Of a DNA stretch of 64,000 nt, positions 1-64,000 are shown piece after piece (position 1 is the stretch's first letter; every line of letters begins with the position of its first letter). Below the pieces are notes generated by a model. That model was given only the letters and a program-made list of their open reading frames with translations. It did no database searches and had not been told where the DNA came from. Both the position numbers and the translations under genes were made by a program. The stretch spans positions 57,837 through 121,836 of the forward strand of contig JBAZSW010000005.1 in the NCBI GenBank assembly GCA_041662245.1. Reading direction: 5' to 3'. Origin of the DNA: Parcubacteria group bacterium (GTDB lineage: Bacteria > Patescibacteriota > Minisyncoccia > Moranbacterales > UBA9337).

Positions 1-1326
1 GTGATTCCGATTATTTCGGGTTGCGCTGAAAGCAAGTCCCAAAAATACGCAGTTGACCTAGAAATTTGGGGAAGTTTTGATGACACAGGAGATTTCTCAG
101 AGATAATTGGAGAATTTAAAAAAGCTAATCCATTTGTAGATAATATAATTTATAAAAAAGTACCTGTGGATAGTTATGAAAATGAATTAATTAACGCAAT
201 GGCTTCTGGCAATGGTCCTGATATATTTTTGATTAACAATGCTTGGATGCCTCGTTATGAAGATAAAGTAGCGCCAGCTCCTGATTACATTCTCAATGAA
301 AAAGATTATCGATCCAACTTTATCGATATTGCTGCTAATGATTTTATCGGAAAGCAGGGAGAGGTATATGGAACGCCACTTAGTGTTGATTCTCTGGCCT
401 TATACTATAATAAAGATTTATTTAATGCAGCAGGAATAACTAATCCTCCTGCCACTTGGAGTGAGCTATTGGATGATAGCAAAAAAATTACAAAATTGGA
501 CGATGTGAGTGAGATAAAAAAGTCAGGAATAGCGATGGGTACAGTTGAAAACATAAACCGATCGACAGATATCATTGATCTATTATTGTTTCAAAATGGA
601 GCACAGTTGCCAACTAAAAATAGCATTGGCTTTAAGCCTGATTATGAAATAGGAAAAAATGTTTTAGAATTTTATACTCAATTTGCGAAATTTAGTTCCC
701 CCGCTTATACTTGGAATAAAAATATGCATTATTCTATCGATGCATTTTATGAGGGAGATTTGGGTATGATGATAAATTATTCTTGGCATATTGATACTAT
801 AAAAAATAAAAATGCAAAATTGGATTTTGGTATTGCGCCTATTCCACAAATATCCAAAGATAGACCAGTTAATTATGCTAATTATTGGTCTTTTGTGGTT
901 AATAAAAATAAACAAATAAAACAAAAGACAAATGCAACTGCCATAACTAATGATATGCGAGTTCAGGAGGCTTGGCAGTTTTTGAAATTTTTAACTTGTA
1001 AAAATGAGGGCAAATTTACAGCTGTTAATTTTATAACAAAAAATAAGAAAGATTATGTGGTTAAAATAGACCCCGCCAGTTTATACATAGAAAATACTAA
1101 AAAACCAGCAGCTAGAAGAGATTTAATTGAAAAACAAAAAAATAATCCTCTCTTGAGTCCATTTGTTTACGGTAATCTAATAACTAAATCATGGTATAAG
1201 AAAAACTCTAATGCTATTGAAGGTATTTGGGCGGAAGTTGTGGGAGACATAAATAAAGGAGATATTACAGAAGCGCAGGCCTTTCATTTGGTGGACTATA
1301 GGATAAAGCAAGTGAATGTGGAATAA
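1..1326 (+). CDS. ABC transporter extracellular solute-binding lipoprotein (family 1, MalE-like); 5' end runs off window
   Basis: Lipobox-like ISGC near N-term. Length and motif pattern are typical of SBP family 1. The ORF starts at base 1 with GTG, so it is 5'-partial. Confidence 0.65.
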   Translation: MIPIISGCAESKSQKYAVDLEIWGSFDDTGDFSEIIGEFKKANPFVDNIIYKKVPVDSYENELINAMASGNGPDIFLINNAWMPRYEDKVAPAPDYILNEKDYRSNFIDIAANDFIGKQGEVYGTPLSVDSLALYYNKDLFNAAGITNPPATWSELLDDSKKITKLDDVSEIKKSGIAMGTVENINRSTDIIDLLLFQNGAQLPTKNSIGFKPDYEIGKNVLEFYTQFAKFSSPAYTWNKNMHYSIDAFYEGDLGMMINYSWHIDTIKNKNAKLDFGIAPIPQISKDRPVNYANYWSFVVNKNKQIKQKTNATAITNDMRVQEAWQFLKFLTCKNEGKFTAVNFITKNKKDYVVKIDPASLYIENTKKPAARRDLIEKQKNNPLLSPFVYGNLITKSWYKKNSNAIEGIWAEVVGDINKGDITEAQAFHLVDYRIKQVNVE

Positions 1327-1364
1327 TATGAGATTATAATTGATGATTAAATATATTTTAATCA

Positions 1365-2441
1365 ATGAAACCAAAAACAAATAAAAAAATATTCTTTCTT
1401 TTAGCATTGTTTTTTTTAACTTTTGCTTTTCAAATTCAAGCAGCCGATACAAATACCGGATTAGTTCCTTGTGGTCTTGATTCCACTTATGCAAATAGAT
1501 GCACCCTATGTCATTTAATCGTAGGAATTAGAGATATTATTGATTGGGGAAAAACTATTTTAATTGTTGTGGCCTTAGTGGCTATTGTTGCAGGAGCCAT
1601 AATGTACATAGTTAGTGCTGGAAATAATACTTTAATGGAAGCAGCTAAAAATGTTATCAAACAAGCTCTTTGGGGCGTCGTTATAGTTTTAGGAGCATGG
1701 GTAATTGTTAACACTGCCCTATGGTTGATAACTTCCAAGCTAAATGATTCTGGATCTAGCAGTCAGAAATTTTTAGATATTTCCAGTTGGAATGATTTTC
1801 AATGTACGGGGGGAGGAACTACTCCGGGAACAGTTGACCCAGTTAGCAAGCCTCTTAATGCAGATGGTTCCTGCCCAAGTGGTTATCACAAATCGTCTAG
1901 CGGTACGTTGTGTATAGAGGATGATAAAGTCACCAACCCAGACATTGTAGATCCAGATACCACAGATCCAGATACTACTAATCCAGATGTCACCAACCCA
2001 GATGTTATTAATCCTGATACTGCAGCTAACGATGTGAGTAAATTAGATGAAGATGGAACCAGAAGTTATTTGAACGATCATGGGATAACTGTAAATAAAG
2101 GAGCTTGCACTGCAGGGCAAACCAGTGGTTGCACGGATACTGACGGGCTAAGAGAGAATACTATAAACGGTGTTGTTCTTTTTAAGGAAGAATGTGGTGC
2201 TAGTTGCAATGTTGTCGTAACAGGTGGATCAGAAGGAAATGGAATACATAGCGAGAGGGGAACTTATAACCATATTAACGGATATAAAGTAGATATAAGA
2301 ACAGGTGAGGCTGTGGATAACTATATCACTAACAATTATACAAAAATTCCTACTCGAAGTGATGGAGCAACAGGTTATATCGATAGCTCTGGAAATAAAT
2401 ATTATAAAGAAGGAGATCACTGGGACATAACTTATATTTAG
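1365..2441 (+). CDS. T4SS-pilin-like (TrbC/VirB2-like) N-terminal module fused to a [T/N]PD[V/T][T/I] repeat linker and a Cys/His-rich C-terminal domain (possible M15-like peptidoglycan peptidase)
   Basis: Signal peptide, a CGL..C..C motif, then two TM helices flanking the SAG..AK loop shared with the downstream pilin paralogs. Five-residue PD repeats at nt 1930-2020. The C-terminal pattern HINGYKVD....DHWD weakly resembles the M15 Zn-peptidase motif. Confidence 0.55.
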   Translation: MKPKTNKKIFFLLALFFLTFAFQIQAADTNTGLVPCGLDSTYANRCTLCHLIVGIRDIIDWGKTILIVVALVAIVAGAIMYIVSAGNNTLMEAAKNVIKQALWGVVIVLGAWVIVNTALWLITSKLNDSGSSSQKFLDISSWNDFQCTGGGTTPGTVDPVSKPLNADGSCPSGYHKSSSGTLCIEDDKVTNPDIVDPDTTDPDTTNPDVTNPDVINPDTAANDVSKLDEDGTRSYLNDHGITVNKGACTAGQTSGCTDTDGLRENTINGVVLFKEECGASCNVVVTGGSEGNGIHSERGTYNHINGYKVDIRTGEAVDNYITNNYTKIPTRSDGATGYIDSSGNKYYKEGDHWDITYI

Positions 2442-2444
2442 AAA

Positions 2445-3560
2445 ATGAAACCAAAAACAAATAAAAAAATATTCTTTCTTTTAGCATTGTTTTTTTTAAC
2501 TTTTGCTTTTCAAATTCAAGCAGCCGATACAAATACCGGATTAGTTCCTTGTGGTCTTGATTCCACTTATGCAAATAGATGCACCCTATGTCATTTAATC
2601 GTAGGAATTAGAGATATTATTGATTGGGGAAAAACTATTTTAATTGTTGTGGCCTTAGTGGCTATTGTTGCAGGAGCCATAATGTACATAGTTAGTGCTG
2701 GAAATAATACTTTAATGGAAGCAGCTAAAAATGTTATCAAACAAGCTCTTTGGGGCGTCGTTATAGTTTTAGGAGCATGGGTAATTGTTAACACTGCCCT
2801 ATGGTTGATAACTTCCAAGCTAAATGATTCTGGATCTAGCAGTCAGAAATTTTTAGATATTTCCAGTTGGAATGATTTTCAATGTAAGGGGGGAGGAGGT
2901 GGCACTTCCACATCAACATCAACTTCAACTTCTACCTCCACATCTACTTCCACATCAACTTCAACTTCTACCTCCACATCTCCCGGAACGGGTACTATCC
3001 CTGATGCTTGCAAAAAATATGAAAGTGACTTCAGCAGTGCTGCAGGTGGAGATAATAATTTAAAATGTTTAATGATTGGAATAGCTAATAGTGAAAGTAA
3101 TTGCAACCCAAATATAGGCAACAGTTCAGCAGGCGCTTGTGGGATGATGCAAATTGTTCCTACCAGTGGAGTGGATTGTAATGAGTTAAGGAGTAATCCG
3201 CAGTCAAGTATTACAAGGGCTACTAGTATGATAAATAGTAATAAAAGTACGCTTGGTAGCAGGTATAGTTCAACTTTTGATATAGGAAATAGTAGTGGAC
3301 TAAGTGGTAAAAGTGTAACTTACGGAAATCATACTTATGATACAGGCAATGATGATCTAATTGCTTCTTATAATGGAGGAACAGGATCAGGAATTAATAG
3401 TAATGGAACTAAGCAACCCTTTGCTAAATCAACGGATTGTCCCACGACCAATCCAGCCACTCCCGCTTGGCAATGCAATATTAATCCGGTGGGTTTTAAT
3501 AAGACTCAGGATTATGTAAAATCAGTGCAAGACACTCAGAAAAAATGTTTGGGCAATTAG
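2445..3560 (+). CDS. T4SS-pilin-like N-terminal module fused to a (Thr-Ser)n linker and a lytic transglycosylase (SLT/VirB1-like) domain
   Basis: N-terminal 147 aa are identical to the upstream gene (nt 2443-2886 = 1363-1806). C-terminal IANSESNC...GACGMMQIVPTSG...SYNGG matches the SLT family-1 catalytic motifs (ES, GLMQ, YN). Confidence 0.7.
   Translation: MKPKTNKKIFFLLALFFLTFAFQIQAADTNTGLVPCGLDSTYANRCTLCHLIVGIRDIIDWGKTILIVVALVAIVAGAIMYIVSAGNNTLMEAAKNVIKQALWGVVIVLGAWVIVNTALWLITSKLNDSGSSSQKFLDISSWNDFQCKGGGGGTSTSTSTSTSTSTSTSTSTSTSTSTSPGTGTIPDACKKYESDFSSAAGGDNNLKCLMIGIANSESNCNPNIGNSSAGACGMMQIVPTSGVDCNELRSNPQSSITRATSMINSNKSTLGSRYSSTFDIGNSSGLSGKSVTYGNHTYDTGNDDLIASYNGGTGSGINSNGTKQPFAKSTDCPTTNPATPAWQCNINPVGFNKTQDYVKSVQDTQKKCLGN
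2896..2988 (+). repeat. In-frame tandem (TS)n coding repeat (two ~40-bp units) forming a flexible linker
   Basis: acttccacatcaac...ttctacctccacatct occurs twice and translates to (TS)~23. Confidence 0.8.
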
Positions 3561-3594
3561 TAAAAAATAAGTTTGTGTGTTAAAATAAATTTAT

Positions 3595-3867
3595 ATGAAA
3601 ATAATAGAAATCGCTAAGGCAGGAGCAATTGAAGATGCCCCAACATTTTCTCAAATAGGGGGAAGTATAGTTAGTTTTATGTTGCAGGTTTTGGGAATTT
3701 TTGCTATAATAGGTTTGACGGTTACTGCTATCTTATATTTTACAGCAGGAGGGAATGAAGAAAGAATTAAGCTAGCTAAAAAATCATTTTTTTATTCTGT
3801 AGTGGGGATACTTATAGCCTTAGGTACGATGTTATTTTTATCACAGATCAAAAATTTTTTACAATAA
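3595..3867 (+). CDS. TrbC/VirB2-like T4SS pilin-like small membrane protein (paralog 1)
   Basis: Two TM helices flank a conserved YFTAGGNEERIKLAKKS loop. It is a paralog of the downstream array. Confidence 0.55.
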   Translation: MKIIEIAKAGAIEDAPTFSQIGGSIVSFMLQVLGIFAIIGLTVTAILYFTAGGNEERIKLAKKSFFYSVVGILIALGTMLFLSQIKNFLQ

Positions 3868-3915
3868 ATATATAAAAAAATAAAATAGAAATTTTCTTTG
3901 AAAGGAGGTGAGCTT

Positions 3916-4269
3916 ATGAAAACAAAAATAAAAAAAATAGTTTATTCAATTTCCTCTCTCGGTTTAGTAGCCCCTGTTATGATTCTTGCTTACACACCGC
4001 CATCTGATACAACTCTTCCAGAGGGAAGCATTACTGCTATCGTCAAACAATTTATGACTTGGATTTTAGGAATGGTGGGATTCTTAGGAGTAATTGGCTT
4101 TGCTATTGCTGGAATTCTTTATCTTACTTCTGCTGGTGATGAAGATAGAATTGGAACAGCTAAAAAGGCAATGACTTGGTCAATTGTCGGTGTAATCGTA
4201 GCTCTTTTGGGAGTAGTGATTATTAAAGCGGCTGATTCTATGCTTAAGGGAACATCTTCTGAGTTCTAA
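3916..4269 (+). CDS. TrbC/VirB2-like T4SS pilin-like protein (paralog 2)
   Basis: RBS aaaggaggtg precedes the ATG at 3916 (the ORF track starts at 3898). Signal peptide, LYLTSAGDEDRIGTAKKAMTWSI motif, and a C-terminal ML.GTSS tail. Confidence 0.65.
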   Translation: MKTKIKKIVYSISSLGLVAPVMILAYTPPSDTTLPEGSITAIVKQFMTWILGMVGFLGVIGFAIAGILYLTSAGDEDRIGTAKKAMTWSIVGVIVALLGVVIIKAADSMLKGTSSEF

Positions 4270-4343
4270 TTTTACATAAAATTAAAAATGGGGTTATTTT
4301 GATTATTTTATTTTTTTAAAATAACCCCGCTAAAAAAAATAAA

Positions 4344-4700
4344 ATGAAAAAAATAATTTATGGTTTGATGTCAGCGGCCTTGGTACTTCCTAGTTTTGCT
4401 TTGGGTCAATGGAGTGAGGGATATAATATGGCTTCTAGCTCAGGTGTGCCAGATGGAGGAATATTGGACATAGTAACTAATATAATGGATTGGCTTCTGA
4501 TACTTTTGGGAATATTTGGAATAATTGGTTTTGTTATTTCTGGTATTCTTTATTTGACAGCAGCAGGAGATGATGATCGAATGGCATCAGCTAAAAAAGC
4601 GATGTATTGGTCTATTTTGGGGGTAATCGTAGGAATAGTAGGGTTTGTAGTTATCAAAGCAGCCGATGCTATGCTTAGTGGAACTAGTTCTACTTTTTAA
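4344..4700 (+). CDS. TrbC/VirB2-like T4SS pilin-like protein (paralog 3)
   Basis: Signal peptide; NIMDWLLILLG...LYLTAAGDDDRMASAKKAMYWSI...AADAMLSGTSSTF. Confidence 0.65.
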   Translation: MKKIIYGLMSAALVLPSFALGQWSEGYNMASSSGVPDGGILDIVTNIMDWLLILLGIFGIIGFVISGILYLTAAGDDDRMASAKKAMYWSILGVIVGIVGFVVIKAADAMLSGTSSTF

Positions 4701-4722
4701 TATTTTATAAAAAAAGTAAAAT

Positions 4723-5067
4723 ATGAAAAAAACATTATCAAAATTTTTGGTATTGGGGCTATTTTTCCCTCTCATAACTTTGGCACAATGGACTAAGCCT
4801 ACCACGACTGGTTTACCGTCAAATACGATAAGTGCAATAGTAACCAATATAATGAATTGGCTTTTGATACTGTTAGGAGCTTTTGGAATAATTGGTTTCG
4901 TTGTTTCTGGAATTCTTTATTTGACAGCGGCAGGAAGAGATGACCAAATGGAATCAGCTAAAAAGGCAATGACTTGGTCTATTATTGGTGTGATTGTGGG
5001 TTTAATTGGACTGGTCATTATTACAGCAGCCGAAGCGATGCTGGGTGCAACTAGCGCTAGGTTTTAA
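4723..5067 (+). CDS. TrbC/VirB2-like T4SS pilin-like protein (paralog 4)
   Basis: Same architecture and motif (LYLTAAGRDDQMESAKKAMTWSI). Confidence 0.65.
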   Translation: MKKTLSKFLVLGLFFPLITLAQWTKPTTTGLPSNTISAIVTNIMNWLLILLGAFGIIGFVVSGILYLTAAGRDDQMESAKKAMTWSIIGVIVGLIGLVIITAAEAMLGATSARF

Positions 5068-5108
5068 AGATTTCTACGAAATTTGTTTATTTTTTTACAC
5101 TTTAAATT

Positions 5109-5462
5109 ATGATGATTAAAAAGACATCATTAAAAATATTTAGTTTTTTTGTTTTAACGCTGCCAATGTTAGTGTCGGCTCAATACACAGCGCCAAAAGA
5201 CACGAAACTTCCCACAGGAGAATTAGCCACTATTATAACTAATATAATGAATTGGCTACTGGTAATTTTGGGAGTAATTGGAGTAATTGGTTTTGTTATT
5301 GCAGGAATTTTTTATTTAACAGCGGCGGGAAATGATGATCAAATAAGTACAGCTAAAAAGGCGATGACTTGGTCGGTTGTGGGGGTAATTGTGGGGTTAG
5401 TAGGTTTGGTAATTATTACAGCTGTTGAAACAATGTTGGGCGGGACTGATCCTAAATTTTAA
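5109..5462 (+). CDS. TrbC/VirB2-like T4SS pilin-like protein (paralog 5)
   Basis: Same architecture and motif (FYLTAAGNDDQISTAKKAMTWSV). Confidence 0.65.
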   Translation: MMIKKTSLKIFSFFVLTLPMLVSAQYTAPKDTKLPTGELATIITNIMNWLLVILGVIGVIGFVIAGIFYLTAAGNDDQISTAKKAMTWSVVGVIVGLVGLVIITAVETMLGGTDPKF

Positions 5463-5475
5463 TTTTAATTAATAT

Positions 5476-5874
5476 ATGAAAAATAAATTTGCTATATTTT
5501 TTTTATTGCTAGGATTGGTTTTTTTTGCTGGAAAAGTTTTAGCTGTGACTTGTCCCAGCTCAGGGAGTTGGGATAGTTCGTCGGGAGTCTGCATTCCTAA
5601 TAATACTGGATTACCTTCTCCAGGAGGAGATAGCCCTTTGGCAACTGTAATTAATAATGTAATGAAGTGGCTGCTTCTTATAGTAGGATCTATAGCTATC
5701 ATTGCTTTTGTGATTTCGGGTATTCAATATTTAACTTCTGCGGGAGATCAAAATGCAATTGAAAACGCCAAACGAAATATGTGGTGGTCGATTGTGGGAG
5801 TAGTAGTTGCTCTAATAGGGATGATAATTCTTAATTTTGTTTTTACGACTATTTTGGGTGGGTCTTCTTCGTAA
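5476..5874 (+). CDS. TrbC/VirB2-like T4SS pilin-like protein (paralog 6, with an extra Cys-containing N-terminal segment)
   Basis: Signal peptide; CPSSGSWDSSSGVC; QYLTSAGDQNAIENAKRNMWWSI. Confidence 0.6.
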   Translation: MKNKFAIFFLLLGLVFFAGKVLAVTCPSSGSWDSSSGVCIPNNTGLPSPGGDSPLATVINNVMKWLLLIVGSIAIIAFVISGIQYLTSAGDQNAIENAKRNMWWSIVGVVVALIGMIILNFVFTTILGGSSS

Positions 5875-5928
5875 AGTTAATTAATCTGAATTTAAGTTTA
5901 TTTTAAATAATATAAATAAAATATTAAA

Positions 5929-6564
5929 ATGAAAATTTTAAATTTTAAAAAAATAATAGCCAGTTTTCTGATGAGTATTTTTATATTTTGTGGTTCCTTT
6001 AATTTAGCTTTAGCGGCTTGTGCTACAGGAACTACGGCTAGTGGAAATATTTGTTTTGAAAACCCTTTGTCTTATAATACCGTAGATGGAATTTTAAGCG
6101 CGCTTCTTATTCATTTACAGGGGATAATCGTGGTAATTTCGATGGTTTTTATTGTGATCGGAGCTATCCTTTATATGACTTCAGCTGGAGATGAAGGAAA
6201 AATGAAAATAGCTAAAGGAGCAATTTTTGCGGCGGTGATCGGACTGGCGATTGGAATCGCGGCGCCATCATTTTTAAAAGAAATTTATACTGCCTTAGGA
6301 AAAAGTACTAGTGATAGTCTTATTTCTTCTGCTCCAGATCTGGCTACAATTGCACTTAATGTCCTTAACTTTTTGCTTAGCGTTACAGGAGTGATTGGAA
6401 TTATAATGTTGGTAGCAGCAGGAATAGCCTATATGACCGCAGCTGGAAATGAAGGTCAAATTGAAACAGCTAAAAAAATGACTACTTGGGCAATTATTGG
6501 AATTGCAGTAGCTTTGGGAGCTTTGGTAATAGTTCAACAAGTGGCTAAATTTTTCTCTACATAG
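5929..6564 (+). CDS. Tandem two-domain TrbC/VirB2-like pilin-like protein (paralog 7, internal duplication)
   Basis: Two successive TM-loop-TM modules: LYMTSAGDEGKMKIAKGAIFAAV and AYMTAAGNEGQIETAKKMTTWAI. Confidence 0.6.
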   Translation: MKILNFKKIIASFLMSIFIFCGSFNLALAACATGTTASGNICFENPLSYNTVDGILSALLIHLQGIIVVISMVFIVIGAILYMTSAGDEGKMKIAKGAIFAAVIGLAIGIAAPSFLKEIYTALGKSTSDSLISSAPDLATIALNVLNFLLSVTGVIGIIMLVAAGIAYMTAAGNEGQIETAKKMTTWAIIGIAVALGALVIVQQVAKFFST

Positions 6565-6630
6565 AAATAGGATATTATTTAAAATCGCAAACACATTATA
6601 GGGTGTTTGTTTTTTTGTAAAATAAAAAAA

Positions 6631-6662
6631 GGCGGGGGCTCACAGACGTGAGCTCCCGCTTA
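6631..6662. terminator. Bidirectional rho-independent terminator between the pilin array (+) and the convergent gene (-)
   Basis: ggcgggggctcac agacg gtgagctcccgc GC-rich hairpin flanked by A/T runs. Confidence 0.6.
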
Positions 6663-6663
6663 A

Positions 6664-7809
6664 TTATTCCCGCACCTCCTTTTCGATAGTGATGGTCAAA
6701 GGATTGACCGTTGAATTTTTGAAGGCTGGCCTTCTTATCACTGAAGAATTAAATTCATCAGGTCTCATAAGGATGTTAATCCTCATTGAGAGATCCGAAT
6801 CTTTATTCATTGAAATGACGAATCCTTCTTCAGTTTTTGGAGTAATATTCTCTCCGTTATTGAGAAGGATTATGGCCCCAAAATTCATCTTCTTTTCTTG
6901 CCTGAATTCTGGTTTGCCCCCAAGGGCATTATCCCCCTGCCATGGAAATTCCGTCCATGAGTGATTACTCATGAAAAGTTGCCAGTTACCGGAAATTTTA
7001 ATCCGGTAATTTCCTTCCTCGAGTCTTTTAAGACTCAAAGGAATTTTAGCAATGCATTGGTTGTGAGCAATATCAAATTGCTCAACTTGAGAAAAGTCAA
7101 CAACCTTTTTTTCGATGACTTTCTCCCAACCGAATGTTTTTCCGTTAGGTCCCCATTCTATCATTCGAATAGGGACAAGAGCCTTGGGACTTTTCACAAA
7201 ATGACCGTGTTCATTAGATATTAACACGTAAGCCATTCCTTCGCTCCCATCATTTTGCTTTTTGCTTTCAATTCCAAGGGACATAACTTTCTGACCCTTT
7301 TTAAGAAACAGGTCTGATATTATGTTCCCATTCTCATCGTACGCCGGAGAGCTTTCTTTCATTTCTCCAAAAGTTCCGGTGTTAGACTCCGATTTCATCA
7401 TTTCTTTTTTCATTGAAATGGTGGAATCTTCGGTCCTTTTTACGAACAATTCTTTGCTACTTTTTTTGAATCCGGCGTAAGCAGGATTGTTTCTAGTGAC
7501 AAGATTGTCAATTGCAGGAAAAACTATTCCTAAAAAAACAACCTCGAAAACAAACCATACTGCCCAGATGGCGAGCAGGAAATTTCTTGCAGGCCTTATA
7601 ATGGGTATCCATATTCCCAAGGTAATCAATATAAATAGCACAAAGAAAATTTCTTTGTAAACTACTACAAATGAAAACCCAAAGATTATGCAGAAAAGAA
7701 ATAATCCCCCTAATAGTACAGGGATGATTATCCTTGTGGTAGGACCAGAAATAAAACTCCAGACGTAACCAATCAAAGCGCCGATAAAAGAAAAAATAGT
7801 TCTAAACAT
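6664..7809 (-). CDS. Hypothetical integral membrane protein (4 N-terminal TM helices plus a ~250-aa soluble domain)
   Basis: Long ORF with a hydrophobic N-terminus and no recognisable motif. Confidence 0.5.
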   Translation of the reverse strand: MFRTIFSFIGALIGYVWSFISGPTTRIIIPVLLGGLFLFCIIFGFSFVVVYKEIFFVLFILITLGIWIPIIRPARNFLLAIWAVWFVFEVVFLGIVFPAIDNLVTRNNPAYAGFKKSSKELFVKRTEDSTISMKKEMMKSESNTGTFGEMKESSPAYDENGNIISDLFLKKGQKVMSLGIESKKQNDGSEGMAYVLISNEHGHFVKSPKALVPIRMIEWGPNGKTFGWEKVIEKKVVDFSQVEQFDIAHNQCIAKIPLSLKRLEEGNYRIKISGNWQLFMSNHSWTEFPWQGDNALGGKPEFRQEKKMNFGAIILLNNGENITPKTEEGFVISMNKDSDLSMRINILMRPDEFNSSVIRRPAFKNSTVNPLTITIEKEVRE

Positions 7810-7830
7810 AGTAAAGAGCCTCCTTGGGCA

Positions 7831-8622
7831 TTATTGTTTTTTGTTGTCTTTGAGCCACTGAGTGGCATCTTTAACCAAATCACTTAAGTCTTGAGACTCA
7901 AGCTTGGCCTTGGTACCTAATTTTCCTGCTACTTTCGCGGCGGTAGATTTTTTTTCTACTGTGATAGTGGAGAAAAAATTCTTTCTCTTTAGCCACTGTA
8001 GAATAGAACCATGGTCGCTGTGGGACATCATTCGTTTAATGAATCCCTGAGCGAGAGTGTAATTGTAAACAATCTCAACTTCCACAGGTTTTCCATTCTT
8101 TCCGCCACCAGTTTTTATTTCCTTGCTGGTGATTTTTTTGACTATTACTTCACGAATTTTTTCGGATCGTTTTTTTCCATCGGGCTGTTGCTCTTCGAGC
8201 CAACCCATAAAACTTTCGAAGGAATCTATTATTGTCTGATCCATTCCTTCAAGGGCATTATCACAAAGCACTTCGTCTCCAAGAGATTTCTCGCCGATTT
8301 CAAACATCTTTTCCACCTGTGAGGTTAATTTCTCCCCGATTTTTCTACTTCCGCTTTCAATGGCGCTGGTAAAAATGTGTCCAAAGGGGGAACTTAAAAA
8401 ACTCCATATCTTTGAAAAAAATCCGATTGTTGCAGCTGCCATGGTAGTTCTCCTCATTAAGTTGTCAAAGAGCCTCTGGGAGGCTCCAGTTAATGTTGCC
8501 TCTGAGTCATCAGATATGCCGGTTCTTTTATGTGTTTTGGCATAAAAATGCCTAATATAGACACAAAAAGGGCAATATATTTGATGACCCTTAATACTAG
8601 CACGTTTTTGTGTTTTTGTCAA
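7831..8622 (-). CDS. Hypothetical protein (the true start is probably an internal Met, ~200 aa)
   Basis: Long ORF transcribed divergently from the PaaX-like gene. Confidence 0.4.
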   Translation of the reverse strand: MTKTQKRASIKGHQIYCPFCVYIRHFYAKTHKRTGISDDSEATLTGASQRLFDNLMRRTTMAAATIGFFSKIWSFLSSPFGHIFTSAIESGSRKIGEKLTSQVEKMFEIGEKSLGDEVLCDNALEGMDQTIIDSFESFMGWLEEQQPDGKKRSEKIREVIVKKITSKEIKTGGGKNGKPVEVEIVYNYTLAQGFIKRMMSHSDHGSILQWLKRKNFFSTITVEKKSTAAKVAGKLGTKAKLESQDLSDLVKDATQWLKDNKKQ

Positions 8623-8651
8623 CTATTTTTCGTTCCCTTTTTCTAATAATC

Positions 8652-8695
8652 TGTGTCAATTTTGTCCACGTGCGACTGGATGGACACTAATTTTT
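8652..8695. promoter_or_regulatory. 36-bp palindrome-containing repeat (copy 1): tgtgtcaattttgtccacgtgcgactggatggacac + aattttt
   Basis: Identical copy at 9417-9459. Contains inverted half-sites TGTCCA...TGGACA and a central CACGTG. Confidence 0.6.
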
Positions 8696-8787
8696 ATGCT
8701 ATATTAAAATTGAGAATATGAATCAATCTTGAAAATAGTTTAAAAAAAAGATAGAAAATTATTTTTTTATAAATAAAAATCAACAAT

Positions 8788-9381
8788 ATGAATATATCAA
8801 AAAATATTGAAGAATTTCGTTATTCGGATAGTTTGCCGGCGGTTGCCACCAAGATGATTTTAATGGCTGTTGCCATGGGTGGGATAGCTGTGGGTGGAGC
8901 AATTATTCCTGGGATAATTAAGGTTTTGGAAGATTTAGAATGGGGAAATAGTGATAATAAAGATTTTAGTAAGAAAGTCAGGAATTCCTTTCATTCGCTT
9001 AAGCGAAGAAAGTTTATTAAAATAATAAGAAATAAAAATGGAAAATTAAAATTGAGACTTACCAAAAGAGGGGAGAAAAAAGTGTTTGAAATTTATATAG
9101 ATAATTTAAGAATAAATCAGCCTCAAAAATGGGATAAAAACTGGCGTGTATTGATTTTTGATATACCGATTGGTTTAAATAGCGCTCGAACGGCTTTACG
9201 CAGAAAGGTTAAGGATTTGGGTTTTTATCAGTTTCAAGGAAGTGTTTGGTTTTATCCTTATCCCTGTAAAGATGAAATTTTGGCAATTGCGGAATTTTTT
9301 AAGGTTAGCGAATATGTAGAGATAATTACGGCGAATAACGTATTGCATGAAAAAGAGCTTAAAAAGCATTTTAAGCTATAA
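8788..9381 (+). CDS. PaaX-family-like putative transcriptional regulator (PaaX_C / Cas2-like fold C-terminal domain) with a hydrophobic N-terminal segment
   Basis: WDKNWRVLIFDIP...ARTALRRKVKDLGFYQFQGSVWFYP matches the PaaX C-domain pattern (W.G.W.lv.F.iP...R..LRr.L..lGF..lq.gvWisP). A wing-like LRLTKRGEKKV lies upstream. Confidence 0.5.
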   Translation: MNISKNIEEFRYSDSLPAVATKMILMAVAMGGIAVGGAIIPGIIKVLEDLEWGNSDNKDFSKKVRNSFHSLKRRKFIKIIRNKNGKLKLRLTKRGEKKVFEIYIDNLRINQPQKWDKNWRVLIFDIPIGLNSARTALRRKVKDLGFYQFQGSVWFYPYPCKDEILAIAEFFKVSEYVEIITANNVLHEKELKKHFKL

Positions 9382-9416
9382 ATTTAAAATAAGAAACTCT
9401 TTCTTGGTTATAAATT

Positions 9417-9459
9417 TGTGTCAATTTTGTCCACGTGCGACTGGATGGACACAATTTTT
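9417..9459. promoter_or_regulatory. 36-bp palindrome-containing repeat (copy 2), upstream of infB
   Basis: Identical to 8652-8687. Followed by aattttt. Confidence 0.6.
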
Positions 9460-9575
9460 GTTTAGCAGGGGATTCTATTTGATGAAGTGTTTTAATAACT
9501 CTTGAAGTTAGGCTATGTATCCTTTACATAAGCATAAACAGGTGTTAAGCTAATAATATTATAAATTAATTTTAT

Positions 9576-11414
9576 TTGGATTCGAACCGCTATGGGGGTG
9601 GTTTCGATTTATATATTATAATCATGACAGAAGAAATAACCGTAGAAAAAAAATCAGTCAAAATTCCTAATCCAGTAACTGTAAAAAAGTTTGCTGATAT
9701 TTTGAATTTGTCTGTTGCGGCCGTGATTACAGAACTGATGAAAAATGGTATTATGGCAACCATTAATGAGGAAATTGATTTTGATACAGCTAGTATTATT
9801 GCTGAGGACTTGGGATTTACAACGGAAGAGGACTTGGAGATTGTCGATGGAGAAGCGATAACTTTAGAAAAATTAACAGATATTTGTAAAAAAGAACAAG
9901 AATCAGATGAAAAATTACCACCTCGAGCTCCAATTGTGACAATTTTAGGGCATGTCGATCATGGAAAAACTACTCTTTTGGATACTATTCGCAAAGGAAA
10001 TGTAGCTGCCGGTGAAGCGGGAGGAATTACCCAGCACATTAGCGCCTATCAAGTAAAGAAAAAGGGAGAAGTAATAACTTTTGTGGATACTCCTGGGCAT
10101 GAAGCTTTTAGTGCTATGCGAGAAAGAGGAGTAAGTATTGCTGATGTAGCAATTTTGGTGGTAGCAGCCGATGATGGAGTACGACCTCAAACTAAAGAAG
10201 TAATAAATTATTTAAAAGAAAAGAAAATTCCGACGATTGTGGCGATAAATAAAATTGACAAACCGGAAGCTAATCCTCAAAGAGTTAAACAAGAATTAGC
10301 TGAGTTGGAAATTGTGATTGAAGAATGGGGTGGCGAGGTAATTGCCAATGAAATTAGCGCCAAAAACAATATTGGAATTAAAGAGTTATTGGAAAGCGTT
10401 TTGTTGGTTTCAGAAGTTTTGGAGTTAAAAGCTAGTCGAAAAAATAATGGGCTAGGTGTGGTTTTGGAATCACATCTTGATCCTAAAAGTGGTCCAATTT
10501 CAACAGTTTTAATCAAAACAGGAATGCTAAAAGTAGGACAAGATATTGTAATCGGGAAAACTTTTGGTCGTATCAAGAGAATGGAAGATTTTACAGGCAA
10601 ACAGATTGAATCAGCGGGACCATCTGAACCGGTAATAATTATGGGTATCAATGGTACTCCTGAAGTGAACGATATTATTCAAGTAGCGGAAAAGGAAACT
10701 GTTTTAAAAATGAAATCCAAAGGAGGATTTGGGTCTTCCGTGGGAAGAAATGTTATTAGAAGCAAAAAGGATCTCTATCAAAATTTAGACAATGATCAAA
10801 TAAAAAGATTAAATGTGATTATTAAAGCTGATGTCCCTGGGTCTTTGGAAGCGATTGATCAAATTCTTTCAGCTATAAAATCGGATGAAGTAATTTTGGA
10901 ATATGTTAATACAGGAGTGGGAAATATTACGGAATCAGATGTAAAGTTGGCTCAAAGTACCGGTGCAATTATTTTTGGTTTTAATATTAATGCTACCACA
11001 GTGGCCAAGAGAATGGCCGAAAAAGCTAATGTTATCATCAAACCTTTTAAAATTATTTATGAGTTGGTAGAAGTAATGAAAAATGATATGGCTGATCTTT
11101 TGCCACCAGAAATCGTGAGAACCGATTTTGGAAGGATGAAAATCTTGGCTATTTTTAAGAATGGAAAAACCGATATGATTGTAGGTGGAAAAGTAATTGA
11201 AGGAAAGATTGTTAAGAAATCATTGCTGGAAGTGATAAGAGAAAAAGAACTGATCGGAACGGGAGTTCTGGAAAATTTACAACAAAATAAAAAACCTACC
11301 GATGAGGTAAAGACTGGTAATGAATGTGGAGTTACTTTTGCCGGAGGAACAAAATTAATGGTGGGTGACGTTTTATTTTCTTATAAAGAAGAAGAGGTGA
11401 AGAGGAAATTGTAA
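9576..11414 (+). CDS. infB: Translation initiation factor IF-2 (short form; the start may be the ATG at 9624)
   Basis: G-domain GHVDHGKTTLLD, DTPGHEAF and NKID, plus IF-2 C-terminal domains. Confidence 0.9.
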   Translation: MDSNRYGGGFDLYIIIMTEEITVEKKSVKIPNPVTVKKFADILNLSVAAVITELMKNGIMATINEEIDFDTASIIAEDLGFTTEEDLEIVDGEAITLEKLTDICKKEQESDEKLPPRAPIVTILGHVDHGKTTLLDTIRKGNVAAGEAGGITQHISAYQVKKKGEVITFVDTPGHEAFSAMRERGVSIADVAILVVAADDGVRPQTKEVINYLKEKKIPTIVAINKIDKPEANPQRVKQELAELEIVIEEWGGEVIANEISAKNNIGIKELLESVLLVSEVLELKASRKNNGLGVVLESHLDPKSGPISTVLIKTGMLKVGQDIVIGKTFGRIKRMEDFTGKQIESAGPSEPVIIMGINGTPEVNDIIQVAEKETVLKMKSKGGFGSSVGRNVIRSKKDLYQNLDNDQIKRLNVIIKADVPGSLEAIDQILSAIKSDEVILEYVNTGVGNITESDVKLAQSTGAIIFGFNINATTVAKRMAEKANVIIKPFKIIYELVEVMKNDMADLLPPEIVRTDFGRMKILAIFKNGKTDMIVGGKVIEGKIVKKSLLEVIREKELIGTGVLENLQQNKKPTDEVKTGNECGVTFAGGTKLMVGDVLFSYKEEEVKRKL

Positions 11415-11521
11415 ATTAGGTAAGTAGTATCTTAGTATAGTAGCTTATTAGTTTTTTTAAAAATATTGTTTATATTTTAATTCTAAAAAACTACAAGCTA
11501 ACATCTAAAAAGCTAAACAAT

Positions 11522-11860
11522 ATGTCTTTTAGAATGCAGAAAGTAAACTCTCTTATCAGAGAGCAAATAGGGGAAATTATTAATCGGGAACTGGACTTAA
11601 AGTCGGGTGTTTTTTTGACTGTGTTTAAAGTTGACACTACTAGTGATTTGAGATACACTAACATATTCATCAGTGTTTTCCCTGAGAAAGAAGGCAAATA
11701 TGTGATGGTAGCGCTGAGGAACGAAAAGAGTAATATTCAAAGAATCCTAAATAAAAAATTGCACATGAAAATACTCCCTAAGTTGGTCTTTAAGCTGGAT
11801 AAGACCGAGGCGCAAGCGGATGAAATAGAAAAAATTCTGCGGGAGATTGGAAGTGAATAA
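11522..11860 (+). CDS. rbfA: Ribosome-binding factor A
   Basis: The ~110-aa sequence is similar to RbfA. The infB-rbfA order is conserved. Confidence 0.8.
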   Translation: MSFRMQKVNSLIREQIGEIINRELDLKSGVFLTVFKVDTTSDLRYTNIFISVFPEKEGKYVMVALRNEKSNIQRILNKKLHMKILPKLVFKLDKTEAQADEIEKILREIGSE

Positions 11861-12041
11861 GGGTGCCAGTTTTTAGAATTTAAATTTAAGAACTTTGAAT
11901 AGCTGATCTTTTCCGGTTGGCTTTTTTTAATCTTAAAATTTAGAACTTATATGTTTTGATATTTTTTAGAAATTGAGGTTGTAGTAAATCAAACATGAAA
12001 TTCCTAAAATTATTAAAATAAATTCAAGGAGATGAATATTT

Positions 12042-12998
12042 ATGAAATTTGAAAAAGAATTTAATACACTTAAATATATAGTGAAAAAATCTGATAAGAT
12101 TTTACTATTTGCGCATAGCCGTCCTGATAGCGATACAATCGGGTCTAATTTGGCGCTTTATTATTATCTTAAAGAAATTGGAAAAGAAGTAACGGTGGCA
12201 TGTTTTGATAAAATGCCCGAATATCTTATGATGTTTGCCCATTATGAATTAAAACATCCCGACGAAATTGATCTACAATCTTATGACTCAGTGATTGCAA
12301 TGGACAGTGTGGAGAGGGGATTTGAGAAAGTGCGAGATAAATTTTTAGATAAGCAGGCGATAGTTTTAGTTGATCACCATCCCGATGTAAAAGATGGAGG
12401 GGATTTAAATATTCTAGACGCAAGTTATTCATCTGTTTCAGAAATAATTTTTGATTTTTTCCAATTTCATAATTTAAAAATTAGTAGTCAAATAGCTACT
12501 TTACTTTTAATGGGAATTTTGGGAGATACGGGAAATTTGCAACATTCTAACACAACGCCTAAAGTGATGCATACAGTGGCTAAATTATTAAATCGAGGGG
12601 CGTCGGTTTCTAAAATTTCCAAAATGATTTTTTCTAATAATAGCTTTGCTACTTTAAAATTATGGGGGAGAGCTTTAGAAAAATCTAAGATAAATCCGGA
12701 TAACAAAATGATTTCAACTGTTATAACCAAAAAGGATTTGGAGGAATGTCGGGCGAGTTATGATGATACGGCTGAGATTGCTTCTATTCTAAATACTGTC
12801 CCCGAGACAAGTTTTTCATTAGTTTTGTCTGAGAGAGACGGTGGGATAATTAAGGGAAGCCTGCGTAGTGAAAAATATAAAGGAGTAGATGTATCAGAAG
12901 TAGCACATCAATTTGGCGGTGGTGGACATAAATTAGCGAGCGGATTTGAAATAAAAGGAAAAATCGTGGAAGATAAGGAAGGATGGAGGATTATATAA
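12042..12998 (+). CDS. nrnA: DHH/DHHA1 family phosphoesterase (NrnA-like oligoribonuclease/pAp phosphatase)
   Basis: LFAHSRPDSDTIGS and DHH motifs plus a C-terminal GGGH (DHHA1). Conserved position after rbfA. Confidence 0.8.
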   Translation: MKFEKEFNTLKYIVKKSDKILLFAHSRPDSDTIGSNLALYYYLKEIGKEVTVACFDKMPEYLMMFAHYELKHPDEIDLQSYDSVIAMDSVERGFEKVRDKFLDKQAIVLVDHHPDVKDGGDLNILDASYSSVSEIIFDFFQFHNLKISSQIATLLLMGILGDTGNLQHSNTTPKVMHTVAKLLNRGASVSKISKMIFSNNSFATLKLWGRALEKSKINPDNKMISTVITKKDLEECRASYDDTAEIASILNTVPETSFSLVLSERDGGIIKGSLRSEKYKGVDVSEVAHQFGGGGHKLASGFEIKGKIVEDKEGWRII

Positions 12999-13154
12999 AA
13001 ATTTTCAATGTCCAATTTTCAATGTTCAATCAATATTTAATGAATTAATGCTTTAATGTTAAAATAGAAATATAAATTTTTTTCAATCTCCTCCTCCCCT
13101 TTGAAGGGGAGAGTAGAGAGGGGTTAGTGCTTTCAAACTTTCTATATAAAAAAA

Positions 13155-13190
13155 GAAACGGAAATGCGACATGTCGCTTTCCGTTTTTGG
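13155..13190. terminator. Bidirectional rho-independent terminator
   Basis: aaacggaaa(t)gcgacatgtcgc tttccgttttt. Confidence 0.7.
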
Positions 13191-13200
13191 GTAAGGGGTT

Positions 13201-13404
13201 TCATGCTGGAAATCCTTTTGTTATGCCGTCTAGTTTTTCTTTGTAGTTTTCCAATATTTTTTTTACGTCTTCGGCGCTCCAGAAATTGCCGCTATTTAGT
13301 AGCGTGATCAATTTGTTTACGAGCAATTGTGTTTTTGCCAATTTTTCCCCATCCGAAATGAAGGGGTTTTTTTGCTGTTGTGTGGATTGTGCTGTTGTAC
13401 TCAT
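13201..13404 (-). CDS. Small hypothetical protein (67 aa)
   Basis: ORF with a start and a terminator hairpin downstream; no motif recognised. Confidence 0.35.
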   Translation of the reverse strand: MSTTAQSTQQQKNPFISDGEKLAKTQLLVNKLITLLNSGNFWSAEDVKKILENYKEKLDGITKGFPA

Positions 13405-13579
13405 TTTTGTTCTCCTCTTGTGTTTTGTTTTTTTGTTTGCATGAAATTAAACCCAAATAATACTACTATATTTTAAGATAATAGTCAATTAAATTATAAT
13501 TAAAAAATAACTTATCAAATCCTGTAACTTAAATCTTCCTTTATTCTATGCTAAAATGATAATATACTAACATACTAAC

Positions 13580-14413
13580 GTGAAGAATATGAAAATAGGT
13601 TGTCATATATCAATTGCAGGAGGGGTTTTTAATGCGCCACAGCGAGCGCATGAGTTGGGTTGCGAAGTAATGCAAATTTTTTCACGTTCTCCCCAAGGAG
13701 GTAAAACTCCTGAACTCACAAATGAAATTTGCGAGAAATTTAAGCTACAAGCTAAAAACTATAAACTACAAGCTACTTACATTCATTCCCCTTATTATAT
13801 TAATTTTGCCTCGGCCGATAATCGAATTCGTTATGGTTCAGTAAATGCTATTAAGGAAGAGCTAGAAAGAGCAAGTCGGCTGGGAGCCAAATATGTGATG
13901 ACACACTTGGGTTCAGCCAAAGATTTGGGAGAAAAAGCGGGGGTAGAAAAAACTATTGAGATGTTAAAAAAAACTTTAGAAAATTATAAAGGTAGCACTG
14001 AGTTACTTTTGGAAAACAGTGCCGGAGCCGGAGCGATAATTGGAGATAATTTAAGTGAGCTAGCTCATATAATAAAAAAAGTTAAAAGTAAAAACATTGC
14101 CGGAATTTGTCTAGATACTCAGCATAGTTTCGCTTCGGGTTATGATTGGAGGGATTTTGATGCTACCATTAAAAAAATAGATAAAGAAATCGGAATAAAA
14201 AATATTAAGTTAATTCATGCTAATGATAGTTTAACTGAATGTGGTTCTAATCGAGATAGGCACGCTCATATCGGACAAGGTTTAATCGGAACCGAGGCCT
14301 TCCAAAAAATTGTCACATTTGCCAAAAAGAATGATATTGATATGATTTTAGAAACTGAACATGATGAAGTGATAGAGGATATAGAAATTTTGAAATCTTT
14401 TCGGGGAAAATAA
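13580..14413 (+). CDS. nfo: Endonuclease IV (AP endonuclease family 2, xylose-isomerase-like TIM barrel)
   Basis: N-terminal MKIGCHISIAGG... and His/Asp/Glu metal ligands spaced as in Nfo. Confidence 0.8.
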   Translation: MKNMKIGCHISIAGGVFNAPQRAHELGCEVMQIFSRSPQGGKTPELTNEICEKFKLQAKNYKLQATYIHSPYYINFASADNRIRYGSVNAIKEELERASRLGAKYVMTHLGSAKDLGEKAGVEKTIEMLKKTLENYKGSTELLLENSAGAGAIIGDNLSELAHIIKKVKSKNIAGICLDTQHSFASGYDWRDFDATIKKIDKEIGIKNIKLIHANDSLTECGSNRDRHAHIGQGLIGTEAFQKIVTFAKKNDIDMILETEHDEVIEDIEILKSFRGK

Positions 14414-14460
14414 TCAAAAATTTCAAATTAAAAACATTAAATGAATTTTCAAATAACAAA

Positions 14461-14991
14461 ATGAAAAATAAAATTGTTATACCAGGCGAAATTATTGAGA
14501 ATAAAATATTTTTAATAAGAGGCAAAAAAGTGATGTTTGATAAGGATTTGGCTGTTCTTTACGGGGTAGAAACAAGGACGTTAAATCAGGCTGTTAGAAG
14601 AAATAAAGATCGTTTTCCGGACGATTTTATGTTTCAGCTGACAAAACTAGAATTTAATATTTGGAAGTCACAAATTGTGATATCCAATAAAGAGAAAATG
14701 GGATTAAGAAAAATTCCGTTAGTTTTTACTGAGCAAGGTGTGGCGATGTTGTCTAGTGTTTTAAAAAGCAAGCGTGCAATTCAAGTGAATATTCAAATAA
14801 TGCGAACATTTACCAAAATAAGAGAAATGATTATTAGTAATAAAGAATTACGTTTAAAAATAGAAGCGATGGAGAGGAAATATGATAATAAATTTCAGGC
14901 AGTTTTTGACGCTATAAAAAGAATTTTGATAACTCAAGTTGAGGAGACTCCAAAAAATAAAAGAAAAATAGGATTCAAGGTAAAAAAATAA
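14461..14991 (+). CDS. ORF6N-domain protein (phage antirepressor-like KilAC family)
   Basis: VMFDKDLAVLYGVETRTLNQAVRRNKDRFPDDFMFQLTKLEF matches the ORF6N signature. Confidence 0.7.
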   Translation: MKNKIVIPGEIIENKIFLIRGKKVMFDKDLAVLYGVETRTLNQAVRRNKDRFPDDFMFQLTKLEFNIWKSQIVISNKEKMGLRKIPLVFTEQGVAMLSSVLKSKRAIQVNIQIMRTFTKIREMIISNKELRLKIEAMERKYDNKFQAVFDAIKRILITQVEETPKNKRKIGFKVKK

Positions 14992-14996
14992 ATTAT

Positions 14997-15518
14997 ATGA
15001 AAATCGCTATCATTTCCGATGTGCACAATAACGAAACAAACTTGAAAAAAGTTTTAAATTATTGCGAGCAAAAGAAAATTAAAAAAATTATTTGTTGCGG
15101 AGATTTGGCTTCGGATGAGACTTTGGATTTTATGACGGATAATTTTGGCGGAGAAATTTTTTATACTTTTGGCAATATGGATAACGAGCAGTTGCGAGAA
15201 TTTCAATTCGTAGATGTTTATAAAAATGTAAATTTGTTCAAAAAATTTGGAGAATTAGAGTTAGATAGTAAAAAAATAGCGTTTGTTCACTATCCGCGAG
15301 AAGCAGAGGGTCTGGCTAGAACCGGTAAATACGATTTTGTTTTTTATGGACACACTCACAAGCCTTGGATTTCTCACCTAGATGCGACAGGAGATCATGG
15401 AAAATGCGTTTTGTTAAATCCCGGTAATGTGGCGGGAGAAATTTATCTGCCTACTTTTGCCACGTGGAACACTAAGGATGATAATTTTGAATTAATTAGA
15501 GTGCATGATTTAAAGTAA
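14997..15518 (+). CDS. Metallophosphoesterase (YfcE/MJ0936 family phosphodiesterase)
   Basis: ISDVHNN, CGDL, GNMD and GHTH motifs. Confidence 0.8.
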   Translation: MKIAIISDVHNNETNLKKVLNYCEQKKIKKIICCGDLASDETLDFMTDNFGGEIFYTFGNMDNEQLREFQFVDVYKNVNLFKKFGELELDSKKIAFVHYPREAEGLARTGKYDFVFYGHTHKPWISHLDATGDHGKCVLLNPGNVAGEIYLPTFATWNTKDDNFELIRVHDLK

Positions 15519-15527
15519 TAAAAAATA
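15486..15527. repeat. 42-bp direct repeat, left copy (3' end of the metallophosphoesterase gene plus spacer)
   Basis: tttgaattaattagagtgcatgatttaaaRtaataaaaaata. The second copy is at 16638-16679 with one mismatch. Confidence 0.85.
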
Positions 15528-16670
15528 ATGACTGATTTAACAAAAGTAAAAGCTTCAATGATATTAGCTTCGGCTAGATTTTGGGTAATAATTGTTGTTT
15601 TATATTTAACGACGAAAAATTTATCGCAAGAACAAATATATCAATCAATCGGATTTTATTATCTCGCCTCTATGATTTTTGAGTACCCCACTGGAGTTAT
15701 TGGTGATTATTTTTCACATAAAATTTCTGTAATTTGGGGATATTTAATCATTGCACTAGCTATGATTCTTTTTGTTGTTTCAACGACATTCTTAAATATT
15801 ACACTTGTTTATGTCATCTATGCGATTGGTGCAGCTCTCATCTCAGGAAGTGATACGGCTCTTCTTCATGCTGTATCTAAAAATTTTAAGAATGACATGT
15901 CTCAAGTGAGGATATATTCAACCCTGATTTCTGCTGGAGCTCTCGGTGTTGGGGGATGGCTAGGGTCGATAGATTTGAGATATCCATTTTATTTTAATGT
16001 TGTTTTCTTTTTGGGAGCTATCATTTTTCTCTTAAGTGTCAAAAGCAAAAATCAAGAAAAAACAACAGGAAATATATTCGCATTGGCTAAACATGGAATT
16101 TCTTATACTTTTTCAGTTAAAGAACTTCTTCATATAGTACTAGTCTCTTCATTGATAAGCTCTTTTTATTTGAATATTAAATGGTTTTACAATCCTTTAT
16201 TTTTGGCATTAGATATAAATTTAAAGTTCTGGGGTGTTTTGGGAGGAATTTCTATCTTATCTATTATGATGGGAACGTACATATATAAGAAAGTTCCAGA
16301 AAAGAGCATATATCTTTATATGTTTTTATTTATCGGTTCTTTAATTCTAATGGGATGTACTAATTTATTGTGGGTTTCTATGGTAGGTTTTTTTGTTGTT
16401 AACTTTATTAGAGGTTTCTTGGAAACTAAAATAGAAGTAGATATTAATAGGGCTATTAAATCAGAGGTAAGAGCTAGTGTATTATCATTTAGAAGTTTTT
16501 TGACTAGATTTGGAACATATATAATCGTTCTTATTTCGGGTTATTTTTTGCAAAGGTATTCTTTTCAAATGCTGATGTTTATCTTGGCTGGAATTATTTT
16601 TGTTGTAAGTTTTTATTCATTGATAGTAATTAGAAAGTTTGAATTAATTAGAGTGCATGATTTAAAATAA
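15528..16670 (+). CDS. MFS-type transporter (about 12 TM helices); its last 9 codons are supplied by the duplicated 3' end of the upstream gene
   Basis: Multiple TM segments. The C-terminal ELIRVHDLK is identical to the C-terminus of the phosphoesterase. Confidence 0.65.
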   Translation: MTDLTKVKASMILASARFWVIIVVLYLTTKNLSQEQIYQSIGFYYLASMIFEYPTGVIGDYFSHKISVIWGYLIIALAMILFVVSTTFLNITLVYVIYAIGAALISGSDTALLHAVSKNFKNDMSQVRIYSTLISAGALGVGGWLGSIDLRYPFYFNVVFFLGAIIFLLSVKSKNQEKTTGNIFALAKHGISYTFSVKELLHIVLVSSLISSFYLNIKWFYNPLFLALDINLKFWGVLGGISILSIMMGTYIYKKVPEKSIYLYMFLFIGSLILMGCTNLLWVSMVGFFVVNFIRGFLETKIEVDINRAIKSEVRASVLSFRSFLTRFGTYIIVLISGYFLQRYSFQMLMFILAGIIFVVSFYSLIVIRKFELIRVHDLK

Positions 16671-16679
16671 TAAAAAATA
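16638..16679. repeat. 42-bp direct repeat, right copy
   Basis: See 15486-15527. Confidence 0.85.
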
Positions 16680-16680
16680 T

Positions 16681-16968
16681 ATGAAACAGTAGTGCGTCTA
16701 TATCTTAGCCAGTCAAACAAAAGTTTTATATATTGGAGTAACTGGAAATTTACCGAGAAGGATTCAGGAGCATAAAAATAAATCAATAGAAGGATTTACA
16801 AAAAAATATAATTGCACAAGCTTGGTATATTTTCAGCAAACAGAAAATGTAATGAGTGCACTGGATAGAGAAAAGCAACTTAAGAAATGGAGAAGAAAGA
16901 AGAAAATAGATTTAATAGAGAAAACTAATCAGAATTGGGATGATCTAAATGAAAATTTGGGCTACTAA
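16681..16968 (+). pseudogene. GIY-YIG nuclease family (UPF0213/YhbQ-like) gene with an in-frame TAG at codon 4 (where family members have Trp)
   Basis: Translation is MKQ*CVYILASQTKVLYIGVTGNLPRRIQEH...KQLKKWRRKKKIDLI. The GIY/YIG and R..EH motifs are present. There is no alternative start downstream of the TAG. Confidence 0.6.
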
Positions 16969-17043
16969 TTTTGAGATCTTTCGACTCCACTATCGTTACG
17001 CTCAAGATGACATGCTTTGATTATTTTGTACCAATATTTGGTC

Positions 17044-17212
17044 TGTCATTCCGACCGAACAAAGCTTTGTACTCAAAGATTTGGAAGTGGAGGAATCTCA
17101 GATGTTGTATAATTAAGAAGTGGAAATAATAGCTTGAGATCTCTGTGCCACCGCTAAAGCTTTAGCGACACGCGGTCCATGCATAAATTTATTTAGTTGA
17201 GATGACATTCTT
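17044..17212 (+). mobile_element. MITE-like repeat element, copy A (TIR tgtcattccgacc.../...gagatgacat)
   Basis: Terminal ~60 bp are shared with 31663-31862 and, in inverse orientation, with 30835-30985. Includes the cgctaaagctttagcg hairpin. Confidence 0.6.
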
Positions 17213-17237
17213 GCGGGATTTAAAATGATATAATTTT

Positions 17238-17819
17238 ATGAATAAAGAAAAAGAATTGGAAAAATTAAATAAGCAAATGCTAGCTTGCACAAAGTGTGCT
17301 CTTCGTAGTGGATGCAAACAGGTAGTACCAGGGGCGGGAAGTGCCAAGGCTGAAATTATGTTTATTGGTGAAGCCCCTGGAAAAAAGGAAGATGAGCTGG
17401 GTGTGCCTTTTGTGGGAGCGGCGGGGAAGTTTTTAGATGAAATGCTGGGGATTATAAAACTAAAAAGAGAAGATGTTTATATCGCTAACACTATCAAATG
17501 CCGGCCACCGGCCAATCGTGATCCATCCCAAGAAGAAAAAGATATTTGCTGGCCATGGTTGGAAAAGCAGATTGCCATTATCAGACCAAAAATTATTGTC
17601 ACGCTTGGTAGGCACTCGATGAATTTATTTTTGCCAGAGCAAAAAATTTCCGAAGTGCATGGACGAGCTTTGCGTCGAAACTTCCCAGGACTAGGCAAGC
17701 AAGTATTTTTCACACTTTATCATCCGGCGGCAGCTCTTTATAATGGAGGAATGCGAGAAACTTTGATAAAAGATTTCAAAAAAATTACCAAAGTTTTGAA
17801 ATTGATAAATAATGATTAA
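17238..17819 (+). CDS. Uracil-DNA glycosylase, family 4
   Basis: CTKCALRSGCKQVVPGAGS..IMFIGEAPG..E...PFVG.AG family-4 UDG motifs. Confidence 0.8.
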   Translation: MNKEKELEKLNKQMLACTKCALRSGCKQVVPGAGSAKAEIMFIGEAPGKKEDELGVPFVGAAGKFLDEMLGIIKLKREDVYIANTIKCRPPANRDPSQEEKDICWPWLEKQIAIIRPKIIVTLGRHSMNLFLPEQKISEVHGRALRRNFPGLGKQVFFTLYHPAAALYNGGMRETLIKDFKKITKVLKLINND

Positions 17820-18255
17820 TTGTTAAGTTGATAATTTACCAGATAGAAAAATTTGATTCTCGACAATTTTTTATTAATTTTTTTGACAGCAAAAAAGTTA
17901 CAAAAAACTGCCACACGTACTACTAAAATAAATAAATCTAACTCTCATCACTAAAACTTTGTGTTCCGCATTCGCTTCATGACAAAGTTTCTTAACGCTC
18001 TTTTCGACCTGCCCGCCAATGCCTAACCAAATGTTACGAATAGTTTTTTTGATGTGCAGAATATATTAAGTCTATGAATTATTAATAGATAAGGCTTTGG
18101 CAGGCGGGGCTGATTTATTTTATTTTATCCGTAAAGTGTGGACGTGTATATGATTTGTATTTAAGGGGTATTTGAACTTAAAATAAAAAGTCACTAATTC
18201 CGTTTAGACGAAATTAGCGACTATGCCTGTTTTATAGGATGTTTTTGATTTTTTG

Positions 18256-18585
18256 TTATGAAAAAAAATCCATAATTTCTTGGCGATATTTTTCCGGAGT
18301 TTTTATTTCCATAGTGACGCTTTCCCAATCTTCAAATGTTACTTTCTGCTTATAAATAGATAAAAGCCCGGCGCCAACAGGTTTTTGATTCTCGAGAATA
18401 ATTACACCTGAGACTTTCTCGTGAATTTCTGCATGGTATTTGCCCTCGGGTAAATCTATAAATGCCATAATCAAAATTCCTCCACTGGAAAGTTTATAAT
18501 ACAGGAATTTAAAAATATCGCCAGTTATTACCCTAGAATCGTAGGGTATAATTTTTCCAAATTCATCAATATGAAAAGCTTCCAT
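18256..18585 (-). CDS. Hypothetical protein (109 aa)
   Basis: ORF only. Confidence 0.4.
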   Translation of the reverse strand: MEAFHIDEFGKIIPYDSRVITGDIFKFLYYKLSSGGILIMAFIDLPEGKYHAEIHEKVSGVIILENQKPVGAGLLSIYKQKVTFEDWESVTMEIKTPEKYRQEIMDFFS

Positions 18586-18768
18586 AGTGTTCTCCTTATA
18601 GAGAGTTTGATATTTCTTTTGTGATAGTAGGTACTATATGTATTCTAAACGTTTTTTTTGCGAAATGTCAACTAAAAGCTGTTTTTGTTTGTTTGACAGA
18701 AAAATATTTCTATAGTAAGCTGTGGAATCGTACGTTCCCAATTAAATAGTCAATCAATCAAACAATAA

Positions 18769-19317
18769 ATGCAATCATGCAAAGGAGGAATCGGTATGTC
18801 ATATAATTGCCCGTATTGTAAAGGTAATTTGCGGTTTGAGGTGGCTTGTTGTCAAGGTGAGAAGGCAGTAAAGCGCGTTCTCACAGAGGAAGAATATGAA
18901 AAAGTTGAGGCAGAGCATAAAGAGCAATTACGCATAGATAGGGAGATTGCCGAGAAAAAGAAAAAAATCCAAGCAGACTTTCGGAAGTTCGAAGGAAACT
19001 GGAAATATTGGACGAGAAATATCTTGGCAGATGGGGATCTTGCAATATTCTTTTATATGATATTTACTACATTTGCGTTCTTTTTCATTATAGCATGCAC
19101 TGCGGAGTATTATTTCCTCACATTTCAATTGGAGGCCTCAATTCGCCGAGTCTGTGTACTTTTATTTGGAGTGTCCATATTAGTGCTCTTTATTCTTGGG
19201 GGTGTATATTTTTGTCGCCGGAGGCGTTCTCTGATAGAAAGATATCTGGCAAATCTCAAAGCAAGATTTTTTGAGATTAATCCAAGAGCTGTTATGTATA
19301 TCGATGACTTGACATAG
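18769..19317 (+). CDS. Hypothetical membrane protein with an N-terminal CxxC...CC zinc-ribbon-like motif, a coiled-coil and 2-3 TM helices
   Basis: CPYCKGNLRFEVACCQGE followed by a charged helix and hydrophobic stretches. Confidence 0.45.
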   Translation: MQSCKGGIGMSYNCPYCKGNLRFEVACCQGEKAVKRVLTEEEYEKVEAEHKEQLRIDREIAEKKKKIQADFRKFEGNWKYWTRNILADGDLAIFFYMIFTTFAFFFIIACTAEYYFLTFQLEASIRRVCVLLFGVSILVLFILGGVYFCRRRRSLIERYLANLKARFFEINPRAVMYIDDLT

Positions 19318-19341
19318 GGCAGGAAAATTTCTGTCATCAAA

Positions 19342-19376
19342 AAGCCGTCGTTGGTCTAACTGACGCGGCTTTTTTC
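19342..19376 (+). terminator. Rho-independent terminator
   Basis: agccgtcg ttggtctaact gacgcggct tttttc. Confidence 0.65.
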
Positions 19377-19430
19377 TATGGGGAAATAAAAAATTAAAAC
19401 TTTATCATCATGTGAATAAGATGAGATGTG

Positions 19431-19459
19431 TTGACAAATCTTTCGATATACTATATATT
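19431..19459 (+). promoter_or_regulatory. Near-consensus sigma70-type promoter (TTGACA-17-TATATT)
   Basis: ttgacaaatctttcgatatactatatt in the 400-bp intergenic region upstream of secE. Confidence 0.5.
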
Positions 19460-19506
19460 TATAACGTAAAAGCCCCAAAAGGCTTTTTAAAAAAGGCTTA
19501 GAAACT

Positions 19507-19690
19507 GTCTAAAATCTTGACGCAAAATGACCGCAGAAAATAAATGCTCGTCCGCTAAAACACCGAAATTCTAGCTGCAAAACTTCGCTTCAGCCTCGAC
19601 GTATCTCGATATGCCTCGGCTTCCAACTTGTTTTTCGCTTAGAATTTCAGCGTTTTATCAGGACGCGAGATTTTAGACAGTTTCAATAAT
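19507..19690 (+). ncRNA. Candidate structured RNA or leader: a ~185-nt GC-enriched segment closed by a 17-bp perfect terminal stem (6S-RNA-like architecture, or a TIR-bounded element)
   Basis: The 5' gaaactgtctaaaatct pairs perfectly with the 3' agattttagacagtttc. Interior GC content is higher than the flanks. It lies downstream of a strong promoter and upstream of secE. Confidence 0.3.
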
Positions 19691-19714
19691 ATCCCTAAAA
19701 ATTAAAAAAAATAA

Positions 19715-19900
19715 ATGAAAGCAATTTTTAATTTTATCATAGAAGCTAAGGCAGAATTACTAAAGGTTAACTGGCCAACCAAGAAGCAAACTCTAAATTA
19801 TACGTTGATAATAATCGGCGTGAGTTTGGCGGTGGCTCTATTTTTGGGAGGATTAGACTATGCTTTTAGCGGAATTTTGAAAAAGTTTATAATTAAATAG
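19715..19900 (+). CDS. secE: Preprotein translocase subunit SecE
   Basis: A 61-aa single-TM protein preceding nusG, in the conserved secE-nusG-rplKA cluster. Confidence 0.8.
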   Translation: MKAIFNFIIEAKAELLKVNWPTKKQTLNYTLIIIGVSLAVALFLGGLDYAFSGILKKFIIK

Positions 19901-20004
19901 CTAAGATTAGTTCACGGTTATTGGTTGACGGTTCACAGTATTTATTTTTAAATTATTAATAATTTTACTAGTTACTGATTACAAGTTACTAGTTACTAAT
20001 ATAT

Positions 20005-20550
20005 ATGGCAAAACAAAGTCAACATCATGGGCGCGCTTGGTATGTGCTCCATACTTATTCCGGTTACGAAGATAACGTAGCATATAACCTAAAGCAAAGA
20101 ATCGAATCCATGGATATGCAAGATTTAATCTTTGATGTAATTGTTCCTAAAGAAAAAAAGATTAAGATTAAAAGTGGTAAAAGAGTAACGATAGAAGAGA
20201 GGATTTATCCCGGATATGTCCTAGTAGATATGATTGTAACAGACGCTTCTTGGTATGTGGTCAGAAACACACCCAATGTTACAGGATTTATCGGTCTGGG
20301 AACAACTCCAACTCCTATTGATCCAGAAGAAGTAAAGGCTCTTAAAAAGAGAATTGGAGTTTCTGAGCCAAAATATAAATTGGATATTAAAGAAGGAGAA
20401 TCAGTTAAAATTACTGACGGACCGTTTAAGGATCATGATGGTAAGGTAAAAGAAATTGATGAGGAGAGAGGAAAGGTAAAAGTTTCTGTTTCAATCTTTG
20501 GTAGAGAAACACCGGTTGAATTGGACTTTTTACAAATTAAGAAAATATAA
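20005..20550 (+). CDS. nusG: Transcription termination/antitermination factor NusG
   Basis: NGN domain (WYVLHTYSGYE) plus a KOW motif (KITDGPFKDHDGKVKEID). Confidence 0.9.
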   Translation: MAKQSQHHGRAWYVLHTYSGYEDNVAYNLKQRIESMDMQDLIFDVIVPKEKKIKIKSGKRVTIEERIYPGYVLVDMIVTDASWYVVRNTPNVTGFIGLGTTPTPIDPEEVKALKKRIGVSEPKYKLDIKEGESVKITDGPFKDHDGKVKEIDEERGKVKVSVSIFGRETPVELDFLQIKKI

Positions 20551-20672
20551 TTATTTAGCTTGTAGGTTGTGGGGTTAGCTTTTAGCCAGCTCAAAAATCT
20601 ACTGTCTAAAAAACTAATATACTAATAACAATTAACTACTAGCCACCAGCTACTAGCTAACTATCTAATAAA

Positions 20673-21095
20673 ATGGCAAAGGCAAAAACAGTTATAAAAC
20701 TTCAAATACCCGCCGGAAAAGCAAATCCGGCTCCACCAGTTGGACCAGCTTTGGGACAACATGGTGTTAATATTCAAGATTTTTGTTCTCAATTTAATAA
20801 TAGGAGCCAAGAGAGAATGGGAGATATTGTTCCTGTGGAAATTACAGTGAATGAAGACAGAAGCTTTTCTTTTATTATGAAAACTTCTCCTGCTTCAGAT
20901 TTATTAAAGAAAGCCGCCGGTGTTGAGAAAGGTGCTGGTAATCCATTGAAAGACAAAGTTGGAAAAGTTACCAAAGCTCAGGTAAAAGAAATTGCAGAGA
21001 AAAAGATGGAAGATTTGAACGCTGATGATGTGGAGGCAGCAATGAAAATTATTGAAGGAACTGCTCGTTCAATGGGAATTAAAGTTGAGGGTTAG
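20673..21095 (+). CDS. rplK: 50S ribosomal protein L11
   Basis: [34 protein letters not shown]. Confidence 0.95.
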
Positions 21096-21247
21096 GAATA
21101 TAAGAACTTAGAAATGTAGGAATTTAGGAAATTTAGATATAATAATTTAATTAATTTGTGGGAGAAAATTAGTTGAGAATAAAAAGTTAAAAGTTAAATA
21201 TTAACTTTAAGAATTTTACTAACTATTTTCGTTTACCACGAAAAAAT

Positions 21248-21919
21248 ATGAGAAGAGGAAAAAAATACAAAGGAATAGCCGAGAAAGTAGAAAGGAATAA
21301 AATTTATTCTTTAGAAGAGGCGTTGGCAATTATCAAAGAAAACAAGGCGGCTAATTTTGATGAATCAGTGGAAGCTCATGTAAAAACTAATATTGATCCT
21401 AAAAAAGGAGATCAACAACTTCGAGGTTCAGTAGTTTTGCCACATGGAACGGGTAAGGCTAAAAGAATTGCGGTTATTACTACTACTAAAGCTAAAGAAG
21501 CTAAAGAAGCTAAAGCAGATATTGTTGGTGGAGAAGAACTAATTGATAATATTAAGAAAGGAAAAATTAATTTTGATATTTTAGTTGCTACTCCAGAAAT
21601 GATGCCTAAACTTGCATCAGTGGCTAAAATTCTTGGACCAAAAGGAATTATGCCTAATCCAAAAACTGATACAGTAACTGATAAGATAAAAGAGGCGGTA
21701 GAAATGCTCAAAAAAGGAAAGGTGAGTTTCAAAAATGACAACACGGGGAATGTTCATCAAGTTTTTGGGAAAGCTTCATTTGAAGTTGCTCAATTAAAAG
21801 AAAATTTGGATGCTCTTCTTGAAGCACTTGAAAAAGCCAAACAAGAAGCAGTAAAAGGAAAATTAATGGAGAAAGTAGTGATTTGTTCTACGATGGGACC
21901 AGGACTACGAATCAAATAA
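21248..21919 (+). CDS. rplA: 50S ribosomal protein L1
   Basis: L1 family sequence and conserved position after rplK. Confidence 0.9.
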   Translation: MRRGKKYKGIAEKVERNKIYSLEEALAIIKENKAANFDESVEAHVKTNIDPKKGDQQLRGSVVLPHGTGKAKRIAVITTTKAKEAKEAKADIVGGEELIDNIKKGKINFDILVATPEMMPKLASVAKILGPKGIMPNPKTDTVTDKIKEAVEMLKKGKVSFKNDNTGNVHQVFGKASFEVAQLKENLDALLEALEKAKQEAVKGKLMEKVVICSTMGPGLRIK

Positions 21920-22068
21920 TTTTCAAAAAAACTTCATATAAAAAAACTGCTCTGAAATATGGGTGGTTTTTTGTTTGGCGCGAAGGGCTTGCTGTGTATA
22001 TTTTTAATTTTTTAATAGTTTATTGCTAAAATGTTTTATGTTTTATGTTTTTATGCTATTATTCAAAT

Positions 22069-22500
22069 ATGGAAAATAAAATAGTAATCTACACAGACGG
22101 TGGTTCGCGGGGCAATCCTGGGCCGGCCGGAATTGGTGTTTGGATTGAAACATTAAATAAGAAATATGGAGAGTGTATCGGAATAAAAACCAACAATGAT
22201 GCTGAATACGAAGCATTGATTTTTGGTTTGAAAAAAGTTAAAGCACTTTTGGGAAAAACTAAGGCCAAACAATTTAAAATTGAGTGTTATGCTGATAGTG
22301 AGCTAATGGTCAAACAACTCAATCATATTTATAAGCTTAAAGAAGAAAGAATTCAAAAATATTTTATTGAAATTTGGAATTTAATATTAGATTTTAAAAC
22401 AGTTAAATTTAATCATGTTCCACGTGAAAAAAATACTATAGCGGATGGGATGGTTAATGAGGCGTTGGATGGGAAATGCAAGCAAGAAAGCCTGCTGTAA
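22069..22500 (+). CDS. rnhA: Ribonuclease HI
   Basis: IYTDGGSRGNPGPAGIGV...YADSELMVKQLN RNase H catalytic residues. The start at 22069 is preferred over 22045. Confidence 0.8.
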   Translation: MENKIVIYTDGGSRGNPGPAGIGVWIETLNKKYGECIGIKTNNDAEYEALIFGLKKVKALLGKTKAKQFKIECYADSELMVKQLNHIYKLKEERIQKYFIEIWNLILDFKTVKFNHVPREKNTIADGMVNEALDGKCKQESLL

Positions 22501-22537
22501 GTGTGAATTATGAATCAAGAATTAAGAATTATGAATT

Positions 22538-22933
22538 ATGGAAAACAAAAAAGAAAAAATAAAATCATTTACTGATTTAAACGCTTGGAGAGAAGGACAT
22601 AAGTTGGTTTTAGAAATTTATAATATAACGAAACTATTTCCTGAAGATGAGAGATTTGGTTTAATTTCTCAGATGAGAAGATGTGCAGTTTCTATAACAT
22701 CAAATATCGCAGAGGGTTTTAGCCGTAAGGGTATGAAGGAAAAAATTCAGTTTTATCATATATCTCTTGGATCTATAACAGAATTGCAAAATCAGCTATT
22801 GATCTGTAGAGATTTAAAAATTTTAGATAATGATAAATTTAAAAAAATAGCCCAGCAGACGACGCTGGTACAAAAAATTACCAACGGATTAATCAAGTCA
22901 ACAAAATATATGAATTCTGAATTTAATTCATAA
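22538..22933 (+). CDS. Four-helix-bundle protein (23S rRNA intervening-sequence protein family), copy 1
   Basis: AW..GHKLVLEIY..T..FP..ERFGLISQMRRCAVSITSNIAEGF.R. Flanked by the inverted repeat tgaattaagaatta. Confidence 0.85.
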   Translation: MENKKEKIKSFTDLNAWREGHKLVLEIYNITKLFPEDERFGLISQMRRCAVSITSNIAEGFSRKGMKEKIQFYHISLGSITELQNQLLICRDLKILDNDKFKKIAQQTTLVQKITNGLIKSTKYMNSEFNS

Positions 22934-22956
22934 TTCTTAATTCACGTAAAATAAAT

Positions 22957-23970
22957 ATGAAAAGAAGAAAAAAAATAATAATTTGGGTAGTAATATTGGC
23001 AGTTTTAGGTGCAGGAGCCTATTATTATTTCAAGCCCAAAAAAACTGGTCTAGAATATACTACCGAAAAAGTAGCTAAGGCAGATATTAAACAGACAGTT
23101 TCTGTAACGGGAGAAGTGAGCGATATCAGCAGATTAGACATTACTCCTGAGATAAGTGGGACGGTAGATGAATTGTTAGTAAAAGTTGGAGACAAGGTTA
23201 TTAAAGGACAAAAAATTGCCAAGATAAATGATTCCGTTGTGCGGTCACAGTTAAATGAGTCAATGATTGCCCTTCAAACTCAGCAAGAGCAATTAACTTT
23301 AAAAAGAAGAAAATGGGAATCTCTGGCTCCCGAGGAAAGGGAGTTGGCAAAACTAGCTGTGGAGAGTGCTCGGGCGGCCACGTGGACGATTCAAAAGCAA
23401 CTTAAAAAAAATGTAGTCTATGCCCCCGTAGATGGAATAGTCACAAAAAAATATTTAGAAGTAGGAGAGATGGCTTCAGTGGCAACTCCTATAGTAACTA
23501 TTTCTGGAGAAAAAGGTTTTGAAATTAAAGCTAATATTCCAGAGTCAGATATTAATAAAATTGAAATAGGACAAAAAGGGAAATCAACTTTTGATGCTTT
23601 TCTTTCAGATGAAATATTTGAATTTGAAGTTACTGAAATTGAGCCAGCTGCAACCATTATTCAAGACGTGGTTTATTATGAGGTGACTTTTAAAATTTTA
23701 ACTCAAGATAATCGTATTAAATCAGGAATGAGTACAGATATTGATATTTTAACAGATGAAAAGAAAGATGTTTTGGCAGTTTCTAATCAAGCTATTAAAA
23801 ATGATGAAGGTAATCGATATGTGGAAGTTTTGGAATTAAAAGACAAGGTCAAAACTACTAGAAAAATAAATGTAAAAGCAGGATTAAGAGGAGATGATGG
23901 AATGACGGAAATTATTTCGGGATTAAATGGTGGTGAGGAAGTAATAACTTTTACAAAGGAAGCTAAATAA
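22957..23970 (+). CDS. Efflux transporter periplasmic adaptor subunit (HlyD/MacA-like)
   Basis: N-terminal TM, coiled-coil, and beta-barrel/lipoyl-like motifs of the membrane-fusion-protein family. Confidence 0.75.
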   Translation: MKRRKKIIIWVVILAVLGAGAYYYFKPKKTGLEYTTEKVAKADIKQTVSVTGEVSDISRLDITPEISGTVDELLVKVGDKVIKGQKIAKINDSVVRSQLNESMIALQTQQEQLTLKRRKWESLAPEERELAKLAVESARAATWTIQKQLKKNVVYAPVDGIVTKKYLEVGEMASVATPIVTISGEKGFEIKANIPESDINKIEIGQKGKSTFDAFLSDEIFEFEVTEIEPAATIIQDVVYYEVTFKILTQDNRIKSGMSTDIDILTDEKKDVLAVSNQAIKNDEGNRYVEVLELKDKVKTTRKINVKAGLRGDDGMTEIISGLNGGEEVITFTKEAK

Positions 23971-24018
23971 GAACTTAGGAATGCAAGAATTTAGGAATCT
24001 AGGAATATAAAAAATTAG

Positions 24019-24408
24019 GTGTTTAGAAATATGGGAAATGAAAAGATAAAGGATTTTACAGACTTAATCGTTTGGAAAGAGGGACATAAATTGGTATTAA
24101 TGATTTATGATGCTACAAATAACTTTCCTAAAAATGAAAGATTTGGTTTAGTTTCTCAGATGAGGAGATGCGCAGTTTCCATTACATCTAATATTGCAGA
24201 AGGATTTGGAAGAAAAGGATACAAAGAGAAACTGCAATTTTATTATGTGTCATCAGGATCGCTTAGCGAATTGAAAAATCAGACTTTAATTGCTAAAGAT
24301 GTAAAATATTTATCCGAAAAATCTTTTATTGATATTATGCAACGAGCTGATTCTACGCACAAACTTTTAAATTTATTTATATCGAAAACAAAAACATTTG
24401 TATCTTGA
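24019..24408 (+). CDS. Four-helix-bundle protein (23S rRNA IVS protein family), copy 2
   Basis: LIVWKEGHKLVLMIY...RFGLVSQMRRCAVSITSNIAEGFGRKG. Confidence 0.85.
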   Translation: MFRNMGNEKIKDFTDLIVWKEGHKLVLMIYDATNNFPKNERFGLVSQMRRCAVSITSNIAEGFGRKGYKEKLQFYYVSSGSLSELKNQTLIAKDVKYLSEKSFIDIMQRADSTHKLLNLFISKTKTFVS

Positions 24409-24475
24409 GTTTTTACATTTACAAATTCCAAAATTTTTAGTCTCTTAAATTCATATATTCTTAACTTCTCAAAAA

Positions 24476-25204
24476 ATGTCAACTCCATTAATTCAAATAA
24501 AAAATCTAACTAAAACTTACATTAACGGTGAAGTGGAAACTTTGGCGTTGGGCAAAAATTCTTTTAATATAGAAAAGGGAGAATTTGTTTCCATTATGGG
24601 CCCGAGCGGTAGTGGTAAATCAACCTTGATGCAAATGCTAGGACTTTTGGATAAGCCCAGTGGAGGGGAATATTTTTTAGAGGGTAAAAATACAAGAGAT
24701 TTTTCAGATGATATTTTGGCCGAAACTAGAAATAGTAAAATTGGTTTTGTTTTTCAAACCTTTAATCTCTTGCCTCGCACTAGCGTATATGAAAATGTCG
24801 AATTGCCCCTTCTGTATAATAGAGATATTAGTAGCAGTATTAATGAAAAGAAAATTACCGAAGCTTTAAAATCAGTGGGGATGGAACATCGAACTAGCTA
24901 TCTTTCTAATCAGCTTTCTGGAGGAGAAAAACAAAGAGTAGCTATCGCACGAGCGTTGGTAACTGATCCAGAGATAATTTTTGCTGATGAGCCAACAGGA
25001 AATTTAGATTCAAAAAGTGGAACCCAAATAATGGAAATTTTACAAAAACTGAATAATGAAGGAAAAACGATTATCTTGGTAACACATGAAACTTTTACTG
25101 CTCAACATGCTAAAAGAATTTTAAATGTAAAAGATGGTTTGATAATTTCTGACGAAATAGTAAAAGATAGAAAAATTGCCCAAGATGGAGAACTGCTAAA
25201 ATAA
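24476..25204 (+). CDS. ABC transporter ATP-binding protein (MacB/LolD-type)
   Basis: Walker [10 protein letters not shown], signature [15 protein letters not shown], and Walker [13 protein letters not shown]. Confidence 0.9.
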
Positions 25205-25230
25205 TTTCGAATTTCGAATTTCGAATTTCG
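25203..25230. repeat. (aatttcg)4 heptanucleotide tandem repeat in an intergenic spacer
   Basis: aatttcgaatttcgaatttcgaatttcg. Confidence 0.8.
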
Positions 25231-25318
25231 ATTGAATTTTAAATGAAATAATGTTTAAAAAATTAAAACATTAGAATTTGATTCAAAATTAAAAATTCTA
25301 AATTTAAAATTATTTGAA

Positions 25319-26566
25319 ATGCACATATTTATTCCCATAAAAATTTCTCTTAAAAATTTAATGGCGGCTAAATTCCGTTCTTTTTTAACTATTTTGGGAA
25401 TTATTATTGGGGTAGCTTCGGTGATTATTATTTTTGCTGTAGGGCAAAGTGCTCAAGAATTAATCCTTGATCAAATTAGGGGAGTGGGTTCAAATTTGGT
25501 GGGTGTTTTGCCAGGTGCCTCAGATGAAAAAGGTCCTCCTGCCTCGGCCATGGGCATAGTGATTACAACCTTGAAGTATAATGATTTTTTGGAACTTAAA
25601 AAACCAAAAAATGTAACTGGAGTAATGGCGGGGGCGGGTTATGTAATGGGAACGGCTACCATAGAAAATGATGGGACAGAACTGGGTATGTCTTTTACGG
25701 GCGTTACATCGCAGTATCCAGAAGTTGAAAGTACCGGAATGAGTGATGGAAGATTTTTTATTGAAGAAGAGGAAGTTAATTTATCCAAAGTTGTTGTTTT
25801 GGGAAAAACGGCAGCCAAGGATATTTTTGGAGATTCTGATCCAATAGGAAAAAAAATAAAAATTAATGATTATAAATTTACTGTAGTGGGGGTTCTCAAA
25901 GAAAGATCTTCAGCCGCTTTTGGTATGGCTAGTCAGGATGAAGCGGTTTTTGTCCCACTCTTTACAGCCCAAAAACTGCTTTTGGGTATCAATCATTTGG
26001 CTTACGTCAGGTTAAAAATAGATTCAATAGAGAATATTCCTATTGCCAAAGAAGATATTGCTATTACTCTCAGAAATCAGCATGATATTGAGGATCCAGA
26101 TGATGATGATTTTTCAGTTCGAGATCAGGCATCAGCTATAGATATAATAAGTACAATAACTAATGCCATGCGTTATTTTCTTTTGTCAGTAGGAACGATT
26201 TCTTTAATTGTGGGCGGAGTAGGGGTGATGAATGTGATGTTGATAGCTGTTAATCAAAGGATAAAAGAGGTGGGACTCCGAAAAGCAGTGGGGGCAAAAA
26301 ATAGTGATGTAATGCTTCAATTTTTAATTGAATCCGCCACGATATCTTTTATGGGAGGATTAATCGGAATAATCATTGGGATATCTTTTTCTTTTGGTGC
26401 CTCATTGATGATAAACTCATTGGGATATGATTGGAAATTTATTATTTCTCCCAGTTCGATTGTGATTGCTGCAACTGTTTCTATTATGATTGGAATAATT
26501 TTCGGTTTGTATCCAGCTTTAAAGGCAGCCAAAATTAGTCCGATGGAAGCTTTGCGTTATGAATAG
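25319..26566 (+). CDS. ABC transporter permease, FtsX/MacB-like (MacB_PCD plus FtsX domains)
   Basis: N-terminal TM, large periplasmic domain and a C-terminal 3-TM FtsX domain. Partner of the ATPase. Confidence 0.8.
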   Translation: MHIFIPIKISLKNLMAAKFRSFLTILGIIIGVASVIIIFAVGQSAQELILDQIRGVGSNLVGVLPGASDEKGPPASAMGIVITTLKYNDFLELKKPKNVTGVMAGAGYVMGTATIENDGTELGMSFTGVTSQYPEVESTGMSDGRFFIEEEEVNLSKVVVLGKTAAKDIFGDSDPIGKKIKINDYKFTVVGVLKERSSAAFGMASQDEAVFVPLFTAQKLLLGINHLAYVRLKIDSIENIPIAKEDIAITLRNQHDIEDPDDDDFSVRDQASAIDIISTITNAMRYFLLSVGTISLIVGGVGVMNVMLIAVNQRIKEVGLRKAVGAKNSDVMLQFLIESATISFMGGLIGIIIGISFSFGASLMINSLGYDWKFIISPSSIVIAATVSIMIGIIFGLYPALKAAKISPMEALRYE

Positions 26567-26622
26567 TTTTAATTAAAAATTAAAAGTGCAAAATTAAAAG
26601 TTGCAATCCAAAATTAAAATTT

Positions 26623-27000
26623 ATGGAAAAGGAAGAATTTAAAAAAATGTTAAAATTAAGAGCCTTCAATCTGGCTCGAAATATAATGAAATTAACAGAT
26701 AGATTTCCTCAAAAAAGATCTGCTTGGGTAATAGCTGATCAATTACTTCGTTCCGCCACTAGTATTGGAGCCAATATAATAGAGGCACAAGCGGCCAGTT
26801 CAAAAAGAGATTTTATAAATTTTTTAAACCATGCACTAAAGAGTGGCAATGAAACCAAATTTTGGTTGGCATTAGCTAAAGATTTGGATGATAAATTAGT
26901 TCCAGAAATAGAAAAACAACTCAAAGAAACTGATGAGCTAGTAAGAATACTAGGTTCTAGCATAACAACTTTAAAAGGTAAGAAAACTTTGAATTGTTAA
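26623..27000 (+). CDS. Four-helix-bundle protein (23S rRNA IVS protein family), copy 3 (divergent)
   Basis: AFNLARNIMKLTDRFP...QLLRSATSIGANIIEAQA. Flanked by an inverted gtgcaaaattaaaagttgcaa / tgcaaagttaaaaatta. Confidence 0.75.
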   Translation: MEKEEFKKMLKLRAFNLARNIMKLTDRFPQKRSAWVIADQLLRSATSIGANIIEAQAASSKRDFINFLNHALKSGNETKFWLALAKDLDDKLVPEIEKQLKETDELVRILGSSITTLKGKKTLNC

Positions 27001-27043
27001 CTGTAATTTTTAACTTTGCATTTTTAAATTTTAATTTAATAAC

Positions 27044-28321
27044 GTGAATAAATTTTTTATTTCAATTAAACTCGCTTTAAGAAATCTTTATGGCAATAAG
27101 GTGCGAACCGCTTTATCGCTTTTGGGTATTGTTATTGGAGTGACTTCAGTGATTTTGATTTTAGCTTTAGGTAATGGTTTGAGAAATTTTGTTACTGATC
27201 AGGTAGAGAGCTTTGGAACAGATATTGTGCAGATAGAGATCAAAGTTCCCAAAACTTCTCATGTTTCTTCAGAAAATATGGGGGCGATGGCTGGGGGAAC
27301 TCAAATTACTACTCTTAAAATAGAAGAGTTGGAAGAAGTGGCTAAGTTGGCTAATCTAGGTGATTGGTATGCAGGAATATTGGGTCAGCAAATTGTTACG
27401 CGAGAGGATGAAAATGAGCAAACTTATATTTTTGGTGTGACTAGTGGGATGATGGAGGCAGACAGTGGGGCAGAGCTGGAAAAGGGAACATTTTTTACCG
27501 ATGAGGATGATAGAGATTTAAAACAGGTAGCTATCTTGGGAAGCAAAACTAAAGATTTATTTTTCCCCAATGAGGAAGCTGTGGGCCAAAGTATTAAAAT
27601 TGGAAAAAATAAATATAAGGTTATTGGTGTGGTGAAAGAGCGGAGCTCGAGTGGTGGTTTTGATTTTAATAAAATTGTTTACATTCCAGTCAAGACTCTC
27701 CAAAAAAAGATAATGGGAATTAAACATGTGCAATTTGCTATTTTTAAAATAAAAAATATGGAAATTGTTGATCAAACTATGGAAGAAATGCGTTCTATTA
27801 TGCGAGATAAACATGATATAGAATATGAGAATGAGAAGGATAAAAAAGAAGGCATTGATGATGATTTTGCTATAATGTCGATAGCTGAAGCTAAGGAAAT
27901 TTTAGATAAAGTTTTTAATATTATTGATTATTTACTTTTAGCTCTAGTTTCGATTTCTCTGATAGTGGGAGGCGTAGGAATAATGAATGTGATGTATGTG
28001 GCAGTAGCTGAACGAACTCAAGAGATAGGCCTAAGAAAAGCGGTGGGGGCTAGAAATAGTGATGTGCTTTGGCAATTTATTTTTGAAGCAATATTTTTAA
28101 CTTTGTTAGGTGGCGCTGTGGGGATAATTTTGGGAATTTTATTTGCTGAATTAGCCACCTATTTAATTGCTCAATATAACTATAATATTATTTTTGGGGT
28201 TACTGGCCGGTCAGTATTTATCGCAGTGGGATTTTCTATGATCACGGGAATAGTTTTTGGGTTTTACCCTGCCAAAAGAGCTTCTCAGTTAACTCCCGCT
28301 GAGGCATTACGCAAAGAATAA
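27044..28321 (+). CDS. ABC transporter permease, FtsX/MacB-like (second permease)
   Basis: Paralogous architecture to 25319-26566. Confidence 0.8.
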   Translation: MNKFFISIKLALRNLYGNKVRTALSLLGIVIGVTSVILILALGNGLRNFVTDQVESFGTDIVQIEIKVPKTSHVSSENMGAMAGGTQITTLKIEELEEVAKLANLGDWYAGILGQQIVTREDENEQTYIFGVTSGMMEADSGAELEKGTFFTDEDDRDLKQVAILGSKTKDLFFPNEEAVGQSIKIGKNKYKVIGVVKERSSSGGFDFNKIVYIPVKTLQKKIMGIKHVQFAIFKIKNMEIVDQTMEEMRSIMRDKHDIEYENEKDKKEGIDDDFAIMSIAEAKEILDKVFNIIDYLLLALVSISLIVGGVGIMNVMYVAVAERTQEIGLRKAVGARNSDVLWQFIFEAIFLTLLGGAVGIILGILFAELATYLIAQYNYNIIFGVTGRSVFIAVGFSMITGIVFGFYPAKRASQLTPAEALRKE

Positions 28322-28379
28322 CTTAAAATATAAATTTTATTTCAGTTGTCTTTTTAGACGGTTCCGTGTAAGATTTAAA

Positions 28380-29012
28380 ATGGTTATGAACAGATACGAA
28401 TCTACACAATATAAATTATCAATAGCTCTGAAGATAATGATAGGAGCTTTGGTTTTAATTAGTGCTTTCCGGCAGGAGCTTTTTCTGACTTCTGTTTCTT
28501 TAACTGTTTTGTTTTTTTCTTTTATGCCCACTATTGTGAGCAAGAATTATCGAATAAGATTACCTATTGAAGTTGATTTTATTGTAACATTGTTGCTTTA
28601 TTTGCATTTTGTTTTAGGGGAATATGATCATTTTTATTTAAAATTTCCTTGGTGGGATCTTCTTTTGCATAGTGGGAATAGTATAATTCTTGGTTTTTTG
28701 GGTTTCATTTTGGCCTATTCACTGATGCTTACCAGCAAGATGTCTACTAAGCCAATATTGGCCTCTCTTTTCTCATTGTCTTTTGCGGTTTTTATTGGAG
28801 TACTTTGGGAGATTTTTGAATTTAGTATGGATTATTTTTTTGGTTTTAGCATGCAAAAAAGTGGATTAGTGGATACTATGACTGATTTGATGATGGATGT
28901 GGTGGGTGGAGCAGTAGTGAGCGTGGCGGGATTTTTTTATATGAAAAAAAAGAAAGAAGGACTTTTTAGTAGATTGTTGCGGAAATTTTTAGAACATAAG
29001 TATAGGGACTGA
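28380..29012 (+). CDS. Hypothetical polytopic membrane protein
   Basis: About six hydrophobic segments. Confidence 0.5.
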   Translation: MVMNRYESTQYKLSIALKIMIGALVLISAFRQELFLTSVSLTVLFFSFMPTIVSKNYRIRLPIEVDFIVTLLLYLHFVLGEYDHFYLKFPWWDLLLHSGNSIILGFLGFILAYSLMLTSKMSTKPILASLFSLSFAVFIGVLWEIFEFSMDYFFGFSMQKSGLVDTMTDLMMDVVGGAVVSVAGFFYMKKKKEGLFSRLLRKFLEHKYRD

Positions 29013-29063
29013 AATTAGATTTATTTATTTTATAAGTACAGTAAGTAGTGTTAAAATTATATT

Positions 29064-30785
29064 ATGAAAGAGATTATAAAGAATGGAATTATAGAAGTAA
29101 CAAAGGAAATTATTTCTCAATATGGAAGTGAAAAAGATTTTAATTTTGAAGAATTAAATTTTGAAATAAATTTTGTCAAAGAAGAAAAATTTGGAGATCT
29201 ATCCTCCAATGTCGCGATGATGCTAGCGGGAAAATTAAAAATAAGTCCGATGCAAATAGCTACTGAAATTGCAAAATTATTAGAAATTAAAAGTATTGAG
29301 AATATAGACAAGGTAGAAGTAGCGGTTCCCGGATATATTAATTTTTATTTGGCTAAAGAATATTTTAATCAGGAGATTAAAAATGTTTTAGATTTGGATG
29401 AAAAATGGGGAGAGACCAATCAGCTGGATAATAAAACGTATATTTTTGAACATTCCTCGCCCAATTTATTTAAGCCTTTTCATATCGGGCATTTAGTCAA
29501 TAATGCTATCGGCGAATCACTGTCGAGAATTGTTAAAAAATCTGGCGCACAAGTAACCAGACTCTCTTTTCCTTCGGATATTTCTCCGGGAATTGCCAAA
29601 ACTGTTTGGGCTATAAAAGAAAAAAATTGGCAAGAGGAGATGACAATTGAAAGAATTGGGGAGGCCTATGTTTATGGCACAAAGGAATACAAAGAAAATA
29701 AAAAATCTAAAGCAGAGATAGATGCTATTAATAAAGCTTTGTATTTAAAAGAAGAATCGACTGAATTGGAAATTTATAAAAAAGGACAGGCACTTTCTTT
29801 GGATTATTTTAAGGAAATAACAGCCCGATTAGGCTCTAGCTTTGATAGACTAATTTTTGAGTCTGAGTCAGAAGTGGTGGGTAAGGAAATTGTTAAAGAA
29901 AATATTCCAGATATTTTTAGAGAGTCTGAGGGTGCGATAATTTTTCCTGGTTCAGAGTACGGACTCTTTGATAATGTTTTTATCAATTCACAAGGATTTG
30001 GCACTTATCTAACTAAGGATATCGGACTTCTAAAAATAAAATTTGATAAATTTAAATTTGATAAATCGGTAACTATCACCGATGTTGAGCAAAAAGAGCA
30101 TTTTCGATTAGTTAAAAAAGCTGGCGAGTTGGTAAATAAAGAATGGGCGGATAAAAGCGAATATATCCAGCATGGAAGATTGAGTTTTTCGGGAGAAAAA
30201 ATCTCTTCTCGTTTAGGTAATGTTCCGTTAGCACAAGACTTGATCGAAAAAGTAAAAGATAAAATTTTAGCTAAAATTAAAGGGCAAGATTTCCCAGAAG
30301 AAGAAAAAAATGAGATAGCTGAAAAAGTGGCTATCGGAGCTTTGAAGTATTCTATTTTAAAATGTGGTGCAGGCAAGAATATTATCTTTGATTTTGAAAA
30401 AGCCACGGCTTTTGAGGGAGATACCGGACCTTATTTGCAGTACGCTCTAGTGAGAGCTAATTCTATTTTGAATAATGCCAAAGAATTGGAAATTGAAGAT
30501 AAATTAGAGTTAGAAGAAAGAAAAGGGGAAACTCCCTTGGTGGAAAAAATGATTTTAAAATTTCCCGCTTCAGTCAGCGACGCTTTGCGTGATAATTCTC
30601 CTCATCACGTGGCCAATTATCTTTATAATTTGGCTTCAGAGTTTAGTTCTTTTTACGCCCAGACAAAAATTCTCGACACCACTAATCCAGATTTTAAAAA
30701 TAATTTAGCCCTAGTTCGCGCGATGCAGATAACTTTGAGAAATGGGTTGGAATTGTTGGGAATGGAGACGTTAAAGAGGATGTAA
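29064..30785 (+). CDS. argS: Arginine--tRNA ligase
   Basis: HIGH-region PNLFKPFHIGHLVN and a C-terminal DALR anticodon-binding domain (DALRDNSPHHVANYLYNLA). Confidence 0.9.
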   Translation: MKEIIKNGIIEVTKEIISQYGSEKDFNFEELNFEINFVKEEKFGDLSSNVAMMLAGKLKISPMQIATEIAKLLEIKSIENIDKVEVAVPGYINFYLAKEYFNQEIKNVLDLDEKWGETNQLDNKTYIFEHSSPNLFKPFHIGHLVNNAIGESLSRIVKKSGAQVTRLSFPSDISPGIAKTVWAIKEKNWQEEMTIERIGEAYVYGTKEYKENKKSKAEIDAINKALYLKEESTELEIYKKGQALSLDYFKEITARLGSSFDRLIFESESEVVGKEIVKENIPDIFRESEGAIIFPGSEYGLFDNVFINSQGFGTYLTKDIGLLKIKFDKFKFDKSVTITDVEQKEHFRLVKKAGELVNKEWADKSEYIQHGRLSFSGEKISSRLGNVPLAQDLIEKVKDKILAKIKGQDFPEEEKNEIAEKVAIGALKYSILKCGAGKNIIFDFEKATAFEGDTGPYLQYALVRANSILNNAKELEIEDKLELEERKGETPLVEKMILKFPASVSDALRDNSPHHVANYLYNLASEFSSFYAQTKILDTTNPDFKNNLALVRAMQITLRNGLELLGMETLKRM

Positions 30786-30834
30786 AGGGCAGTTTATAAA
30801 GTTTTTAAAGTTCCTAAGGTTTATAAAGTGGAGC

Positions 30835-30985
30835 TGTCATTTTGACCGGATAAATTTATGCCTATCATGTTGAATAACATGGTACTCATAAATTTAGGAG
30901 TGAAGAAATCTACATATTTTATAGCTGAGATTCCTCCATTTCCAAATATTTGAGTACAAAGATTTATCCAGTCGGAATGACACAC
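30835..30985 (-). mobile_element. MITE-like repeat element, copy C (complete unit with ~22-bp terminal inverted repeats, inverse orientation)
   Basis: The left arm ctgtcattttgaccggataaatttatg matches the reverse complement of the right arm ttatccagtcggaatgacacac. The arms also match the ends of copies A and B. Confidence 0.6.
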
Positions 30986-31043
30986 ATGAAGTATTTGTTT
31001 TAATGTTTTTATTTATAATTCATCCCATTAATGTAAGATTCAT

Positions 31044-31649
31044 ATGACCAAATATATTTTAAATTCAGGTAATGCGAAAAATTTTCCCCAAAAGGAAATT
31101 GCTTTTATTAACGAAATATTAGCTGATTTCAAACTAGGCAGTGAAGTAAAAATTCTATATTGCTTTTTTTCTCAAGCACGGGGAGGTTGGGAAGAAAAAT
31201 ATGAAAAATATAAAGAAAGGTTTTTGCAATTAGCTGGTTCAAAATTTAAATTAACTTTTAAACTAGCTTTCCCAGAAAAATTTGAAGAGCAATCTCAATC
31301 TAGCGATGTTATCTTGGTTCAGGGTGGAGATGATTATCTTTTGCAATTTTGGCTTAGTAAATTTGATTTGCCAAAAATTTGGAATGGGAAAATTGTAGCA
31401 ACCAGTTCGGCTGGATCAGATGCTCTAGCTAATTCATTTTGGACTTGTGATTGGCGAAAGAGTTTAAATGGATTAAATATTTTGCCAATTAAATTTATTC
31501 CTCATTACAAATCTGAGACTTATGGATTGGATGATTCGCGTGGACCGATTGACTGGGAAAAAGCTTATCAAGAAATTTCTCAATACGGAGATAAAAACCT
31601 GCCAATTTATGCATTAGAGGAAGGTGATTTTATTGTTTTTAGGCAATAG
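31044..31649 (+). CDS. Peptidase S51 family protein (peptidase E / type-1 glutamine-amidotransferase-like)
   Basis: ILNSGN...VQGGDDYLL...ATSSAGSDALANSF, with the Ser nucleophile in SAGS context. Confidence 0.6.
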   Translation: MTKYILNSGNAKNFPQKEIAFINEILADFKLGSEVKILYCFFSQARGGWEEKYEKYKERFLQLAGSKFKLTFKLAFPEKFEEQSQSSDVILVQGGDDYLLQFWLSKFDLPKIWNGKIVATSSAGSDALANSFWTCDWRKSLNGLNILPIKFIPHYKSETYGLDDSRGPIDWEKAYQEISQYGDKNLPIYALEEGDFIVFRQ

Positions 31650-31662
31650 GATAATCGGAAAT

Positions 31663-31862
31663 TGTCATTTCGACCGGACAAAGCTGTGTACTCAAAGATT
31701 TGGAAGTGGAGAAATCTAGTGTTACGTATAATGGATGGCTATTAATTTGAGATTTCTGTGCCACCGCTAAAGCTTTAGCGACACGCGGTCCGTGCATGAA
31801 TTTCCGATTACCCCAGTTATTCAACGGAGCAGGCAGAAATTTATTTAGTCGAGAGGACATGT
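31663..31862 (+). mobile_element. MITE-like repeat element, copy B
   Basis: About 85% identical to copy A over its ends, with a 33-bp insertion. Confidence 0.6.
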
Positions 31863-32048
31863 TTTTATCAATTTGCACCAATGTTATTGATTTTTCTTTT
31901 ATTTTTCTCTATTATAATTAGAGGAGTAAATTAACAATTTATAAAAATATCAACTCAAGTAAGAACAATGTTGTCTTCTCAAGAAAACAGAGAGGTTTGG
32001 TAGAATAGGGAAATAAAGGAAGAAAATCTTAAATTATGGAGAGAGGAT

Positions 32049-32330
32049 ATGTGTAGGGAATTGGATTTGAATAAGTTGTATTATTTTGGATTGACGTTGG
32101 ACAGTAGTGATAAGAGCGCTTTGATAGATAGGGTTGTCTTGATAATACCAAAACGTGATGATGGAGCCAGTGGGTATTGGTGTGCATTTTTTCGCCGAGG
32201 GCAATATTCTTTGGGTTATTCCGATGGATGCGAAGGTGAGATTTACCCCATTGAAAACATTGAGGAACATCTTGTTGGCGCTGGAGTGGATATTTCAGAG
32301 ATAAGGGGAAAGTTAAATTTTTTGGAATGA
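32049..32330 (+). CDS. Hypothetical protein (93 aa; overlapping antisense ORFs also exist, so the call is uncertain)
   Basis: ORF followed by a strong terminator. Confidence 0.3.
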   Translation: MCRELDLNKLYYFGLTLDSSDKSALIDRVVLIIPKRDDGASGYWCAFFRRGQYSLGYSDGCEGEIYPIENIEEHLVGAGVDISEIRGKLNFLE

Positions 32331-32386
32331 AATTCAGCACTTGTAAAAGGAGATCAACGCAGTGCGTAGGTCTCCTAAATTATTTA

Positions 32387-32420
32387 TTAGCACTCGCTCT
32401 TGACGAGTGCTAATTTTTTG
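32387..32420 (+). terminator. Rho-independent terminator
   Basis: ttagcactcg ctcttga cgagtgctaa ttttttg. Confidence 0.8.
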
Positions 32421-32505
32421 TTATAATTAAATTGTAACAGTTATAAAGTTCATAAAGTTTTTAAAGTTGTAAGGTTTGTAAAGTTGAGAAAACTATATTA
32501 TAGAC

Positions 32506-33252
32506 ATGAATAAACGACAAGAAAAAATCTTAGAGTGCATCGTGGAAGAGTATACTTCGACCGCTGTTCCGATTGGCTCTAAAATTTTAGTAGAAAAATA
32601 TGGTATAGATGCCAGTAGCGCCACAATTAGAAATGAGATGGCGGAATTGGAAGAATTGGGTTATTTATATCAACCCCACATTAGTGCGGGTAGAATCCCA
32701 ACTGATAAGGGTTATCGTTATTTTGTGGAAGAATTAATGAAAGATAAAGAATTAAGCAAGAGAGAACAACTGAAGTTACAAGAGGAATTATTGAAATTGA
32801 AAGCTAAAAATATGCGACTTTCCAGAACGAGCGCAAAATTACTTTCAGGTATTACAGGTAATCTGGCAATTAGCGGAATATTAGACAAAGATGAATTTGA
32901 TGATTTTGGAATGAGTGATTTATTAAGTGAACCTGAGTTTCAGAAATTGGATGAAATCTGCCGTTTGACAGAAACAATGGATTATATTGATGAGATGTTT
33001 GATAAAATTGTAAAAGAAATTAAAGAAGGGGAAACGAAAATATTTATCGGCTTAGAAAACCCTGTTAGCAAAATTTCTAGTTGTTCAATGATTGTTTCGC
33101 CCTATAAATTAAAAAATGGCCAGCAAGGGGTGCTAGCCTTGATTGGTCCGAAAAGAATGAAGTATGCCAAAAATAAATCATTAATAGAATATATTAAGAA
33201 GATAGTAGGAGGAGCGAGTGCTGTAGTGTTGATAGCTTATACCTTGACTTAA
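32506..33252 (+). CDS. hrcA: Heat-inducible transcription repressor HrcA (short form)
   Basis: N-terminal wHTH RQEKILECIVEEYTSTAVPIGSKIL...SSATIRNEM. Position before grpE-dnaK. Confidence 0.8.
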   Translation: MNKRQEKILECIVEEYTSTAVPIGSKILVEKYGIDASSATIRNEMAELEELGYLYQPHISAGRIPTDKGYRYFVEELMKDKELSKREQLKLQEELLKLKAKNMRLSRTSAKLLSGITGNLAISGILDKDEFDDFGMSDLLSEPEFQKLDEICRLTETMDYIDEMFDKIVKEIKEGETKIFIGLENPVSKISSCSMIVSPYKLKNGQQGVLALIGPKRMKYAKNKSLIEYIKKIVGGASAVVLIAYTLT

Positions 33253-33326
33253 GAGGTGTTGCTGGGGTGAATTACGAATTAAGTATTATGAAATAAGATT
33301 TAAGATTTATGATTTAAGAAAAAAAT

Positions 33327-34232
33327 ATGAAAAAGGAAAATAAAAAAGAAGAAATAGAAGAAAAAGGATGGTCGATGCAATTGACCGTCAAGGCTGTAGT
33401 TGTAGATAAAGATGGAAAAATTCTCTTGCTCAAAAGAGCTGACAAGGAAGTAACTAATGGTGCTAAATATGACTTGCCTGGTGGAGGAATTGAAAAGGGA
33501 GAGAATGTAAAAAATTCACTAAAAAGAGAATTATTAGAAGAGCTTGGATTAGACAATATAGAAATTGGAGCAGTTATTAGAATAAGTGAATATCCAGAAG
33601 GTCATAAAAAAATGGATGAACTGAAAGCAATTAGATTTATCGCCTATTACAACGGTGGAGAAATAAAATTAAATCCCCGCGAGCATAGCGGATATGAGTG
33701 GCTAAATTTTGAGGAAGCGATAAAAAAATTAAACACTGGCGATGGGTTTGAAGAAGAAAAAATGGAGACCATCAAAGAAGCACAAAAATATTTATTGATG
33801 CAGGAGTCTTTAGATGGGTGGAAGAGAAGTTTGGCAGAATTTGAAAATTATAAAAAGATGCAAGCCGAAAGCCAAAAAGATAGAATTCGTTATGCGACTG
33901 AAAATATTGTGATGCAGATTATACCCGTCATCGATAACTTCCAAACTTCGACTGCGCACATTCCCGAAGATCAAAAAGATAATCCCTGGGTGACTGGTAT
34001 AATGTATATTCAAAAGCAGCTGGAAAACGTACTGGTAGAAAATGGGGTAGAAGAAATTAATTTAAAAGTTGGAGATAATTTTGATACTAAATATTGTGAG
34101 GCGGTACTCGATAATGAATGTGATGAATGTAAGGATAAGGAAAAATATAAGAATAAGATTAGCAAAGTTATTTTAAAAGGTTATAAAATTGGAGATAAAG
34201 TGATTCGAGCAGCGCGAGTAATTGTAAAATAA
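33327..34232 (+). CDS. grpE: NUDIX hydrolase-GrpE fusion protein (nucleotide exchange factor GrpE with an N-terminal Nudix domain)
   Basis: Nudix box GGGIEKGENVKNSLKRELLEELGL within residues 1-145. GrpE motifs FENYKKMQAE...IIPVIDNF...GVEEI...FDTKYCEAV...KGYKIGDKVIRAARV at residues 165-301. One continuous ORF. Confidence 0.8.
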   Translation: MKKENKKEEIEEKGWSMQLTVKAVVVDKDGKILLLKRADKEVTNGAKYDLPGGGIEKGENVKNSLKRELLEELGLDNIEIGAVIRISEYPEGHKKMDELKAIRFIAYYNGGEIKLNPREHSGYEWLNFEEAIKKLNTGDGFEEEKMETIKEAQKYLLMQESLDGWKRSLAEFENYKKMQAESQKDRIRYATENIVMQIIPVIDNFQTSTAHIPEDQKDNPWVTGIMYIQKQLENVLVENGVEEINLKVGDNFDTKYCEAVLDNECDECKDKEKYKNKISKVILKGYKIGDKVIRAARVIVK

Positions 34233-34498
34233 AAAACCACCCTCTAAGAGATTGCTCTAAGGCGAGGGCGGTTATGCGGGGGGGATAAGAAGAGGAAGAG
34301 CTGGTAGTTGAATGTTTTTTAGGAGGTGATATAGGGGTGGAGAGAAGTTTCTCTCCGAAAAATAATTCAACTTACCAGCTACTAAAAGATTAGACTATTT
34401 ATATTAAAAAGTCAAGTAATAATTAATAATTAAAATAAGTAATAAAGATTTTAGCTAATTATAACCAAAAAACTAATCAGCTAAAAACTAAAAAAAAT

Positions 34499-36415
34499 AT
34501 GGGTAAAATATTAGGAATTGATCTGGGAACTACTAATAGTGCGATGGCAATTGTTTCGGGCGGTAAGCCAGAAATAATTGAAAACAAGGAGGGAAATCGA
34601 ACCACTCCTTCAATGATAGCAGTCAATAAAGGTGGAGAAAGATTGGTGGGATTACTTGCTAAACGTCAAGCAGTAACTAATCATGAAAATACTTTGTTTT
34701 CAATCAAGAGATTGATTGGAAGAAAGTTTGATGATAAAGATGTTCAAGAGGACATTAAATTGATGCCGTTTAAAATTTCCAAAGCATCAAATGGTGGTAT
34801 CAATGTAAAAATGGGAGATAAAGAATATACCCCGCGAGAAATTTCCGCGATGGTACTGCAAAAACTTAAAGCGGATGCGGAAGAAAAATTGGGAGAAAAA
34901 ATTGAAGAAGCGGTAATTACTGTGCCAGCATATTTTGATGATTCTCAAAGAAAAGAAACTAAAGAAGCTGGAGAAATCGCAGGGCTAAAAGTAAAGAGAA
35001 TTATTAATGAACCTACGGCGGCCGCTTTGGCTTACGGATTTGATAAAAAGAAAAATGAAAAAATTGCTGTTTATGATTTGGGAGGAGGAACTTTTGATAT
35101 TAGTATTTTGGAAGTGGGAGATGATACCGTGGAAGTAATCAGCACCAATGGAGACACCCATTTGGGAGGAGATGATTTTGATCAGGTTCTTATCAATTGG
35201 ATTATTGACGAATTTAAAAAGCAAGAAGGGATTGATTTAGGAAAAGATAATTTGGCTTTGCAAAGAATTAAAGAATCGGCCGAAAAAGCCAAAATTGAAC
35301 TTTCTACTGCTCAAGAAACAGAAATTAATCAACCTTTCATAACTACTGATGCCAACGGTCCGAAACATTTAGTAATGAAACTAACTCGCTCCAAAATGGA
35401 AGAATTGGTGGGAGATTTGGTAATTAAAACCATGGAGCCAGTTAAAAAAGCTCTCAAGGATGCTAAGCTGGAAACCAAAGATATTAATGAAATCGTGATG
35501 GTAGGAGGAATGACTCGTATGCCACTTGTCCAAAAGAAAGTAGAGGAATTTTTTGGCAAGAAACCTAATTCTAGTGTAAATCCTGACGAAGTAGTGGCGA
35601 TGGGCGCAGCCATTCAAGGTGGGGTATTAGCCGGTGATGTAAAAGATGTATTGCTACTTGATGTAACACCACTAACACTGGGAATTGAAACAATGGGAGG
35701 TGTGTCTACAGCTTTGATTGAAAGAAATACAACTGTACCAACCAAAAAATCTCAAATTTTTTCTACGGCGGCCGATAATCAACCTAGTGTGGAAATTCAT
35801 GTGCTTCAAGGAGAAAGAGAAATGGCAGAGGGTAATAAAACCTTAGGAAGATTTATTTTAGATGGTATCGCACCGTCTCCTCGAGGAATTCCGCAAGTGG
35901 AGGTAACTTTTGATATTGATGCTAATGGAATTTTAAGTGTGAGTGCTAAAGATAAAGCAACTGGCAAAGAGCAATCAATTCGAATTGAAGCGTCTAGCGG
36001 AGTGAGTAAAGAAGAAATTGAAAGAATGAAACAGGATGCGCAGGTACATGCCGAAGAAGATAAAAAACGCAAAGAAAAAGTAGAGGCTAAAAATATTGCC
36101 GAGAGTCTAGTGTACTCCACGGAAAAAGCCCTGAAAGATTCTGGGGATAAAATTAGTGAAGATAAAAAGAAGCCAGTAATTGAAAAAATGGAAGCCTTAA
36201 AAGAAGTTCTAAAGAAAGAAGAATCAACTACGGAAGATATAAAGAAGGCAACAGAAGAATTTTCGACTGAAGCACAAAAGATTGGTGAAGAACTTTATAA
36301 AGCGGCACAACCTACACCAGAAGCTTCCGCCTCCGCTGAAGCTACGGGCGAGACGAAGGAAGATAATGTGAAGGATGCGGAGACTGAACCAAAAAAGGAT
36401 GAGGATAAAAAATAA
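34499..36415 (+). CDS. dnaK: Molecular chaperone DnaK (Hsp70)
   Basis: [21 protein letters not shown] and [11 protein letters not shown] signatures. Confidence 0.95.
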
Positions 36416-36422
36416 ATAACTA

Positions 36423-36449
36423 AACGGGAGTTCTTGCTCCCGTTTTTTT
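36423..36449 (+). terminator. Rho-independent terminator after dnaK
   Basis: aaacgggag ttcttg ctcccgttttttt. Confidence 0.8.
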
Positions 36450-36532
36450 ATCTTGTCATTTTTTCAGAAAGGGAAATCTAAAATTAAAAAACGACCTCGG
36501 GTGAGATCGTTTGGATTGTCCATGATAAGACT

Positions 36533-36721
36533 TTAGCATCGGCATTGCCTCAAATCAGAAAATGTTGCGTTACATGAGCGGCAATGATATTTATCTGGTC
36601 GAGATATTTGAGAAGTGTTTAGGCTTGTCTTTCCTTGGGCTGGATTGGTTTCAACGTCAGAACTGCTACAGTTAGGACAAGCCATTTTTGGAGGCTCCCA
36701 TTTGGCTAGCTTTCTTAGCAT
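36533..36721 (-). CDS. Small zinc-ribbon protein (IS1 InsA-like CxxC-x20-CxxC)
   Basis: MACPNCSSSD...GKT...YHCRSCNATF. Confidence 0.45.
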   Translation of the reverse strand: MLRKLAKWEPPKMACPNCSSSDVETNPAQGKTSLNTSQISRPDKYHCRSCNATFSDLRQCRC

Positions 36722-36797
36722 AATGTTGTTTCCTTTTTAGGTGAGTATCGGTGGCAGAAATTTACGAAATAACTCTCCACATGAGCGACATTTGTTT

Positions 36798-36926
36798 TTA
36801 ATTGTTCTGGCTTTGATGCCATCTTTTTTTAAAAAAGTGGTATTTCTCAAAACAATTGCTCGCTCCGCAATAGGGACAGCGTCTCTTGTCAACGATGTTT
36901 TTATTCATAGGGTATCTCCTTGTGTG
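36798..36926 (-). CDS. Small Cys-containing protein (CPYC..C); start taken at the internal Met
   Basis: MNKNIVDKRRCPYCGASNCFEKYHFF. Member of a tandem group of Zn-ribbon ORFs. Confidence 0.3.
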   Translation of the reverse strand, partial: HTRRYPMNKNIVDKRRCPYCGASNCFEKYHFFKKRWHQSQNN

Positions 36927-37113
36927 ATAGCGTAGTATCCCCAAAAAAATTTCCGCAGGTAAAACAGAACCATTTTGCATTCCGTAAAGAACAAGCGTCG
37001 ATATTATAATTTGGATTTAAAACGACACTTTCTTCGTTTTCTCCATCAGGATTGCAATAAGGGCAGAAAGGGCAGTCATCATGACTTGTGTCAATAAATT
37101 CATGAGTGTTCAT
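36901..37113 (-). CDS. Small zinc-ribbon protein (CPFCPYC ... CFTC)
   Basis: MNTHEFIDTSHDDCPFCPYCNPDG...WFCFTCGNFF. Confidence 0.4.
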   Translation of the reverse strand: MNTHEFIDTSHDDCPFCPYCNPDGENEESVVLNPNYNIDACSLRNAKWFCFTCGNFFGDTTLSHKEIPYE

Positions 37114-37138
37114 GGTAACCTCTTTGCGTAGAAAAATT

Positions 37139-37321
37139 TTAACCAAAATCATGTCCACAGCCAGAACAATAAAATTTTGTTATCCTAAAGCTATGAAGTT
37201 TCATTTTTTGAGCAGCAACGGTTTCTCTGATAGGGTTTTTTTTAACGTTTTTAGATGTTTTACACTCGGGACATTGGGGGCAAACGTTTTGTTTATCAGC
37301 TGACTTTTCTAATTGATTCAT
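37139..37321 (-). CDS. Small zinc-ribbon protein (CPQCPEC ... CSGC)
   Basis: VCPQCPECKTSKNVKKN...FYCSGCGHDF. Confidence 0.45.
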   Translation of the reverse strand: MNQLEKSADKQNVCPQCPECKTSKNVKKNPIRETVAAQKMKLHSFRITKFYCSGCGHDFG

Positions 37322-37540
37322 ATTATCTCCCTTGTCTGAGGATTTAAAAGGTACTGCATTAGTTTATCTTTTGATTATATAAGATAATATAATTATATCA
37401 TATAGTCAAGCGTTAATTTCTTGAGTTCAAGTTTTAAAACATTGACAAAATCCTAAAAATATGATATTTTTGGAGGTCAATGTTTTTTTGACAATTAAAT
37501 AGAACGTATAAATATAAAACCCAAAATAGGAGGTGGGAAT

Positions 37541-38722
37541 ATGAAAAGAGCACAGTGCTTTATTTCAAAATATTCCCAGCTACTTAAGTTGGGGATGTGG
37601 ATAGGAATTATTTTCTGGGCCACTCAGTTGGGTGGTCAAGTTTGGAAAATTCATCAAGATAATAATCTTGTTCCGGAGCTCACTGCTTCGGAGAGAGAAA
37701 CTGTCAATAAGGAGTTGCTATCTTTTTATGAGAATCTTCTTTCTGTGGCTAAGTCCAAAGGTGAAAATTATGGTCCTAAGGATTATTTTATTGATCTTCG
37801 GTTGATCGAAAAGAAAACGGAAGAGATTCAACAAAAATATGCAATGGGGTCAATTTGGTCAAGATATGCTAGCGAATTGCAAAGTATGTCTATGCGTAAT
37901 ATTGAAAGACCAAACTCTAAATTTACTCACCAGCAGATTAGCGATGAGGCAAGGAAATATAGCGATGAATTAAAAAACGCAACATCAATTGAATTTCACG
38001 AGAAATTCAGATCAATGAGTTTCAGTGAAAAACAGGAGGCAGTAAAACAGTTTTGTCGCTTGAACCTTCCTAAATTGATAAGTTGGATTTTTATTCTCTA
38101 TGTGAGGGGGACACTTTTAGCTTGGTGTTTGTTTTCCTTGAGGATGTGTGAGCGAAAAGGAATTCTGGCTACGATACTGAGCGATAAAAAAAGGTTTGCG
38201 TTAGCAATGATTTTTTGGCCGTTCCTTTTGGCAAAATATCCTGCTAATGTAATTCGCGAGATTGTTGTTGAAGCTGAGCTTCGTAGAATCGGAAACTTTT
38301 TTCGGAGACTTACAACTGAAGAAAAAGAACTGGTTCGTCACGTGGCTCAAAGCAGAGGTTTCCTAGGGTGGATCAGACAGTTTCATAAAGATAATGTCTG
38401 TCTATTTCAGAGATCTTTTGCAATGGCTTTGGTGGCAGTTGCAATCGTTAACTTTGTCCATATCGAGGAGAGTAAGGCGGATGAAATAAATTCCATTAGG
38501 GCGGGGACATCCATTCAAATGGAAATTTCTCAAGATGATAATGCAGATTGTACGAGTCTTAAATCTAAGTTTTTTAAGACTGATGTGGACTATGCAATCT
38601 TTCTGGAAAAAAATCTTAATATTGTAACGCCTGCTGGTATTTCTGGGTTAGTAGTTTTTATGGAAAGGATCTTCCGAAAGCAGGAGTTTGTAAGAAAAAT
38701 AGATCATATTCCTATTTGCTAA
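37541..38722 (+). CDS. Hypothetical membrane-associated protein (393 aa)
   Basis: The RBS aggaggtgggaat precedes the ATG. Contains TM segments. The region is GC-enriched. Confidence 0.5.
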   Translation: MKRAQCFISKYSQLLKLGMWIGIIFWATQLGGQVWKIHQDNNLVPELTASERETVNKELLSFYENLLSVAKSKGENYGPKDYFIDLRLIEKKTEEIQQKYAMGSIWSRYASELQSMSMRNIERPNSKFTHQQISDEARKYSDELKNATSIEFHEKFRSMSFSEKQEAVKQFCRLNLPKLISWIFILYVRGTLLAWCLFSLRMCERKGILATILSDKKRFALAMIFWPFLLAKYPANVIREIVVEAELRRIGNFFRRLTTEEKELVRHVAQSRGFLGWIRQFHKDNVCLFQRSFAMALVAVAIVNFVHIEESKADEINSIRAGTSIQMEISQDDNADCTSLKSKFFKTDVDYAIFLEKNLNIVTPAGISGLVVFMERIFRKQEFVRKIDHIPIC

Positions 38723-38781
38723 TTTTATTGACCGGCTGTCACTGGAGTTAATAAAATTACTAAGCAAATAAGGAGAAAGCT

Positions 38782-39423
38782 ATGTTTAAGAAAAATACTT
38801 GGATAATCGTCGTTGTTGTCAGCATGCTCTTGTCTTCAGAAATGGCGTTGGCAGGAAATGGAAGTATTGTCATGCGAACAAATCTGATTGACCCATCTCA
38901 CCAAGAAAGTTATTTCAGCAATGATATTAATTTTTATCTTACGGTGAGTGAAAAACTTAGTTTCGGATTTGAAACCAGTTTTTCTCCCAAGAGTGATTAT
39001 CTCAAGGTTAAACCTTTTGCAACTTGGGCAGTTGATAAGAGTTGGAGCTTGATTGGAGGATTTTCTTCCGATAGCTCTGATCATGAATATGTCCTAGGAG
39101 GTCTCAGTTATTTTAAGAGACTTAGCGAGAGTAACAGCATTTATATTTCCGCATGTTATTATGTGGGGACAAACGAAGGGTCAAGCGACTATGTTGATTC
39201 TTTTGCTGAAGTAAAGCATAACTTCGGCAATGGTTTTGCTCTGGCAATTGAAGTCATTTATGATTATTGGCCAAGCGAGGGAAATAATTGGATGCTGATT
39301 GGTCCAGTTCTTCACTACGCCGTTAGTGATAAAGTTGATCTCTTTGTAAGGGTCGCAGGTGAAAACAATCTGGAGCAATGGAATTCTATTGATTTCCGGA
39401 TTGGAGCGACCTATTCGTTCTAG
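38782..39423 (+). CDS. Outer-membrane-protein-like beta-barrel protein (OmpW/OmpA-like small barrel) with a signal peptide and a C-terminal aromatic beta-signal
   Basis: Signal peptide ...MALA|GNG. Alternating amphipathic strands. C-terminal FRIGATYSF (hydrophobic at -9, -7, -5, -3; terminal Phe). Confidence 0.55.
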   Translation: MFKKNTWIIVVVVSMLLSSEMALAGNGSIVMRTNLIDPSHQESYFSNDINFYLTVSEKLSFGFETSFSPKSDYLKVKPFATWAVDKSWSLIGGFSSDSSDHEYVLGGLSYFKRLSESNSIYISACYYVGTNEGSSDYVDSFAEVKHNFGNGFALAIEVIYDYWPSEGNNWMLIGPVLHYAVSDKVDLFVRVAGENNLEQWNSIDFRIGATYSF

Positions 39424-39433
39424 TTCTTTGTGA

Positions 39434-39472
39434 AAAGCAGGAAGTTGTATCTTACAATTTTCTGCTTTTTTG
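39434..39472 (+). terminator. Rho-independent terminator
   Basis: aaaagcagga...ttctgctttttt. Confidence 0.6.
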
Positions 39473-39513
39473 TGCTAAAATCAAGATAGAGCAATACTTT
39501 TTTAATACTATTT

Positions 39514-39609
39514 ATGGAAAAAACAATAAATATTTTTGGAGATAGCATCGCTTGGGGTGCATATGATGATAATGGTGATCGGGTAAATAGACTAAAAAAA
39601 TTAAATTAA
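39514..39609 (+). pseudogene. Truncated SGNH/GDSL hydrolase gene fragment (N-terminal 31 codons only)
   Basis: MEKTINIFGDSIAWGAYDDNGDRV... carries the GDS(L) catalytic motif, then stops. Confidence 0.4.
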
Positions 39610-39697
39610 AAAATAGTAATTTACTTCCACACTTCAAAGCGTAGCAGTAAAATGCAATTAAATAAATTTTTAAATAATTGAGACTAATAAAAAAAAT

Positions 39698-39988
39698 ATG
39701 AATCAGCCCAATCAAAATCAACAAGTCCAAATCAAAGCGACGGATGAAAAATTAAAAGGTGAGTATTCTAATGCGATGCAAATACTTCATACTAAAGAAG
39801 AATTTGTTTTGGATTTTTTAAATATTTTTCCACCGACGGGAACTTTAAATTCAAGAATGATTCTTTCTCCGGGACATTTCAAAAGAATGATAAAAGCGAT
39901 GGAAGAAAATTTAAAAAAATACGAAGAGCAATTTGGAAAAATCGAAATAGCCACTGAACCCAAGAATGAGATAGGATTTAGAGGATAG
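39698..39988 (+). CDS. Hypothetical small protein (DUF3467-like)
   Basis: 96-aa ORF with an N-terminal QN-rich segment. Confidence 0.4.
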   Translation: MNQPNQNQQVQIKATDEKLKGEYSNAMQILHTKEEFVLDFLNIFPPTGTLNSRMILSPGHFKRMIKAMEENLKKYEEQFGKIEIATEPKNEIGFRG

Positions 39989-40223
39989 CATATGGAGTAC
40001 CATATGAATTTCCAATTTCCAATTCTCAATTTCCAATCAATGGTCAATGTTTTAATTTTAAAAAAAGAACTTGATTTCTTAATATTTTTTTAACTTCTTT
40101 TTGAGCAGGGAGTTTTTTTTGTTGAGATATCGATAAGTATAAATTAAAGGTAACGTTAAAAATTGAAGAAAATAAAAAAAGCGGATTCTTGTCGTAGGTT
40201 CACGATGAATCCGTTTTTGCAAT

Positions 40224-40658
40224 TTAGTTCTTTTTTATTTTTTCTATTTTATAATCATTGAAATGAATTCCAGATAAAATCAATCCAACTATAAATAAGA
40301 AGGGGGATAATATTATTCCGTAGCGCACTTTAATCGCGACAATAATTGCTATGATGCAACAGAGAAGTGCCATCATCCCAAGAAAAATTCTTTTTATTTC
40401 TGACATAATATTTAGAGTATGATTTTTGGAGAATTTTTTTTCTTGGATTATTTTGTCTATTCGAGGAGTGTGAATGTAAACAGCCAAAGAAAAAGATCCT
40501 GTTATGGAAAAAATAACAAAAAAGATAAATCCGTAAGAAGCTCCGAAAACTAAAGTAATTGCACCTAGATAGCAGATAATAGCTGTTATTAAAAGGGTAG
40601 GATTATTTGTTTTTGGAAAGACATTCGTTTCGATTTTAATTATATTTTTAAATGACAT
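40224..40658 (-). CDS. Hypothetical membrane protein (4 TM helices)
   Basis: Hydrophobic ORF. Confidence 0.45.
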   Translation of the reverse strand: MSFKNIIKIETNVFPKTNNPTLLITAIICYLGAITLVFGASYGFIFFVIFSITGSFSLAVYIHTPRIDKIIQEKKFSKNHTLNIMSEIKRIFLGMMALLCCIIAIIVAIKVRYGIILSPFLFIVGLILSGIHFNDYKIEKIKKN

Positions 40659-40764
40659 AATTTCCCCCTAGAAATATTTTTAAATATCAAAGTAAAAAGA
40701 ACTGATTCTATTTTGTTATAACAAACAAAAATTTTATTGTCAAAAAATATTTTTAAAAAATTTA

Positions 40765-40802
40765 CAAAAAACTATTGTACAAATTTTTTATTGTTGTATA
40801 AT
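40765..40802 (+). promoter_or_regulatory. Promoter copy 1 (TTGTAC-16-TATAAT) within a 38-bp direct repeat
   Basis: acaaaaaactattgtacaaattttttattgttgtataat, repeated exactly 94 bp downstream. Confidence 0.55.
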
Positions 40803-40858
40803 AAAAGTAAATAAAAATATTTTACAAAAATAATTTTAGAAAAAAATAAAATTTTTTC

Positions 40859-40895
40859 AAAAAACTATTGTACAAATTTTTTATTGTTGTATAAT
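40859..40895 (+). promoter_or_regulatory. Promoter copy 2 (TTGTAC-16-TATAAT)
   Basis: Identical 38-bp repeat about 100 nt upstream of the Lys/Ala-rich small gene. Confidence 0.55.
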
Positions 40896-40994
40896 TATTA
40901 TATGACGAAATAATATGTGAGAAGTGGTCGAGCTTCTCAGTTAAAAATAAAAAATAATCCAGTGAGAAATTGCTGGCTAGCCTAAAATAAAAAA

Positions 40995-41150
40995 ATGGCA
41001 ACAAAGAAAAAAGCTGTTAAAAAAGTAGCTAAGAAAAAAGTAGCTAAGAAAACAGTTAAAAAAGCTGTAAAAAAAGTAGCTAAGAAAACAGTTAAAAAAG
41101 CTGTAAAAAAAGTAGCTAAGAAAACAGTTAAAAAAGCAAAAAGGAAATAA
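40995..41150 (+). CDS. Histone H1-like Lys/Ala-rich repetitive basic protein (51 aa, AVKKVAKKTVKK repeats); absent from the ORF track
   Basis: Translation is MATKKKAVKKVAKKKVAKKTVKKAVKKVAKKTVKKAVKKVAKKTVKKAKRK*. The underlying 36-nt DNA repeat occurs 3 times. A terminator lies immediately downstream. The annotated antisense ORF 40982-41173 is its shadow. Confidence 0.55.
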   Translation: MATKKKAVKKVAKKKVAKKTVKKAVKKVAKKTVKKAVKKVAKKTVKKAKRK

Positions 41151-41163
41151 AGACAAAAATTAG

Positions 41164-41203
41164 ATGACCACACTTCAAAAGATAGATGTGGTCATCTTTT
41201 TTT
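41164..41203 (+). terminator. Rho-independent terminator
   Basis: gatgaccacac ttcaaaagata gatgtggtcatc tttttttt. Confidence 0.8.
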
Positions 41204-41228
41204 TGTGAATTATTTTTATAATTAAAAA

Positions 41229-41266
41229 AAATAAAAAACGGAAAGCGTGAGAAGCCTTTCCGTTGG
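41229..41266 (-). terminator. Rho-independent terminator for the minus-strand gene 41289-41672 (functional in both directions)
   Basis: aacggaaag cgtgagaagc ctttccgtt with a T-run on the minus strand. Confidence 0.65.
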
Positions 41267-41288
41267 TAATATGTATTACGGCGTTTTA

Positions 41289-41672
41289 TTATTTTCTGCT
41301 GTATTTTTGTAACGCTCTAGAAATATCATCAAGCGCAATGGATTCTTTTTTTATCTCTTCGAATATATTTCTGTAATTGTTTAAGGAAGTTTCCTTAATC
41401 AATAGTTCTCTTTTTAATTGGTCAATCATTTCTAGCGCCGACTTGAGACTTAGTTGAAGAGCAATAATACGCTCTCTGTCGTTAACTAAATCGTCTAAGG
41501 TAAATTCTGTGAGAGAATATAAAAATTTTTCTGTACCTATTTCCGTTAATTCATTTTTCGAAAGTGACTTTTCTTGTTGGGAAAGGGCTGATCCTTTTAG
41601 GGAGGAAATCATCACCTTTAGTTCTCCTAGTAATGAAACTTCTAGTGGCAAACTGCTTGTTGTTTCAACCAT
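41289..41672 (-). CDS. Hypothetical coiled-coil protein (127 aa)
   Basis: ORF with heptad-like charge pattern. Confidence 0.45.
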   Translation of the reverse strand: MVETTSSLPLEVSLLGELKVMISSLKGSALSQQEKSLSKNELTEIGTEKFLYSLTEFTLDDLVNDRERIIALQLSLKSALEMIDQLKRELLIKETSLNNYRNIFEEIKKESIALDDISRALQKYSRK

Positions 41673-41855
41673 TTCAAATCTCCTTATGAAAATAAAATTA
41701 ATTGAGTTAGGGGCATTAAGTTACTATGTTAAATTTAGTAGTTTATTATGATTTAGTCAATTATTTCTATTTTGACATAAGGACTTATTTTTAGTACTAT
41801 ATATAGAGTAAAAACAAAAATAATTCTTTAGATAAGAAGCCTCGAATAGTTTTGC

Positions 41856-42959
41856 TTGGGGTTTGTTTGTATGTTTAAAAAAATTAGAAACTTTTATAGA
41901 AAAATAACAGGAAAAATATTTGGAAATTTTTCTAAAGATATTGGAATTGATCTAGGGACAGCTAACACTTTGGTATATGTAAGCGGAAAAGGAATTGTAA
42001 TTAATGAGCCTAGTGTCGTAGCTATAAATAAAAAAACAGGACAAATTTTGGCTATTGGAAAAAAAGCCAAACAAATGGTGGGTAAAACTCCTAGCCATAT
42101 TGTCGCCACTCGTCCGTTGGTAAATGGTGTAGTAAGTGATTTTGAAGTGACTGAACAAATGCTCCGATACTTTATCGATAAGGTTCATCAAGATTCTTTT
42201 TCGATTATGCCTCGACCAAGAGTATTGATCGGGATTCCTTCAGAAGTTACTGAGGTAGAAAAAAGAGCGGTAATCGATGCGGCTATTAGCGCAGGGGCGA
42301 GAGAGGCTTATATTATTGATGAACCAATGGCAGCCGCTATTGGAGCTCATCTACCAGTGACAACAGCCGCTGGAAATATGATTGTAGATATCGGAGGAGG
42401 AACTTCCGAAATCGCAGTTATTTCTTTGGGAGGAGTAGTTGCTTCAAGAAGTTTGCGAATTGCGGGAGATGAAATGAATGAAGATATTATTAGATATTGT
42501 CGAGACGAATTTAATCTATTAGTAGGAGAGAGAACAGCAGAGGAGGTAAAGATTGCTATCGGGAGCGCTTATCCACAAGAAAAAAAATTGACTATGGCAA
42601 TACGGGGAAGAGATTTAGTGAGTGGACTTCCCAAAGAATTAAAAATTAATGATGAACAGGCTCGAGAAGCGATTTCTCGTTCGATAAGAATAATCGTTAA
42701 TAATATCAAAACTATTATTGAAGATACGCCACCAGAATTAATTGCCGACATTATGCAACGAGGAATAATTTTGGCTGGAGGTGGTAGTCTGATAAGAGGG
42801 TTGGATAAGCTAATTGCTAATCAAACAGGGATATCGGTGCGCACTATGGAAGATCCGTTAACAGCTGTAGTAAGAGGAACAGGAATAGTTTTGGAAGATT
42901 TGGAATCGCTCAAAGAAGTTTTAGCTGCTAATCAATATGATGATAGTCCTTTAAGATAA
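41856..42959 (+). CDS. mreB: Rod shape-determining protein MreB (actin-like ATPase)
   Basis: IGIDLGTANTLVYV, DIGGGTSE and LAGGGSLIRGLD motifs. Confidence 0.95.
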   Translation: MGFVCMFKKIRNFYRKITGKIFGNFSKDIGIDLGTANTLVYVSGKGIVINEPSVVAINKKTGQILAIGKKAKQMVGKTPSHIVATRPLVNGVVSDFEVTEQMLRYFIDKVHQDSFSIMPRPRVLIGIPSEVTEVEKRAVIDAAISAGAREAYIIDEPMAAAIGAHLPVTTAAGNMIVDIGGGTSEIAVISLGGVVASRSLRIAGDEMNEDIIRYCRDEFNLLVGERTAEEVKIAIGSAYPQEKKLTMAIRGRDLVSGLPKELKINDEQAREAISRSIRIIVNNIKTIIEDTPPELIADIMQRGIILAGGGSLIRGLDKLIANQTGISVRTMEDPLTAVVRGTGIVLEDLESLKEVLAANQYDDSPLR

Positions 42960-42986
42960 TATTCAACATATTATCTTTTTAAAAAA

Positions 42987-43805
42987 ATGCCTAAAAAATT
43001 TACTTCTCAAAAAATATTTAAAGTAATCGTGATTTGTGTTTTGGCGTTGGGGTTGATAATGTGGAATCCTTATAATTTTTCTGGTGGAATGAGAAGATTT
43101 TTTTTGGGAATTACTTTGCCAATTCAAAAAATATTTTCTTTGGGAGCAGATAAGATACATTCTTTTGGTGAGGCCATTTCTTCTATCGGAAAAATAAAGA
43201 GTGAAAATAAACATTTATTTGAAGAAAATTTGAAATTGAGGGCCGAAAATGTTAATTTGGCGGATGTGATGAAAGAGAATAATGACTTGCGTAGCCAGTT
43301 AAATATTTTACCTAGAGATAAATTTAATCTGGAGGCAACTCATATCATTGGAAGGGATACTTATGATAGCAATAGTTGGATTTTAATTGATAAAGGCATT
43401 TCTGATGGAGTAGGAAAAGGCATGCCCGTAATTGTTTCAGAAGGAATTTTGGTAGGAAAAGTTGAGGAGTCTTTTGATTCTACAGCTAAAATTATTTTTA
43501 TCACAGACAAATCAATGAATGTTAATGTAGAAGCAGTTGAAACGGGAGCAATAGGGTCAGTGAAGGGAAATTATGGGTTAGGACTTATTATGGATTTGGT
43601 TTTACAGACAGACAATTTAAAAGTGGGAGATAAAGTAATTACCTCAGATATTAGTCAAAATATCCCTCGAGGTTTGCTGGTAGGAGAAATAAAAGAGATT
43701 AATTCAGCTAAAAACGATTTATTTCAACAAGCTATTATTTCTTCTCCAGTTGATTTTTCTAAATTGCGTTTTGTTTTTGTAATTAAGAATAGTAATAACC
43801 AATGA
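42987..43805 (+). CDS. mreC: Rod shape-determining protein MreC
   Basis: N-terminal TM, coiled-coil and beta-rich domain. Position after mreB. Confidence 0.8.
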   Translation: MPKKFTSQKIFKVIVICVLALGLIMWNPYNFSGGMRRFFLGITLPIQKIFSLGADKIHSFGEAISSIGKIKSENKHLFEENLKLRAENVNLADVMKENNDLRSQLNILPRDKFNLEATHIIGRDTYDSNSWILIDKGISDGVGKGMPVIVSEGILVGKVEESFDSTAKIIFITDKSMNVNVEAVETGAIGSVKGNYGLGLIMDLVLQTDNLKVGDKVITSDISQNIPRGLLVGEIKEINSAKNDLFQQAIISSPVDFSKLRFVFVIKNSNNQ

Positions 43806-44344
43806 AATTTTTTTTATTGAGGATTTGTATCATTTTTTTAATCATTTTTTTTCAGATAAATTTTTTGAATTTAATTTTTTCTGGAAATTATCTAATCAAT
43901 TTATCAATTTTGGCTGTAATCAGTTGGGTAATCACTTCTAGTTTTGAAAAAATATGGCCATGGATTATAGCATTGGGATTTTTTAATGATATATTTTTGG
44001 CACAAAAAATAGGATCTAATATTTTATTTTTTATCTTGTTAGCTTATCTAGTAAGTTTTATTTCCAAAAGATTTATAATTGAAAGACATTTTTCTGGATT
44101 TTTGTTGGTGATAGTTTTTATTTTGATAGGAAATTTTGGAGGAAGTATTTTTAACTTTTTGTTTGTCAGTCATGATATTCTTGGAGAGTTTTGGCTTTAT
44201 CTAAAAAGCTATTTTATAAATTGGGAGAGTCTTGCTCTGGTAAATATCTTCTCGGGAATTTGTTTTTATCTAGTTTATGTGTCGATAAATAGAGTGGAAA
44301 AATATATAGCCAAAAGTGAAAGTCGATTAAATATTTCTCTTTAG
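43802..44344 (+). CDS. mreD: Rod shape-determining protein MreD (polytopic membrane)
   Basis: Hydrophobic, overlaps the mreC stop, upstream of mrdA. Confidence 0.65.
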   Translation: MKFFLLRICIIFLIIFFQINFLNLIFSGNYLINLSILAVISWVITSSFEKIWPWIIALGFFNDIFLAQKIGSNILFFILLAYLVSFISKRFIIERHFSGFLLVIVFILIGNFGGSIFNFLFVSHDILGEFWLYLKSYFINWESLALVNIFSGICFYLVYVSINRVEKYIAKSESRLNISL

Positions 44345-44391
44345 GGATTAATTAAATAGAAAAGATGTAGAATATTTTAGATAGCTAACTT

Positions 44392-46263
44392 ATGCGATTT
44401 TATGCCAAAAAATATAAATTAAAGATGTCCAAAGAAATCGACGAGATAGCCGATACGGTTTTATTGAGTGGTTCGGAAGTGGCTAGAATAGAAATTCCTT
44501 TTAATAAATCTTTATTAAATATTTTTTGGTTTTTTATAGTTTTGACCCTGACGCTTCTTTTTAGTAGAACTGCTTATCTCGCTATTGCTAAGGGAGAGCA
44601 TTATCAGGCGGTAGCTAAGGAAAATAGATTGAGAGTAAGTTATGTGACAGCTCCAAGAGGAAAAATATTTGATCGATTTGGTAATACGTTAGTTTATAAT
44701 ATTCCTAGTTTGGATTTAATTATTGATGCGCGAGGGCTAGATAAGGAATTTAATTTTTCTTCAGAAACATTGGATGAAATTAAAAAAATATTTCCCAATA
44801 GATTTGGAGAAATTTTTGAAAATTTAAAAAATAAAAATGAAGATGACAAATTTATTTTACTTTTAAAAAATATTAGTCAAAAGGAAGCTTTGCTAGTAAC
44901 AGAGAACTATCAAAAACTTCCGGGAGTGCAAGTTACTAAAACAGCTATTCGAGATTACACCGATAGTTTAATTTTTTCTAACATTATCGGCTATGAAGGA
45001 AAGATAAAGAAAGAGGAATTGATTGATAATCCGGATTATCTAATGACGGATTCAATTGGAAAAAAAGGATTGGAAAAATATTATGAAAAGAACCTGCGAG
45101 GAATACCGGGTAAAACCAACGTAGAAGTCGACTCAATGGGGCACGTGGTCAGAGAATTAGGAGCAACTAACCCTGTGCCGGGGGGAGATTTAATTTTAAA
45201 TATTGATAGTCAACTGCAGAAAAAAATATTTGATAGCTTGTCAGGAATGCTTGAGAAAGAAGGATTAAAGGCGGGAGCTGCCTTAGCATTGGATCCGAGA
45301 AATGGAGCAGTGTTAGCTATGGTGAGTGTGCCTAGCTTTGATAATAATTTATTTGCTCAAGGAATTTCTAATGATGATTATTCTAAATTACTGAATGATG
45401 AAAATAAACCAATGTTCAATAGAGCTATTTCGGGTGAATATGCTCCAGGGTCAACTTTTAAGCCTATGATGGCCTCAGCGGCTTTAACGGAAGGAGTTAT
45501 TAATGAGAATACTCAAATAGAAAGTAGGGGAAGTATCAACGTGGGAGGATGGTCTTTTGGAGATTGGAAAGCTCATGGATTTACCGATGTGAGAAGAGCT
45601 ATCGCTGTTTCTAGTGATGTATTTTTTTATTCGATAGGAGGTGGATATGGCGGTGTGCGAGGAATGGGAATTAGTAATATAAAAAAGTATGCTAATTTAT
45701 TTGGATATGGAGAAGCTTCAGGAATTGATACTACCGGAGAGGTAGCTGGATTTATCCCAACAGAAGAATGGAAAGAAAAAACTTTTGGAGAGAAGTGGTT
45801 TGTAGGAAACACTTATCATGCCTCTATCGGACAAGGTTATATAACAGCTACGCCACTTCAAATAGCTAATAGTGTGGCAGTAGTAGCCAATGGCGGAACA
45901 TTATATCGACCAAGATTAGTTTCTCAAATTAAAGAAACTGATAAAACGATTTACAATAAAGCAGAGATAATAAGATCAAGTTTTATTAAATCTGATATTT
46001 TGAAAGTTGTAAGAGAAGGAATGCGGATGACTGTGACAGAAGGGACTGCTCAGTTACTTAAAGATTTGCCTGTGGAAGCAGCGGGAAAAACGGGAACTGC
46101 CCAATTTGGTAGTGAAAAAAAGACTCATGGTTGGTTTGTGTCTTTTGCTCCTTATCAAAATCCGGAAATTGTATTAGTCATCCTTGTGGAAGGGCAAAAA
46201 GAAGAAGGCTACAATGCGGTGCCAGTTACGAATGAGGTTTACAATTGGTATTTTTCAAGGTAA
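44392..46263 (+). CDS. mrdA: Penicillin-binding protein 2 (peptidoglycan D,D-transpeptidase)
   Basis: STFK (GSTFKPMMA), SSD (AVSSDVFF) and KTGT (AGKTGTAQ) active-site motifs, plus an N-terminal TM anchor. Confidence 0.9.
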   Translation: MRFYAKKYKLKMSKEIDEIADTVLLSGSEVARIEIPFNKSLLNIFWFFIVLTLTLLFSRTAYLAIAKGEHYQAVAKENRLRVSYVTAPRGKIFDRFGNTLVYNIPSLDLIIDARGLDKEFNFSSETLDEIKKIFPNRFGEIFENLKNKNEDDKFILLLKNISQKEALLVTENYQKLPGVQVTKTAIRDYTDSLIFSNIIGYEGKIKKEELIDNPDYLMTDSIGKKGLEKYYEKNLRGIPGKTNVEVDSMGHVVRELGATNPVPGGDLILNIDSQLQKKIFDSLSGMLEKEGLKAGAALALDPRNGAVLAMVSVPSFDNNLFAQGISNDDYSKLLNDENKPMFNRAISGEYAPGSTFKPMMASAALTEGVINENTQIESRGSINVGGWSFGDWKAHGFTDVRRAIAVSSDVFFYSIGGGYGGVRGMGISNIKKYANLFGYGEASGIDTTGEVAGFIPTEEWKEKTFGEKWFVGNTYHASIGQGYITATPLQIANSVAVVANGGTLYRPRLVSQIKETDKTIYNKAEIIRSSFIKSDILKVVREGMRMTVTEGTAQLLKDLPVEAAGKTGTAQFGSEKKTHGWFVSFAPYQNPEIVLVILVEGQKEEGYNAVPVTNEVYNWYFSR

Positions 46264-46371
46264 GCTAGAATAAATTAATAAATACAGGAATTAAATGTTT
46301 GAATAATATCTTTGGAAATTGATATTATATTATCTAAAACATGAAAGTTTTAAAGTTTTAAAAAATTATTT

Positions 46372-47442
46372 ATGGATATCAAGGAAGAATTAAAAAAGAT
46401 TCAAGATAAAATTAATCCAGAACTAAAAATATTTTTTGATGAAATTATAAAAGATTCTAAAAAAAATAATTTTATTACCACTGAAGCTTTAAAACAAGTT
46501 AAAAAAATAACTTTAGCAGGAGGAAAAAGATTACGACCAGCCTTGATGTACTGGGCGTATGCGGGTGTGGGTGGCAAAAATAAGAAGGAAATGATAAAAA
46601 CATCTATCAGCATTGAGTTGATTCACGTTTTTCTTTTAATCCACGATGATATTATTGATAATGATGCCAAGCGACACGGTGTTCAAACCGTCCATGCTAA
46701 ATATGATAAAATTGGAAAAATTATCTCTTTAGGAAAAAGAGATTCTCGGCATTTCGGAAATTCCATAGGGATTGTTACAGGAGATATTTTGGGGGCGTTG
46801 GGAAATCGAGTTCTTTTTAATTCAAAATTTGCTCCAGAATTGGTAGTTAAAGCACTTTCACAGTTGCAAAATATTGTAGCTAGAGTTGCGATTGGTGAGG
46901 CTCAAGATGTTTTTATTGAACATAAAAGATCAGCTACTGAAGCAGAAGTGATGGATATGTATAAAAATAAAACAGCTAAATATACCTTTGAGGGTCCTTT
47001 GCATTTGGGTGCGATTTTAGGTGGGGCTGATAAAAAATTATTAAATAGTATTACTAAGTTTTCTGTTCCTGTGGGAGTGGCTTTTCAAATTCAAGATGAT
47101 ATTTTAGGAATTTTTGGTGATGAAGAAAAAATAGGCAAACCTGTAGGTTCAGATATTCGGGAAGGAAAACAGACTATTTTAGTAGTAAGGGCTTTAAAAA
47201 ATGCCAATAAAAAACAGAAAGAAATTTTAACCAGATTAGTAGGAAAGAAAGATATTACTAAGGCAGAGGTAGAAGAATTTAGAAATGTTATTCGTGAAAC
47301 AAAGTCATTGGATTATGCTAATGCTTTGGCAAAAAAATTAATTGAAAAAGGTAAGGCAGAAATAAAAGATATTGGCTTTACAGAGGAAATAAAAACAATC
47401 CTCTTGGCTCTGGCGGATTATATGGCTAAACGAGATATTTAA
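46372..47442 (+). CDS. Polyprenyl diphosphate synthase (trans-isoprenyl diphosphate synthase, IspA/GGPPS family)
   Basis: FARM LIHDDIIDND and SARM FQIQDDILG motifs. Confidence 0.85.
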   Translation: MDIKEELKKIQDKINPELKIFFDEIIKDSKKNNFITTEALKQVKKITLAGGKRLRPALMYWAYAGVGGKNKKEMIKTSISIELIHVFLLIHDDIIDNDAKRHGVQTVHAKYDKIGKIISLGKRDSRHFGNSIGIVTGDILGALGNRVLFNSKFAPELVVKALSQLQNIVARVAIGEAQDVFIEHKRSATEAEVMDMYKNKTAKYTFEGPLHLGAILGGADKKLLNSITKFSVPVGVAFQIQDDILGIFGDEEKIGKPVGSDIREGKQTILVVRALKNANKKQKEILTRLVGKKDITKAEVEEFRNVIRETKSLDYANALAKKLIEKGKAEIKDIGFTEEIKTILLALADYMAKRDI

Positions 47443-47507
47443 ATTTTTAAAAATATTTAAGTAATTCTTTAATTATCAGTGACCTATATGCAATCGGTAG
47501 CTGATTA

Positions 47508-48569
47508 ATGATTATGATTCAAAGAAAAAAAACTAGAAAAATTAAAATAGGCAATATATTCATGGGCGGAGATGCGCCTATCGTTATTCAATCAATGTGT
47601 AATACTGACACTCGAGATGTGGAAGCGACAGTAGCTCAAATTAAAGAGCTTATTCAGGCGGGATGCGAAGTCATCCGAGTGGCAGTTCCTGATATGGAAG
47701 CAGCTCTGGCAATTGGTGAAATTAAAAAACAAATTAACATTCCAATTGTGGCTGATATTCATTTTTCGGCTGAATATGCCATGGAGGCTATCGCTCAAGG
47801 CGTTGATAAACTTCGAATTAATCCGGGAAATATTGGCGATGAAAAAAAAGTGACAATGCTGGTAAAGGCCTGCAAGAAAAAAAAGATTCCAATTCGAATC
47901 GGAATTAACGGCGGATCTTTAGAAAAAGATATTTTAAAAAAATATAAAGGAGAAGTTACGCCTCAGGGGATGGTTGAATCAGCGATGCGCCATATAAAAA
48001 TTTTAGAAAAAAATAAATTTTTCGATATTGCTATTTCTCTTAAAGCCAATGATGTGGAGAGGACAGTGGAGGCTTATCGATTATTGTCTAAAAAGGTAGA
48101 CTACCCGTTACATATTGGGATAACAGAAGCAGGAACGACTTTTCGAGGAACAATTCTATCGGCAGTGGGCTTCGGAATATTGCTTTATGATGGGATTGGA
48201 GACACAATCAGAGTTTCACTAACAGCCAATCCGGTAGAGGAGATAAAAGTAGCATGGGAAATTCTTAAATCTTTAGGACTACGAAAGCGAGGAATATCTG
48301 TAACTAGTTGCCCGACTTGTGGAAGAACTCAAATAGATTTGATAAAATTAGTTGGGGAAGTGGAAAAATTATTAGAAGGCATGGAAAAAGATATTCGTGT
48401 GGCAGTGATGGGTTGCGTAGTAAATGGTCCTGGAGAAGCGAGAGAAGCGGATTTGGCTATCGTAGGAGGTAGGGGAGTAGGATTGATTGTAAAAAAAGGA
48501 AAAATTATAAAGAAAGTGGACGAAAAAGATTTACTAGTTGAATTCATGAAAGAAATAGAAAAGTTTTAG
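47508..48569 (+). CDS. ispG: 4-hydroxy-3-methylbut-2-en-1-yl diphosphate synthase (flavodoxin)
   Basis: IFMGGDAPIVIQSM..., a C-terminal CPTCGRT...GC..NGPGE [4Fe-4S] motif. Confidence 0.9.
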   Translation: MIMIQRKKTRKIKIGNIFMGGDAPIVIQSMCNTDTRDVEATVAQIKELIQAGCEVIRVAVPDMEAALAIGEIKKQINIPIVADIHFSAEYAMEAIAQGVDKLRINPGNIGDEKKVTMLVKACKKKKIPIRIGINGGSLEKDILKKYKGEVTPQGMVESAMRHIKILEKNKFFDIAISLKANDVERTVEAYRLLSKKVDYPLHIGITEAGTTFRGTILSAVGFGILLYDGIGDTIRVSLTANPVEEIKVAWEILKSLGLRKRGISVTSCPTCGRTQIDLIKLVGEVEKLLEGMEKDIRVAVMGCVVNGPGEAREADLAIVGGRGVGLIVKKGKIIKKVDEKDLLVEFMKEIEKF

Positions 48570-48587
48570 GGTTAAATATCAATATTA

Positions 48588-48617
48588 AAAACCTCCATTT
48601 AGCGGAGGTTTTTTTGA
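48588..48617. terminator. Bidirectional rho-independent terminator (ispG on +, rpmB on -)
   Basis: aaaaacctcc atttag cggaggttttttt. Confidence 0.8.
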
Positions 48618-48637
48618 CCTTTAATATTGAAAGAAAA

Positions 48638-48811
48638 TTAAACTTCTTTGTTCATGGTTCGAATACATCTAGTACAAACTTTTATCTTTTGGCCTTCTAC
48701 TTTTTTCTGTTGGATATTTACCTTAAATTTTCTTTTAGTTGCAATGTTGGAATGACTTCTGGAGTGTCCGGTAGAAGTTCCTCTATTACAAATTTCACAG
48801 GTTCTACTCAT
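48638..48811 (-). CDS. rpmB: 50S ribosomal protein L28 (57 aa); absent from the ORF track
   Basis: The minus-strand translation MSRTCEICNRGTSTGHSRSHSNIATKRKFKVNIQQKKVEGQKIKVCTRCIRTMNKEV matches the L28 consensus (M.r.C...gk....G...SH..n.TKR.f.pN). Confidence 0.8.
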   Translation of the reverse strand: MSRTCEICNRGTSTGHSRSHSNIATKRKFKVNIQQKKVEGQKIKVCTRCIRTMNKEV

Positions 48812-48926
48812 AGTATATTACAGAACAAATTATTAACCACCGTCTCATATTTGGATGATTTATGTCCCTTAAATTAGTTTGCTTATTTACAAGATATAGA
48901 TTATCATAATAGATGTATTTTGTAAA

Positions 48927-49664
48927 GTGAAATCAGATAATAAGTTTAAAATAATATTTTTTATGTCAGGAGAAATAATTTTAATTATATTTCAGGTATT
49001 TATATTAATAATGTCAGTGGTGGTACATGAGGTATCTCACGGACTAATGGCTTTTAAATTGGGCGATTCAACTGCCAAATATGCTGATAGACTGAGTTTA
49101 AATCCAATTAAACATTTTGATCTGTGGGGCTCTTTGATTGTGCCATTTTTTATGATTATTAGCTTTGGTTTTGGATTTGGTTGGGCTAAACCGGTTCCTT
49201 ATAATCCTTACAATCTCAAAGACCAAAAAATGGGACCAGCTTGGGTAGCTTTGGCGGGACCAGCTTCTAATATTTTAGTGGCAATAATTTTTGGTTTAGG
49301 GGCGAGATTTATAGCCTTAAATTATATGATTAAGCTAGAAATAATCAAAAATTTGTTTAATTTTAGCGGGTTAAGCCCTCTTTTGTCTGGGTCATTTCCT
49401 GCCATATTTTTTTGGTTATTTATGATGATTATGGCGATTAATATTTTTTTGGCTGTTTTTAATCTCATTCCCATTCCGCCGCTAGACGGTTCTAAATTAC
49501 TTTTTGCAGTTGTCCCCATGAGCGACAAAAGTAAATTAATATTTGAACAGTTTGGGTTTGTATTTCTGTTGATAATCATATTTTTCTTATCTGCTCCTGT
49601 GAGTTATCTTTTGGGTGGGGTATTATCTTTATTTTTTCGATATATTGTTGGAATAGGAATTTAA
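48927..49664 (+). CDS. Site-2 protease family membrane metalloprotease (SpoIVFB-like)
   Basis: HEVSHGLMA (HExxH) in TM1, a downstream LNLIPIPPLDGSKL (LDG) motif, and a polytopic topology. Confidence 0.8.
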   Translation: MKSDNKFKIIFFMSGEIILIIFQVFILIMSVVVHEVSHGLMAFKLGDSTAKYADRLSLNPIKHFDLWGSLIVPFFMIISFGFGFGWAKPVPYNPYNLKDQKMGPAWVALAGPASNILVAIIFGLGARFIALNYMIKLEIIKNLFNFSGLSPLLSGSFPAIFFWLFMMIMAINIFLAVFNLIPIPPLDGSKLLFAVVPMSDKSKLIFEQFGFVFLLIIIFFLSAPVSYLLGGVLSLFFRYIVGIGI

Positions 49665-49665
49665 T

Positions 49666-50661
49666 TTGATAAAATCAAAAATAGTTTATAAATTTATAGC
49701 AGATAATAATATGCAAGAAATTAATGAAAAAAAACTAAATATTTCCGTGGTGGTTCCTATATTTAACGAAGAGGAAAATGTTGCTAAATTACATAGCCGG
49801 ATTTTAGAAGAGTGTCAAAAGCTGGAAAGAAGTTTTGAAATAATTTTTATTAATGATGGTTCTTCGGATAAGACCTTAGAGGAATGCAAAAAGCTAAGTC
49901 CTCTGAAATTAATAAATTTTAGAAAAAATTATGGTCAGACAGCAGCTTTTGATGCTGGTTTTCAAGCGTCTCAAGGAGAGATAGTAATAACCATGGACGG
50001 TGATTTGCAAAATGATCCTGCCGATATAAATAAATTGCTAGATAAAATAGCAGAGGGGTTTGACGTAGTAAGCGGTTGGAGATTTCAAAGGAAAGATTCT
50101 TTGAGTAAAAAAATATTTTCTCGGGGAGCTAATTTGTTACGAAAATTTTTTATTCAAGATAACATTCATGATAGTGGTTGCAGTCTGAAAGCTTATAAAC
50201 GAGAGTGCTTTAATGATTTAGAACTTTTTGGAGAAATGCATCGCTTTATTCCTGCTCTCTTGGAAATGGATGGATTTAAGGTAGCGGAAGTGAAAGTTTC
50301 GCATCATCCTCGGATAGCGGGGGTAACAAAATATAATTGGAGGAGAGCTTTTAAGGGAATGGTAGATATGATGTCCATTTGGTTTTGGAGAAAATATGCC
50401 AACCGGCCACTTCATCTTTTTGGAGCTAGCGGAGTGATTTTATCAGTTGCTGGAATAGGAATTCTAATTTGGATGTTTATAGAAAAAGTTTTCTTTGCGC
50501 AATCTATTGGAGAAAGAATTTGGCCGATGATAGGCGTGATGTTTACTCTAGTGGGCGTGCAACTCTTTATCTCGGGACTTTTAGCGGATATTATTATTAA
50601 AAATTATTTCAAAGCTAAAAATCATCGCGGATATTATATTAAAGAAGTTATTAATAATTAG
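49666..50661 (+). CDS. Family-2 glycosyltransferase (polyprenyl-phosphate sugar transferase, DPM1/ArnC-like) with 2 C-terminal TM helices
   Basis: VVVPIFNEE..., DGSSD and ITMDGDLQ(N)DP DXD motifs. Confidence 0.8.
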   Translation: MIKSKIVYKFIADNNMQEINEKKLNISVVVPIFNEEENVAKLHSRILEECQKLERSFEIIFINDGSSDKTLEECKKLSPLKLINFRKNYGQTAAFDAGFQASQGEIVITMDGDLQNDPADINKLLDKIAEGFDVVSGWRFQRKDSLSKKIFSRGANLLRKFFIQDNIHDSGCSLKAYKRECFNDLELFGEMHRFIPALLEMDGFKVAEVKVSHHPRIAGVTKYNWRRAFKGMVDMMSIWFWRKYANRPLHLFGASGVILSVAGIGILIWMFIEKVFFAQSIGERIWPMIGVMFTLVGVQLFISGLLADIIIKNYFKAKNHRGYYIKEVINN

Positions 50662-50880
50662 GAATTTAAGAATCTAGGAATTTGGTAATCTGAAAATTTG
50701 AGAATAAGCCAAAATAATATAAAAAGCTCTCTCTATGTCTGAGGGAGTTTTTTTACAAAATTTTCCTTGACAAAAATTGATTTTAGTAGTATTTTAACTG
50801 GAAACAAAAAAAGTACTTTATTAGGGGGAGAGGTGCGGTTTTGCCTTAAATTATAAGAGAAAAAAACGAGGAGAGAGATT

Positions 50881-51429
50881 ATGACGCAAGCTATCAGAAA
50901 TTATTTATTGGCAGATGGTAACATTGGTTCAATTTTATTGGTGGCGGTTGTCTTTTTGATAGGTGCCATTGGGGCTATTTTTTATGCAGCTTTTTTAACC
51001 AAAAAAATATTTGGAGCTTGGAATGACATTTCGGATTCCTTTGTTTGTGAATTGAATTCTATCGGTTTAGATATCGTCAATGTCTTAATTGAAATTGCGA
51101 TGATTGGAGCCGATAAGCATGCGGCATTTGCAATTGGAAAAGTAAAGCAAGAAATTGCAAATAGTAGCGCCAATCCTAATTTCTTTATCAATTTACTTGA
51201 ATTTTCTGAAAAAATTCATGACAATAATCATACTCAAGTTTTGAATAGCGATTATGCCAAAGCAAGGGAAGCTATCAAGGAGGCTATTGCATTGGCGGGG
51301 GCATATCAAAAAGTCAAAGGACTTGAAGAATTCGCTCAGTTGGCCGTCAAAACATCTGAGGCGAAGAAAGAAATCGCTGACGCTGCTGAAAATCTGAGGG
51401 GTATTCTCTATGGTCTTAAGCAAGCCTAG
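50881..51429 (+). CDS. Hypothetical N-terminally membrane-anchored protein
   Basis: RBS gaggagagagatt precedes the ATG. One TM followed by a helical region. Confidence 0.45.
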   Translation: MTQAIRNYLLADGNIGSILLVAVVFLIGAIGAIFYAAFLTKKIFGAWNDISDSFVCELNSIGLDIVNVLIEIAMIGADKHAAFAIGKVKQEIANSSANPNFFINLLEFSEKIHDNNHTQVLNSDYAKAREAIKEAIALAGAYQKVKGLEEFAQLAVKTSEAKKEIADAAENLRGILYGLKQA

Positions 51430-51449
51430 AGATAATCTTATTTTGCTTG

Positions 51450-51486
51450 AAAACTTCTTGATTAGATATTAATCAAGAAGTTTTTT
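51450..51486 (+). terminator. Rho-independent terminator
   Basis: aaacttcttgatta gatat taatcaagaagtttttt. Confidence 0.8.
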
Positions 51487-51595
51487 ATGTAAAAAACTAA
51501 AAAATAAATAAAAAAAGTGAAAAGTGAGGGATGTGGATAACTCATGAAAATGGCTCAAAATAAGGATAATTTCAGAGGCTTGCCAGCATTTTATC

Positions 51596-51624
51596 TTGTG
51601 GTATAATTACCCTGTAACATACAA
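51596..51624 (+). promoter_or_regulatory. Putative promoter (TTGCCA-16-TATAAT) for nrdR
   Basis: ttgccagcattttatcttgtggtataat. Confidence 0.45.
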
Positions 51625-51718
51625 CATGTAGTGTAAATATTCATTTAAACATAAAAATAGTCAAATAGCAAGGGTAAAATAACGGCATATATTTAGATGT
51701 TTAAATAAAAATAAAAAT

Positions 51719-52180
51719 ATGATTTGTCCAGCCTGTAATCATCCTGATACAAAAGTGGTTGATTCTCGCGATACCAACGAAGGCAAAGCTATCCGAAGAC
51801 GAAGAGAATGCGAGAAATGCAAGACCAGATTTAGCACTTATGAGGAAATAGAAATTATGAGACTTCTGGTGATAAAGAGAAATGGAGAAAAAGAAGAATA
51901 TAATCAGGAAAAAATAATAAAGGGAATCGAAAAGTCTCTGGAAAAGAGACCTGTCAATCAGGAAAAAAAAGAAAAGTTAGTAAATGAAATAGAATACCAA
52001 GTGCACATTAAAAGTAAGCAAGGTGAGATAGCTAGCAAAGAAGTGGGAAAAATAATTTTAGATAAGCTTAAGGAGATTGATGATGTAGCTTATTTGAGGT
52101 TTGCTAGCGTATATAAATCCTTTGGTAGTTTAAATAGTTTTAAAAAAGAACTAGAAAAGTTAGAAGAAGAAGAAAAATAA
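51719..52180 (+). CDS. nrdR: Transcriptional repressor NrdR
   Basis: Zn-ribbon MICPACNHPDTKVVDSR...RRRECEKC plus an ATP-cone domain. Confidence 0.9.
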   Translation: MICPACNHPDTKVVDSRDTNEGKAIRRRRECEKCKTRFSTYEEIEIMRLLVIKRNGEKEEYNQEKIIKGIEKSLEKRPVNQEKKEKLVNEIEYQVHIKSKQGEIASKEVGKIILDKLKEIDDVAYLRFASVYKSFGSLNSFKKELEKLEEEEK

Positions 52181-52235
52181 AATATAAAAATAATCTATAA
52201 TTTTCTTAGAAAATCAATCCGCCTGTGCTAGAGCT

Positions 52236-54365
52236 TTGGCGAGACAAGAAAAAAATAAAAATATGACTCAAAAGAAAAAAATAACAAATGAAGGAAAAGG
52301 GGTAGAAAAGAAACAAGAAGCTCAAAAAATAGTTGCTAAAATTATTAAAAGGAGTGGTAAGGTAGTTCCTTTTAGTGAAGAAAAAATAGTCAAAGCTGTT
52401 TTTAAAGCGTTCAAAGAGACTGAGGAGGGAGATTTGAAGGATGCCGAGAAAGTGGCCAAAAAAGTAACTCAACTTTTAAGCAAAAGTTTTCGTAAAGGTT
52501 ATGTACCAGAGATTGAAGAGATTCAAGATACGGTAGAAAAAGTTTTGATGATATTGGATTTTGAGGTAACTGCTAAAGCTTATATTCTTTATCGCGAACA
52601 ACATCGCAAAGTGCGAGAAACGGAAGAAGTTTTGGATGAGGCTGTAAGTTTGGTAGATAAATATATTGACGAATCAGATTGGCGAGTTAAGGAAAATTCT
52701 AATATGGGGTTTTCGTTGCAGGGTTTAAATAATTTTATCTCTTCGGCAGTTAGCGCTAAATATTGGATGAACAAGGTTTACACCAAAAATATTCGAGATG
52801 CTCATGAAGATGGAGATTTGCATGTACATGATTTGCAAATGGTGGCCGCGTATTGCTGTGGATGGGATTTGCATGATCTATTGATTAGGGGTTTTGGTGG
52901 AGTTCCTGGAAAAGTTCATTCTGGACCAGCTAAACATTTTCGAAGTGCGCTGGGACAAATGGTGAATTTTATTTATACTTTGCAGGGTGAAGCTAATGGC
53001 GCACAGGCTTTTGCTAATTTTGATACATTGTTGGCTCCTTTCGTTTATTACGACAAATTAAATTATAAAGAAGTGAAACAGGCTATCCAAGAATTTGTTT
53101 TCAATATGAATGTTCCGACTCGAGTGGGGTTCCAAACACCTTTTTCTAATATTACTTTAGATTTACAAGTACCTTCTAACTATAAAGATGAAGCTGTAAT
53201 TATTGGAGGAAAACCTTTAAGAAAGAAATATGGATCTTTCCAAAAAGAGATGAATATGATTAATCGAGCTTTTGCAGAAGTGATGAGCAAAGGTGATTCT
53301 CAAAACAGGGTATTTACTTTTCCGATTCCCACCTACAATATTTCTAAAGATTTTAATTGGGAGGATAAGGCGTTGGAGCCAGTTTGGGAAATGACCGCTA
53401 AATATGGGATGCCTTATTTTGCTAATTTTATTAATTCTGATATGAGTCCTGATGATGCTAGAAGTATGTGTTGTCGACTTAGGTTGGATAATCGTGAATT
53501 ACAAAGAAGGGGTGGAGGACTTTTTGGCGCCAATCCTATGACTGGTTCAATCGGGGTGGTGACTATTAATATGCCAAGAATCGGATATTTGGCAAAAGAT
53601 AAAAAAGATTTTTTTAGCAGATTGGATAAATTGATGGATATTGCCAAAGAAAGCTTAGAACTAAAAAGAGTTTTTATAGAAAAACTAACGGAAGCGGGAT
53701 TATATCCATATTCTAGATATTATTTAAGAGATATTAAAATGAGAAGGGGTGCATATTGGGGCAATCATTTTTCTACTATAGGGCTTTTGGGGATGAATGA
53801 GGCATTATTAAATCTTTTTGGAAAAGGAATTGCAACTAAGGAAGGAAATCTTTTTGCGCAGAAAGTTTTAGATCATATGCGAAGCAAAATGATTAAGTAC
53901 CAAAAAGAGACTGGCAATATGTATAATTTGGAAGCTACTCCCGCTGAAGGGACCACTTATCGCTTAGCAAATTTAGATAGAAAAAAATTCCCTGAAATAA
54001 TTTTTGCTAATAATGAATCAGTTAAAGCGGGAGCTGCTGAACCATATTATACCAATTCTTCTCAACTGCCAGTGGGTTATACTAGCGATATTTTTGAAGC
54101 TTTGGATCTACAAGACAATCTTCAAACTAAATATACTGGAGGAACAGTATTGCATGGATTTTTAGGTGAAAAGATTAATGATATAGAAGTGGTTAAAAAT
54201 TTGGTAAGAACTATTGCAACCAAGTATGCTCTTCCTTATTTCACTTTTACTCCGACCTTTAGCATTTGTCCGGAACACGGATATATAGCAGGGGAGCATC
54301 ATACCTGCCCAAAATGTAAAATAGCTATGAAAAAAGAAGATGTAAAGTTCGAGAAGGTGAGATAA
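52236..54365 (+). CDS. nrdD: Anaerobic ribonucleoside-triphosphate reductase, catalytic subunit (class III RNR); ends at the Zn-ribbon and lacks the glycyl-radical motif. The start may be the ATG at 52263.
   Basis: N-terminal ATP-cone. Conserved class III core. The C-terminus ...SICPEHGYIAGEHHTCPKC stops before any RVxG[YF] motif. Confidence 0.85.
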   Translation: MARQEKNKNMTQKKKITNEGKGVEKKQEAQKIVAKIIKRSGKVVPFSEEKIVKAVFKAFKETEEGDLKDAEKVAKKVTQLLSKSFRKGYVPEIEEIQDTVEKVLMILDFEVTAKAYILYREQHRKVRETEEVLDEAVSLVDKYIDESDWRVKENSNMGFSLQGLNNFISSAVSAKYWMNKVYTKNIRDAHEDGDLHVHDLQMVAAYCCGWDLHDLLIRGFGGVPGKVHSGPAKHFRSALGQMVNFIYTLQGEANGAQAFANFDTLLAPFVYYDKLNYKEVKQAIQEFVFNMNVPTRVGFQTPFSNITLDLQVPSNYKDEAVIIGGKPLRKKYGSFQKEMNMINRAFAEVMSKGDSQNRVFTFPIPTYNISKDFNWEDKALEPVWEMTAKYGMPYFANFINSDMSPDDARSMCCRLRLDNRELQRRGGGLFGANPMTGSIGVVTINMPRIGYLAKDKKDFFSRLDKLMDIAKESLELKRVFIEKLTEAGLYPYSRYYLRDIKMRRGAYWGNHFSTIGLLGMNEALLNLFGKGIATKEGNLFAQKVLDHMRSKMIKYQKETGNMYNLEATPAEGTTYRLANLDRKKFPEIIFANNESVKAGAAEPYYTNSSQLPVGYTSDIFEALDLQDNLQTKYTGGTVLHGFLGEKINDIEVVKNLVRTIATKYALPYFTFTPTFSICPEHGYIAGEHHTCPKCKIAMKKEDVKFEKVR

Positions 54366-54495
54366 TCTTTAAAAAATTGGGAATTTGTAAATCAAGAGCA
54401 GACAACTAATTGCTCGCAAGAGCATTTGAAATAACTCTATTTGAATACAATTTATTGTTATTTGAGGAGAGTGATAAATAAAAAAAATAAAAAAT

Positions 54496-54533
54496 AAATT
54501 TATAAATTGTGGAAATACAATTTATAAATTAAA
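54496..54533. promoter_or_regulatory. AT-rich inverted repeat aatttataaattgt-N6-acaatttataaatt (candidate NrdR-box pair or operator) immediately upstream of the small nrdD-C ORF
   Basis: A perfect 14-bp inverted repeat with an ACA...TGT-type palindrome, as in NrdR boxes. Confidence 0.35.
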
Positions 54534-54538
54534 AAAAT

Positions 54539-54832
54539 ATGGAAAACAAATTAATTTGTCATGATTGTGGCAAAGAATTAGTCAAAGGTGATGAGTATGT
54601 CAATTATACTCAAGATGAAAAAACTTATTTGGTAAAATGTCGCGAATGTTATGAAAAAAATTCAGTTATTGAGAATTTTCAACCTTGCGATGTGTATAGC
54701 CGGGTAGTGGGATTTCATACTCCAATTCAAAGATGGAATAAAGCTAAGACGGCTGAATGGAAGGATAGAAAAACTTTCAAGGTGGATGAATCTGAAAATA
54801 AGGATGATTCTGATACTAAAAAAGATTGTTAA
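54539..54832 (+). CDS. Stand-alone NrdD C-terminal glycyl-radical domain protein (Zn-ribbon plus RVVGF..WN.AK..E.KDRK motif)
   Basis: CHDCGKEL...CREC Zn-ribbon, then YSRVVGFHTPIQRWNKAKTAEWKDRKTF. This parallels the E. coli NrdD C-terminus RRVCGYLGSPDARPFNAGKQEEVKRRVKH. Confidence 0.65.
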   Translation: MENKLICHDCGKELVKGDEYVNYTQDEKTYLVKCRECYEKNSVIENFQPCDVYSRVVGFHTPIQRWNKAKTAEWKDRKTFKVDESENKDDSDTKKDC

Positions 54833-55019
54833 TTGTAACAACACTTTGGGCTAAAAAAGATAGTAGGGCGATTTCTATTTCAGAAATCGCCCTAAAAAGA
54901 CTCAATATTTTTTAATCTTTCCATGAGTTTGGTTTAAAATAATAACTTTCAATTTCCTGTGCAAGAAAATAAAAATATTAATTTGTAATACAAAATGCTT
55001 AATATATAATATTTAAGAA

Positions 55020-55718
55020 ATGAATATTGCCAGTTTTCAAAAATTTACACTATTGGATTATCCGGGGCATATCGCTACAACTGTTTTTACTGTGGGTTGT
55101 AACTTTCGTTGCTCTTTTTGTCATAACCCTGAACTAGTACTTAGCTCGCAATTTATGGTTCACAGCAATAATAATGAAAAAGATTTTTTTAAGTTTTTAA
55201 AAGAAAGAGCCGGCAAATTAGAGGCAGTCTGTATTACGGGGGGTGAGCCAACCTTGCAAAAGGATTTATTGGATTTTATGTCTAAGGTAAAAAAAATGGG
55301 ATATTTAGTAAAATTGGATACTAACGGTATGCGCCCTGATGTTTTAAAAAAAGCACTGGATTCAAAAATTGTTGATTATGTGGCGATGGATATAAAAAAT
55401 TCTCTTAAAAACTATGAAAAAACAGTATGTACGAAAGTGGACCTAGAAAGAATAAAAATGAGTGTGGAATTGATAAGAAATAGCAAAGTTGATTATGACT
55501 TTCGTACTACCGTGGTTCCTGGAATTCATAAGGAAAAAGATTTTCAAGATATCGCTCTTTGGATTGGCGGAGCAAAAAAATATTTTTTACAAAGATTTAG
55601 GGATATTAAAACATTAGATCCCGCATTAAAAGATAAAACCAGAGGGAAAAAGTTAGACTTAGAAAAAATTAAAAAGAAAATTGAAAAACATTTTGGAGAA
55701 GTAGGAATAAGGGGGTAA
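55020..55718 (+). CDS. nrdG: Anaerobic ribonucleoside-triphosphate reductase activating protein (radical SAM)
   Basis: CNFRCSFCHNP radical-SAM cysteine motif and a glycine-rich SAM site ITGGEPTL. Confidence 0.85.
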   Translation: MNIASFQKFTLLDYPGHIATTVFTVGCNFRCSFCHNPELVLSSQFMVHSNNNEKDFFKFLKERAGKLEAVCITGGEPTLQKDLLDFMSKVKKMGYLVKLDTNGMRPDVLKKALDSKIVDYVAMDIKNSLKNYEKTVCTKVDLERIKMSVELIRNSKVDYDFRTTVVPGIHKEKDFQDIALWIGGAKKYFLQRFRDIKTLDPALKDKTRGKKLDLEKIKKKIEKHFGEVGIRG

Positions 55719-55876
55719 TTAAAACTAAAAATATCAAAGAAAGTATTTTTGTTAAATTGAATATAAATGGTGCGGGGTATTTACAAAAAACAATAATAGT
55801 GGTACAAGTAATTAGCGACTTAATAAGGGGTTGCTTTTTAGTTAAGAATAAAAACAAGAAAAGGGGAGGAAAATTC

Positions 55877-56422
55877 ATGTTAAAATGGTTCTTTTGTATT
55901 GTCTTGGTAGTGTCTATGGGTACAGGTGTGGCGGGCGCTACACTGGTATCCGACACAGTTGCCTTGGGACCCACCTCAAATTTTGAGGGGTACGTAAGCC
56001 ATGGTCGTGGCGATGTGAACTTCCTGGATGGAATTGGCGACTTTGTGGCTTGGGAGCATACATTTAATGTTGCACCTAACGCTCAAGATGCCACATTGGA
56101 AATTTCTTTTCGGGATGATGACTCTGACAGTTGGAGGCCGTCGTCTTGGGAGCTAGCCATTTTTGTCGGGGAAAGTGCTCAGATACTGGTTACTGTAGGA
56201 GAGGTCAACACCGGAGTTTGGACGACGTCAATTGACCCCAGTTTTCTTTCAGATGGGATTTTCCAAGCTGTTATCTGGAGTGTTTGGGGAGATCTCTATG
56301 TGGATTCTGCCACTTTGAGTTTTGAGTCTGTTCCTGTGGCACCTGTTCCCGAGCCAGCAACGATGTTGCTATTCGGGGCTGGACTTTCTCTATTTGGGAT
56401 AGTGAGACGCAAACAGTCATAG
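55877..56422 (+). CDS. PEP-CTERM sorting-domain protein (secreted; start at 55877 after the RBS aaggggagga)
   Basis: Signal peptide. C-terminal VPEPATMLLFGAGLSLFGIVRRKQS is a PEP motif plus TM plus basic tail. Sits in a GC-enriched segment. Confidence 0.65.
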   Translation: MLKWFFCIVLVVSMGTGVAGATLVSDTVALGPTSNFEGYVSHGRGDVNFLDGIGDFVAWEHTFNVAPNAQDATLEISFRDDDSDSWRPSSWELAIFVGESAQILVTVGEVNTGVWTTSIDPSFLSDGIFQAVIWSVWGDLYVDSATLSFESVPVAPVPEPATMLLFGAGLSLFGIVRRKQS

Positions 56423-56624
56423 CGTCTTGTCGCAAAAGCACAACTCTCGGAGAGGATTTGTAATCCTTTTCGAGAGTTTTTTAATTTATAAATTAAATTA
56501 AATTTGGTTATTTCCTAAAATAAAAAAGTGTGGTACATTTTGAATATTAAAAAGTTCTTTGAAGAATTAAGTGAAATTTTTTCTGCTGGTTAACCTTATA
56601 AAAACTATATGGAGGCATAAAATT

Positions 56625-56825
56625 ATGCGAGGACATTATTCATCATGGTTATATGGAGAGAAACAACAGCATTTTTCTGGTAATACTCATGAGTGTCAAA
56701 AATGCGGGGAAAAATTTCCACCCAACAGTGCCAATTGTATAAAGTGTGGTTCCATGGAAGTTATCGCATTGAGAAACGATCCTCGTTTTTTTCAGTGTGC
56801 TCAAAGAGGAGAAAATAATGAATAG
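56625..56825 (+). CDS. Small zinc-ribbon protein (CxxC-x14-CxxC)
   Basis: RBS tatggaggc precedes the ATG. HECQKCGEKF...CIKCGS. Confidence 0.45.
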   Translation: MRGHYSSWLYGEKQQHFSGNTHECQKCGEKFPPNSANCIKCGSMEVIALRNDPRFFQCAQRGENNE

Positions 56826-57000
56826 GAAACCTTTGAATAATATCAGTGAAATTATCGCTCGCTTGCGAACCTCAGATGGAGCAAAAGATTTCAGGGAAAG
56901 ATTGAGAAAGAACGAAATTTTGACGGAGGAAGAACTTTTAAAATGCTATGTATTTGATCGAGATACGCTAAGGGACCATTGTGATCCCGTGGGTGATTAA
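56818..57000 (+). CDS. Small hypothetical protein (60 aa); its start overlaps the upstream gene by 8 nt
   Basis: RBS ggagaaaataATG. Confidence 0.35.
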   Translation: MNRKPLNNISEIIARLRTSDGAKDFRERLRKNEILTEEELLKCYVFDRDTLRDHCDPVGD

Positions 57001-57110
57001 TCGCCATAGATACATATATTATATAAAGAGACGATTTTCGCAAATGTGAAAATGTGTCTCTTTTTTTAAAATAAAAATCCCGCTCGGATATTAATAATCT
57101 AAGCGGGGTT

Positions 57111-57581
57111 TTAAAAAATATGGCCTCCATAGTCTAGAATTCTTCCACTAGTGGCAATATTGTCGCTGTGAGATATTTCACTTAGAAATGCCAGTTCTCC
57201 GCATTTGCGATTATGAGCGGATGCAATTAGCTTGTTAGAATAATCTTTTTCTACATCATCACGTTCTTGAATATTGATAATATAAAAAAACGTAAAAAGT
57301 GTAGGGACGTATCGGGTGTAATCGGGGCATCTTTTCCAGCGGTGGTACTCTGTATAATTGGCCCTAAAACAGGCCCAAAGCATATCTGTTAGAAGTTGAG
57401 TACGACTATGTCTGCGAAGTCTTTTAAAGGCAATCTTATCCCCAAACCTGCGTCTGTCGTATTCTAAATATAACAATTTGCAAATTAGATCAAATATACG
57501 GATGCGAACAATTTTATAAGCATAAGAACCCGTAACTATTACAATACGAGTTTTGCCTATGCGGATCTTGGTGCAATTCAT
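57111..57581 (-). CDS. Hypothetical protein with protein-kinase-like catalytic-loop motifs (H.D....N / DYG)
   Basis: HSDNIATSGRILDYGG resembles the HxDxxxxN...DFG of PKL-fold kinases. Only 156 aa. Confidence 0.3.
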   Translation of the reverse strand: MNCTKIRIGKTRIVIVTGSYAYKIVRIRIFDLICKLLYLEYDRRRFGDKIAFKRLRRHSRTQLLTDMLWACFRANYTEYHRWKRCPDYTRYVPTLFTFFYIINIQERDDVEKDYSNKLIASAHNRKCGELAFLSEISHSDNIATSGRILDYGGHIF

Positions 57582-57735
57582 GGCAGTTTCTCCTATTGAG
57601 ATAGATTTTTAATCAAAGAACTTTTTCAATATTTTAGTGCATTACGGAATAAATAGCAAGAGAGGGATTCTCTTGAAAAAAAGTCTATTTTACATTAAAC
57701 TAAGGTAAGGTAATATACTGATATTTTAAATTTAT

Positions 57736-59058
57736 ATGAAATATTTTAAGATCAACGGAGGCAAAAAACTTTCTGGAAAGATTGTAGTAAATGGTTCTAA
57801 AAATGCAGCAGTGGCATTGTTTGCAGCAGCGATGATAAACAAGGGTAAGACTACGCTAAAAAACGTTCCCCAAATCGAGGAAGTTAATCGTTGGGTAGAA
57901 GTTTTAGAAAGCATTGGGGTAAAAATAGAGAGAAAGGAGAAGACAATTATTTTAACTCCTCCAGCTAAAATTAAAATAGAAAATATCAATCAAGAAGCAG
58001 CGCAAAAAACCAGAAGCGTCATCATGCTAATTAGCGCCTTGATTGGAAAATCAAAAAAATATTTTATTCCTCAAGCGGGGGGTTGCAAATTGGGAGAACG
58101 AACTATTCGTCCCCATCTTTTTGCGATAGAAAAATTTGGAGTGAAAATAAAAGCGGTTGATTGTGGATTTGAAATTAATACAGAAAATTTTAAACCTGCT
58201 AAAAAAATAATACTTTACGAATCGGGAGATACTGTAACGGAAACAGCTTTGATGGCGGCGGCTCAAAGTTCAACTAAAACCATTATAAAAATGGCAACGG
58301 CTAATTATATGGTGCAGGACGTTTGTTTTTTTCTAGAAAAATTGGGCGTAAAAATTAAGGGAATTGGAAGCGGAACATTGGAGGTGACGGGAGTAAAGGA
58401 TATAAATAAGGATGTTACTTATGAAATTAGTGAAGATCCGATTGAAGCGATGTTTTTTATTTCAACGGCTATTGTTACTAGAAGCAAGCTAACAATTCAG
58501 AGATGTCCGATTGAGTTTTTAGAATTAGAACTTTTAAAATTAGAAAAAATGGGTCAAAGATATAATATTTTGAAAGAATATAAGTCTAAAAATGGAAAAA
58601 CTGATTTGGTAGATATTGAAATTATACCTTCTAAACTAATCGCTCCTCAGGATAAAATTCACGGGTTACCTTTCCCAGGAATTAATATGGATAATCTGCC
58701 ATTTTTTGTACCAATAGTTTCTTTGGCTGAGGGACGCACACTCATTCATGATTGGTCTTTTGAAAACCGAGCTATCTATTTCGTGGACTTAAATAGGCTT
58801 GGTGCCAAGATTTCTCTTTTGGATCCACATCGAGTTTATGTAGAGGGACCAATTGAATTTAGGTCAGCCGAGATGATGAGTCCGCCAGCACTGCGACCAG
58901 CAGCTATAATTTTGGTAGCGATGCTGGCCGCTAAAGGAAATTCAATTTTGCGGGACGTATATTCAATTAATCGAGGTTATGAGAATTTGGAAGAAAGATT
59001 GCAAAGCGTAGGAGCTGACATTGAGCTGAAAGATGATGAGGGGAGTTTAGAGATGTAG
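57736..59058 (+). CDS. murA: UDP-N-acetylglucosamine 1-carboxyvinyltransferase
   Basis: MurA/EPSP-synthase fold, about 440 aa. Catalytic Cys in the QAGGCKLGERTIRPH loop. Confidence 0.9.
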   Translation: MKYFKINGGKKLSGKIVVNGSKNAAVALFAAAMINKGKTTLKNVPQIEEVNRWVEVLESIGVKIERKEKTIILTPPAKIKIENINQEAAQKTRSVIMLISALIGKSKKYFIPQAGGCKLGERTIRPHLFAIEKFGVKIKAVDCGFEINTENFKPAKKIILYESGDTVTETALMAAAQSSTKTIIKMATANYMVQDVCFFLEKLGVKIKGIGSGTLEVTGVKDINKDVTYEISEDPIEAMFFISTAIVTRSKLTIQRCPIEFLELELLKLEKMGQRYNILKEYKSKNGKTDLVDIEIIPSKLIAPQDKIHGLPFPGINMDNLPFFVPIVSLAEGRTLIHDWSFENRAIYFVDLNRLGAKISLLDPHRVYVEGPIEFRSAEMMSPPALRPAAIILVAMLAAKGNSILRDVYSINRGYENLEERLQSVGADIELKDDEGSLEM

Positions 59059-59092
59059 GGGTAATTAAAAATTCAAAGTGCAAAGTTAAAAG

Positions 59093-59578
59093 TTGCAGTT
59101 CAAAATTCAAAATTATTTGTTAAATCATATGAACAAAAAGGAACAAAAACCAGGCAAAGATTATATCGGGGTAGGCGGAGGAGTTTTGATTTTTAATGAC
59201 AAGAAAGAGATCCTACTTTTAAAAAGAACAAATAAGACTAGAAATGAAGCGGGATATTGGGAGAAGCCGGGGGGAATGGTTGGTTACAATGAGAAAGCGA
59301 TTATTGCTATGAAGAGAGAAATAAAGGAAGAAGTTAATTTAAATATAAATATTTGGGGTTATCTCCCTCACACTGATCACATAATGAAAAGAGAAGGACA
59401 GCACTGGGTAGCCTTCAATTATTTGGCTAGTGTAAAATCAGGTGAGTTTAAAAATATGGAGCCGCACAAACACGATGAAGTGAAATGGTTTACTCTAGAT
59501 AAATTACCTAAAAAAATTAGTCAAACAACTAGAGAATCAATTAAGAATTATAGGGAGAAAAAATATATTAAAATTTAA
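59093..59578 (+). CDS. NUDIX hydrolase
   Basis: Nudix box GGMVGYNEKAIIAMKREIKEEVNL. Confidence 0.8.
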   Translation: MQFKIQNYLLNHMNKKEQKPGKDYIGVGGGVLIFNDKKEILLLKRTNKTRNEAGYWEKPGGMVGYNEKAIIAMKREIKEEVNLNINIWGYLPHTDHIMKREGQHWVAFNYLASVKSGEFKNMEPHKHDEVKWFTLDKLPKKISQTTRESIKNYREKKYIKI

Positions 59579-59668
59579 AGATGATGCAAATGTGCAAATG
59601 AATGCAAATACTGCGAATAGAGGTTAATTCCTAAATTCTTATATTCCTAAATTCTTAAAAACAAATAC

Positions 59669-59989
59669 ATGAAAAAATACTACGAAGCTATCCAAAAGTT
59701 CCACGCGAAACATAAAATGAAAGGGACCAATAATGAAGAGATGACTTTTCGTTTGAATTTAATGACGGAAGAATTGGGAGAATTGGCGCAAGCCGTGACG
59801 AAAGGAAAACCTAAAAAAGAATTTATTGAAGAAAATGTAGATTTATTTAATTTAATAATTGGAAATTTAATCAGTACGGACGTAACGCTGGAAGAATTTG
59901 ATAAGGCTTTTTGGGAAAAGAATAAAAAAATAATGGAACGAAAGAAAAGAAAAGTGAATGGGAAGTTTAGAGTTTCAGAATTTAAATAA
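59669..59989 (+). CDS. MazG-like nucleotide pyrophosphohydrolase (all-alpha NTP-PPase)
   Basis: EE.GEL..A motif (MTEELGELAQAV) and a 106-aa size typical of the MazG/dCTP-PPase-like family. Confidence 0.6.
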   Translation: MKKYYEAIQKFHAKHKMKGTNNEEMTFRLNLMTEELGELAQAVTKGKPKKEFIEENVDLFNLIIGNLISTDVTLEEFDKAFWEKNKKIMERKKRKVNGKFRVSEFK

Positions 59990-59994
59990 AAATT

Positions 59995-60047
59995 CAAGTC
60001 TAGTCATCGCATTAGCTAAAACCGAGCTCGCGAGGTTTTAGATGACG
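59995..60047. repeat. REP-like palindromic repeat, copy 1 (caagtctagtcatcgcattaKctaaaaccgagctcgcgaggttttagatRacgt)
   Basis: Second copy at 63119-63171 with 2 mismatches. An 8-bp stem ctaaaacc/ggttttag encloses a self-complementary GAGCTCGCGAG. Confidence 0.8.
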
Positions 60048-60195
60048 TATCCTCGATGTTTGAAGTCCTGTCGCTCGAGAGCGACGGGATTTGGGTGGGG
60101 CGAAAATATATTTTTTTTGTTTCTTTATTCTTGACTTTTTAAAGCGTTGTGATAATGTTGTGAAAAATGTAAAATTACTAAAAAGGAGGATAATA

Positions 60196-60402
60196 ATGTA
60201 CAAACGGGTACTGCTTTGGCACATATACGGTAACAAAGGCTCTTTCAAAAATGTTGTTACTTACTTTGAAGGAGGAATCAACGAACTGCAATATTACATT
60301 GAAAGAAATGAAACGTTATTATTTGAACAAGTTGAATTAGCACTAAAAGATGGGGAAAAAGTAGATAGGGCAGTGCTTCATCAAATAGAAAACCCAGAAT
60401 GA
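60196..60402 (+). CDS. Small hypothetical protein (68 aa)
   Basis: The strong RBS aaaaggagga precedes the ATG, and a terminator follows. Confidence 0.5.
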   Translation: MYKRVLLWHIYGNKGSFKNVVTYFEGGINELQYYIERNETLLFEQVELALKDGEKVDRAVLHQIENPE

Positions 60403-60455
60403 AGAAATAAAATTTTTATTTTCACGTACCAGATATTGAGTGTTACGTGTAATAT

Positions 60456-60494
60456 CCCTTGCTATAATCTTCGGATTAAGCAAGGGCTTTTTTA
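60456..60494 (+). terminator. Rho-independent terminator
   Basis: cccttgc tataatcttcggattaa gcaaggg ctttttta. Confidence 0.75.
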
Positions 60495-60554
60495 TTTGGA
60501 TTAAGCATTGCATTTGTGGGAAAATTTTGGGCGGGTTAATTCTTCAGACTGCCG

Positions 60555-61190
60555 TTAATCTAAAGAATTATATTCTTCCTTCCATTCAATGTTGCCTTTA
60601 TCAAATTCAGCTTTTAATTTTCTTTTTACGATTTTCAACATTTCTGACAATTCTGGAAACAATTTTACAGATTTATTTGCATAATTAGCAATAAATTCTG
60701 GTTTATCATATATCTTGTATCCACTTTCTGCTAATTGAGTTAGTGTCTCAATTTTGTCTAATGCTTTTACGAATTTTGCTTCACTGGTTTTGCAATTATT
60801 ATATTCATGCCACAAATCTGAAATCTCTTTCCCAATAACTTCCGGAAGAGTCTCTTGCAATTTAATAATCGCTCCAATTTCTTGCTTTTCTTTTTCGTCT
60901 TTAGAAAATTTACCTTCTGCAATTAAAATGGCATCGATATCCCCAGTCAGAGCTTCAGCGAGATCATGCACTAAAGCAATTTTTATTGCTTTATTTACAT
61001 CAATATCTAATTTTAATTCATCTGCGATTATGAAAGTAATTAATGCCAATCTCCAAGAGTGCTCAGCAGTTGATTCTTTTCTTCCAGAAGTTGTTTTATT
61101 ATACCTTAAAGTAGATTTCAGATTTTCAATTTTATGCAGAAAGTTAAATATTTTTTCTAAGTTTCCAGAATTGTTTGTTGTCATATTCAT
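60555..61190 (-). CDS. HD-domain phosphohydrolase (YfbR-like 5'-deoxynucleotidase family)
   Basis: HSWRLALI...VHDLAEALTGDI His/Asp metal-binding pattern of the HD superfamily. Confidence 0.75.
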   Translation of the reverse strand: MNMTTNNSGNLEKIFNFLHKIENLKSTLRYNKTTSGRKESTAEHSWRLALITFIIADELKLDIDVNKAIKIALVHDLAEALTGDIDAILIAEGKFSKDEKEKQEIGAIIKLQETLPEVIGKEISDLWHEYNNCKTSEAKFVKALDKIETLTQLAESGYKIYDKPEFIANYANKSVKLFPELSEMLKIVKRKLKAEFDKGNIEWKEEYNSLD

Positions 61191-61256
61191 TTGATAAAGG
61201 CTGAATTATATAAATTTTTATTGTGCAGGTGGTCGTAGGGTAATTTCATTTAACGT

Positions 61257-61451
61257 TTAGAAATATTTGAAGTTGTGTCCGTGTTTATTGGCAAAAACTT
61301 CAAATTCTTGCCTATCTGCTTTGATTGTATCACTAAACCTTGTCTTATCATAGCGCAATTTGGGTGTAGTGAAGGGAAATTTAATAAATAATTTTCCTTG
61401 TTGTTTTAGCTCTTTTGAAATTTTTGAAAAGTTACCTAGACAAATGATCAA
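61257..61451 (-). CDS. Small hypothetical protein (64 aa); a decayed partial copy lies at 63867-63940
   Basis: ORF. A 72-bp segment is repeated near the window end and carries a stop codon there. Confidence 0.35.
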   Translation of the reverse strand: MIICLGNFSKISKELKQQGKLFIKFPFTTPKLRYDKTRFSDTIKADRQEFEVFANKHGHNFKYF

Positions 61452-61548
61452 TATTATGCTTTACTTAATCAATACCGTAAGTTCTTTTTTGGAGCATGGG
61501 TAGGTCTAAATCATAAAACCTCAAACAATCAGAAGGGGGGATACTCTA

Positions 61549-61722
61549 ATGTGTGATGTCAAAATAACGATCACTATTAAAGACGCCGACAAAGAAGGAT
61601 GGAAATGTGATGGGTGCGGTAAAATTACCACCAATGAACCCGTAGATGACGAAGGAGGACAATACTGTTTTTGTACTTGGCAATGTGCATTGAGATGGGA
61701 GAATAAACGAGACCGAGATTAA
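61549..61722 (+). CDS. Small Cys-rich protein (57 aa, CDGC...CFCTWQC); absent from the ORF track
   Basis: RBS agaaggggggata precedes the ATG. Translation is MCDVKITITIKDADKEGWKCDGCGKITTNEPVDDEGGQYCFCTWQCALRWENKRDRD. The annotated antisense ORFs here are probably shadows. Confidence 0.45.
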   Translation: MCDVKITITIKDADKEGWKCDGCGKITTNEPVDDEGGQYCFCTWQCALRWENKRDRD

Positions 61723-62125
61723 GGCAGGGATTAATAATTTCCCCAGCAAGCCTGTTTAGAAATAAAAATTCTGCAGGCTTTTTTCTTTTTAAAAAGATTG
61801 AAAAAGGGGCTGTCAAAAAATAAAATTTCAGCTAACGTTTTCGAGTATGCGAAGTTCACTTTTCGGATTTATTGATTATTACTTGAATTATCTGATTACT
61901 ATTTTAGCTGAATACTTGGTGTTAGGCGAGGGTGAGTGGAATGGAGTAGAGCGAAAGCGTAGCATCCCCGTAGCGTTTTTTCAAATTATTTTTTGTGGGC
62001 TTGACAGATAAACCTTTACCTGTTATACTAAGATGTCAATAGTTGTGAAATCGTTATTAACCCAAAGGGGTGGTTCTCGCTATTGCGAGGATCTGCTCTT
62101 TTACAAAATCTTGAAGGAGGACAAA

Positions 62126-62344
62126 ATGTCCAAAAAATGGAAATTGAATATCGGATGTCATTGCAAAACACTAATGAGCCGTGATTTAGATGTCCGGGAG
62201 CACGACTCCCTTGAAGATTGCAAGCGCGACGTCAAGGAATCAGAGGAGTTTTGGGCAAGAATGGGATATTGTGTGTGGTTTGCTAAAGCTATTGGACCTG
62301 ACGGCGAGAAAGTGGAGCTACACAAAGACACCCCGTTCTATTAA
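62126..62344 (+). CDS. Small hypothetical protein (72 aa, CHC motif)
   Basis: RBS gaaggagg precedes the ATG at 62126, and a terminator follows. Confidence 0.45.
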   Translation: MSKKWKLNIGCHCKTLMSRDLDVREHDSLEDCKRDVKESEEFWARMGYCVWFAKAIGPDGEKVELHKDTPFY

Positions 62345-62368
62345 AAAGAGCAGATCCGGTTCACTCGT

Positions 62369-62399
62369 AAGGCGTTGACTACAAAGTTGACGCCTTTTT
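62369..62399 (+). terminator. Rho-independent terminator
   Basis: aaggcgttgac tacaaa gttgacgcc ttttt. Confidence 0.6.
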
Positions 62400-62480
62400 C
62401 CTTAATGTAAAAATATAATTGTAGGAAATTTTTGAACCAGATATTCTTTGTTATCGGATGTAATTTTAAAATCTCGTGTT

Positions 62481-62882
62481 TCATAGCAAGGTGAAAAGTT
62501 GTTTCACACTTTCATGCCCGACCGTGTATTCAGCACCAAGAAATTCATTTTTTGTTACCCACTTAAACTCAGTAATATTCTCATCGGCAGGATTTTTCGT
62601 TATATCAATTTCACCGTCGGCGGTACATAAAAATGTTGTGCAAACCACCTGATCGCCGTCGTTTCTAAAAAACCAGAAAAATCCGAGGGGTTTAACAATA
62701 TTGATAGAAAGATGAATTTCTTCGTTGACTTCACGCACCAACGTGTCATACGGAGACTCTCCAAAATCAACTTTGCCACCTGGTAAATCCCAAACTATTT
62801 TGTCGGCAAACTCTTGTTTAATCACAAGAAACTTTTCGCCTCTTTGTATTATAGCTTTAACTGCAGGATACACACGATTCAT
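62481..62882 (-). CDS. NUDIX hydrolase (start taken at MNRVYPAV; the ORF track extends to 63041)
   Basis: Nudix box GGKVDFGESPYDTLVREVNEEIHL. Confidence 0.75.
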   Translation of the reverse strand: MNRVYPAVKAIIQRGEKFLVIKQEFADKIVWDLPGGKVDFGESPYDTLVREVNEEIHLSINIVKPLGFFWFFRNDGDQVVCTTFLCTADGEIDITKNPADENITEFKWVTKNEFLGAEYTVGHESVKQLFTLL

Positions 62883-63118
62883 ATTTTTTGTACTAGATTT
62901 TAAAATTATTTCCGACAATGCGATGAATAGACGAAGTCTTACGAAAGGTGAGGGGAAAAATAAAAAAAACAAAGTTTTTTTATATTTTTTTGTGAACCTT
63001 GAGTGAGATTTGGGCGGGTATTTCTTCTTATAGTATAACACTGTAAATTTTAGCCGTCTATTCGGGAGTTAGGTGCCTGTCCGCCATCTTTTTGGGCGGA
63101 AAGCCACCGCACGCGAGC

Positions 63119-63171
63119 CCAAGTCTAGTCATCGCATTATCTAAAACCGAGCTCGCGAGGTTTTAGATAAC
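63119..63171. repeat. REP-like palindromic repeat, copy 2
   Basis: See 59995-60047. Confidence 0.8.
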
Positions 63172-63340
63172 GTTACTTATATCTGAAGTTTTTGTCTTCC
63201 TTCCTTATTGTAATATATAAAGAAAAGGAAGACAAAATTTTTTGGTGGAAGAAACTTACACTCCTTATTATTAGTTATTGATGCAAATTTCTGAAACCAG
63301 ACATGAGTTGTTGTGCGATGTCGGGCAAAGGTGGGCGAAT

Positions 63341-63733
63341 TTATCTCTCCCATTCTTTAATATGCGGTGAAAAATCAAGCTGATAATCCGGAATGCCTAA
63401 TGACACGCCGTATTTTGTTACATCATCATATTGCTCTGATTTGGAGCGATCAACTTTGAATACTTTATTGCGGAAGATAATGTAATGAAAATCATCATTT
63501 TTAAAATCAGCATACCAATTCTGTTTAGAATCTAATGCCTTGCTAATTCCTTCTGCAATATTGTCAGCTTGATTTTGAAAAATTTCAACGGTGTGCAATG
63601 TCCATTGTTTTATCCAAGGTGTTTGATGTTTTTCGGTTACTTGCTCAACATCCGTCTTGAGAATATTTACTTTTCCCAAAACATCTCTATTCTCAAGACT
63701 TTCCTCAATAATTACACCGTTGAAATTTTTCAT
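63341..63733 (-). CDS. Hypothetical protein (130 aa)
   Basis: ORF only. Confidence 0.4.
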   Translation of the reverse strand: MKNFNGVIIEESLENRDVLGKVNILKTDVEQVTEKHQTPWIKQWTLHTVEIFQNQADNIAEGISKALDSKQNWYADFKNDDFHYIIFRNKVFKVDRSKSEQYDDVTKYGVSLGIPDYQLDFSPHIKEWER

Positions 63734-63866
63734 ATGTTTGATTTAATTAAACTTTGTAAAATTCACGAACTGAGCCCGCCTTTGCCCGATTTCGTACGTA
63801 TCGGAATATCAGAAGTTTCATTTATTCTATCTTATTAAAATTATATAAGAAAAGAATAAATAAAAT

Positions 63867-63940
63867 TTTGGTGTAGTGAAAAGAAATTTAATAAATAATT
63901 TTTCTTGTTATTTTAGCTCTTTTGAAATTTTGCTCACTAT
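63867..63940. repeat. Degenerate partial copy of the 5' part of gene 61257-61451 (72 bp, contains a stop)
   Basis: ggtgtagtgaaRRgaaatttaataaataatttt(t)cttgttRttttagctcttttgaaatttt is shared with 61366-61437. Confidence 0.6.
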
Positions 63941-64000
63941 TGACAGAATGGTCGTTCTTTGCTACTTTTCAGTGAACTACTAACCTATAATAATCATGCG

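Follow-up and report, generated by a model that had tools for sequence, protein, structure and literature searches.

Probable pairs of Ssn-related motifs and an ssnA homolog in a genome of the Candidate Phyla Radiation

The Ssn system and the nuclease gene of the window

The closest described relative of the elements considered here is the Ssn nuclease of Neisseria with its genomic targets (Chenal et al. 2025, Nat Commun, PMC11893778). SsnA of N. meningitidis is a 94-aa single-domain GIY-YIG protein (cd10448) with catalytic residues Y6, Y17 and E64. It binds an oriented hairpin repeat, the NTS (CGTCATTCCCGCGMAVGCGGGAATCYRG), solely as single-stranded DNA and on one strand alone; it cuts a few nucleotides upstream of the NTS, and it ignores double-stranded DNA and RNA (PMC11893778). 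Critical positions of the NTS are its head nucleotides and a C past the palindrome; the loop tolerates both removal and extension. The repeat is present in hundreds of copies, mostly intergenic and clustered around genes; ssnA is flanked by its own repeats, and the repeats found in other phyla were called Ssn-related motifs, or SRMs (PMC11893778). The system reduces transformation by DNA that contains the NTS, and the repeat-gene-repeat layout seen in Neisseria lowers the replacement of the enclosed gene by transformation (PMC11893778). The same authors used an E value below 1e-10 as their criterion of homology for the Ssn family, and their discussion already raised both the analogy with REP/RAYT systems and the IS-like look of the repeat-ssnA-repeat unit; their paper mentions neither Patescibacteria nor pairs of arms (PMC11893778). 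Apart from this paper, our literature searches returned no link of GIY-YIG to MITE, REPIN, COG2827 or literal repeat strings.

We found a homolog of ssnA in the window, by which we mean the whole 64-kb stretch of DNA that was analysed. It is a frame of 95 codons at 16681-16968 on the plus strand (protein P0001), detected by tblastn and by Pfam PF01541 at 1.7e-15. The Pfam GIY-YIG domain covers residues 3-76 of the protein with no second domain, and relatives of the protein are 93-96 aa long. For comparison with Neisseria we took the gonococcal ortholog, and not N. meningitidis SsnA itself; the gonococcal protein has 94 aa with Y6, Y17 and E64. The window protein is 52% identical to it over 88 aa (pairwise E 7e-30), and a tblastn query with the window protein reached the gonococcal ortholog at E 2e-11 in a 7.3-Gb database. 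Residues Y7, Y17 and E64 of the window frame align with the catalytic residues of SsnA. The protein is like Ssn in its single GIY-YIG domain, its length of about 94-95 aa, its aligned catalytic Tyr/Tyr/Glu and its identity to the gonococcal ortholog. Used as a sequence query, the GIY-YIG protein had no match in NCBIfam or PDB.

Unlike its Neisseria counterpart, the window gene carries a premature stop. Codon 4 is an in-frame TAG (16690-16692), changed from TAT. The NCBI model of the gene starts instead at an ATC and yields 88 aa that lack the first catalytic Tyr, and because of this the product may bind without cutting, or may be dead. The orthologs at three loci from other genomes (L016, L004 and L042) have intact frames, and the L016 protein is 78% identical to that of the window.

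Based on the protein and on the repeats described below, we consider it likely that copies A, B and C, three inverted-repeat elements of the window, are pairs of SRMs, the proposed binding and cleavage signals of the Ssn-family GIY-YIG nuclease encoded in the same stretch. The Ssn kind of system was already described in 2025. The motif architecture is divergent here, and the host lineage is new: unlike Neisseria, it is an ultra-small, Moranbacteria-like member of the Candidate Phyla Radiation (CPR, or Patescibacteria).

Anatomy of the arms and of copies A, B and C

An earlier note on this DNA had recognised the three copies as a family of MITE-like elements, and our boundaries for copy A (17044-17207), copy C (30835-30982) and copy B (31663-31859) agree with its positions to within 3 nt. 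The copies are related far beyond chance. With as many as 3 mismatches allowed, the terminal 20-mer TGTCATTCCGACCGRAYAAA has 4 occurrences in the window (0.01 expected), and an inner 30-mer has 3 (0 expected). Copies A and B, which had been called about 85% identical, share two collinear blocks, one of 70 nt (84% identity) and one of 64 nt (91%); B has an extra segment of 39 nt, where an indel of 33 had been reported. The hairpin CGCTAAAGCTTTAGCG is common to A (17152) and B (31765) as described, and copy C aligns best to the other two on the minus strand, over 61 nt with 89% complementarity. Copy C folds as a nearly perfect nested palindrome, with a z of about -8 on either strand.

Each of the three copies consists of two arms, heads outward, around a variable centre of 16-38 nt, and all of the arms in the window are intergenic. 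What had been taken for 22-bp terminal inverted repeats (TIRs) are the outer parts of self-folding arms of about 55 nt, and not transposon ends. Read from the outside in, an arm has the form TGTC / ATYYC-GA-C ... G-GA-GRRAT / CT(C): a TGTC head, which is non-palindromic, a 5-bp basal stem, a tandem GA/GA, a nested inner hairpin and an ATCT tail. The "loop" of the arm is tolerant, and it holds a nested 10-bp hairpin (for example, AAATTTATG-TACT-CATAAATTT) and sometimes more hairpin modules.

To describe the arms as a family we aligned 53 distinct sequences from the window and 40 other loci. T1, G2, T3 and C4, the tandem GA/GA (G·A/A·G) and C54 are invariant in 53/53 arms, and A5 and T6 are nearly so. 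Across the two helices 98.2% of cells are paired, whereas column-shuffled alignments reach 89.4% and slid partners no more than 55%, and seven pairs change on both sides; the basal helix by itself is 99.4% paired and has 2 covarying pairs. Basal stems read, for example, ATTCC/GGAAT, ATTTC/GAAAT or ATCTC/GAGAT, and inner positions alternate among UA, AU and CG. Covariation, which the earlier note had proposed to examine in the hairpin, is strong in these 53 arms, and because of this covariation and the pairing within each arm we regard the arm as a self-folding unit and not just as half of a TIR. When the TGTC-headed strand is considered, G·T occupies 21 cells and A·C 2, with 13 of the 21 at one pair, where they may represent one inherited change. 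The excess of G·T fits with folding of the TGTC-headed strand alone. If that strand is the one that folds, the arms within a pair would fold on opposite strands, and the best predicted folds of the two arms of one element do lie on opposite strands.

The canonical 55-nt form is represented by the left arm of copy A (17044-17098, plus strand, nhmmer 58.8 bits), which is of SRM type, the right arm of copy C (30928-30982, minus strand, 58.8 bits) and the left arm of copy B (31663-31717, plus strand, 56.0 bits), each of which was also called by the closure rule and is a row of the alignment. In the left arm of copy C (30835-30911, plus strand, nhmmer 35.1 bits), the inner hairpin holds within its loop a further hairpin module of 22 nt (30861-30882, GTTGAATAAC core); one G·T pair occurs in the basal stem, and the arm is classed as degenerate. 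The right arm of copy A (17137-17207, minus strand, closure rule) is of the R-type, in which the inner hairpin is deleted and a GC-rich module (~17145-17177, with CGCTAAAGCTTTAGCG) is inserted. The right arm of copy B (31750-31859, minus strand) is degenerate, with a TGTCC head and a broken basal stem, and it contains both nested modules, at ~31758-31790 and ~31810-31836. Extra hairpin modules are nested at fixed points in several arms. The GTTGAATAAC hairpin sits in the inner-hairpin loop of the C left arm, the B right arm and the ortholog at locus L029, and the GC-rich module with CGCTAAAGCTTTAGCG, which copies A and B carry in their right arms, is a separate repeat family that nests in other palindromes too.

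The window contains a fourth, short arm that had no place in the family of the earlier note. This SRM-type arm, R2 (16974-17012, minus strand), was identified by a closure-rule scan directly past the ssnA stop codon and reads TGTCATCTTGAGCG...GTCGAAAGATCT, with its head at 17012. Between this TGTC head and that of copy A lies a conserved 31-nt outer spacer with a ATTATTTTGTACCAAT core (17013-17043), which is also found at loci L004 (3676-3707), L036 and L037. The window ssnA is flanked by an arm on its 3' side only, followed by the spacer and then by copy A; there is no arm 5' of the gene. A spacer-like sequence, ATCAATTTGCACCAAT, is present 3' of copy B as well (31860-31890), with no arm beyond it.

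The likeness of these arms to the NTS and to SRMs lies in the (C/T)GTCAT head, in the ATTCC/GGAAT stem and in the C past the palindrome that gives the repeat its orientation; the string GTCATTCC...GGAATCT is common to the NTS and the window arms. Both kinds of repeat are present in many, mostly intergenic copies, flank their own nuclease gene, recur in a repeat-gene-repeat layout and tolerate loop extension. Gonococcal ssnA, for instance, is flanked by CGTCATTCCCGCGCAGGCGGGAATCTAGA repeats that include a heads-out NTS pair (locus L063, 387-492). Unlike the NTS, which measures about 28 nt, the arms here are 55 nt long; their stem is AT-rich, their tandem GA/GA is invariant, and they hold a nested 10-bp hairpin together with further modules. 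Also unlike in Neisseria, heads-out pairs are the common form.

These differences have a practical consequence. The published SRM sequence, HGTCWYN(0-2)YYVSBRHN(0-5)WNVSBRGN(0-2)RNCYNB, has 0 matches on either strand of the window, because the stem of the arms is AT-rich and contains the tandem GA, and because their nested loop is longer than 5 nt. A relaxed scan for 6-bp stems returned 7 sites where 8.7 were expected, which is chance level, because the real arms consist of 5 bp plus GA. It follows that censuses of SRMs made with the published motif undercount the family.

Self-folding repeats at gene ends could also act as RNA, and the earlier note had offered a family of small structured RNAs as its alternative. 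Under this reading the elements would be RNA-level regulatory hairpins (terminators, stabilisers of mRNA or RNase targets), as known for REP and Correia elements, and the strong predicted folds, the covariation that includes pairs of the G·U type and the location at gene ends all speak for it. We nonetheless think it improbable. Across the whole window there was no Rfam match at the gathering threshold, and matches with E up to 10 around the elements were at chance level; a tRNA/tmRNA scan found none. Promoter and terminator scans around copy C, the peptidase S51 gene next to it and copy B were likewise at chance level for promoter-like matches, with no terminator and no terminator-like T-tract within the elements. 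The strand that tolerates wobble pairs is the TGTC-headed one in both arms, which means opposite strands of each element, and copy C has the reverse orientation of its ortholog between unchanged flanks. In addition, the homologous Neisseria repeat is bound and cut as single-stranded DNA, and not as RNA (PMC11893778). The elements may still have a secondary effect at the level of RNA.

Relatives in other genomes and their nuclease genes

The earlier note had proposed a genome-wide search for further copies, and we carried out a census in the form of one pattern scan of species-representative genomes. It identified 41 further loci, 38 of them from Candidatus Moranbacteria/Moraniibacteriota MAGs and 17 of the 41 from one MAG, GW2011_GWF2_35_54, so that the description of a multi-copy inverted-repeat family without a transposase is borne out. 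An nhmmer profile of the arm gave 85 matches in 288 kb of fetched loci together with the 64-kb window. Arms occur solo, in heads-out pairs of 123-150 nt and in heads-in pairs across the conserved 31-nt spacer ATTATTTTGCACCAGT. The long arms are in addition found together with a shorter type of arm, TGTCATCTCGAGCG...GTCGAGAGATCTC, which closes many elements elsewhere.

Several loci have arms on both sides of a gene of the ssnA family. At L016 (1323-1748) and L004 (3708-4156), left and right arms of the window type enclose an intact GIY-YIG gene of about 95 aa, and at L042 the gene lies between a long arm on its left and a short one, of the R2 type, on its right; these three are the related Moranbacteria loci in which the window arm type surrounds the gene. 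The more distant homologs at L044/L047 have arms with a TGTCAT head and a compensating stem, ATCCTGA/TCAGGAT. At L048, which encodes a Patescibacteria protein of 59% identity, a minimal 28-nt arm (TGTCATTCCGACCTAAGTGGAGGAATCT) lies upstream of the gene and a second one, inverted, within the 3' end of the gene. The arms of L044/L047 and L048 have the head and tail of the window arms and a different stem.

We examined the elements for target-site duplications (TSDs), as the earlier note had also proposed, and found none: 0/19 elements have a TSD of at least 2 nt, and the mean match length of 0.42 is no better than the 0.40 of mismatched flanks. This bears directly on the classical MITE reading with which that note had begun, in which the elements would be deletion derivatives of a DDE-type IS, mobilised in trans by a transposase able to recognise the TIRs and to make TSDs. 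Such an origin would account for the inverted ends, the small size, the many copies, the intergenic sites and the presence or absence of elements between related genomes, and Correia-type bacterial MITEs do share a length of about 100-200 bp, long inverted ends and intergenic location. Unlike Correia elements and other MITEs, the elements here have neither TSDs nor TIRs of transposase type, and their arms are autonomous hairpin units, found alone as well as in pairs of either kind, head-out or head-in. The self-folding of each arm, with its covariation, is something that TIRs do not require, and the full-length, sole coding relative of the elements carries a gene for a GIY-YIG nuclease of about 95 aa in the place of a transposase. 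We therefore judge a MITE origin to be very unlikely.

The closer formal parallel is with the REP/REPIN-RAYT systems and BIMEs of Proteobacteria, in which one small nuclease-type gene likewise has inverted hairpin repeats on its flanks. Common to both are dispersed singlets, doublets in inverted order, linkers that are conserved, the absence of TSDs and, by analogy, a probable recognition of single-stranded DNA hairpins. One could accordingly propose that the arms are REP/BIME-type repeats served by a RAYT, with the GIY-YIG gene as a bystander, and the hairpin units, inverted pairs, mosaic linkers and conserved sites with dynamic content would all agree. The gene between arms, however, encodes a GIY-YIG nuclease wherever one was seen (three Moranbacteria loci with this arm type and two more distant loci with other types), unlike the HUH/Y1 transposase of RAYT systems, and no HUH/Y1 gene adjoins any arm in the fetched loci, which are sections of genomes. 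The tag is TGTC and not GTAG, a head that resembles the CGTC of the NTS, and the encoded protein is homologous to SsnA. A RAYT-served repeat is, in our estimation, highly improbable here, and we retain the assignment of the arms to an Ssn-family nuclease.

The S51 bracket, proposed function and element dynamics

Copies C and B bracket a Peptidase_S51 gene (31044-31649, plus strand; Pfam PF03575), and the distances confirm the arrangement noted before: copy C lies 61 nt upstream of the gene, and copy B starts 13 nt past its stop codon. The ssnA homolog lies 13 kb away in the window. Two related elements in inverted relative orientation around one gene had suggested a composite transposon, in which C and B would mobilise the S51 gene. 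Synteny with the window was seen at several fetched loci. Comparison of the argS and S51 region with relatives, which had also been recommended, showed that the order is conserved in GW2011_GWF2_35_54, where L029 and L001 are adjacent stretches of one contig. The order argS, element, S51, element and downstream genes is kept there at 77-84% nucleotide identity, with an arm pair between argS and S51 and a single arm (L001) 3' of S51, where the window has copy B. Because of this synteny in a second species, we regard the bracket as ancestral and not as a mobile composite. The identical S51 protein was found in only one other context, the same as here, on a 6.3-kb contig that breaks at copy B; and TSDs are absent. 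It is hard to give any credence to the composite transposon on this evidence, and the gene order identifies S51 as a resident gene and not as cargo.

How, then, might pairs of SRMs work? By analogy with Neisseria, we propose that when DNA becomes single-stranded, during replication or repair or on the entry of transforming DNA, the strand headed by TGTC would fold, and Ssn would bind the hairpin and nick a few nucleotides 5' of the head while ignoring double-stranded DNA and RNA. A heads-out pair would present one target on each strand. The order C-S51-B would then be a repeat-gene-repeat layout, in which incoming homologous single-stranded DNA would be shortened and the enclosed gene would be replaced less. 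How the repeats spread is probably tied to the IS-like unit of arm, ssnA and arm.

CPR bacteria are thought to depend on DNA uptake. The present loci place the Ssn/SRM system, a sequence-specific nuclease for single-stranded DNA with genomic hairpin targets, in the CPR and thereby beyond the founding paper. They have a target architecture that the published motif misses, with its AT-rich stem, invariant tandem GA and long nested loops, and the natural arms agree with the tolerance of loop extension observed in vitro. Conserved sites at which arms have been gained, lost, flipped or nested offer cases for the study of repeat spread and of the gating of recombination around genes. From the perspective of annotation of CPR MAGs, the arms account for breaks in the assembly and for one class of small ORFs that are spurious.

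The elements differ between genomes in several ways: they are flipped, they gain or lose arms, and they are present or absent at other sites. In this respect they resemble the NIMEs, dRS3-RS-dRS3 units considered specific to Neisseria, whose positions are conserved and whose content is dynamic (Bentley et al. 2007, PMC1797815). In both, inverted pairs of hairpin repeats enclose a variable spacer, and syntenic sites shift in content between genomes; unlike in NIMEs, the arrays here are short, with 1-3 arms, and the kinship in sequence is limited to the head and stem. We also entertain, as a tentative reading that we think rather unlikely, that arm pairs are REPIN-like non-autonomous mobile units, which would be spread and flipped by a nuclease of the SsnA family through single-stranded DNA intermediates, with the loops of hairpins already in place as preferred landing sites. 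If this were true, the loci would provide the first evidence for a route by which SRM/NTS repeats proliferate, and would hint at a GIY-YIG-based counterpart of RAYT transposition in CPR bacteria.

The differences observed are compatible with such mobile units and are no proof of them. Hairpin modules are nested exactly at loop positions. The site of copy B holds a single arm in one genome and a pair in the other. The ortholog of copy C aligns better in reverse (a score of 139.5, compared with 101) between unchanged flanks, so that copy C is inverted in place and the module-bearing arm is on the other side. A comparison of the window with L025 as a candidate "empty site" involved sequences too diverged for exact boundaries. 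The clean case of presence and absence is the site upstream of the gene at ~39685: the window has no arms there, L036 has an arm-spacer-arm block of ~230 nt between flanks that align cleanly with those of the window, and L020 has a three-arm array.

Sequences associated with the SRM arms

A conserved spacer of 31 nt, with the core ATTATTTTGCACCAGT, accompanies the SRM arms (oriented hairpin repeats of ~55 nt with a TGTC head) both in the window (17013-17043 and 31860-31890) and at three loci fetched from other genomes: L004 (3676-3707), L036 (~2131-2161) and L037 (~7395-7425). The spacer is invariably on the arms' head side and in most cases separates two heads. If cutting follows the Ssn model, in which single-stranded DNA is cut just 5' of the arm head, the cuts on both strands would fall within this spacer.

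The GC-rich module GACCGCGTGTCGCTNTAGCTTTAGCGGTGGCRCA is a repeat family independent of the SRM arms. We found it in the window at 17145-17177 and 31758-31790, and in other genomes at L004 (1031), L025 (2550) and L040 (2033); it occurs nested within SRM arms, and also within an unlike palindrome, CTCCTCCCCTTT...AAGGGGAGGAG.

Arms were also present on 12 putative viral contigs from IMG/VR (L051-L062). These share the head, 5-bp stem, tandem GA and tail of the window arms, and their interiors are GC-rich; CPR-type ssnA was not detected on any of the 12.

GIY-YIG genes and their surroundings

Directly beside ssnA, the window's GIY-YIG nuclease gene (16681-16968, + strand), is a 1152-bp segment (15528-16679) that contains an MFS_1 transporter ORF and has the appearance of an inserted or duplicated stretch. 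The segment is bracketed by two direct repeat copies of 45 nt (15483-15527 and 16635-16679; 96% identity), the MFS ORF and the ORF upstream of it have a common C-terminal tail (FELIRVHDLK*), and the segment is absent at the syntenic locus L004.

At L009, a distant GIY-YIG gene (380-870, 39% identical) is flanked by a partial tRNA, consisting of the 5' half, and a complete tRNA, with 5' sequence common to both, as if the gene had integrated into a tRNA gene.

Assembly and binning

The window's strain was also assembled independently, and the contig from that assembly (L050, a 6347-nt Logan contig from SRR18595301) ends within arm pair B, 67 nt past the stop codon of the S51 peptidase gene; this end point suggests that SRM repeats break short-read assemblies. 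Contig MGOW01000074 (L032), labelled Clostridiales, is 100% identical over 6387 nt to L015, from a UBA9337 Moraniibacteriota genome, and is probably a mis-binned Moranbacteria contig.

Other repeats in the window

Three short intergenic repeat pairs (59995-60048 with 63120-63173, 8648-8694 with 9413-9459, and 61357-61424 with 63864-63931) are 93-96% identical and are not related to the SRM arms; one of the three carries a GC-rich hairpin, CTAAAACCGAGCTCGCGAGGTTTTAG. Separately, eight small paralogous genes lie in tandem at 3736-6500, all having in common a conserved 71-nt block at a spacing of ~260-440 nt.

What the first reader, a model, noticed from the sequence alone, without database searches (positions are those of the whole stretch)
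33327..34232. GrpE carries an N-terminal NUDIX hydrolase domain within the hrcA-grpE-dnaK operon
A single uninterrupted 301-aa ORF contains a canonical Nudix box (GGGIEKGENVKNSLKRELLEELGL, residues ~52-75) within a ~145-aa Nudix fold. A GrpE nucleotide-exchange domain follows (FENYKKMQAE, IIPVIDNF, GVEEI, FDTKYCEAV, KGYKIGDKVIRAARV). GrpE normally has an unstructured N-terminus and a long paired helix. Replacing that N-terminus with a nucleotide-diphosphate hydrolase would couple ADP or nucleotide hydrolysis to DnaK nucleotide exchange, which is unusual. The window also contains two further stand-alone NUDIX genes plus MazG-like and HD hydrolases.
Basis: seen in the sequence. Interest (0 to 1): 0.6.

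Follow-up and report, generated by a model that had tools for sequence, protein, structure and literature searches.

The report
Nudix hydrolase fused to GrpE
In a group of tiny uncultured bacteria (Moranbacteria/Parcubacteria), the co-chaperone GrpE carries a Nudix nucleotide-hydrolase domain, with its catalytic residues conserved, in place of its usual floppy N-terminal tail; the fusion is real and inherited, but its purpose is untested.

Summary
ORF 33327-34232 (+) encodes a 301-aa protein. It has a Pfam NUDIX domain (aa 19-136, E 1e-18) with a perfect Nudix box (aa 53-75), followed by an almost full-length GrpE domain (aa 143-300, E 1e-33).

It is not an assembly or frameshift artefact. The 120 best database homologues all carry both domains, down to 42% identity, and all 120 keep the catalytic Glu/Arg core. 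The two halves diverge together. The gene sits in a classic CIRCE/HrcA heat-shock operon: CIRCE, hrcA, nudix-grpE, dnaK.

The Nudix domain replaces only the disordered N-terminal tail; the long GrpE helix is kept. That places the Nudix domain at the far tip of the coiled coil, away from the DnaK nucleotide cleft. Direct coupling of ADP hydrolysis to exchange is therefore unlikely.

Close relatives have plain GrpE, so the Nudix domain is dispensable for GrpE function. Two species carry a nucleotidyltransferase-fold domain at the same position instead.

The nearest Nudix relatives are small MutT/NudG/NudI/BdRppH-type enzymes, and the substrate is unknown. My best reading is a bifunctional, heat-shock-regulated protein: a GrpE exchange factor plus an independent nucleotide pyrophosphohydrolase. 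I found no paper describing it. It is a new variant of a known kind, of moderate interest.

The parts
32387..32413 (.). CIRCE operator (HrcA binding site), TTAGCACTC-N9-GAGTGCTAA, a perfect match
   Evidence: 0 mismatches, with 0.01 matches expected by chance. A CIRCE-like site lies upstream of grpE in 27/28 Nudix-fused loci and 22/23 other loci (21 plain, 2 nucleotidyltransferase-fused).
32400..32427 (+). Sigma-70-like promoter TTGACG-16-TATAAT (with TG) overlapping CIRCE
   Evidence: 11 of 12 consensus positions match. This is a consensus match only.
32506..33252 (+). hrcA (short form, 248 aa), the heat-shock repressor
   Evidence: Pfam HrcA C-terminal domain E 2.9e-20; the HrcA DNA-binding domain is weak (E 0.003).
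33327..34232 (+). nudix-grpE fusion gene (301 aa)
   Evidence: P0001 is a 100% identical database entry, annotated only as 'nucleotide exchange factor GrpE'.
33327..33374 (+). aa 1-16, a Lys/Glu-rich N-terminal tail predicted to be disordered
   Evidence: pLDDT below 50 for residues 1-15.
33375..33734 (+). Nudix fold domain (aa 17-136)
   Evidence: Pfam NUDIX E 1.2e-18. The AF2 model shows strands and helices over aa 17-135 with high pLDDT. Foldseek best hit is 3grn, E 2e-12, TM 0.82 normalised to the target.
33483..33551 (+). Nudix box, aa 53-75 (GX5EX7REUXEEXGU), the catalytic and metal-binding motif
   Evidence: G52, G53, E59, R67, E68 and E72 are invariant and E71 is at least 90% conserved in 30 homologues. 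The core motif is kept in 120/120 homologues.
33735..33956 (+). Short linker (aa 137-139) followed by the long GrpE helix (aa 140-210 in the monomer model)
   Evidence: helix 140-210. The GFExEK helix start is conserved. E. coli GrpE residue 48 aligns to aa 151.
33753..34226 (+). GrpE domain (aa 143-300): long helix, helical bundle and C-terminal beta domain
   Evidence: Pfam GrpE E 9.9e-34, HMM positions 17-163 of 165. PDB sequence hits are 4ani, 3a6m, 1dkg and 8gb3. P200, D203, G224, G285, Y286 and R294 are invariant.
34233..34498 (+). Structured grpE-dnaK intergenic spacer (two hairpins); its function was not determined
   Evidence: MFE -66.6 kcal/mol, z-score -4.5. There is no Rfam hit. 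The second hairpin is kept in L001 with changes on both arms.
34499..36415 (+). dnaK (638 aa)
   Evidence: Pfam HSP70 E 2.5e-256, full length.
36422..36445 (+). Terminator-like hairpin with a T-run after dnaK

Best explanation
This is a genuine two-domain protein inherited by descent in Moranbacteria/Parcubacteria (Patescibacteria). It combines a complete GrpE nucleotide-exchange factor with an N-terminal Nudix pyrophosphohydrolase domain of the small MutT/NudG/NudI/BdRppH type. That domain keeps the full catalytic motif and takes the place of GrpE's usual disordered tail. The gene is transcribed from a CIRCE/HrcA-controlled promoter together with hrcA and dnaK, so both activities should be induced by heat or proteotoxic stress. 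I propose the following mechanism. The GrpE part dimerises through its long helices and opens the DnaK nucleotide-binding domain in the normal way. The two Nudix heads sit side by side at the far (N-terminal) tip of the coiled coil. There they act as an independent Mg2+-dependent hydrolase on a nucleotide-derived compound, such as a damaged or surplus (d)NTP, or a dinucleoside polyphosphate. The benefit of the fusion would be stress-linked co-expression in fixed stoichiometry, plus scaffolding by the GrpE dimer, and not channelling of DnaK-released ADP. Shown here: the ORF, both domains, conservation of the catalytic residues and of GrpE residues that align with E. coli positions I recall as DnaK contacts, co-divergence of the two halves, the operon and CIRCE, and dispensability of the Nudix domain in close relatives. 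Inferred: catalytic activity, substrate class, dimer geometry, and independence from the DnaK cycle.
For: Both Pfam domains score well above their thresholds. The Nudix box is perfect. All of the 120 best homologue clusters carry both domains. G52, G53, E59, R67, E68 and E72 are invariant in 30 sequences, and 120/120 keep the core motif.

Pairwise identities of the Nudix and GrpE halves correlate (r = 0.53; Mantel test, 0 of 999 permutations reach it). The nearest Nudix relatives in 1.8 billion representative proteins are other GrpE fusions or truncated copies of them. These results argue for one old fusion that is inherited vertically.

GrpE positions that align with E. coli P97, D100, G122, G177-Y178 and R186 are invariant in the family. 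The AF2 model gives a GrpE-like layout of long helix, helix and beta domain. PDB sequence hits are GrpE structures 4ani, 3a6m, 1dkg and 8gb3.

A perfect CIRCE element and an overlapping promoter precede hrcA, and a terminator follows dnaK. CIRCE lies upstream in 27/28 fused loci.

Of the 51 closest species-representative loci, 21 have plain GrpE with a charged disordered tail and no Nudix ORF within about 6 kb. No DnaK residue or length change tracks the fusion.

The nearest solved or curated Nudix relatives are 3grn (MutT-related), NudI, BdRppH, NudG and MutT.

The window holds a separate cluster of Nudix, MazG-like and HD genes. A different nucleotide-handling domain, with a nucleotidyltransferase fold, occupies the same GrpE position in L043 and L046. 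Its stand-alone copies sit among nucleotide-salvage genes.
Against: No activity has been measured, and the substrate is unknown. No NCBIfam Nudix equivalog reaches its cutoff.

The linker between the Nudix domain and the helix is short and conserved. This hints at a fixed orientation and possibly a functional interaction with DnaK's substrate-binding side, which pure co-expression does not require.

Retention over a wide clade, plus Nudix-Nudix-GrpE variants, suggests selection for the physical link itself.

The geometric argument rests on solved GrpE-DnaK structures recalled from my own knowledge, not on a model of this complex.

The neighbour-joining tree used to infer losses is rough.

I could not test whether these genomes hold a second, canonical grpE.
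Confidence: 0.6

Rival explanations
1. Alarmone link. The Nudix domain is a dinucleoside-polyphosphate (Ap4A/NpnN) hydrolase. GrpE holds it on the DnaK machine so that it removes a heat-shock alarmone that binds and inhibits DnaK. Its activity may be switched by the temperature-sensitive GrpE helices.
For: Foldseek hits include Ap4A/Ap6A hydrolases and E. coli RppH bound to Ap4A (4ijx, 1ktg, 3i7u, 1vc8, 7sp3, 4mpo, 9cxx), with E-values of about 1e-9 to 1e-8. The PDB sequence search hits the Chlamydia Ap4A hydrolase CT771 at E 1e-6. A review (PMC10148737) reports that Ap4A rises on heat shock, cross-links to DnaK, GroEL and ClpB in E. coli, and is degraded by Nudix enzymes. The operon is heat-shock regulated.
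Against: The best sequence and fold matches are MutT-, NudI-, NudG- and BdRppH-like proteins, not Ap4A hydrolases. Close relatives do without the domain. There is no DnaK co-variation. No subfamily signature was established.
Confidence: 0.15
2. The Nudix domain hydrolyses ADP (or ATP/ADP-ribose) at DnaK, making nucleotide exchange directional.
For: Both partners handle adenine nucleotides, and the fusion is conserved.
Against: The Nudix domain is attached at the N-terminal end of a retained long helix. In known complexes that end is the far end from the nucleotide cleft (my own knowledge of 1DKG and 4ANI). ADP-ribose pyrophosphatase is only a marginal hit (1v8i, E 9e-4). Plain GrpE suffices in sister species. 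DnaK is unchanged.
Confidence: 0.08
3. The Nudix domain is an RppH-like RNA 5'-pyrophosphohydrolase or decapping enzyme that changes mRNA decay during heat shock. It is fused to GrpE only for co-regulation.
For: BdRppH (3ees/3ffu) is among the top sequence and fold matches, and E. coli RppH structures follow.
Against: The NCBIfam RppH model scores 36.6 bits against a cutoff of 116. BdRppH-like proteins also hydrolyse free nucleotides. No RNA-binding feature was identified.
Confidence: 0.1
4. The Nudix domain is catalytically irrelevant. It serves as a structural cap, dimerisation module or ligand sensor that tunes the GrpE thermosensor helices or substrate release from DnaK, taking over the role of the disordered tail.
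For: It occupies exactly the position of the tail, which in E. coli influences substrate release (my own knowledge). The linker is short and conserved. In four of the seven Nudix-Nudix-GrpE proteins checked, the distal Nudix copy has lost its box.
Against: The catalytic Glu/Arg residues of the GrpE-proximal Nudix domain are invariant across sequences of 42-100% identity. That is not expected for a purely structural domain.
Confidence: 0.05
5. Artefact: a sequencing or assembly error joined separate nudix and grpE genes.
For: None was found.
Against: The reading frame is continuous. The junction is conserved as protein sequence. The same architecture is found in all 120 best clusters and in 28 species-representative genomes from independent projects.
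Confidence: 0.01

Closest known systems
Canonical bacterial GrpE (E. coli GrpE, PDB 1DKG; Geobacillus kaustophilus GrpE-DnaK, 4ANI; Thermus thermophilus, 3A6M; M. tuberculosis, 8GB3)
   Same: Both have a Pfam GrpE domain covering nearly the whole model. The predicted layout is long helix, helical bundle and beta domain. Positions that align with E. coli P97, D100, G122, G177-Y178 and R186 are invariant. The hrcA-grpE-dnaK operon has a CIRCE operator.
   Different: The disordered tail of roughly 30-60 aa is replaced by a folded Nudix domain of about 120 aa preceded by a 16-aa tail. The beta domain carries a variable Cys-rich insert. All lineage-specific NCBIfam GrpE equivalog models score below their cutoffs (best 81 bits against 137).
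Small single-domain MutT-type Nudix hydrolases (M. mazei MutT-related 3GRN; NudI 6DT3/3OGA; NudG/ORF135 2RRK; Bdellovibrio BdRppH 3EES; Bartonella MutT 3HHJ)
   Same: The size is similar, the fold matches (TM 0.8 normalised to the target), the Nudix box is canonical, and sequence identity is 21-30%.
   Different: Those proteins are stand-alone enzymes. Here the domain's C-terminal helix is followed after four residues by the GrpE coiled coil. No equivalog model reaches its cutoff, so substrate specificity cannot be transferred.
Multi-domain Nudix proteins (tandem Nudix-Nudix proteins; mycobacterial MutT1/Rv2985, a Nudix domain within a roughly 290-aa two-domain protein, 5GGC/9CXX; the PRK08999 family of 315-aa Nudix hydrolases)
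   Same: The Nudix domain is used as a module joined to another domain. Of the 150 nearest representatives, 61 are tandem Nudix-Nudix proteins and 8 have three or four copies.
   Different: None of the solved or curated examples has a chaperone co-factor as the partner. In the top Foldseek PDB hits, no chain covers both halves of the model (query-normalised TM at most 0.40).
Nucleotidyltransferase-GrpE fusions in sister Moranbacteria (L043, L046, P0272)
   Same: They have the same GrpE clade, the same operon with CIRCE, and the same attachment point at the N-terminal end of the long helix. The added domain also handles nucleotides.
   Different: The added domain has a Pol-beta-type nucleotidyltransferase fold (TM1012/LnuA/ANT(2'')/MenT-like, with invariant S32, G34, D47 and D49), not a Nudix fold. 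It is rare as a fusion and is mostly a stand-alone protein of about 165 aa.

Membership tests
GrpE (Pfam PF01025), nucleotide-exchange factor of DnaK | Significant match to the GrpE profile over most of its length | tested here: met
   E 9.9e-34, 116.8 bits against a cutoff of 25.8; aa 143-300 cover HMM positions 17-163 of 165.
GrpE (Pfam PF01025), nucleotide-exchange factor of DnaK | Architecture of long N-terminal helix, helical bundle and C-terminal beta domain | tested here: met
   The AF2 model (pLDDT 83) has helices at 140-210 and 220-238 and strands over 241-300. Sequence hits are to GrpE structures 4ani, 3a6m, 1dkg and 8gb3. The dimer itself was not modelled.
GrpE (Pfam PF01025), nucleotide-exchange factor of DnaK | Conservation of positions that are structural or DnaK-contact residues in E. 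coli (P97, D100, G122 which is the site of grpE280, G177-Y178, R186) | tested here: met
   P200, D203, G224, G285, Y286 and R294 are invariant in 30 homologues. The mapping uses an alignment to the E. coli sequence recalled from memory; it agrees with the 1dkg coordinates. The roles of the E. coli residues are from my own knowledge.
GrpE (Pfam PF01025), nucleotide-exchange factor of DnaK | Location in a dnaK operon under heat-shock control | tested here: met
   The order is CIRCE (perfect match), promoter, hrcA, this gene, dnaK, terminator. The same context is seen in related loci.
GrpE (Pfam PF01025), nucleotide-exchange factor of DnaK | NCBIfam GrpE equivalog score above the curated cutoff | tested here: not met
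   the best model, PRK14140, scores 81.1 bits against a cutoff of 137. These are narrow lineage-specific models and none derives from Patescibacteria, so I do not take this as evidence against GrpE identity.
GrpE (Pfam PF01025), nucleotide-exchange factor of DnaK | Acceleration of ADP release from DnaK | not testable with these tools
   This needs biochemistry.
Nudix hydrolase superfamily (Pfam PF00293) | Significant match to the NUDIX profile | tested here: met
   E 1.2e-18, 67.9 bits against a cutoff of 21.1, aa 19-136.
Nudix hydrolase superfamily (Pfam PF00293) | Nudix box GX5EX7REUXEEXGU with the catalytic Glu residues | tested here: met
   aa 53-75 match perfectly. E59, R67, E68 and E72 are invariant and E71 is at least 90% conserved. 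The core motif is kept in 120/120 homologues.
Nudix hydrolase superfamily (Pfam PF00293) | Alpha/beta/alpha sandwich Nudix fold | tested here: met
   Foldseek against the PDB gives 3grn at E 2e-12 with TM 0.82 normalised to the target. All 50 listed hits are Nudix hydrolases.
Nudix hydrolase superfamily (Pfam PF00293) | Mg2+/Mn2+-dependent pyrophosphohydrolase activity | not testable with these tools
   This needs an enzyme assay.
MutT / NudG / NudI (d)NTP pyrophosphohydrolase equivalogs | NCBIfam equivalog score above the cutoff | tested here: not met
   PRK10546 (NudG) scores 46.8 against 156, PRK15472 (NudI) 38.8 against 95, and PRK08999 54.8 against 245. The domain resembles these families but is not a member of any of them.
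RppH RNA pyrophosphohydrolase | NCBIfam equivalog score above the cutoff | tested here: not met
   PRK00714 scores 36.6 bits against a cutoff of 116.
   Only a marginal hit was found (1v8i, E 9.4e-4, with no stretch passing on its own). No ADP-ribose pyrophosphatase appears among the 50 listed Foldseek hits.

The most novel reading that the evidence does not exclude
In this clade the N-terminal tip of GrpE is a docking site for nucleotide-modifying enzymes that act on the Hsp70 machine or its ligands. The enzymes are Nudix hydrolases in many species and a Pol-beta-type nucleotidyltransferase in others. For example, the Nudix head could destroy a stress nucleotide such as Ap4A or a damaged adenine nucleotide that blocks DnaK. 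The nucleotidyltransferase could make or attach such a nucleotide next to the DnaK substrate-binding domain. Under this reading the exchange factor would also edit the nucleotide signal that controls the chaperone.
Probability: 0.15. Interest if true: 0.8.

Novelty: new variant of a known kind. Interest (0 to 1): 0.5.

Why it matters
GrpE is usually described as a simple exchange factor made of a disordered tail, a coiled coil and a beta domain, and I know of no GrpE with an enzymatic domain. Here a whole lineage has kept a Nudix hydrolase with intact catalytic residues welded to GrpE under heat-shock control. This is a natural 'Rosetta-stone' hint that nucleotide house-cleaning or alarmone turnover is tied to the Hsp70 stress response.

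If the link is functional, it would give a direct experimental handle on an old open question: what stress nucleotides such as Ap4A do to DnaK. If it is only co-regulation, it still shows that the GrpE tail position tolerates whole enzymes. It also shows that genome annotation ('nucleotide exchange factor GrpE') hides a second activity in hundreds of Patescibacteria proteins.

Tried and rejected
1. Frameshift or assembly artefact. Rejected, because the fusion occurs in all 120 best independent clusters and the junction is conserved as protein sequence.

2. An internal start codon giving a separate GrpE. M146 has an A-rich upstream context like other genes here, but it is present only in the closest relatives and is Lys/Arg elsewhere. 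It is not a conserved feature.

3. A split version, with a separate Nudix gene next to grpE in unfused relatives. None was found within about 6 kb in the 21 plain loci.

4. Stand-alone close relatives of the fused Nudix domain. The apparent ones (P0126, P0130, P0131, P0134) carry the start of the GrpE helix and are truncated fusions.

5. DnaK residues or lengths that co-vary with fusion state. None was found; the largest frequency difference was 0.54 and lengths are the same.

6. Rfam search of the operon, including the structured grpE-dnaK spacer. No hit at E <= 1.

8. Assigning a substrate through NCBIfam equivalogs. All score below their cutoffs.

9. PDB sequence and NCBIfam searches on the L043/L046 N-terminal domain. 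Nothing significant was found. Its fold was identified only after structure prediction.

10. Literature. Four full-text searches found no paper on a Nudix-GrpE fusion.

11. Organism labels. Some record titles (Bdellovibrionales, Bathyarchaeia, Fimivivens) conflict with the sequence clustering. I treated them as binning or labelling noise and did not verify this.
Full report
**The observation**

The window (33.9% G+C) has one uninterrupted ORF on the + strand, from ATG 33327 to the stop at 34230-34232, encoding 301 aa. Pfam finds two domains well above their curated thresholds:
- NUDIX (PF00293), aa 19-136, E 1.2e-18.
- GrpE (PF01025), aa 143-300, E 9.9e-34, covering profile positions 17-163 of 165.

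The Nudix box is aa 53-75, GGIEKGENVKNSLKRELLEELGL, a perfect match to GX5EX7REUXEEXGU.

**Not an artefact**

A search of about 5.8 billion clustered proteins gave 472 hits. All of the 120 best have both Pfam domains and lengths of roughly 280-340 aa, down to 42% identity. They come from independent NCBI, JGI, ENA and Logan assemblies. Where a source names them, they are labelled Moranbacteria, Parcubacteria or Pacebacteria and annotated only as GrpE. One cluster (P0001) is 100% identical to the window protein.

In an alignment of 30 homologues the junction region is conserved as protein sequence (GFExEKKxTxxxAKxYLEMKxSLxGWKR). A scan of one genome per GTDB species returned 80 GrpE loci. Of the 51 closest, 28 encode the Nudix-GrpE fusion.

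**Both halves look functional**

*Nudix half.* G52, G53, E59, R67, E68 and E72 are invariant and E71 is at least 90% conserved. The core G-x5-E-x7-[RK]E-x2-[EDQ][ED] is present in 120 of 120 homologues.

*GrpE half.* P200, D203, N204, F205, G224, G285, Y286 and R294 are invariant. I aligned the protein to the E. coli GrpE sequence, which I recalled from memory; the result agrees with the 1dkg coordinates. In that alignment these positions fall on P97, D100, G122 (the grpE280 site), G177-Y178 and R186. The residue roles are from my own knowledge.

*Structure.* The AlphaFold2 model has mean pLDDT 83. It shows a disordered tail (aa 1-15), a Nudix fold (17-135), a four-residue linker, a long helix (140-210), a second helix (220-238) and a beta domain (241-300). 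Foldseek against the PDB gives only Nudix enzymes among the 50 listed hits (3grn, E 2e-12, TM 0.82 normalised to the target). No listed chain covers both halves of the model. The GrpE half hits GrpE structures 4ani, 3a6m, 1dkg and 8gb3 by sequence.

**What the Nudix domain replaces**

The GrpE profile match begins at model position 17, and E. coli residue 48 aligns with aa 151. The long paired helix is therefore retained. Only the disordered tail, E. coli residues 1 to about 39, is replaced. Unfused sister proteins have exactly such a Lys/Glu/Asp-rich tail of 20-60 aa in front of the same YL(D/E)GWKRCQADFENYKK helix.

**Genomic context**

A perfect CIRCE operator, TTAGCACTC-N9-GAGTGCTAA, lies at 32387-32413; 0.01 matches are expected by chance. 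It overlaps a near-consensus promoter, TTGACG-16-TATAAT. The genes that follow are hrcA (32506-33252), the fusion gene, a 267-nt structured spacer, dnaK (34499-36415) and a terminator-like hairpin. CIRCE-like sites lie upstream of grpE in 27 of 28 fused loci and 22 of 23 other related loci. The fusion protein should therefore be part of the HrcA heat-shock regulon. No second GrpE is encoded in the 64-kb window.

**Evolution**

I searched the Nudix domain alone against 1.84 billion representative proteins. The best matches are other Nudix-GrpE or Nudix-Nudix-GrpE proteins. The few short 'stand-alone' top hits carry the start of the GrpE helix and are truncated fusions. After these come tandem Nudix-Nudix and single-domain proteins at 38% identity or less.

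Pairwise identities of the Nudix and GrpE halves correlate across 113 fusions (r = 0.53; Mantel test, 0 of 999 permutations reach it). The Nudix half evolves faster, with mean identity 44% against 56% for GrpE. This supports one old fusion inherited vertically.

In a rough neighbour-joining tree of GrpE domains, the 21 plain GrpE proteins are interleaved with fused ones, although their GrpE part is 44-73% identical to the window's. None of those loci has a Nudix ORF within about 6 kb. The Nudix head has therefore been lost, or the alleles exchanged, repeatedly. It is not required for GrpE to work.

**A second head on the same position**

Two species (L043 and L046; the fragment P0272 is 100% identical over the part it shares with L046) carry a different domain of about 160 aa at the same position. 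Its stand-alone homologues are proteins of about 165 aa with no Pfam annotation. A high-confidence model (pLDDT 94) matches Pol-beta-type nucleotidyltransferases: TM1012, LnuA, ANT(2'')-Ia and MenT1. S32, G34, D47 and D49 are invariant. One stand-alone copy sits between adenylosuccinate lyase and dCMP deaminase, near HD-domain genes.

The window itself has a cluster of nucleotide-handling genes at 59-63 kb: Nudix, a MazG-like/PRA-PH ORF, an HD_3/YfbR-like gene, and a second Nudix. Both kinds of GrpE head therefore come from the pool of small nucleotide-handling enzymes in these genomes.

**Mechanism**

In solved GrpE-DnaK complexes (1DKG, 4ANI, 8GB3; from my own knowledge) the beta domain and the adjacent helices contact the nucleotide-binding domain. 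The N-terminal end of the long helices points away from it, toward the linker and substrate-binding domain. A head attached four residues before that helix is therefore tens of angstroms from the ADP site. This argues against channelling of released ADP.

Three further results point the same way:
- The head is dispensable in sister species.
- No DnaK residue or length change tracks the fusion state.
- The nearest Nudix relatives are MutT-related 3grn, NudI, BdRppH, NudG and MutT, not ADP-ribose pyrophosphatases.

The best-supported reading is a bifunctional protein. It is a normal GrpE dimer whose distal tip carries two independent, stress-induced Nudix pyrophosphohydrolase heads, which act on a nucleotide-derived compound. 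The substrate class cannot be decided here, because every NCBIfam Nudix equivalog scores below its cutoff.

The most interesting alternative is a dinucleoside-polyphosphate (Ap4A) hydrolase tied to DnaK. Ap4A rises on heat shock, cross-links to DnaK in E. coli and is degraded by Nudix enzymes, according to the review PMC10148737. Several Ap4A hydrolases are also good fold matches. The short, conserved linker and the wide retention of the fusion leave room for such a functional link.

**Comparison with what is known, and novelty**

The protein passes the membership tests I could run for both GrpE and the Nudix superfamily. It is not a member of any curated Nudix subfamily. Four full-text literature searches found no description of a Nudix-GrpE fusion. 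Source annotations call it only GrpE. I rate it a new variant of a known kind: real, conserved, uncharacterised and moderately surprising, with a modest chance of revealing a direct link between stress nucleotides and the Hsp70 cycle.

**Limits**
- There is no biochemistry.
- No dimer or complex model was available.
- The tree is only neighbour-joining.
- I could not test whether these genomes hold a second grpE.

Noticed in passing
L043:3156-4148 and L046:5479-6420 (also the fragment P0272): In two other Moranbacteria species GrpE carries a different N-terminal domain of about 160 aa in place of Nudix. It has a Pol-beta-type nucleotidyltransferase fold (Foldseek hits TM1012, LnuA, ANT(2'')-Ia and MenT1; S32, G34, D47 and D49 invariant). 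Stand-alone homologues of about 165 aa have no Pfam annotation. One sits between adenylosuccinate lyase and dCMP deaminase, near HD-domain genes.
   Followed up: partly
P0032, P0069, P0077, P0092, P0121, P0122, P0125; L031:5722-7275: Nudix-Nudix-GrpE variants of about 440-450 aa exist. The GrpE-proximal Nudix domain always keeps the catalytic box. The distal copy keeps it in three of the seven proteins checked and has lost it in four.
   Followed up: partly
window 34233-34498: The 267-nt grpE-dnaK spacer folds unusually well (MFE -66.6 kcal/mol, z-score -4.5). It has a hairpin right after the grpE stop and a long imperfect hairpin at about 34300-34380. The second hairpin is kept in L001 with changes on both arms. 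There is no Rfam match and it is not repeated elsewhere in the window. It could be an attenuator, a processing site or an RNA thermometer.
   Followed up: partly
window 34083-34140 (aa 253-271 of the fusion): A variable Cys-rich insert lies in the GrpE beta domain. The window protein has C256, C264 and C267. Relatives have CxxC or CCHDEEC...C patterns, and others have long Ser/Lys-rich inserts. A possible metal site was not examined.
   Followed up: no
window 59093-63041: A cluster of small nucleotide-handling genes: Nudix (59093-59578, +), a MazG-like/PRA-PH ORF (59669-59989, +), an HD_3/YfbR-like 5'-deoxynucleotidase (60555-61190, -) and a second Nudix (62481-63041, -). Upstream lie NrdR (51719-52180), a 709-aa ORF (52236-54365) that I did not scan but that could be an anaerobic ribonucleotide reductase, and a radical-SAM protein that could be its activase (55020-55718).
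   Followed up: partly
window 3898-6564: Six consecutive small ORFs (114-211 aa) all match Pfam T4SS_pilin PF18895 (E 3e-8 to 2e-16). This is a tandem array of pilin paralogues.
   Followed up: no
window 22538-22933, 24019-24408, 26623-27000: Three paralogous ORFs match '23S rRNA-intervening sequence protein' PF05635 (four-helix-bundle, bAvd-like). They are interspersed among housekeeping genes.
   Followed up: no
window 32506-33252: HrcA is short here (248 aa), and its N-terminal winged-helix domain scores below the Pfam threshold (E 0.003). Even so, a perfect CIRCE element is present.
   Followed up: no
L004, L005, L010, L012, L013, L022, L036, L041, L045 (record titles): Several genomes carrying this Patescibacteria-type operon are titled 'uncultured Bdellovibrionales', 'Pseudobdellovibrionaceae', 'Bathyarchaeia archaeon' or 'Fimivivens sp.'. 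Their GrpE sequences cluster with Moranbacteria/Parcubacteria, so the labels look like binning or taxonomy-assignment errors.
   Followed up: no

Follow-up and report, generated by a model that had tools for sequence, protein, structure and literature searches.

Gene organization of the locus

The open reading frame (ORF) considered here lies in a 64-kb stretch of DNA, which was analysed as a whole and which we refer to as the window. It encodes a 213-aa protein with the features of an outer-membrane-type beta-barrel, and it is the second gene of a two-gene cassette of ~1.9 kb. The first gene, which was overlooked in the initial annotation and is key context for the second, encodes a predicted membrane protein that we call the partner. 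The pair is found among housekeeping genes, with dnaK upstream and mreBCD-PBP2 downstream. The features of the locus, in order of position, are as follows.

37442..37470, + strand: promoter-like site TTGACA-17-TATTTT with TG upstream (consensus scan, 10/12 matches)
37541..38722, + strand: partner gene, encoding a 393-aa predicted polytopic cytoplasmic-membrane protein; family unassigned
38782..39423, + strand: barrel gene, encoding a 213-aa precursor; ATG start, confirmed ORF
38782..38853, + strand: signal peptide, residues 1-24, predicted cleavage after A-L-A (sequence features)
39397..39420, + strand: C-terminal beta-signal R-I-G-A-T-Y-S-F, residues 206-213 (motif scan, family conservation)
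39432..39470, + strand: intrinsic terminator hairpin followed by a U-run (RNA fold, dG -20 kcal/mol)
39514..39600, + strand: GDSL-lipase remnant, first ~29 codons and then a stop (tblastn)

The two genes are separated by 59 nt, and each start codon is preceded at a distance of 8 nt by its own Shine-Dalgarno motif, AGGAGG for the partner gene and AAGGAG for the barrel gene. The terminator hairpin (z -5.2) was matched in stability by none of 200 shuffled sequences, and it closes the two-gene operon. Promoter-like sites 5′ of the partner gene are no commoner than in shuffled sequences, so the site listed above is weak evidence for a promoter. The lipase remnant is 69% identical (tblastn, E 5e-8) to an intact lipase encoded 3′ of the barrel gene in a relative (locus L001); it is a synteny marker and has no role as a functional part. 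Elsewhere in the window, another exported protein carries a canonical PEP-CTERM sorting signal, and there are genes for a HlyD-type membrane-fusion protein and MacB permeases.

Export and C-terminal signals of the barrel protein

The N-terminus of the barrel protein (MFKKNTWIIVVVVSMLLSSEMALA, followed by GNG after the predicted cleavage site) has the n, h and c regions and the A-x-A site of a type I signal peptide, as read from the sequence, and the AlphaFold2 (AF2) model places a helix at residues 6-20, within this segment. Comparable signal sequences are found in 12 of the 13 orthologues examined. The exception (L022) has an unreliable N-terminus, because a first-Met rule placed its start too far upstream. 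We predict with high confidence that the precursor is exported by Sec and that, as the initial annotation had proposed, its signal peptide is removed.

The same annotation recognized a signal of the type read by BAM at the C-terminus, and this observation holds for most of the family. The sequence F-R-I-G-A-T-Y-S-F ends in Phe and has hydrophobic residues at positions -9, -7, -5 and -3. In known systems, a C-terminal Phe beta-signal is read by BamA/BamD. Using a strict form of the motif (zeta-x-G-x-x-[hydrophobic/aromatic]-x-[FWY]$), we found the barrel ORF to be the sole match among the 77 window ORFs of at least 80 aa. A terminal Phe is present in 73 of 85 full-length family members, and 45 of the 85 have the strict motif. 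Close relatives all have R206, G208 and F213, and R206 is retained in 70 rows of the 78-member alignment.

Predicted fold of the barrel protein

When AF2 was given the 78-member alignment, it predicted 12 strands of 10-13 residues (pLDDT 93.3, pTM 0.81); this model was used in place of one made with 5 sequences only, for which the pLDDT was 52.9. In a Foldseek search of the PDB with 216 matches at E <= 1e-3, 49 of the best 50 are outer-membrane beta-barrels, the single exception being a transmembrane barrel designed de novo. The very best matches are the 12-stranded proteins KdgM, PcoB, NanC and VhGalP, and neither OmpA nor OmpW is among the best matches. The proposal of an OMP-type barrel is thus upheld, whereas its assignment to the small OmpW/OmpA-like class of 8-10 strands is not. 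According to the model, we can say with high confidence that the protein is predicted to be a monomer-sized, 12-stranded antiparallel transmembrane beta-barrel with the OMP fold. The TM-score to KdgM suggests that the barrel is closed.

The alternation of hydrophobic and polar residues that had been noticed in the sequence is real in 11 of the 12 modelled strands. The lipid-facing side, with 61 positions, has 1 charge and 15 aromatic residues. The lumen side, with 65 positions, has 16 charges (10 D/E versus 6 K/R) and is better conserved than the lipid-facing side. The model therefore has, with high confidence, a predicted hydrophobic exterior with an aromatic girdle and a polar, net acidic lumen. 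The loops are all 4-7 residues long on both faces, and 3-7 residues across the family.

At the level of sequence, the window protein has no significant match in Pfam or NCBIfam, and its best PDB profile match is the C-terminus of OmpG (E 0.033). Among 78 family members, sub-threshold Pfam matches are headed by families of outer-membrane barrels, namely DUF2490 (8 members), Phenol_MetA_deg (4) and OMP_b-brl (2), and in single members to Porin_4, OMP_b-brl_2, Phage_OMP and DUF481; the other 10 Pfam families were each touched by one member and are unrelated to outer-membrane barrels. Judged by the characteristics of the OMBB fold and Pfam clan MBB, the protein has the Sec signal peptide, the even-stranded predicted barrel and the aromatic-ended beta-signal, and it does not significantly match the profile of any curated OMP family.

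Comparison with known barrel systems

The closest structures, KdgM and NanC (PDB 4pr7, 4fqe, 2wjq and 8xua), resemble the window barrel in having 12 antiparallel strands, a mature length of ~190-210 residues, no plug domain, shortish loops, a signal peptide and a C-terminal aromatic residue. The alignment with KdgM (4pr7_A) has an E-value of 1.7e-8, TM-scores of 0.82 (KdgM-normalised) and 0.68, and an rmsd of 2.8 Å over 190 columns. However, identity to these proteins is only 11-16%, and the KdgM family in Pfam (PF06178) is not matched at E <= 1. KdgM and NanC are channels for acidic sugars, with basic, anion-selective lumens, whereas the lumen of the window barrel is net acidic, so that a slight selectivity for cations would be expected. 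The loops of the window barrel are also shorter than theirs, and it comes from CPR bacteria, where it is paired with an inner-membrane partner, while KdgM and NanC belong to Proteobacteria.

PcoB/CopB (PDB 7pge) likewise has 12 strands and is matched at E 2.2e-7 with TM-scores of 0.66/0.71. PcoB is a cation channel with an acidic lumen, found in an operon with envelope partners. In sequence, it has no detected relationship with the window barrel. The genes near the pair include neither a multicopper oxidase nor any other Pco gene, and the partner gene encodes a polytopic membrane protein of unassigned family.

DUF2490 and Phenol_MetA_deg (clan MBB; COG4313; PDB 4rl8) are the sole sequence families touched by several members (E ~1e-3), and COG4313 is also among the structural matches. 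However, all of these matches are below gathering thresholds, none is to the window protein, and the families themselves are from diderms. Finally, OMP-like barrels of phages (BFVD; Pfam Phage_OMP) are similar in size and fold (best E 2.2e-7, TM 0.60), but at 8-13% identity the likeness is one of fold only, and searches of viral contigs, phage genomes and PHROGs gave no relatives of the barrel by sequence.

The partner protein

Analysis of hydropathy, charge and conservation places transmembrane segments in the partner at residues 14-34, 179-200 and 292-312. From these sequence features we infer that the N-terminus is inside and that a domain of ~140 aa between the first two segments is extracytoplasmic. 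Residues 201-291 would then form a highly conserved, basic cytoplasmic region, in which the motifs RMxERKGILxTILxDKK and KYPxNVxREIVVEAELRRIG are found, and the C-terminus a second extracytoplasmic domain, of 78 aa, with a conserved HIP motif at its end. Partner orthologues were found at 29-55% identity. Neither the partner nor the barrel has a significant match in Pfam, NCBIfam, PHROG, PADLOC or PDB sequences, so that neither is linked to phages or defence systems by these searches.

Distribution and conservation of the gene pair

The barrel family, for which neither Pfam nor NCBIfam has a model, is small, with 84 clusters at 50% identity among 1.84 billion representatives. The initial annotation had remarked that such a barrel would be unexpected in a member of the CPR, and the host is indeed one, as the entry 'MAG: hypothetical protein WC682_04085 [Parcubacteria group bacterium]' has exactly the sequence of the window protein. 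The window also contains VirB2-like pilin arrays and housekeeping genes of CPR style. Among the NCBI names in the family, Parcubacteria appears twice and Candidatus Moranbacteria once, so that all classified sources named are CPR. A scan of GTDB with short back-translated peptide patterns, a scope too narrow for judging taxonomic range, found a single Parcubacteria locus, and a word-indexed profile search added one further family protein (P0093).

Fifteen distinct loci have the partner gene followed by the barrel gene, 37-73 nt apart. Pairwise identity matrices of the two proteins are strongly correlated (r = 0.94; Mantel, 0/5000), which shows that partner and barrel are co-inherited, and is not a demonstration of physical interaction. 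Three loci (L011, L025 and L027) have a partner without this barrel, and there other exported proteins come next, of ~220 aa in L025 and L027; two distant loci (L012 and L014/15) have a barrel without a partner. We hold with high confidence that the barrel is co-transcribed and co-inherited with this cytoplasmic-membrane protein of ~390 aa.

Across the loci compared, the pair has no third recurrent neighbour, and no secretion-system gene is linked to it. We considered DUF3467 as a third component, but only 4 loci have it close to the pair. Similarly, the Zn-ribbon cluster to which the barrel had been linked in the initial annotation is not conserved beside the pair in other loci, and was rejected as a part of the system. 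Neighbours in related loci include LytR-CpsA-Psr and sortase genes, both typical of monoderms.

Patescibacteria are described as monoderm (PMC11665869; 10.1101/2021.05.31.446380; 10.1101/2025.01.22.634366; PMC12281837), and it is on this literature for the phylum, rather than on the source organism itself, that the description of the host envelope rests. The literature searched contains no account of OMP-like barrels or BamA in Patescibacteria, and no mention of BMS3Abin15.

Composition and inheritance

The initial annotation further suggested that the barrel gene lies on a GC-enriched island and was acquired horizontally. The enrichment itself is present, if weak: the GC content of positions 36500-39500 is 0.368, compared with 0.338 ± 0.017 for 3-kb windows. 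However, regions at 5.5-9 kb, 34-38.5 kb (which covers dnaK) and 56-59 kb have GC contents that are as high or higher. The GC3 values of the two genes, 0.350 and 0.364, exceed the 0.274 ± 0.048 of 58 other ORFs by z-scores of only 1.6 and 1.9. Furthermore, the GC3 of the barrel gene is above that of its neighbours in all nine loci tested, and an offset that recurs in this way looks like a property of the barrel gene. Tetranucleotide usage is typical in the interval containing the pair (37001-40000, z -0.3), and the interval originally proposed (36501-39500) has a z-score of 1.66; the proper outliers are at 39-42.5 kb and 0.5-4.5 kb.

Gene order speaks for common descent. A relative whose housekeeping proteins are 72-85% identical to those of the window has the partner, barrel, GDSL lipase and DUF3467 genes in the same order, and in loci L001/L017 the pair is present within shared flanking synteny. 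Identity to the same relative is 53-58% for the pair, compared with 72-85% for the housekeeping proteins; judged from these protein identities, the evolution of the pair is much faster than that of housekeeping genes. An origin in a mobile element was considered and rejected, as no relatives were found among viral contigs, phage genomes or plasmids, and no homologue from a diderm donor was found either. No tRNA gene was found in the window, and no integrase or transposase family is represented among the window ORFs scanned. The locus thus shows none of the marks of a genomic island, namely clearly distinct composition, absence from close relatives, and flanking mobility genes or tRNA. The best reading of these results is that the pair is vertically inherited, and horizontal acquisition is unsupported.

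Interpretation

On balance, we lean towards the view that the barrel ORF and the partner gene before it form a conserved operon that has been inherited vertically, encodes an envelope channel and is specific to CPR/Patescibacteria, where 'specific' refers to three CPR-named sources and one unclassified bacterium in a family most of whose members come from metagenome contigs. Under this interpretation, the barrel would be a small channel through which solutes pass passively, embedded in a lipid layer beyond the symbiont's cytoplasmic membrane. The partner, through its two extracytoplasmic domains, could act as a dedicated docking or assembly factor that ties the barrel to the cell, and its strongly conserved cytoplasmic segment may couple the module to something inside. 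The lipid layer would be either an unrecognised outer layer of these cells or a host membrane at the site of contact.

Since Patescibacteria are treated as monoderm, and comparative studies assign them to a clade in which porins and outer-membrane tethers were lost, what is notable here is a conserved and evidently functional barrel of the OMP fold, with a BAM signature, that occurs in CPR bacteria in an operon with an uncharacterised inner-membrane protein. The central question that it raises is in which membrane the predicted pore sits. If the layer belongs to the cells themselves, some CPR lineages would have an unrecognised outer lipid layer, contrary to the idea of a uniformly monoderm phylum. 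If the partner serves in assembly, a beta-barrel could be assembled without Omp85, through a dedicated factor. If instead the barrel works in the membrane of another cell, CPR bacteria that are auxotrophic for lipids and nucleotides would reach the host periplasm directly. Each of these possibilities bears on the loss or retention of outer membranes in Terrabacteria, or on the extraction of nutrients by episymbionts.

A more conventional explanation, which we judge unlikely but take seriously, is that the barrel is an ordinary porin, either of a lineage that has an outer membrane and its own BAM or of a diderm whose DNA was mis-binned. Mis-binning or chimerism is itself unlikely, because the same pair occurs in independent CPR-named assemblies and in a housekeeping context. 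The protein certainly looks conventional in its signal peptide, its fold and the C-terminal Phe found in most of the family, and the window offers two further points of agreement. One is the exported PEP-CTERM protein: PEP-CTERM is classically associated with diderms, so its presence weakens the assumption of a plainly monoderm lineage. The other is the HlyD-type membrane-fusion protein with its MacB permeases, but such systems are known from Gram-positives too. On the other hand, no outer-membrane-biogenesis family was detected among the ~60 window ORFs scanned, and the unannotated ORFs of the 64 kb include no second OMP-like or TolC-like protein. The phylum is monoderm according to the literature, the family is very rare, and, with two exceptions, the barrel gene is accompanied by a gene for an inner-membrane partner, of which a porin would have no need.

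It is also conceivable, though we find it distinctly unlikely, that the barrel is directed to the host, being inserted by the host's BAM into the outer membrane of a diderm at the site of attachment, where the partner in the symbiont would dock on its almost loop-less outer face. The resulting conduit would be an inter-cellular feeding channel that allows uptake of host periplasmic solutes. In its favour, a beta-signal is conserved in a phylum that is reported to lack BAM, loops of 3-7 residues on both faces would permit close apposition, and the extracytoplasmic domains of the partner are sizeable. The fast evolution of the pair is as expected of proteins at a host interface, and the Patescibacteria live as obligate epibionts and have numerous surface proteins (PMC11665869). 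However, there is no known route by which an unfolded barrel released by Sec would reach the host's periplasm and BAM, the loci provide no linked secretion system, and for some relatives among the Parcubacteria the host is archaeal (PMC12281837). In a less radical variant, which is just as conceivable, some Parcubacteria/Moranbacteria may keep a cryptic outer lipid layer with OMPs.

That the barrel is not a lipid-embedded pore at all seems quite improbable to us. Its hydrophobic surface would then be buried in an oligomer, against helices of the partner or in a protein surface layer, or would bind a hydrophobic ligand, and the protein would carry lipids or have a structural or wall-associated role. 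In favour of this explanation, a monoderm cell has no obvious second bilayer to offer. Against it stand features that mark a channel across a bilayer, namely strands of 10-13 residues, a continuous hydrophobic belt of 61 positions with aromatics, and a lumen that is charged and conserved; in addition, true porins are the closest structures. A carrier role would agree with the general statement, made in connection with reduced metabolism, that CPR bacteria cannot make lipids and take them from hosts (PMC11665869). As for a surface layer, a report on Thermotogae describes low-lipid, barrel-only protein arrays (10.1101/2022.09.22.508938), but the present family occurs too rarely for a general component of this kind.

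Lastly, a gene recently acquired from a diderm donor on a GC-rich island, possibly without native function, is extremely improbable and largely refuted, since the GC3 values above the window mean, which the pair shares with the Zn-ribbon ORFs beside it, are outweighed by the same offset in orthologues from other genomes, by synteny that extends to the lipase remnant, and by the intact signals, conserved partner and family-wide conservation that indicate function.

A 12-stranded outer-membrane-type barrel is predicted

The gene analysed here and its upstream neighbour are arranged as follows:
37541-38722, +, partner gene, 393-aa ORF immediately upstream of the barrel gene
38782-39423, +, barrel gene, 213-aa ORF

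The barrel protein has the same sequence as 'MAG: hypothetical protein WC682_04085 [Parcubacteria group bacterium]', and the source is therefore a member of the CPR/Patescibacteria. Searches of Pfam, NCBIfam and PDB sequences did not recognise the protein, and a word-indexed search returned just four relatives. With a profile made from these relatives, exhaustive HMMER searching of 1.84 billion proteins (E <= 1e-3) yielded a family of 84 representatives, nearly all of 190-260 aa. All Pfam matches within this family are sub-threshold, and those that recur belong to outer-membrane-barrel families (DUF2490 in eight members, Phenol_MetA_deg in four, OMP_b-brl in two); ten other, unrelated families each match a single member at this level. 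The few named sources that are classified are all CPR, and a GTDB scan limited to short patterns gave one barrel locus.

The initial annotation had described a cleavable signal peptide, alternating hydrophobic and polar strands, and a C-terminal Phe beta-signal, the motif recognised by the outer-membrane insertase machinery (BAM); all three were borne out. As read from the sequence, the N-terminus (MFKKNTWIIVVVVSMLLSSEMALA/GNG) has type I signal peptide features. The C-terminus, FRIGATYSF, ends in Phe and has hydrophobic residues at -9, -7, -5 and -3, and the barrel ORF is the only one among 77 window ORFs of at least 80 aa that carries the strict motif zeta-x-G-x-x-Phi-x-aromatic. The terminal Phe is retained in 73 of 85 full-length family members. 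In one Parcubacteria locus (L004, 3284-4009), the orthologue runs ~19 residues beyond the family's terminal Phe position, ending ...NLPDFFME, so the beta-signal is internal there; this extension could be genuine or an assembly error.

AlphaFold2 gave a poor model with five sequences (pLDDT 52.9), and a model with pLDDT 93.3 and pTM 0.81 with a 78-member alignment. In the latter, the signal peptide forms a helix at residues 6-20 and is followed by 12 strands, each 10-13 residues long. Foldseek matched it to 216 PDB entries at E <= 1e-3, and the best 50 of these comprise 49 outer-membrane barrels and one designed transmembrane barrel. The top match is KdgM (E 1.7e-8, KdgM-normalised TM 0.82, rmsd 2.8 A), followed by PcoB, NanC and VhGalP; all four are 12-stranded, like the model. 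The annotated outer-membrane-type barrel is thus upheld, and the AlphaFold2 strands and Foldseek leaders replace its supposed 8-10-stranded, OmpW/OmpA-like form with a 12-stranded one closest to KdgM.

With strand boundaries taken from the AlphaFold2 model, 11 of the 12 strands have one hydrophobic and one polar face. The 61 lipid-facing positions include one charge and 15 aromatic residues, the 65 lumen positions include six K/R and ten D/E, and conservation is 1.96 bits in the lumen versus 1.67 bits on the lipid-facing side. All 11 loops, on both faces, have family medians of 3-7 residues by the same boundaries. The superposition scores suggest that the barrel is closed. We regard as solid the prediction of a Sec-exported, loop-poor 12-stranded OMP-fold barrel whose lumen is lined with acidic residues and whose beta-signal is conserved. 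It represents a small, new sequence family within a known fold.

The barrel gene is paired with a membrane protein gene

The partner protein had no match in the libraries searched (Pfam, NCBIfam, PHROG, PADLOC and PDB sequences). Orthologues with 29-55% identity lie upstream of the barrel gene in relatives, including the closest relative, L001 (53%), Parcubacteria L004 (35%) and 'bacterium BMS3Abin15' L005 (31%), and one also precedes the barrel gene in L007 and in Candidatus Moranbacteria GW2011_GWF2_34_56. A metagenome scan with a partner profile, followed by local HMM searches, placed the partner directly before the barrel in 15 distinct loci, the two genes lying 37-73 nt apart; no third gene recurs among loci carrying the pair. 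The identity matrices of the two proteins are strongly correlated (r = 0.94, Mantel 0/5000), which implies inheritance as a unit and says nothing of physical contact. In the window, a promoter-like site lies upstream of the pair, strong Shine-Dalgarno sequences precede both ATGs, and a hairpin terminator lies directly 3′ of the barrel gene (dG -20 kcal/mol, z -5.2). That barrel and partner form an operon, and that this cytoplasmic-membrane protein is inherited along with the barrel, is solidly supported.

Hydropathy, charge and conservation suggest that the partner has its N-terminus inside and transmembrane segments at 14-34, 179-200 and 292-312. The predicted outside parts are a ~140-aa domain after the first of these and a 78-aa C-terminal domain, and the predicted cytoplasmic segment (201-291) is basic and very conserved.

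There are exceptions to the pairing. The barrel lacks the partner in loci L012 and L014/15, whose barrels are distant members of the family, and the partner lacks the barrel in L011, L025 and L027, where other exported proteins come next. In L011 (9178-11267) they comprise a TM peptide of 60 aa plus a pair of ~300-aa paralogues that each have a TM at the N-terminus; a signal-peptide protein takes this place in L025 (7106-7801; ~220 aa) and L027 (2243-2896; ending at the contig edge); the latter two seem, by eye, related in their N-terminal regions. With filters off, the barrel HMM gave E > 1 at best on proteins of these three loci (E 4.5 for L027, L025 unlisted). These proteins could be alternative cargo or barrels that have diverged.

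A DUF3467 gene, which also matches a PHROG of unknown function (E 4.9e-9), adjoins the pair in four loci (39698-39988, +, in the window; L001; L017; L025), and in L001 two copies flank it (3594-3881 and 8262-8549). It is possibly linked to the cassette.

A candidate envelope channel

Patescibacteria have been described as monoderm (PMC11665869), CPR have been assigned to a clade of monoderms in which porins were lost (10.1101/2021.05.31.446380), and a cultured relative has been described as Gram-positive (PMC12281837). We found no report of OMP-like barrels or BamA in Patescibacteria in the literature searched. We lean towards reading the pair as a CPR-specific two-component envelope channel. 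The barrel would sit as a passive pore in some lipid layer beyond the cytoplasmic membrane, and the partner would serve to dock or assemble it. What is new is the pairing of a barrel with an uncharacterised membrane protein in a phylum taken to be monoderm, and the barrel is more interesting in its operon context than as a lone ORF.

That the barrel is instead an ordinary porin, and the lineage in fact diderm, goes against those descriptions and is unlikely, and is favoured by one other gene in the window:
55757-56422, +, exported PEP-CTERM protein, probable start near 55877

PEP-CTERM/exosortase is a classic trait of diderm, EPS-producing bacteria. This protein has a signal peptide (MLKWFFCIVLVVSMGTGVAGA) and a C-terminal sorting signal (VPEPATMLLFGAGLSLFGIVRRKQS) that is canonical and passes the Pfam and TIGR02595 cut-offs; no exosortase turned up in the window ORFs that were scanned. 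GC in the window peaks in the 56-57 kb bin (0.401).

Slightly less likely still is insertion into the outer membrane of a host via the host's BAM, which would read the conserved beta-signal. A barrel not embedded in lipid, despite its hydrophobic face, is very improbable.

Composition and inheritance

The initial annotation had also placed the barrel in a GC-enriched island and suggested horizontal acquisition should the host be a CPR member. GC at 36500-39500 is indeed raised (0.368 vs 0.338 +/- 0.017 in 3-kb windows), but 5.5-9 kb, 34-38.5 kb and 56-59 kb equal or exceed it, and the 37-40 kb stretch has typical tetranucleotide usage (z -0.3). For the two genes of the pair, GC3 is 0.350 and 0.364, versus 0.274 +/- 0.048 for 58 other ORFs (z 1.6 and 1.9). 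Barrel-gene GC3 exceeds that of its neighbours in nine of nine loci tested, so this offset looks like a property of the gene. Its surroundings are ordinary chromosome:
upstream of the barrel gene, hrcA-grpE-dnaK
downstream of the barrel gene, mreB-mreC-mreD-PBP2
elsewhere in the window, IF-2, NusG, L11, L1, ArgRS, NrdD
39514-39600, +, GDSL-lipase remnant between barrel and DUF3467, 29 codons then stop

The window mirrors the L001 gene order (partner, barrel, GDSL lipase, ..., DUF3467). The lipase remnant (MEKTINIFGDSIAWGAYDDNGDRVNRLKKLN) shares 69% identity (E 5e-8) with the beginning of the L001 gene, which is intact at 200 aa, and the deletion that it marks also took two further genes that L001 has. 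Housekeeping proteins are 72-85% identical between the two genomes, compared with 53% for the partner and 58% for the barrel. The pair is therefore fast-evolving and ancestral to both genomes rather than newly inserted. Relatives of the pair were absent from the viral contigs, phage genomes and plasmids searched. Horizontal acquisition is thus not upheld, and a recent foreign island is scarcely credible.

Other features of the window

Four or five small zinc-ribbon ORFs of the CxxC...CxxC type (36533-37321, -; 62, 51, 60, 85 and 60 aa), which run divergently from the partner gene, are the main source of local GC3 and tetranucleotide deviation; their adjacency to the pair is not conserved in other loci. 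The 51-aa and a 60-aa ORF overlap in different frames, as if a frameshift had split a single paralogue. The window's top tetranucleotide outlier is 39000-42500 (z 3.4; GC 24.6% at 40-41 kb), with a 51-aa Lys/Ala-rich, histone H1-like ORF with AKKxVKK repeats (40995-41150, +) and, on the minus strand, a 144-aa protein with four TMs.

The window also holds VirB2-like pilin arrays, typical of CPR:
1365-2441 and 2445-3560, before the pilin array, 358-aa secreted protein (weak pilin match) and SLT lytic transglycosylase
3898-6564, +, T4SS_pilin (PF18895), VirB2-like, six tandem paralogues

The stretch 1365-6564 is a CPR-style T4SS surface-filament cluster. At 22538-28321 (+), genes for an HlyD-type membrane-fusion protein, an ABC ATPase and two MacB/FtsX permeases are interleaved with three '23S rRNA-intervening sequence protein' paralogues (PF05635 four-helix bundles; at 22538, 24019 and 26623), a regular alternation that is unusual.
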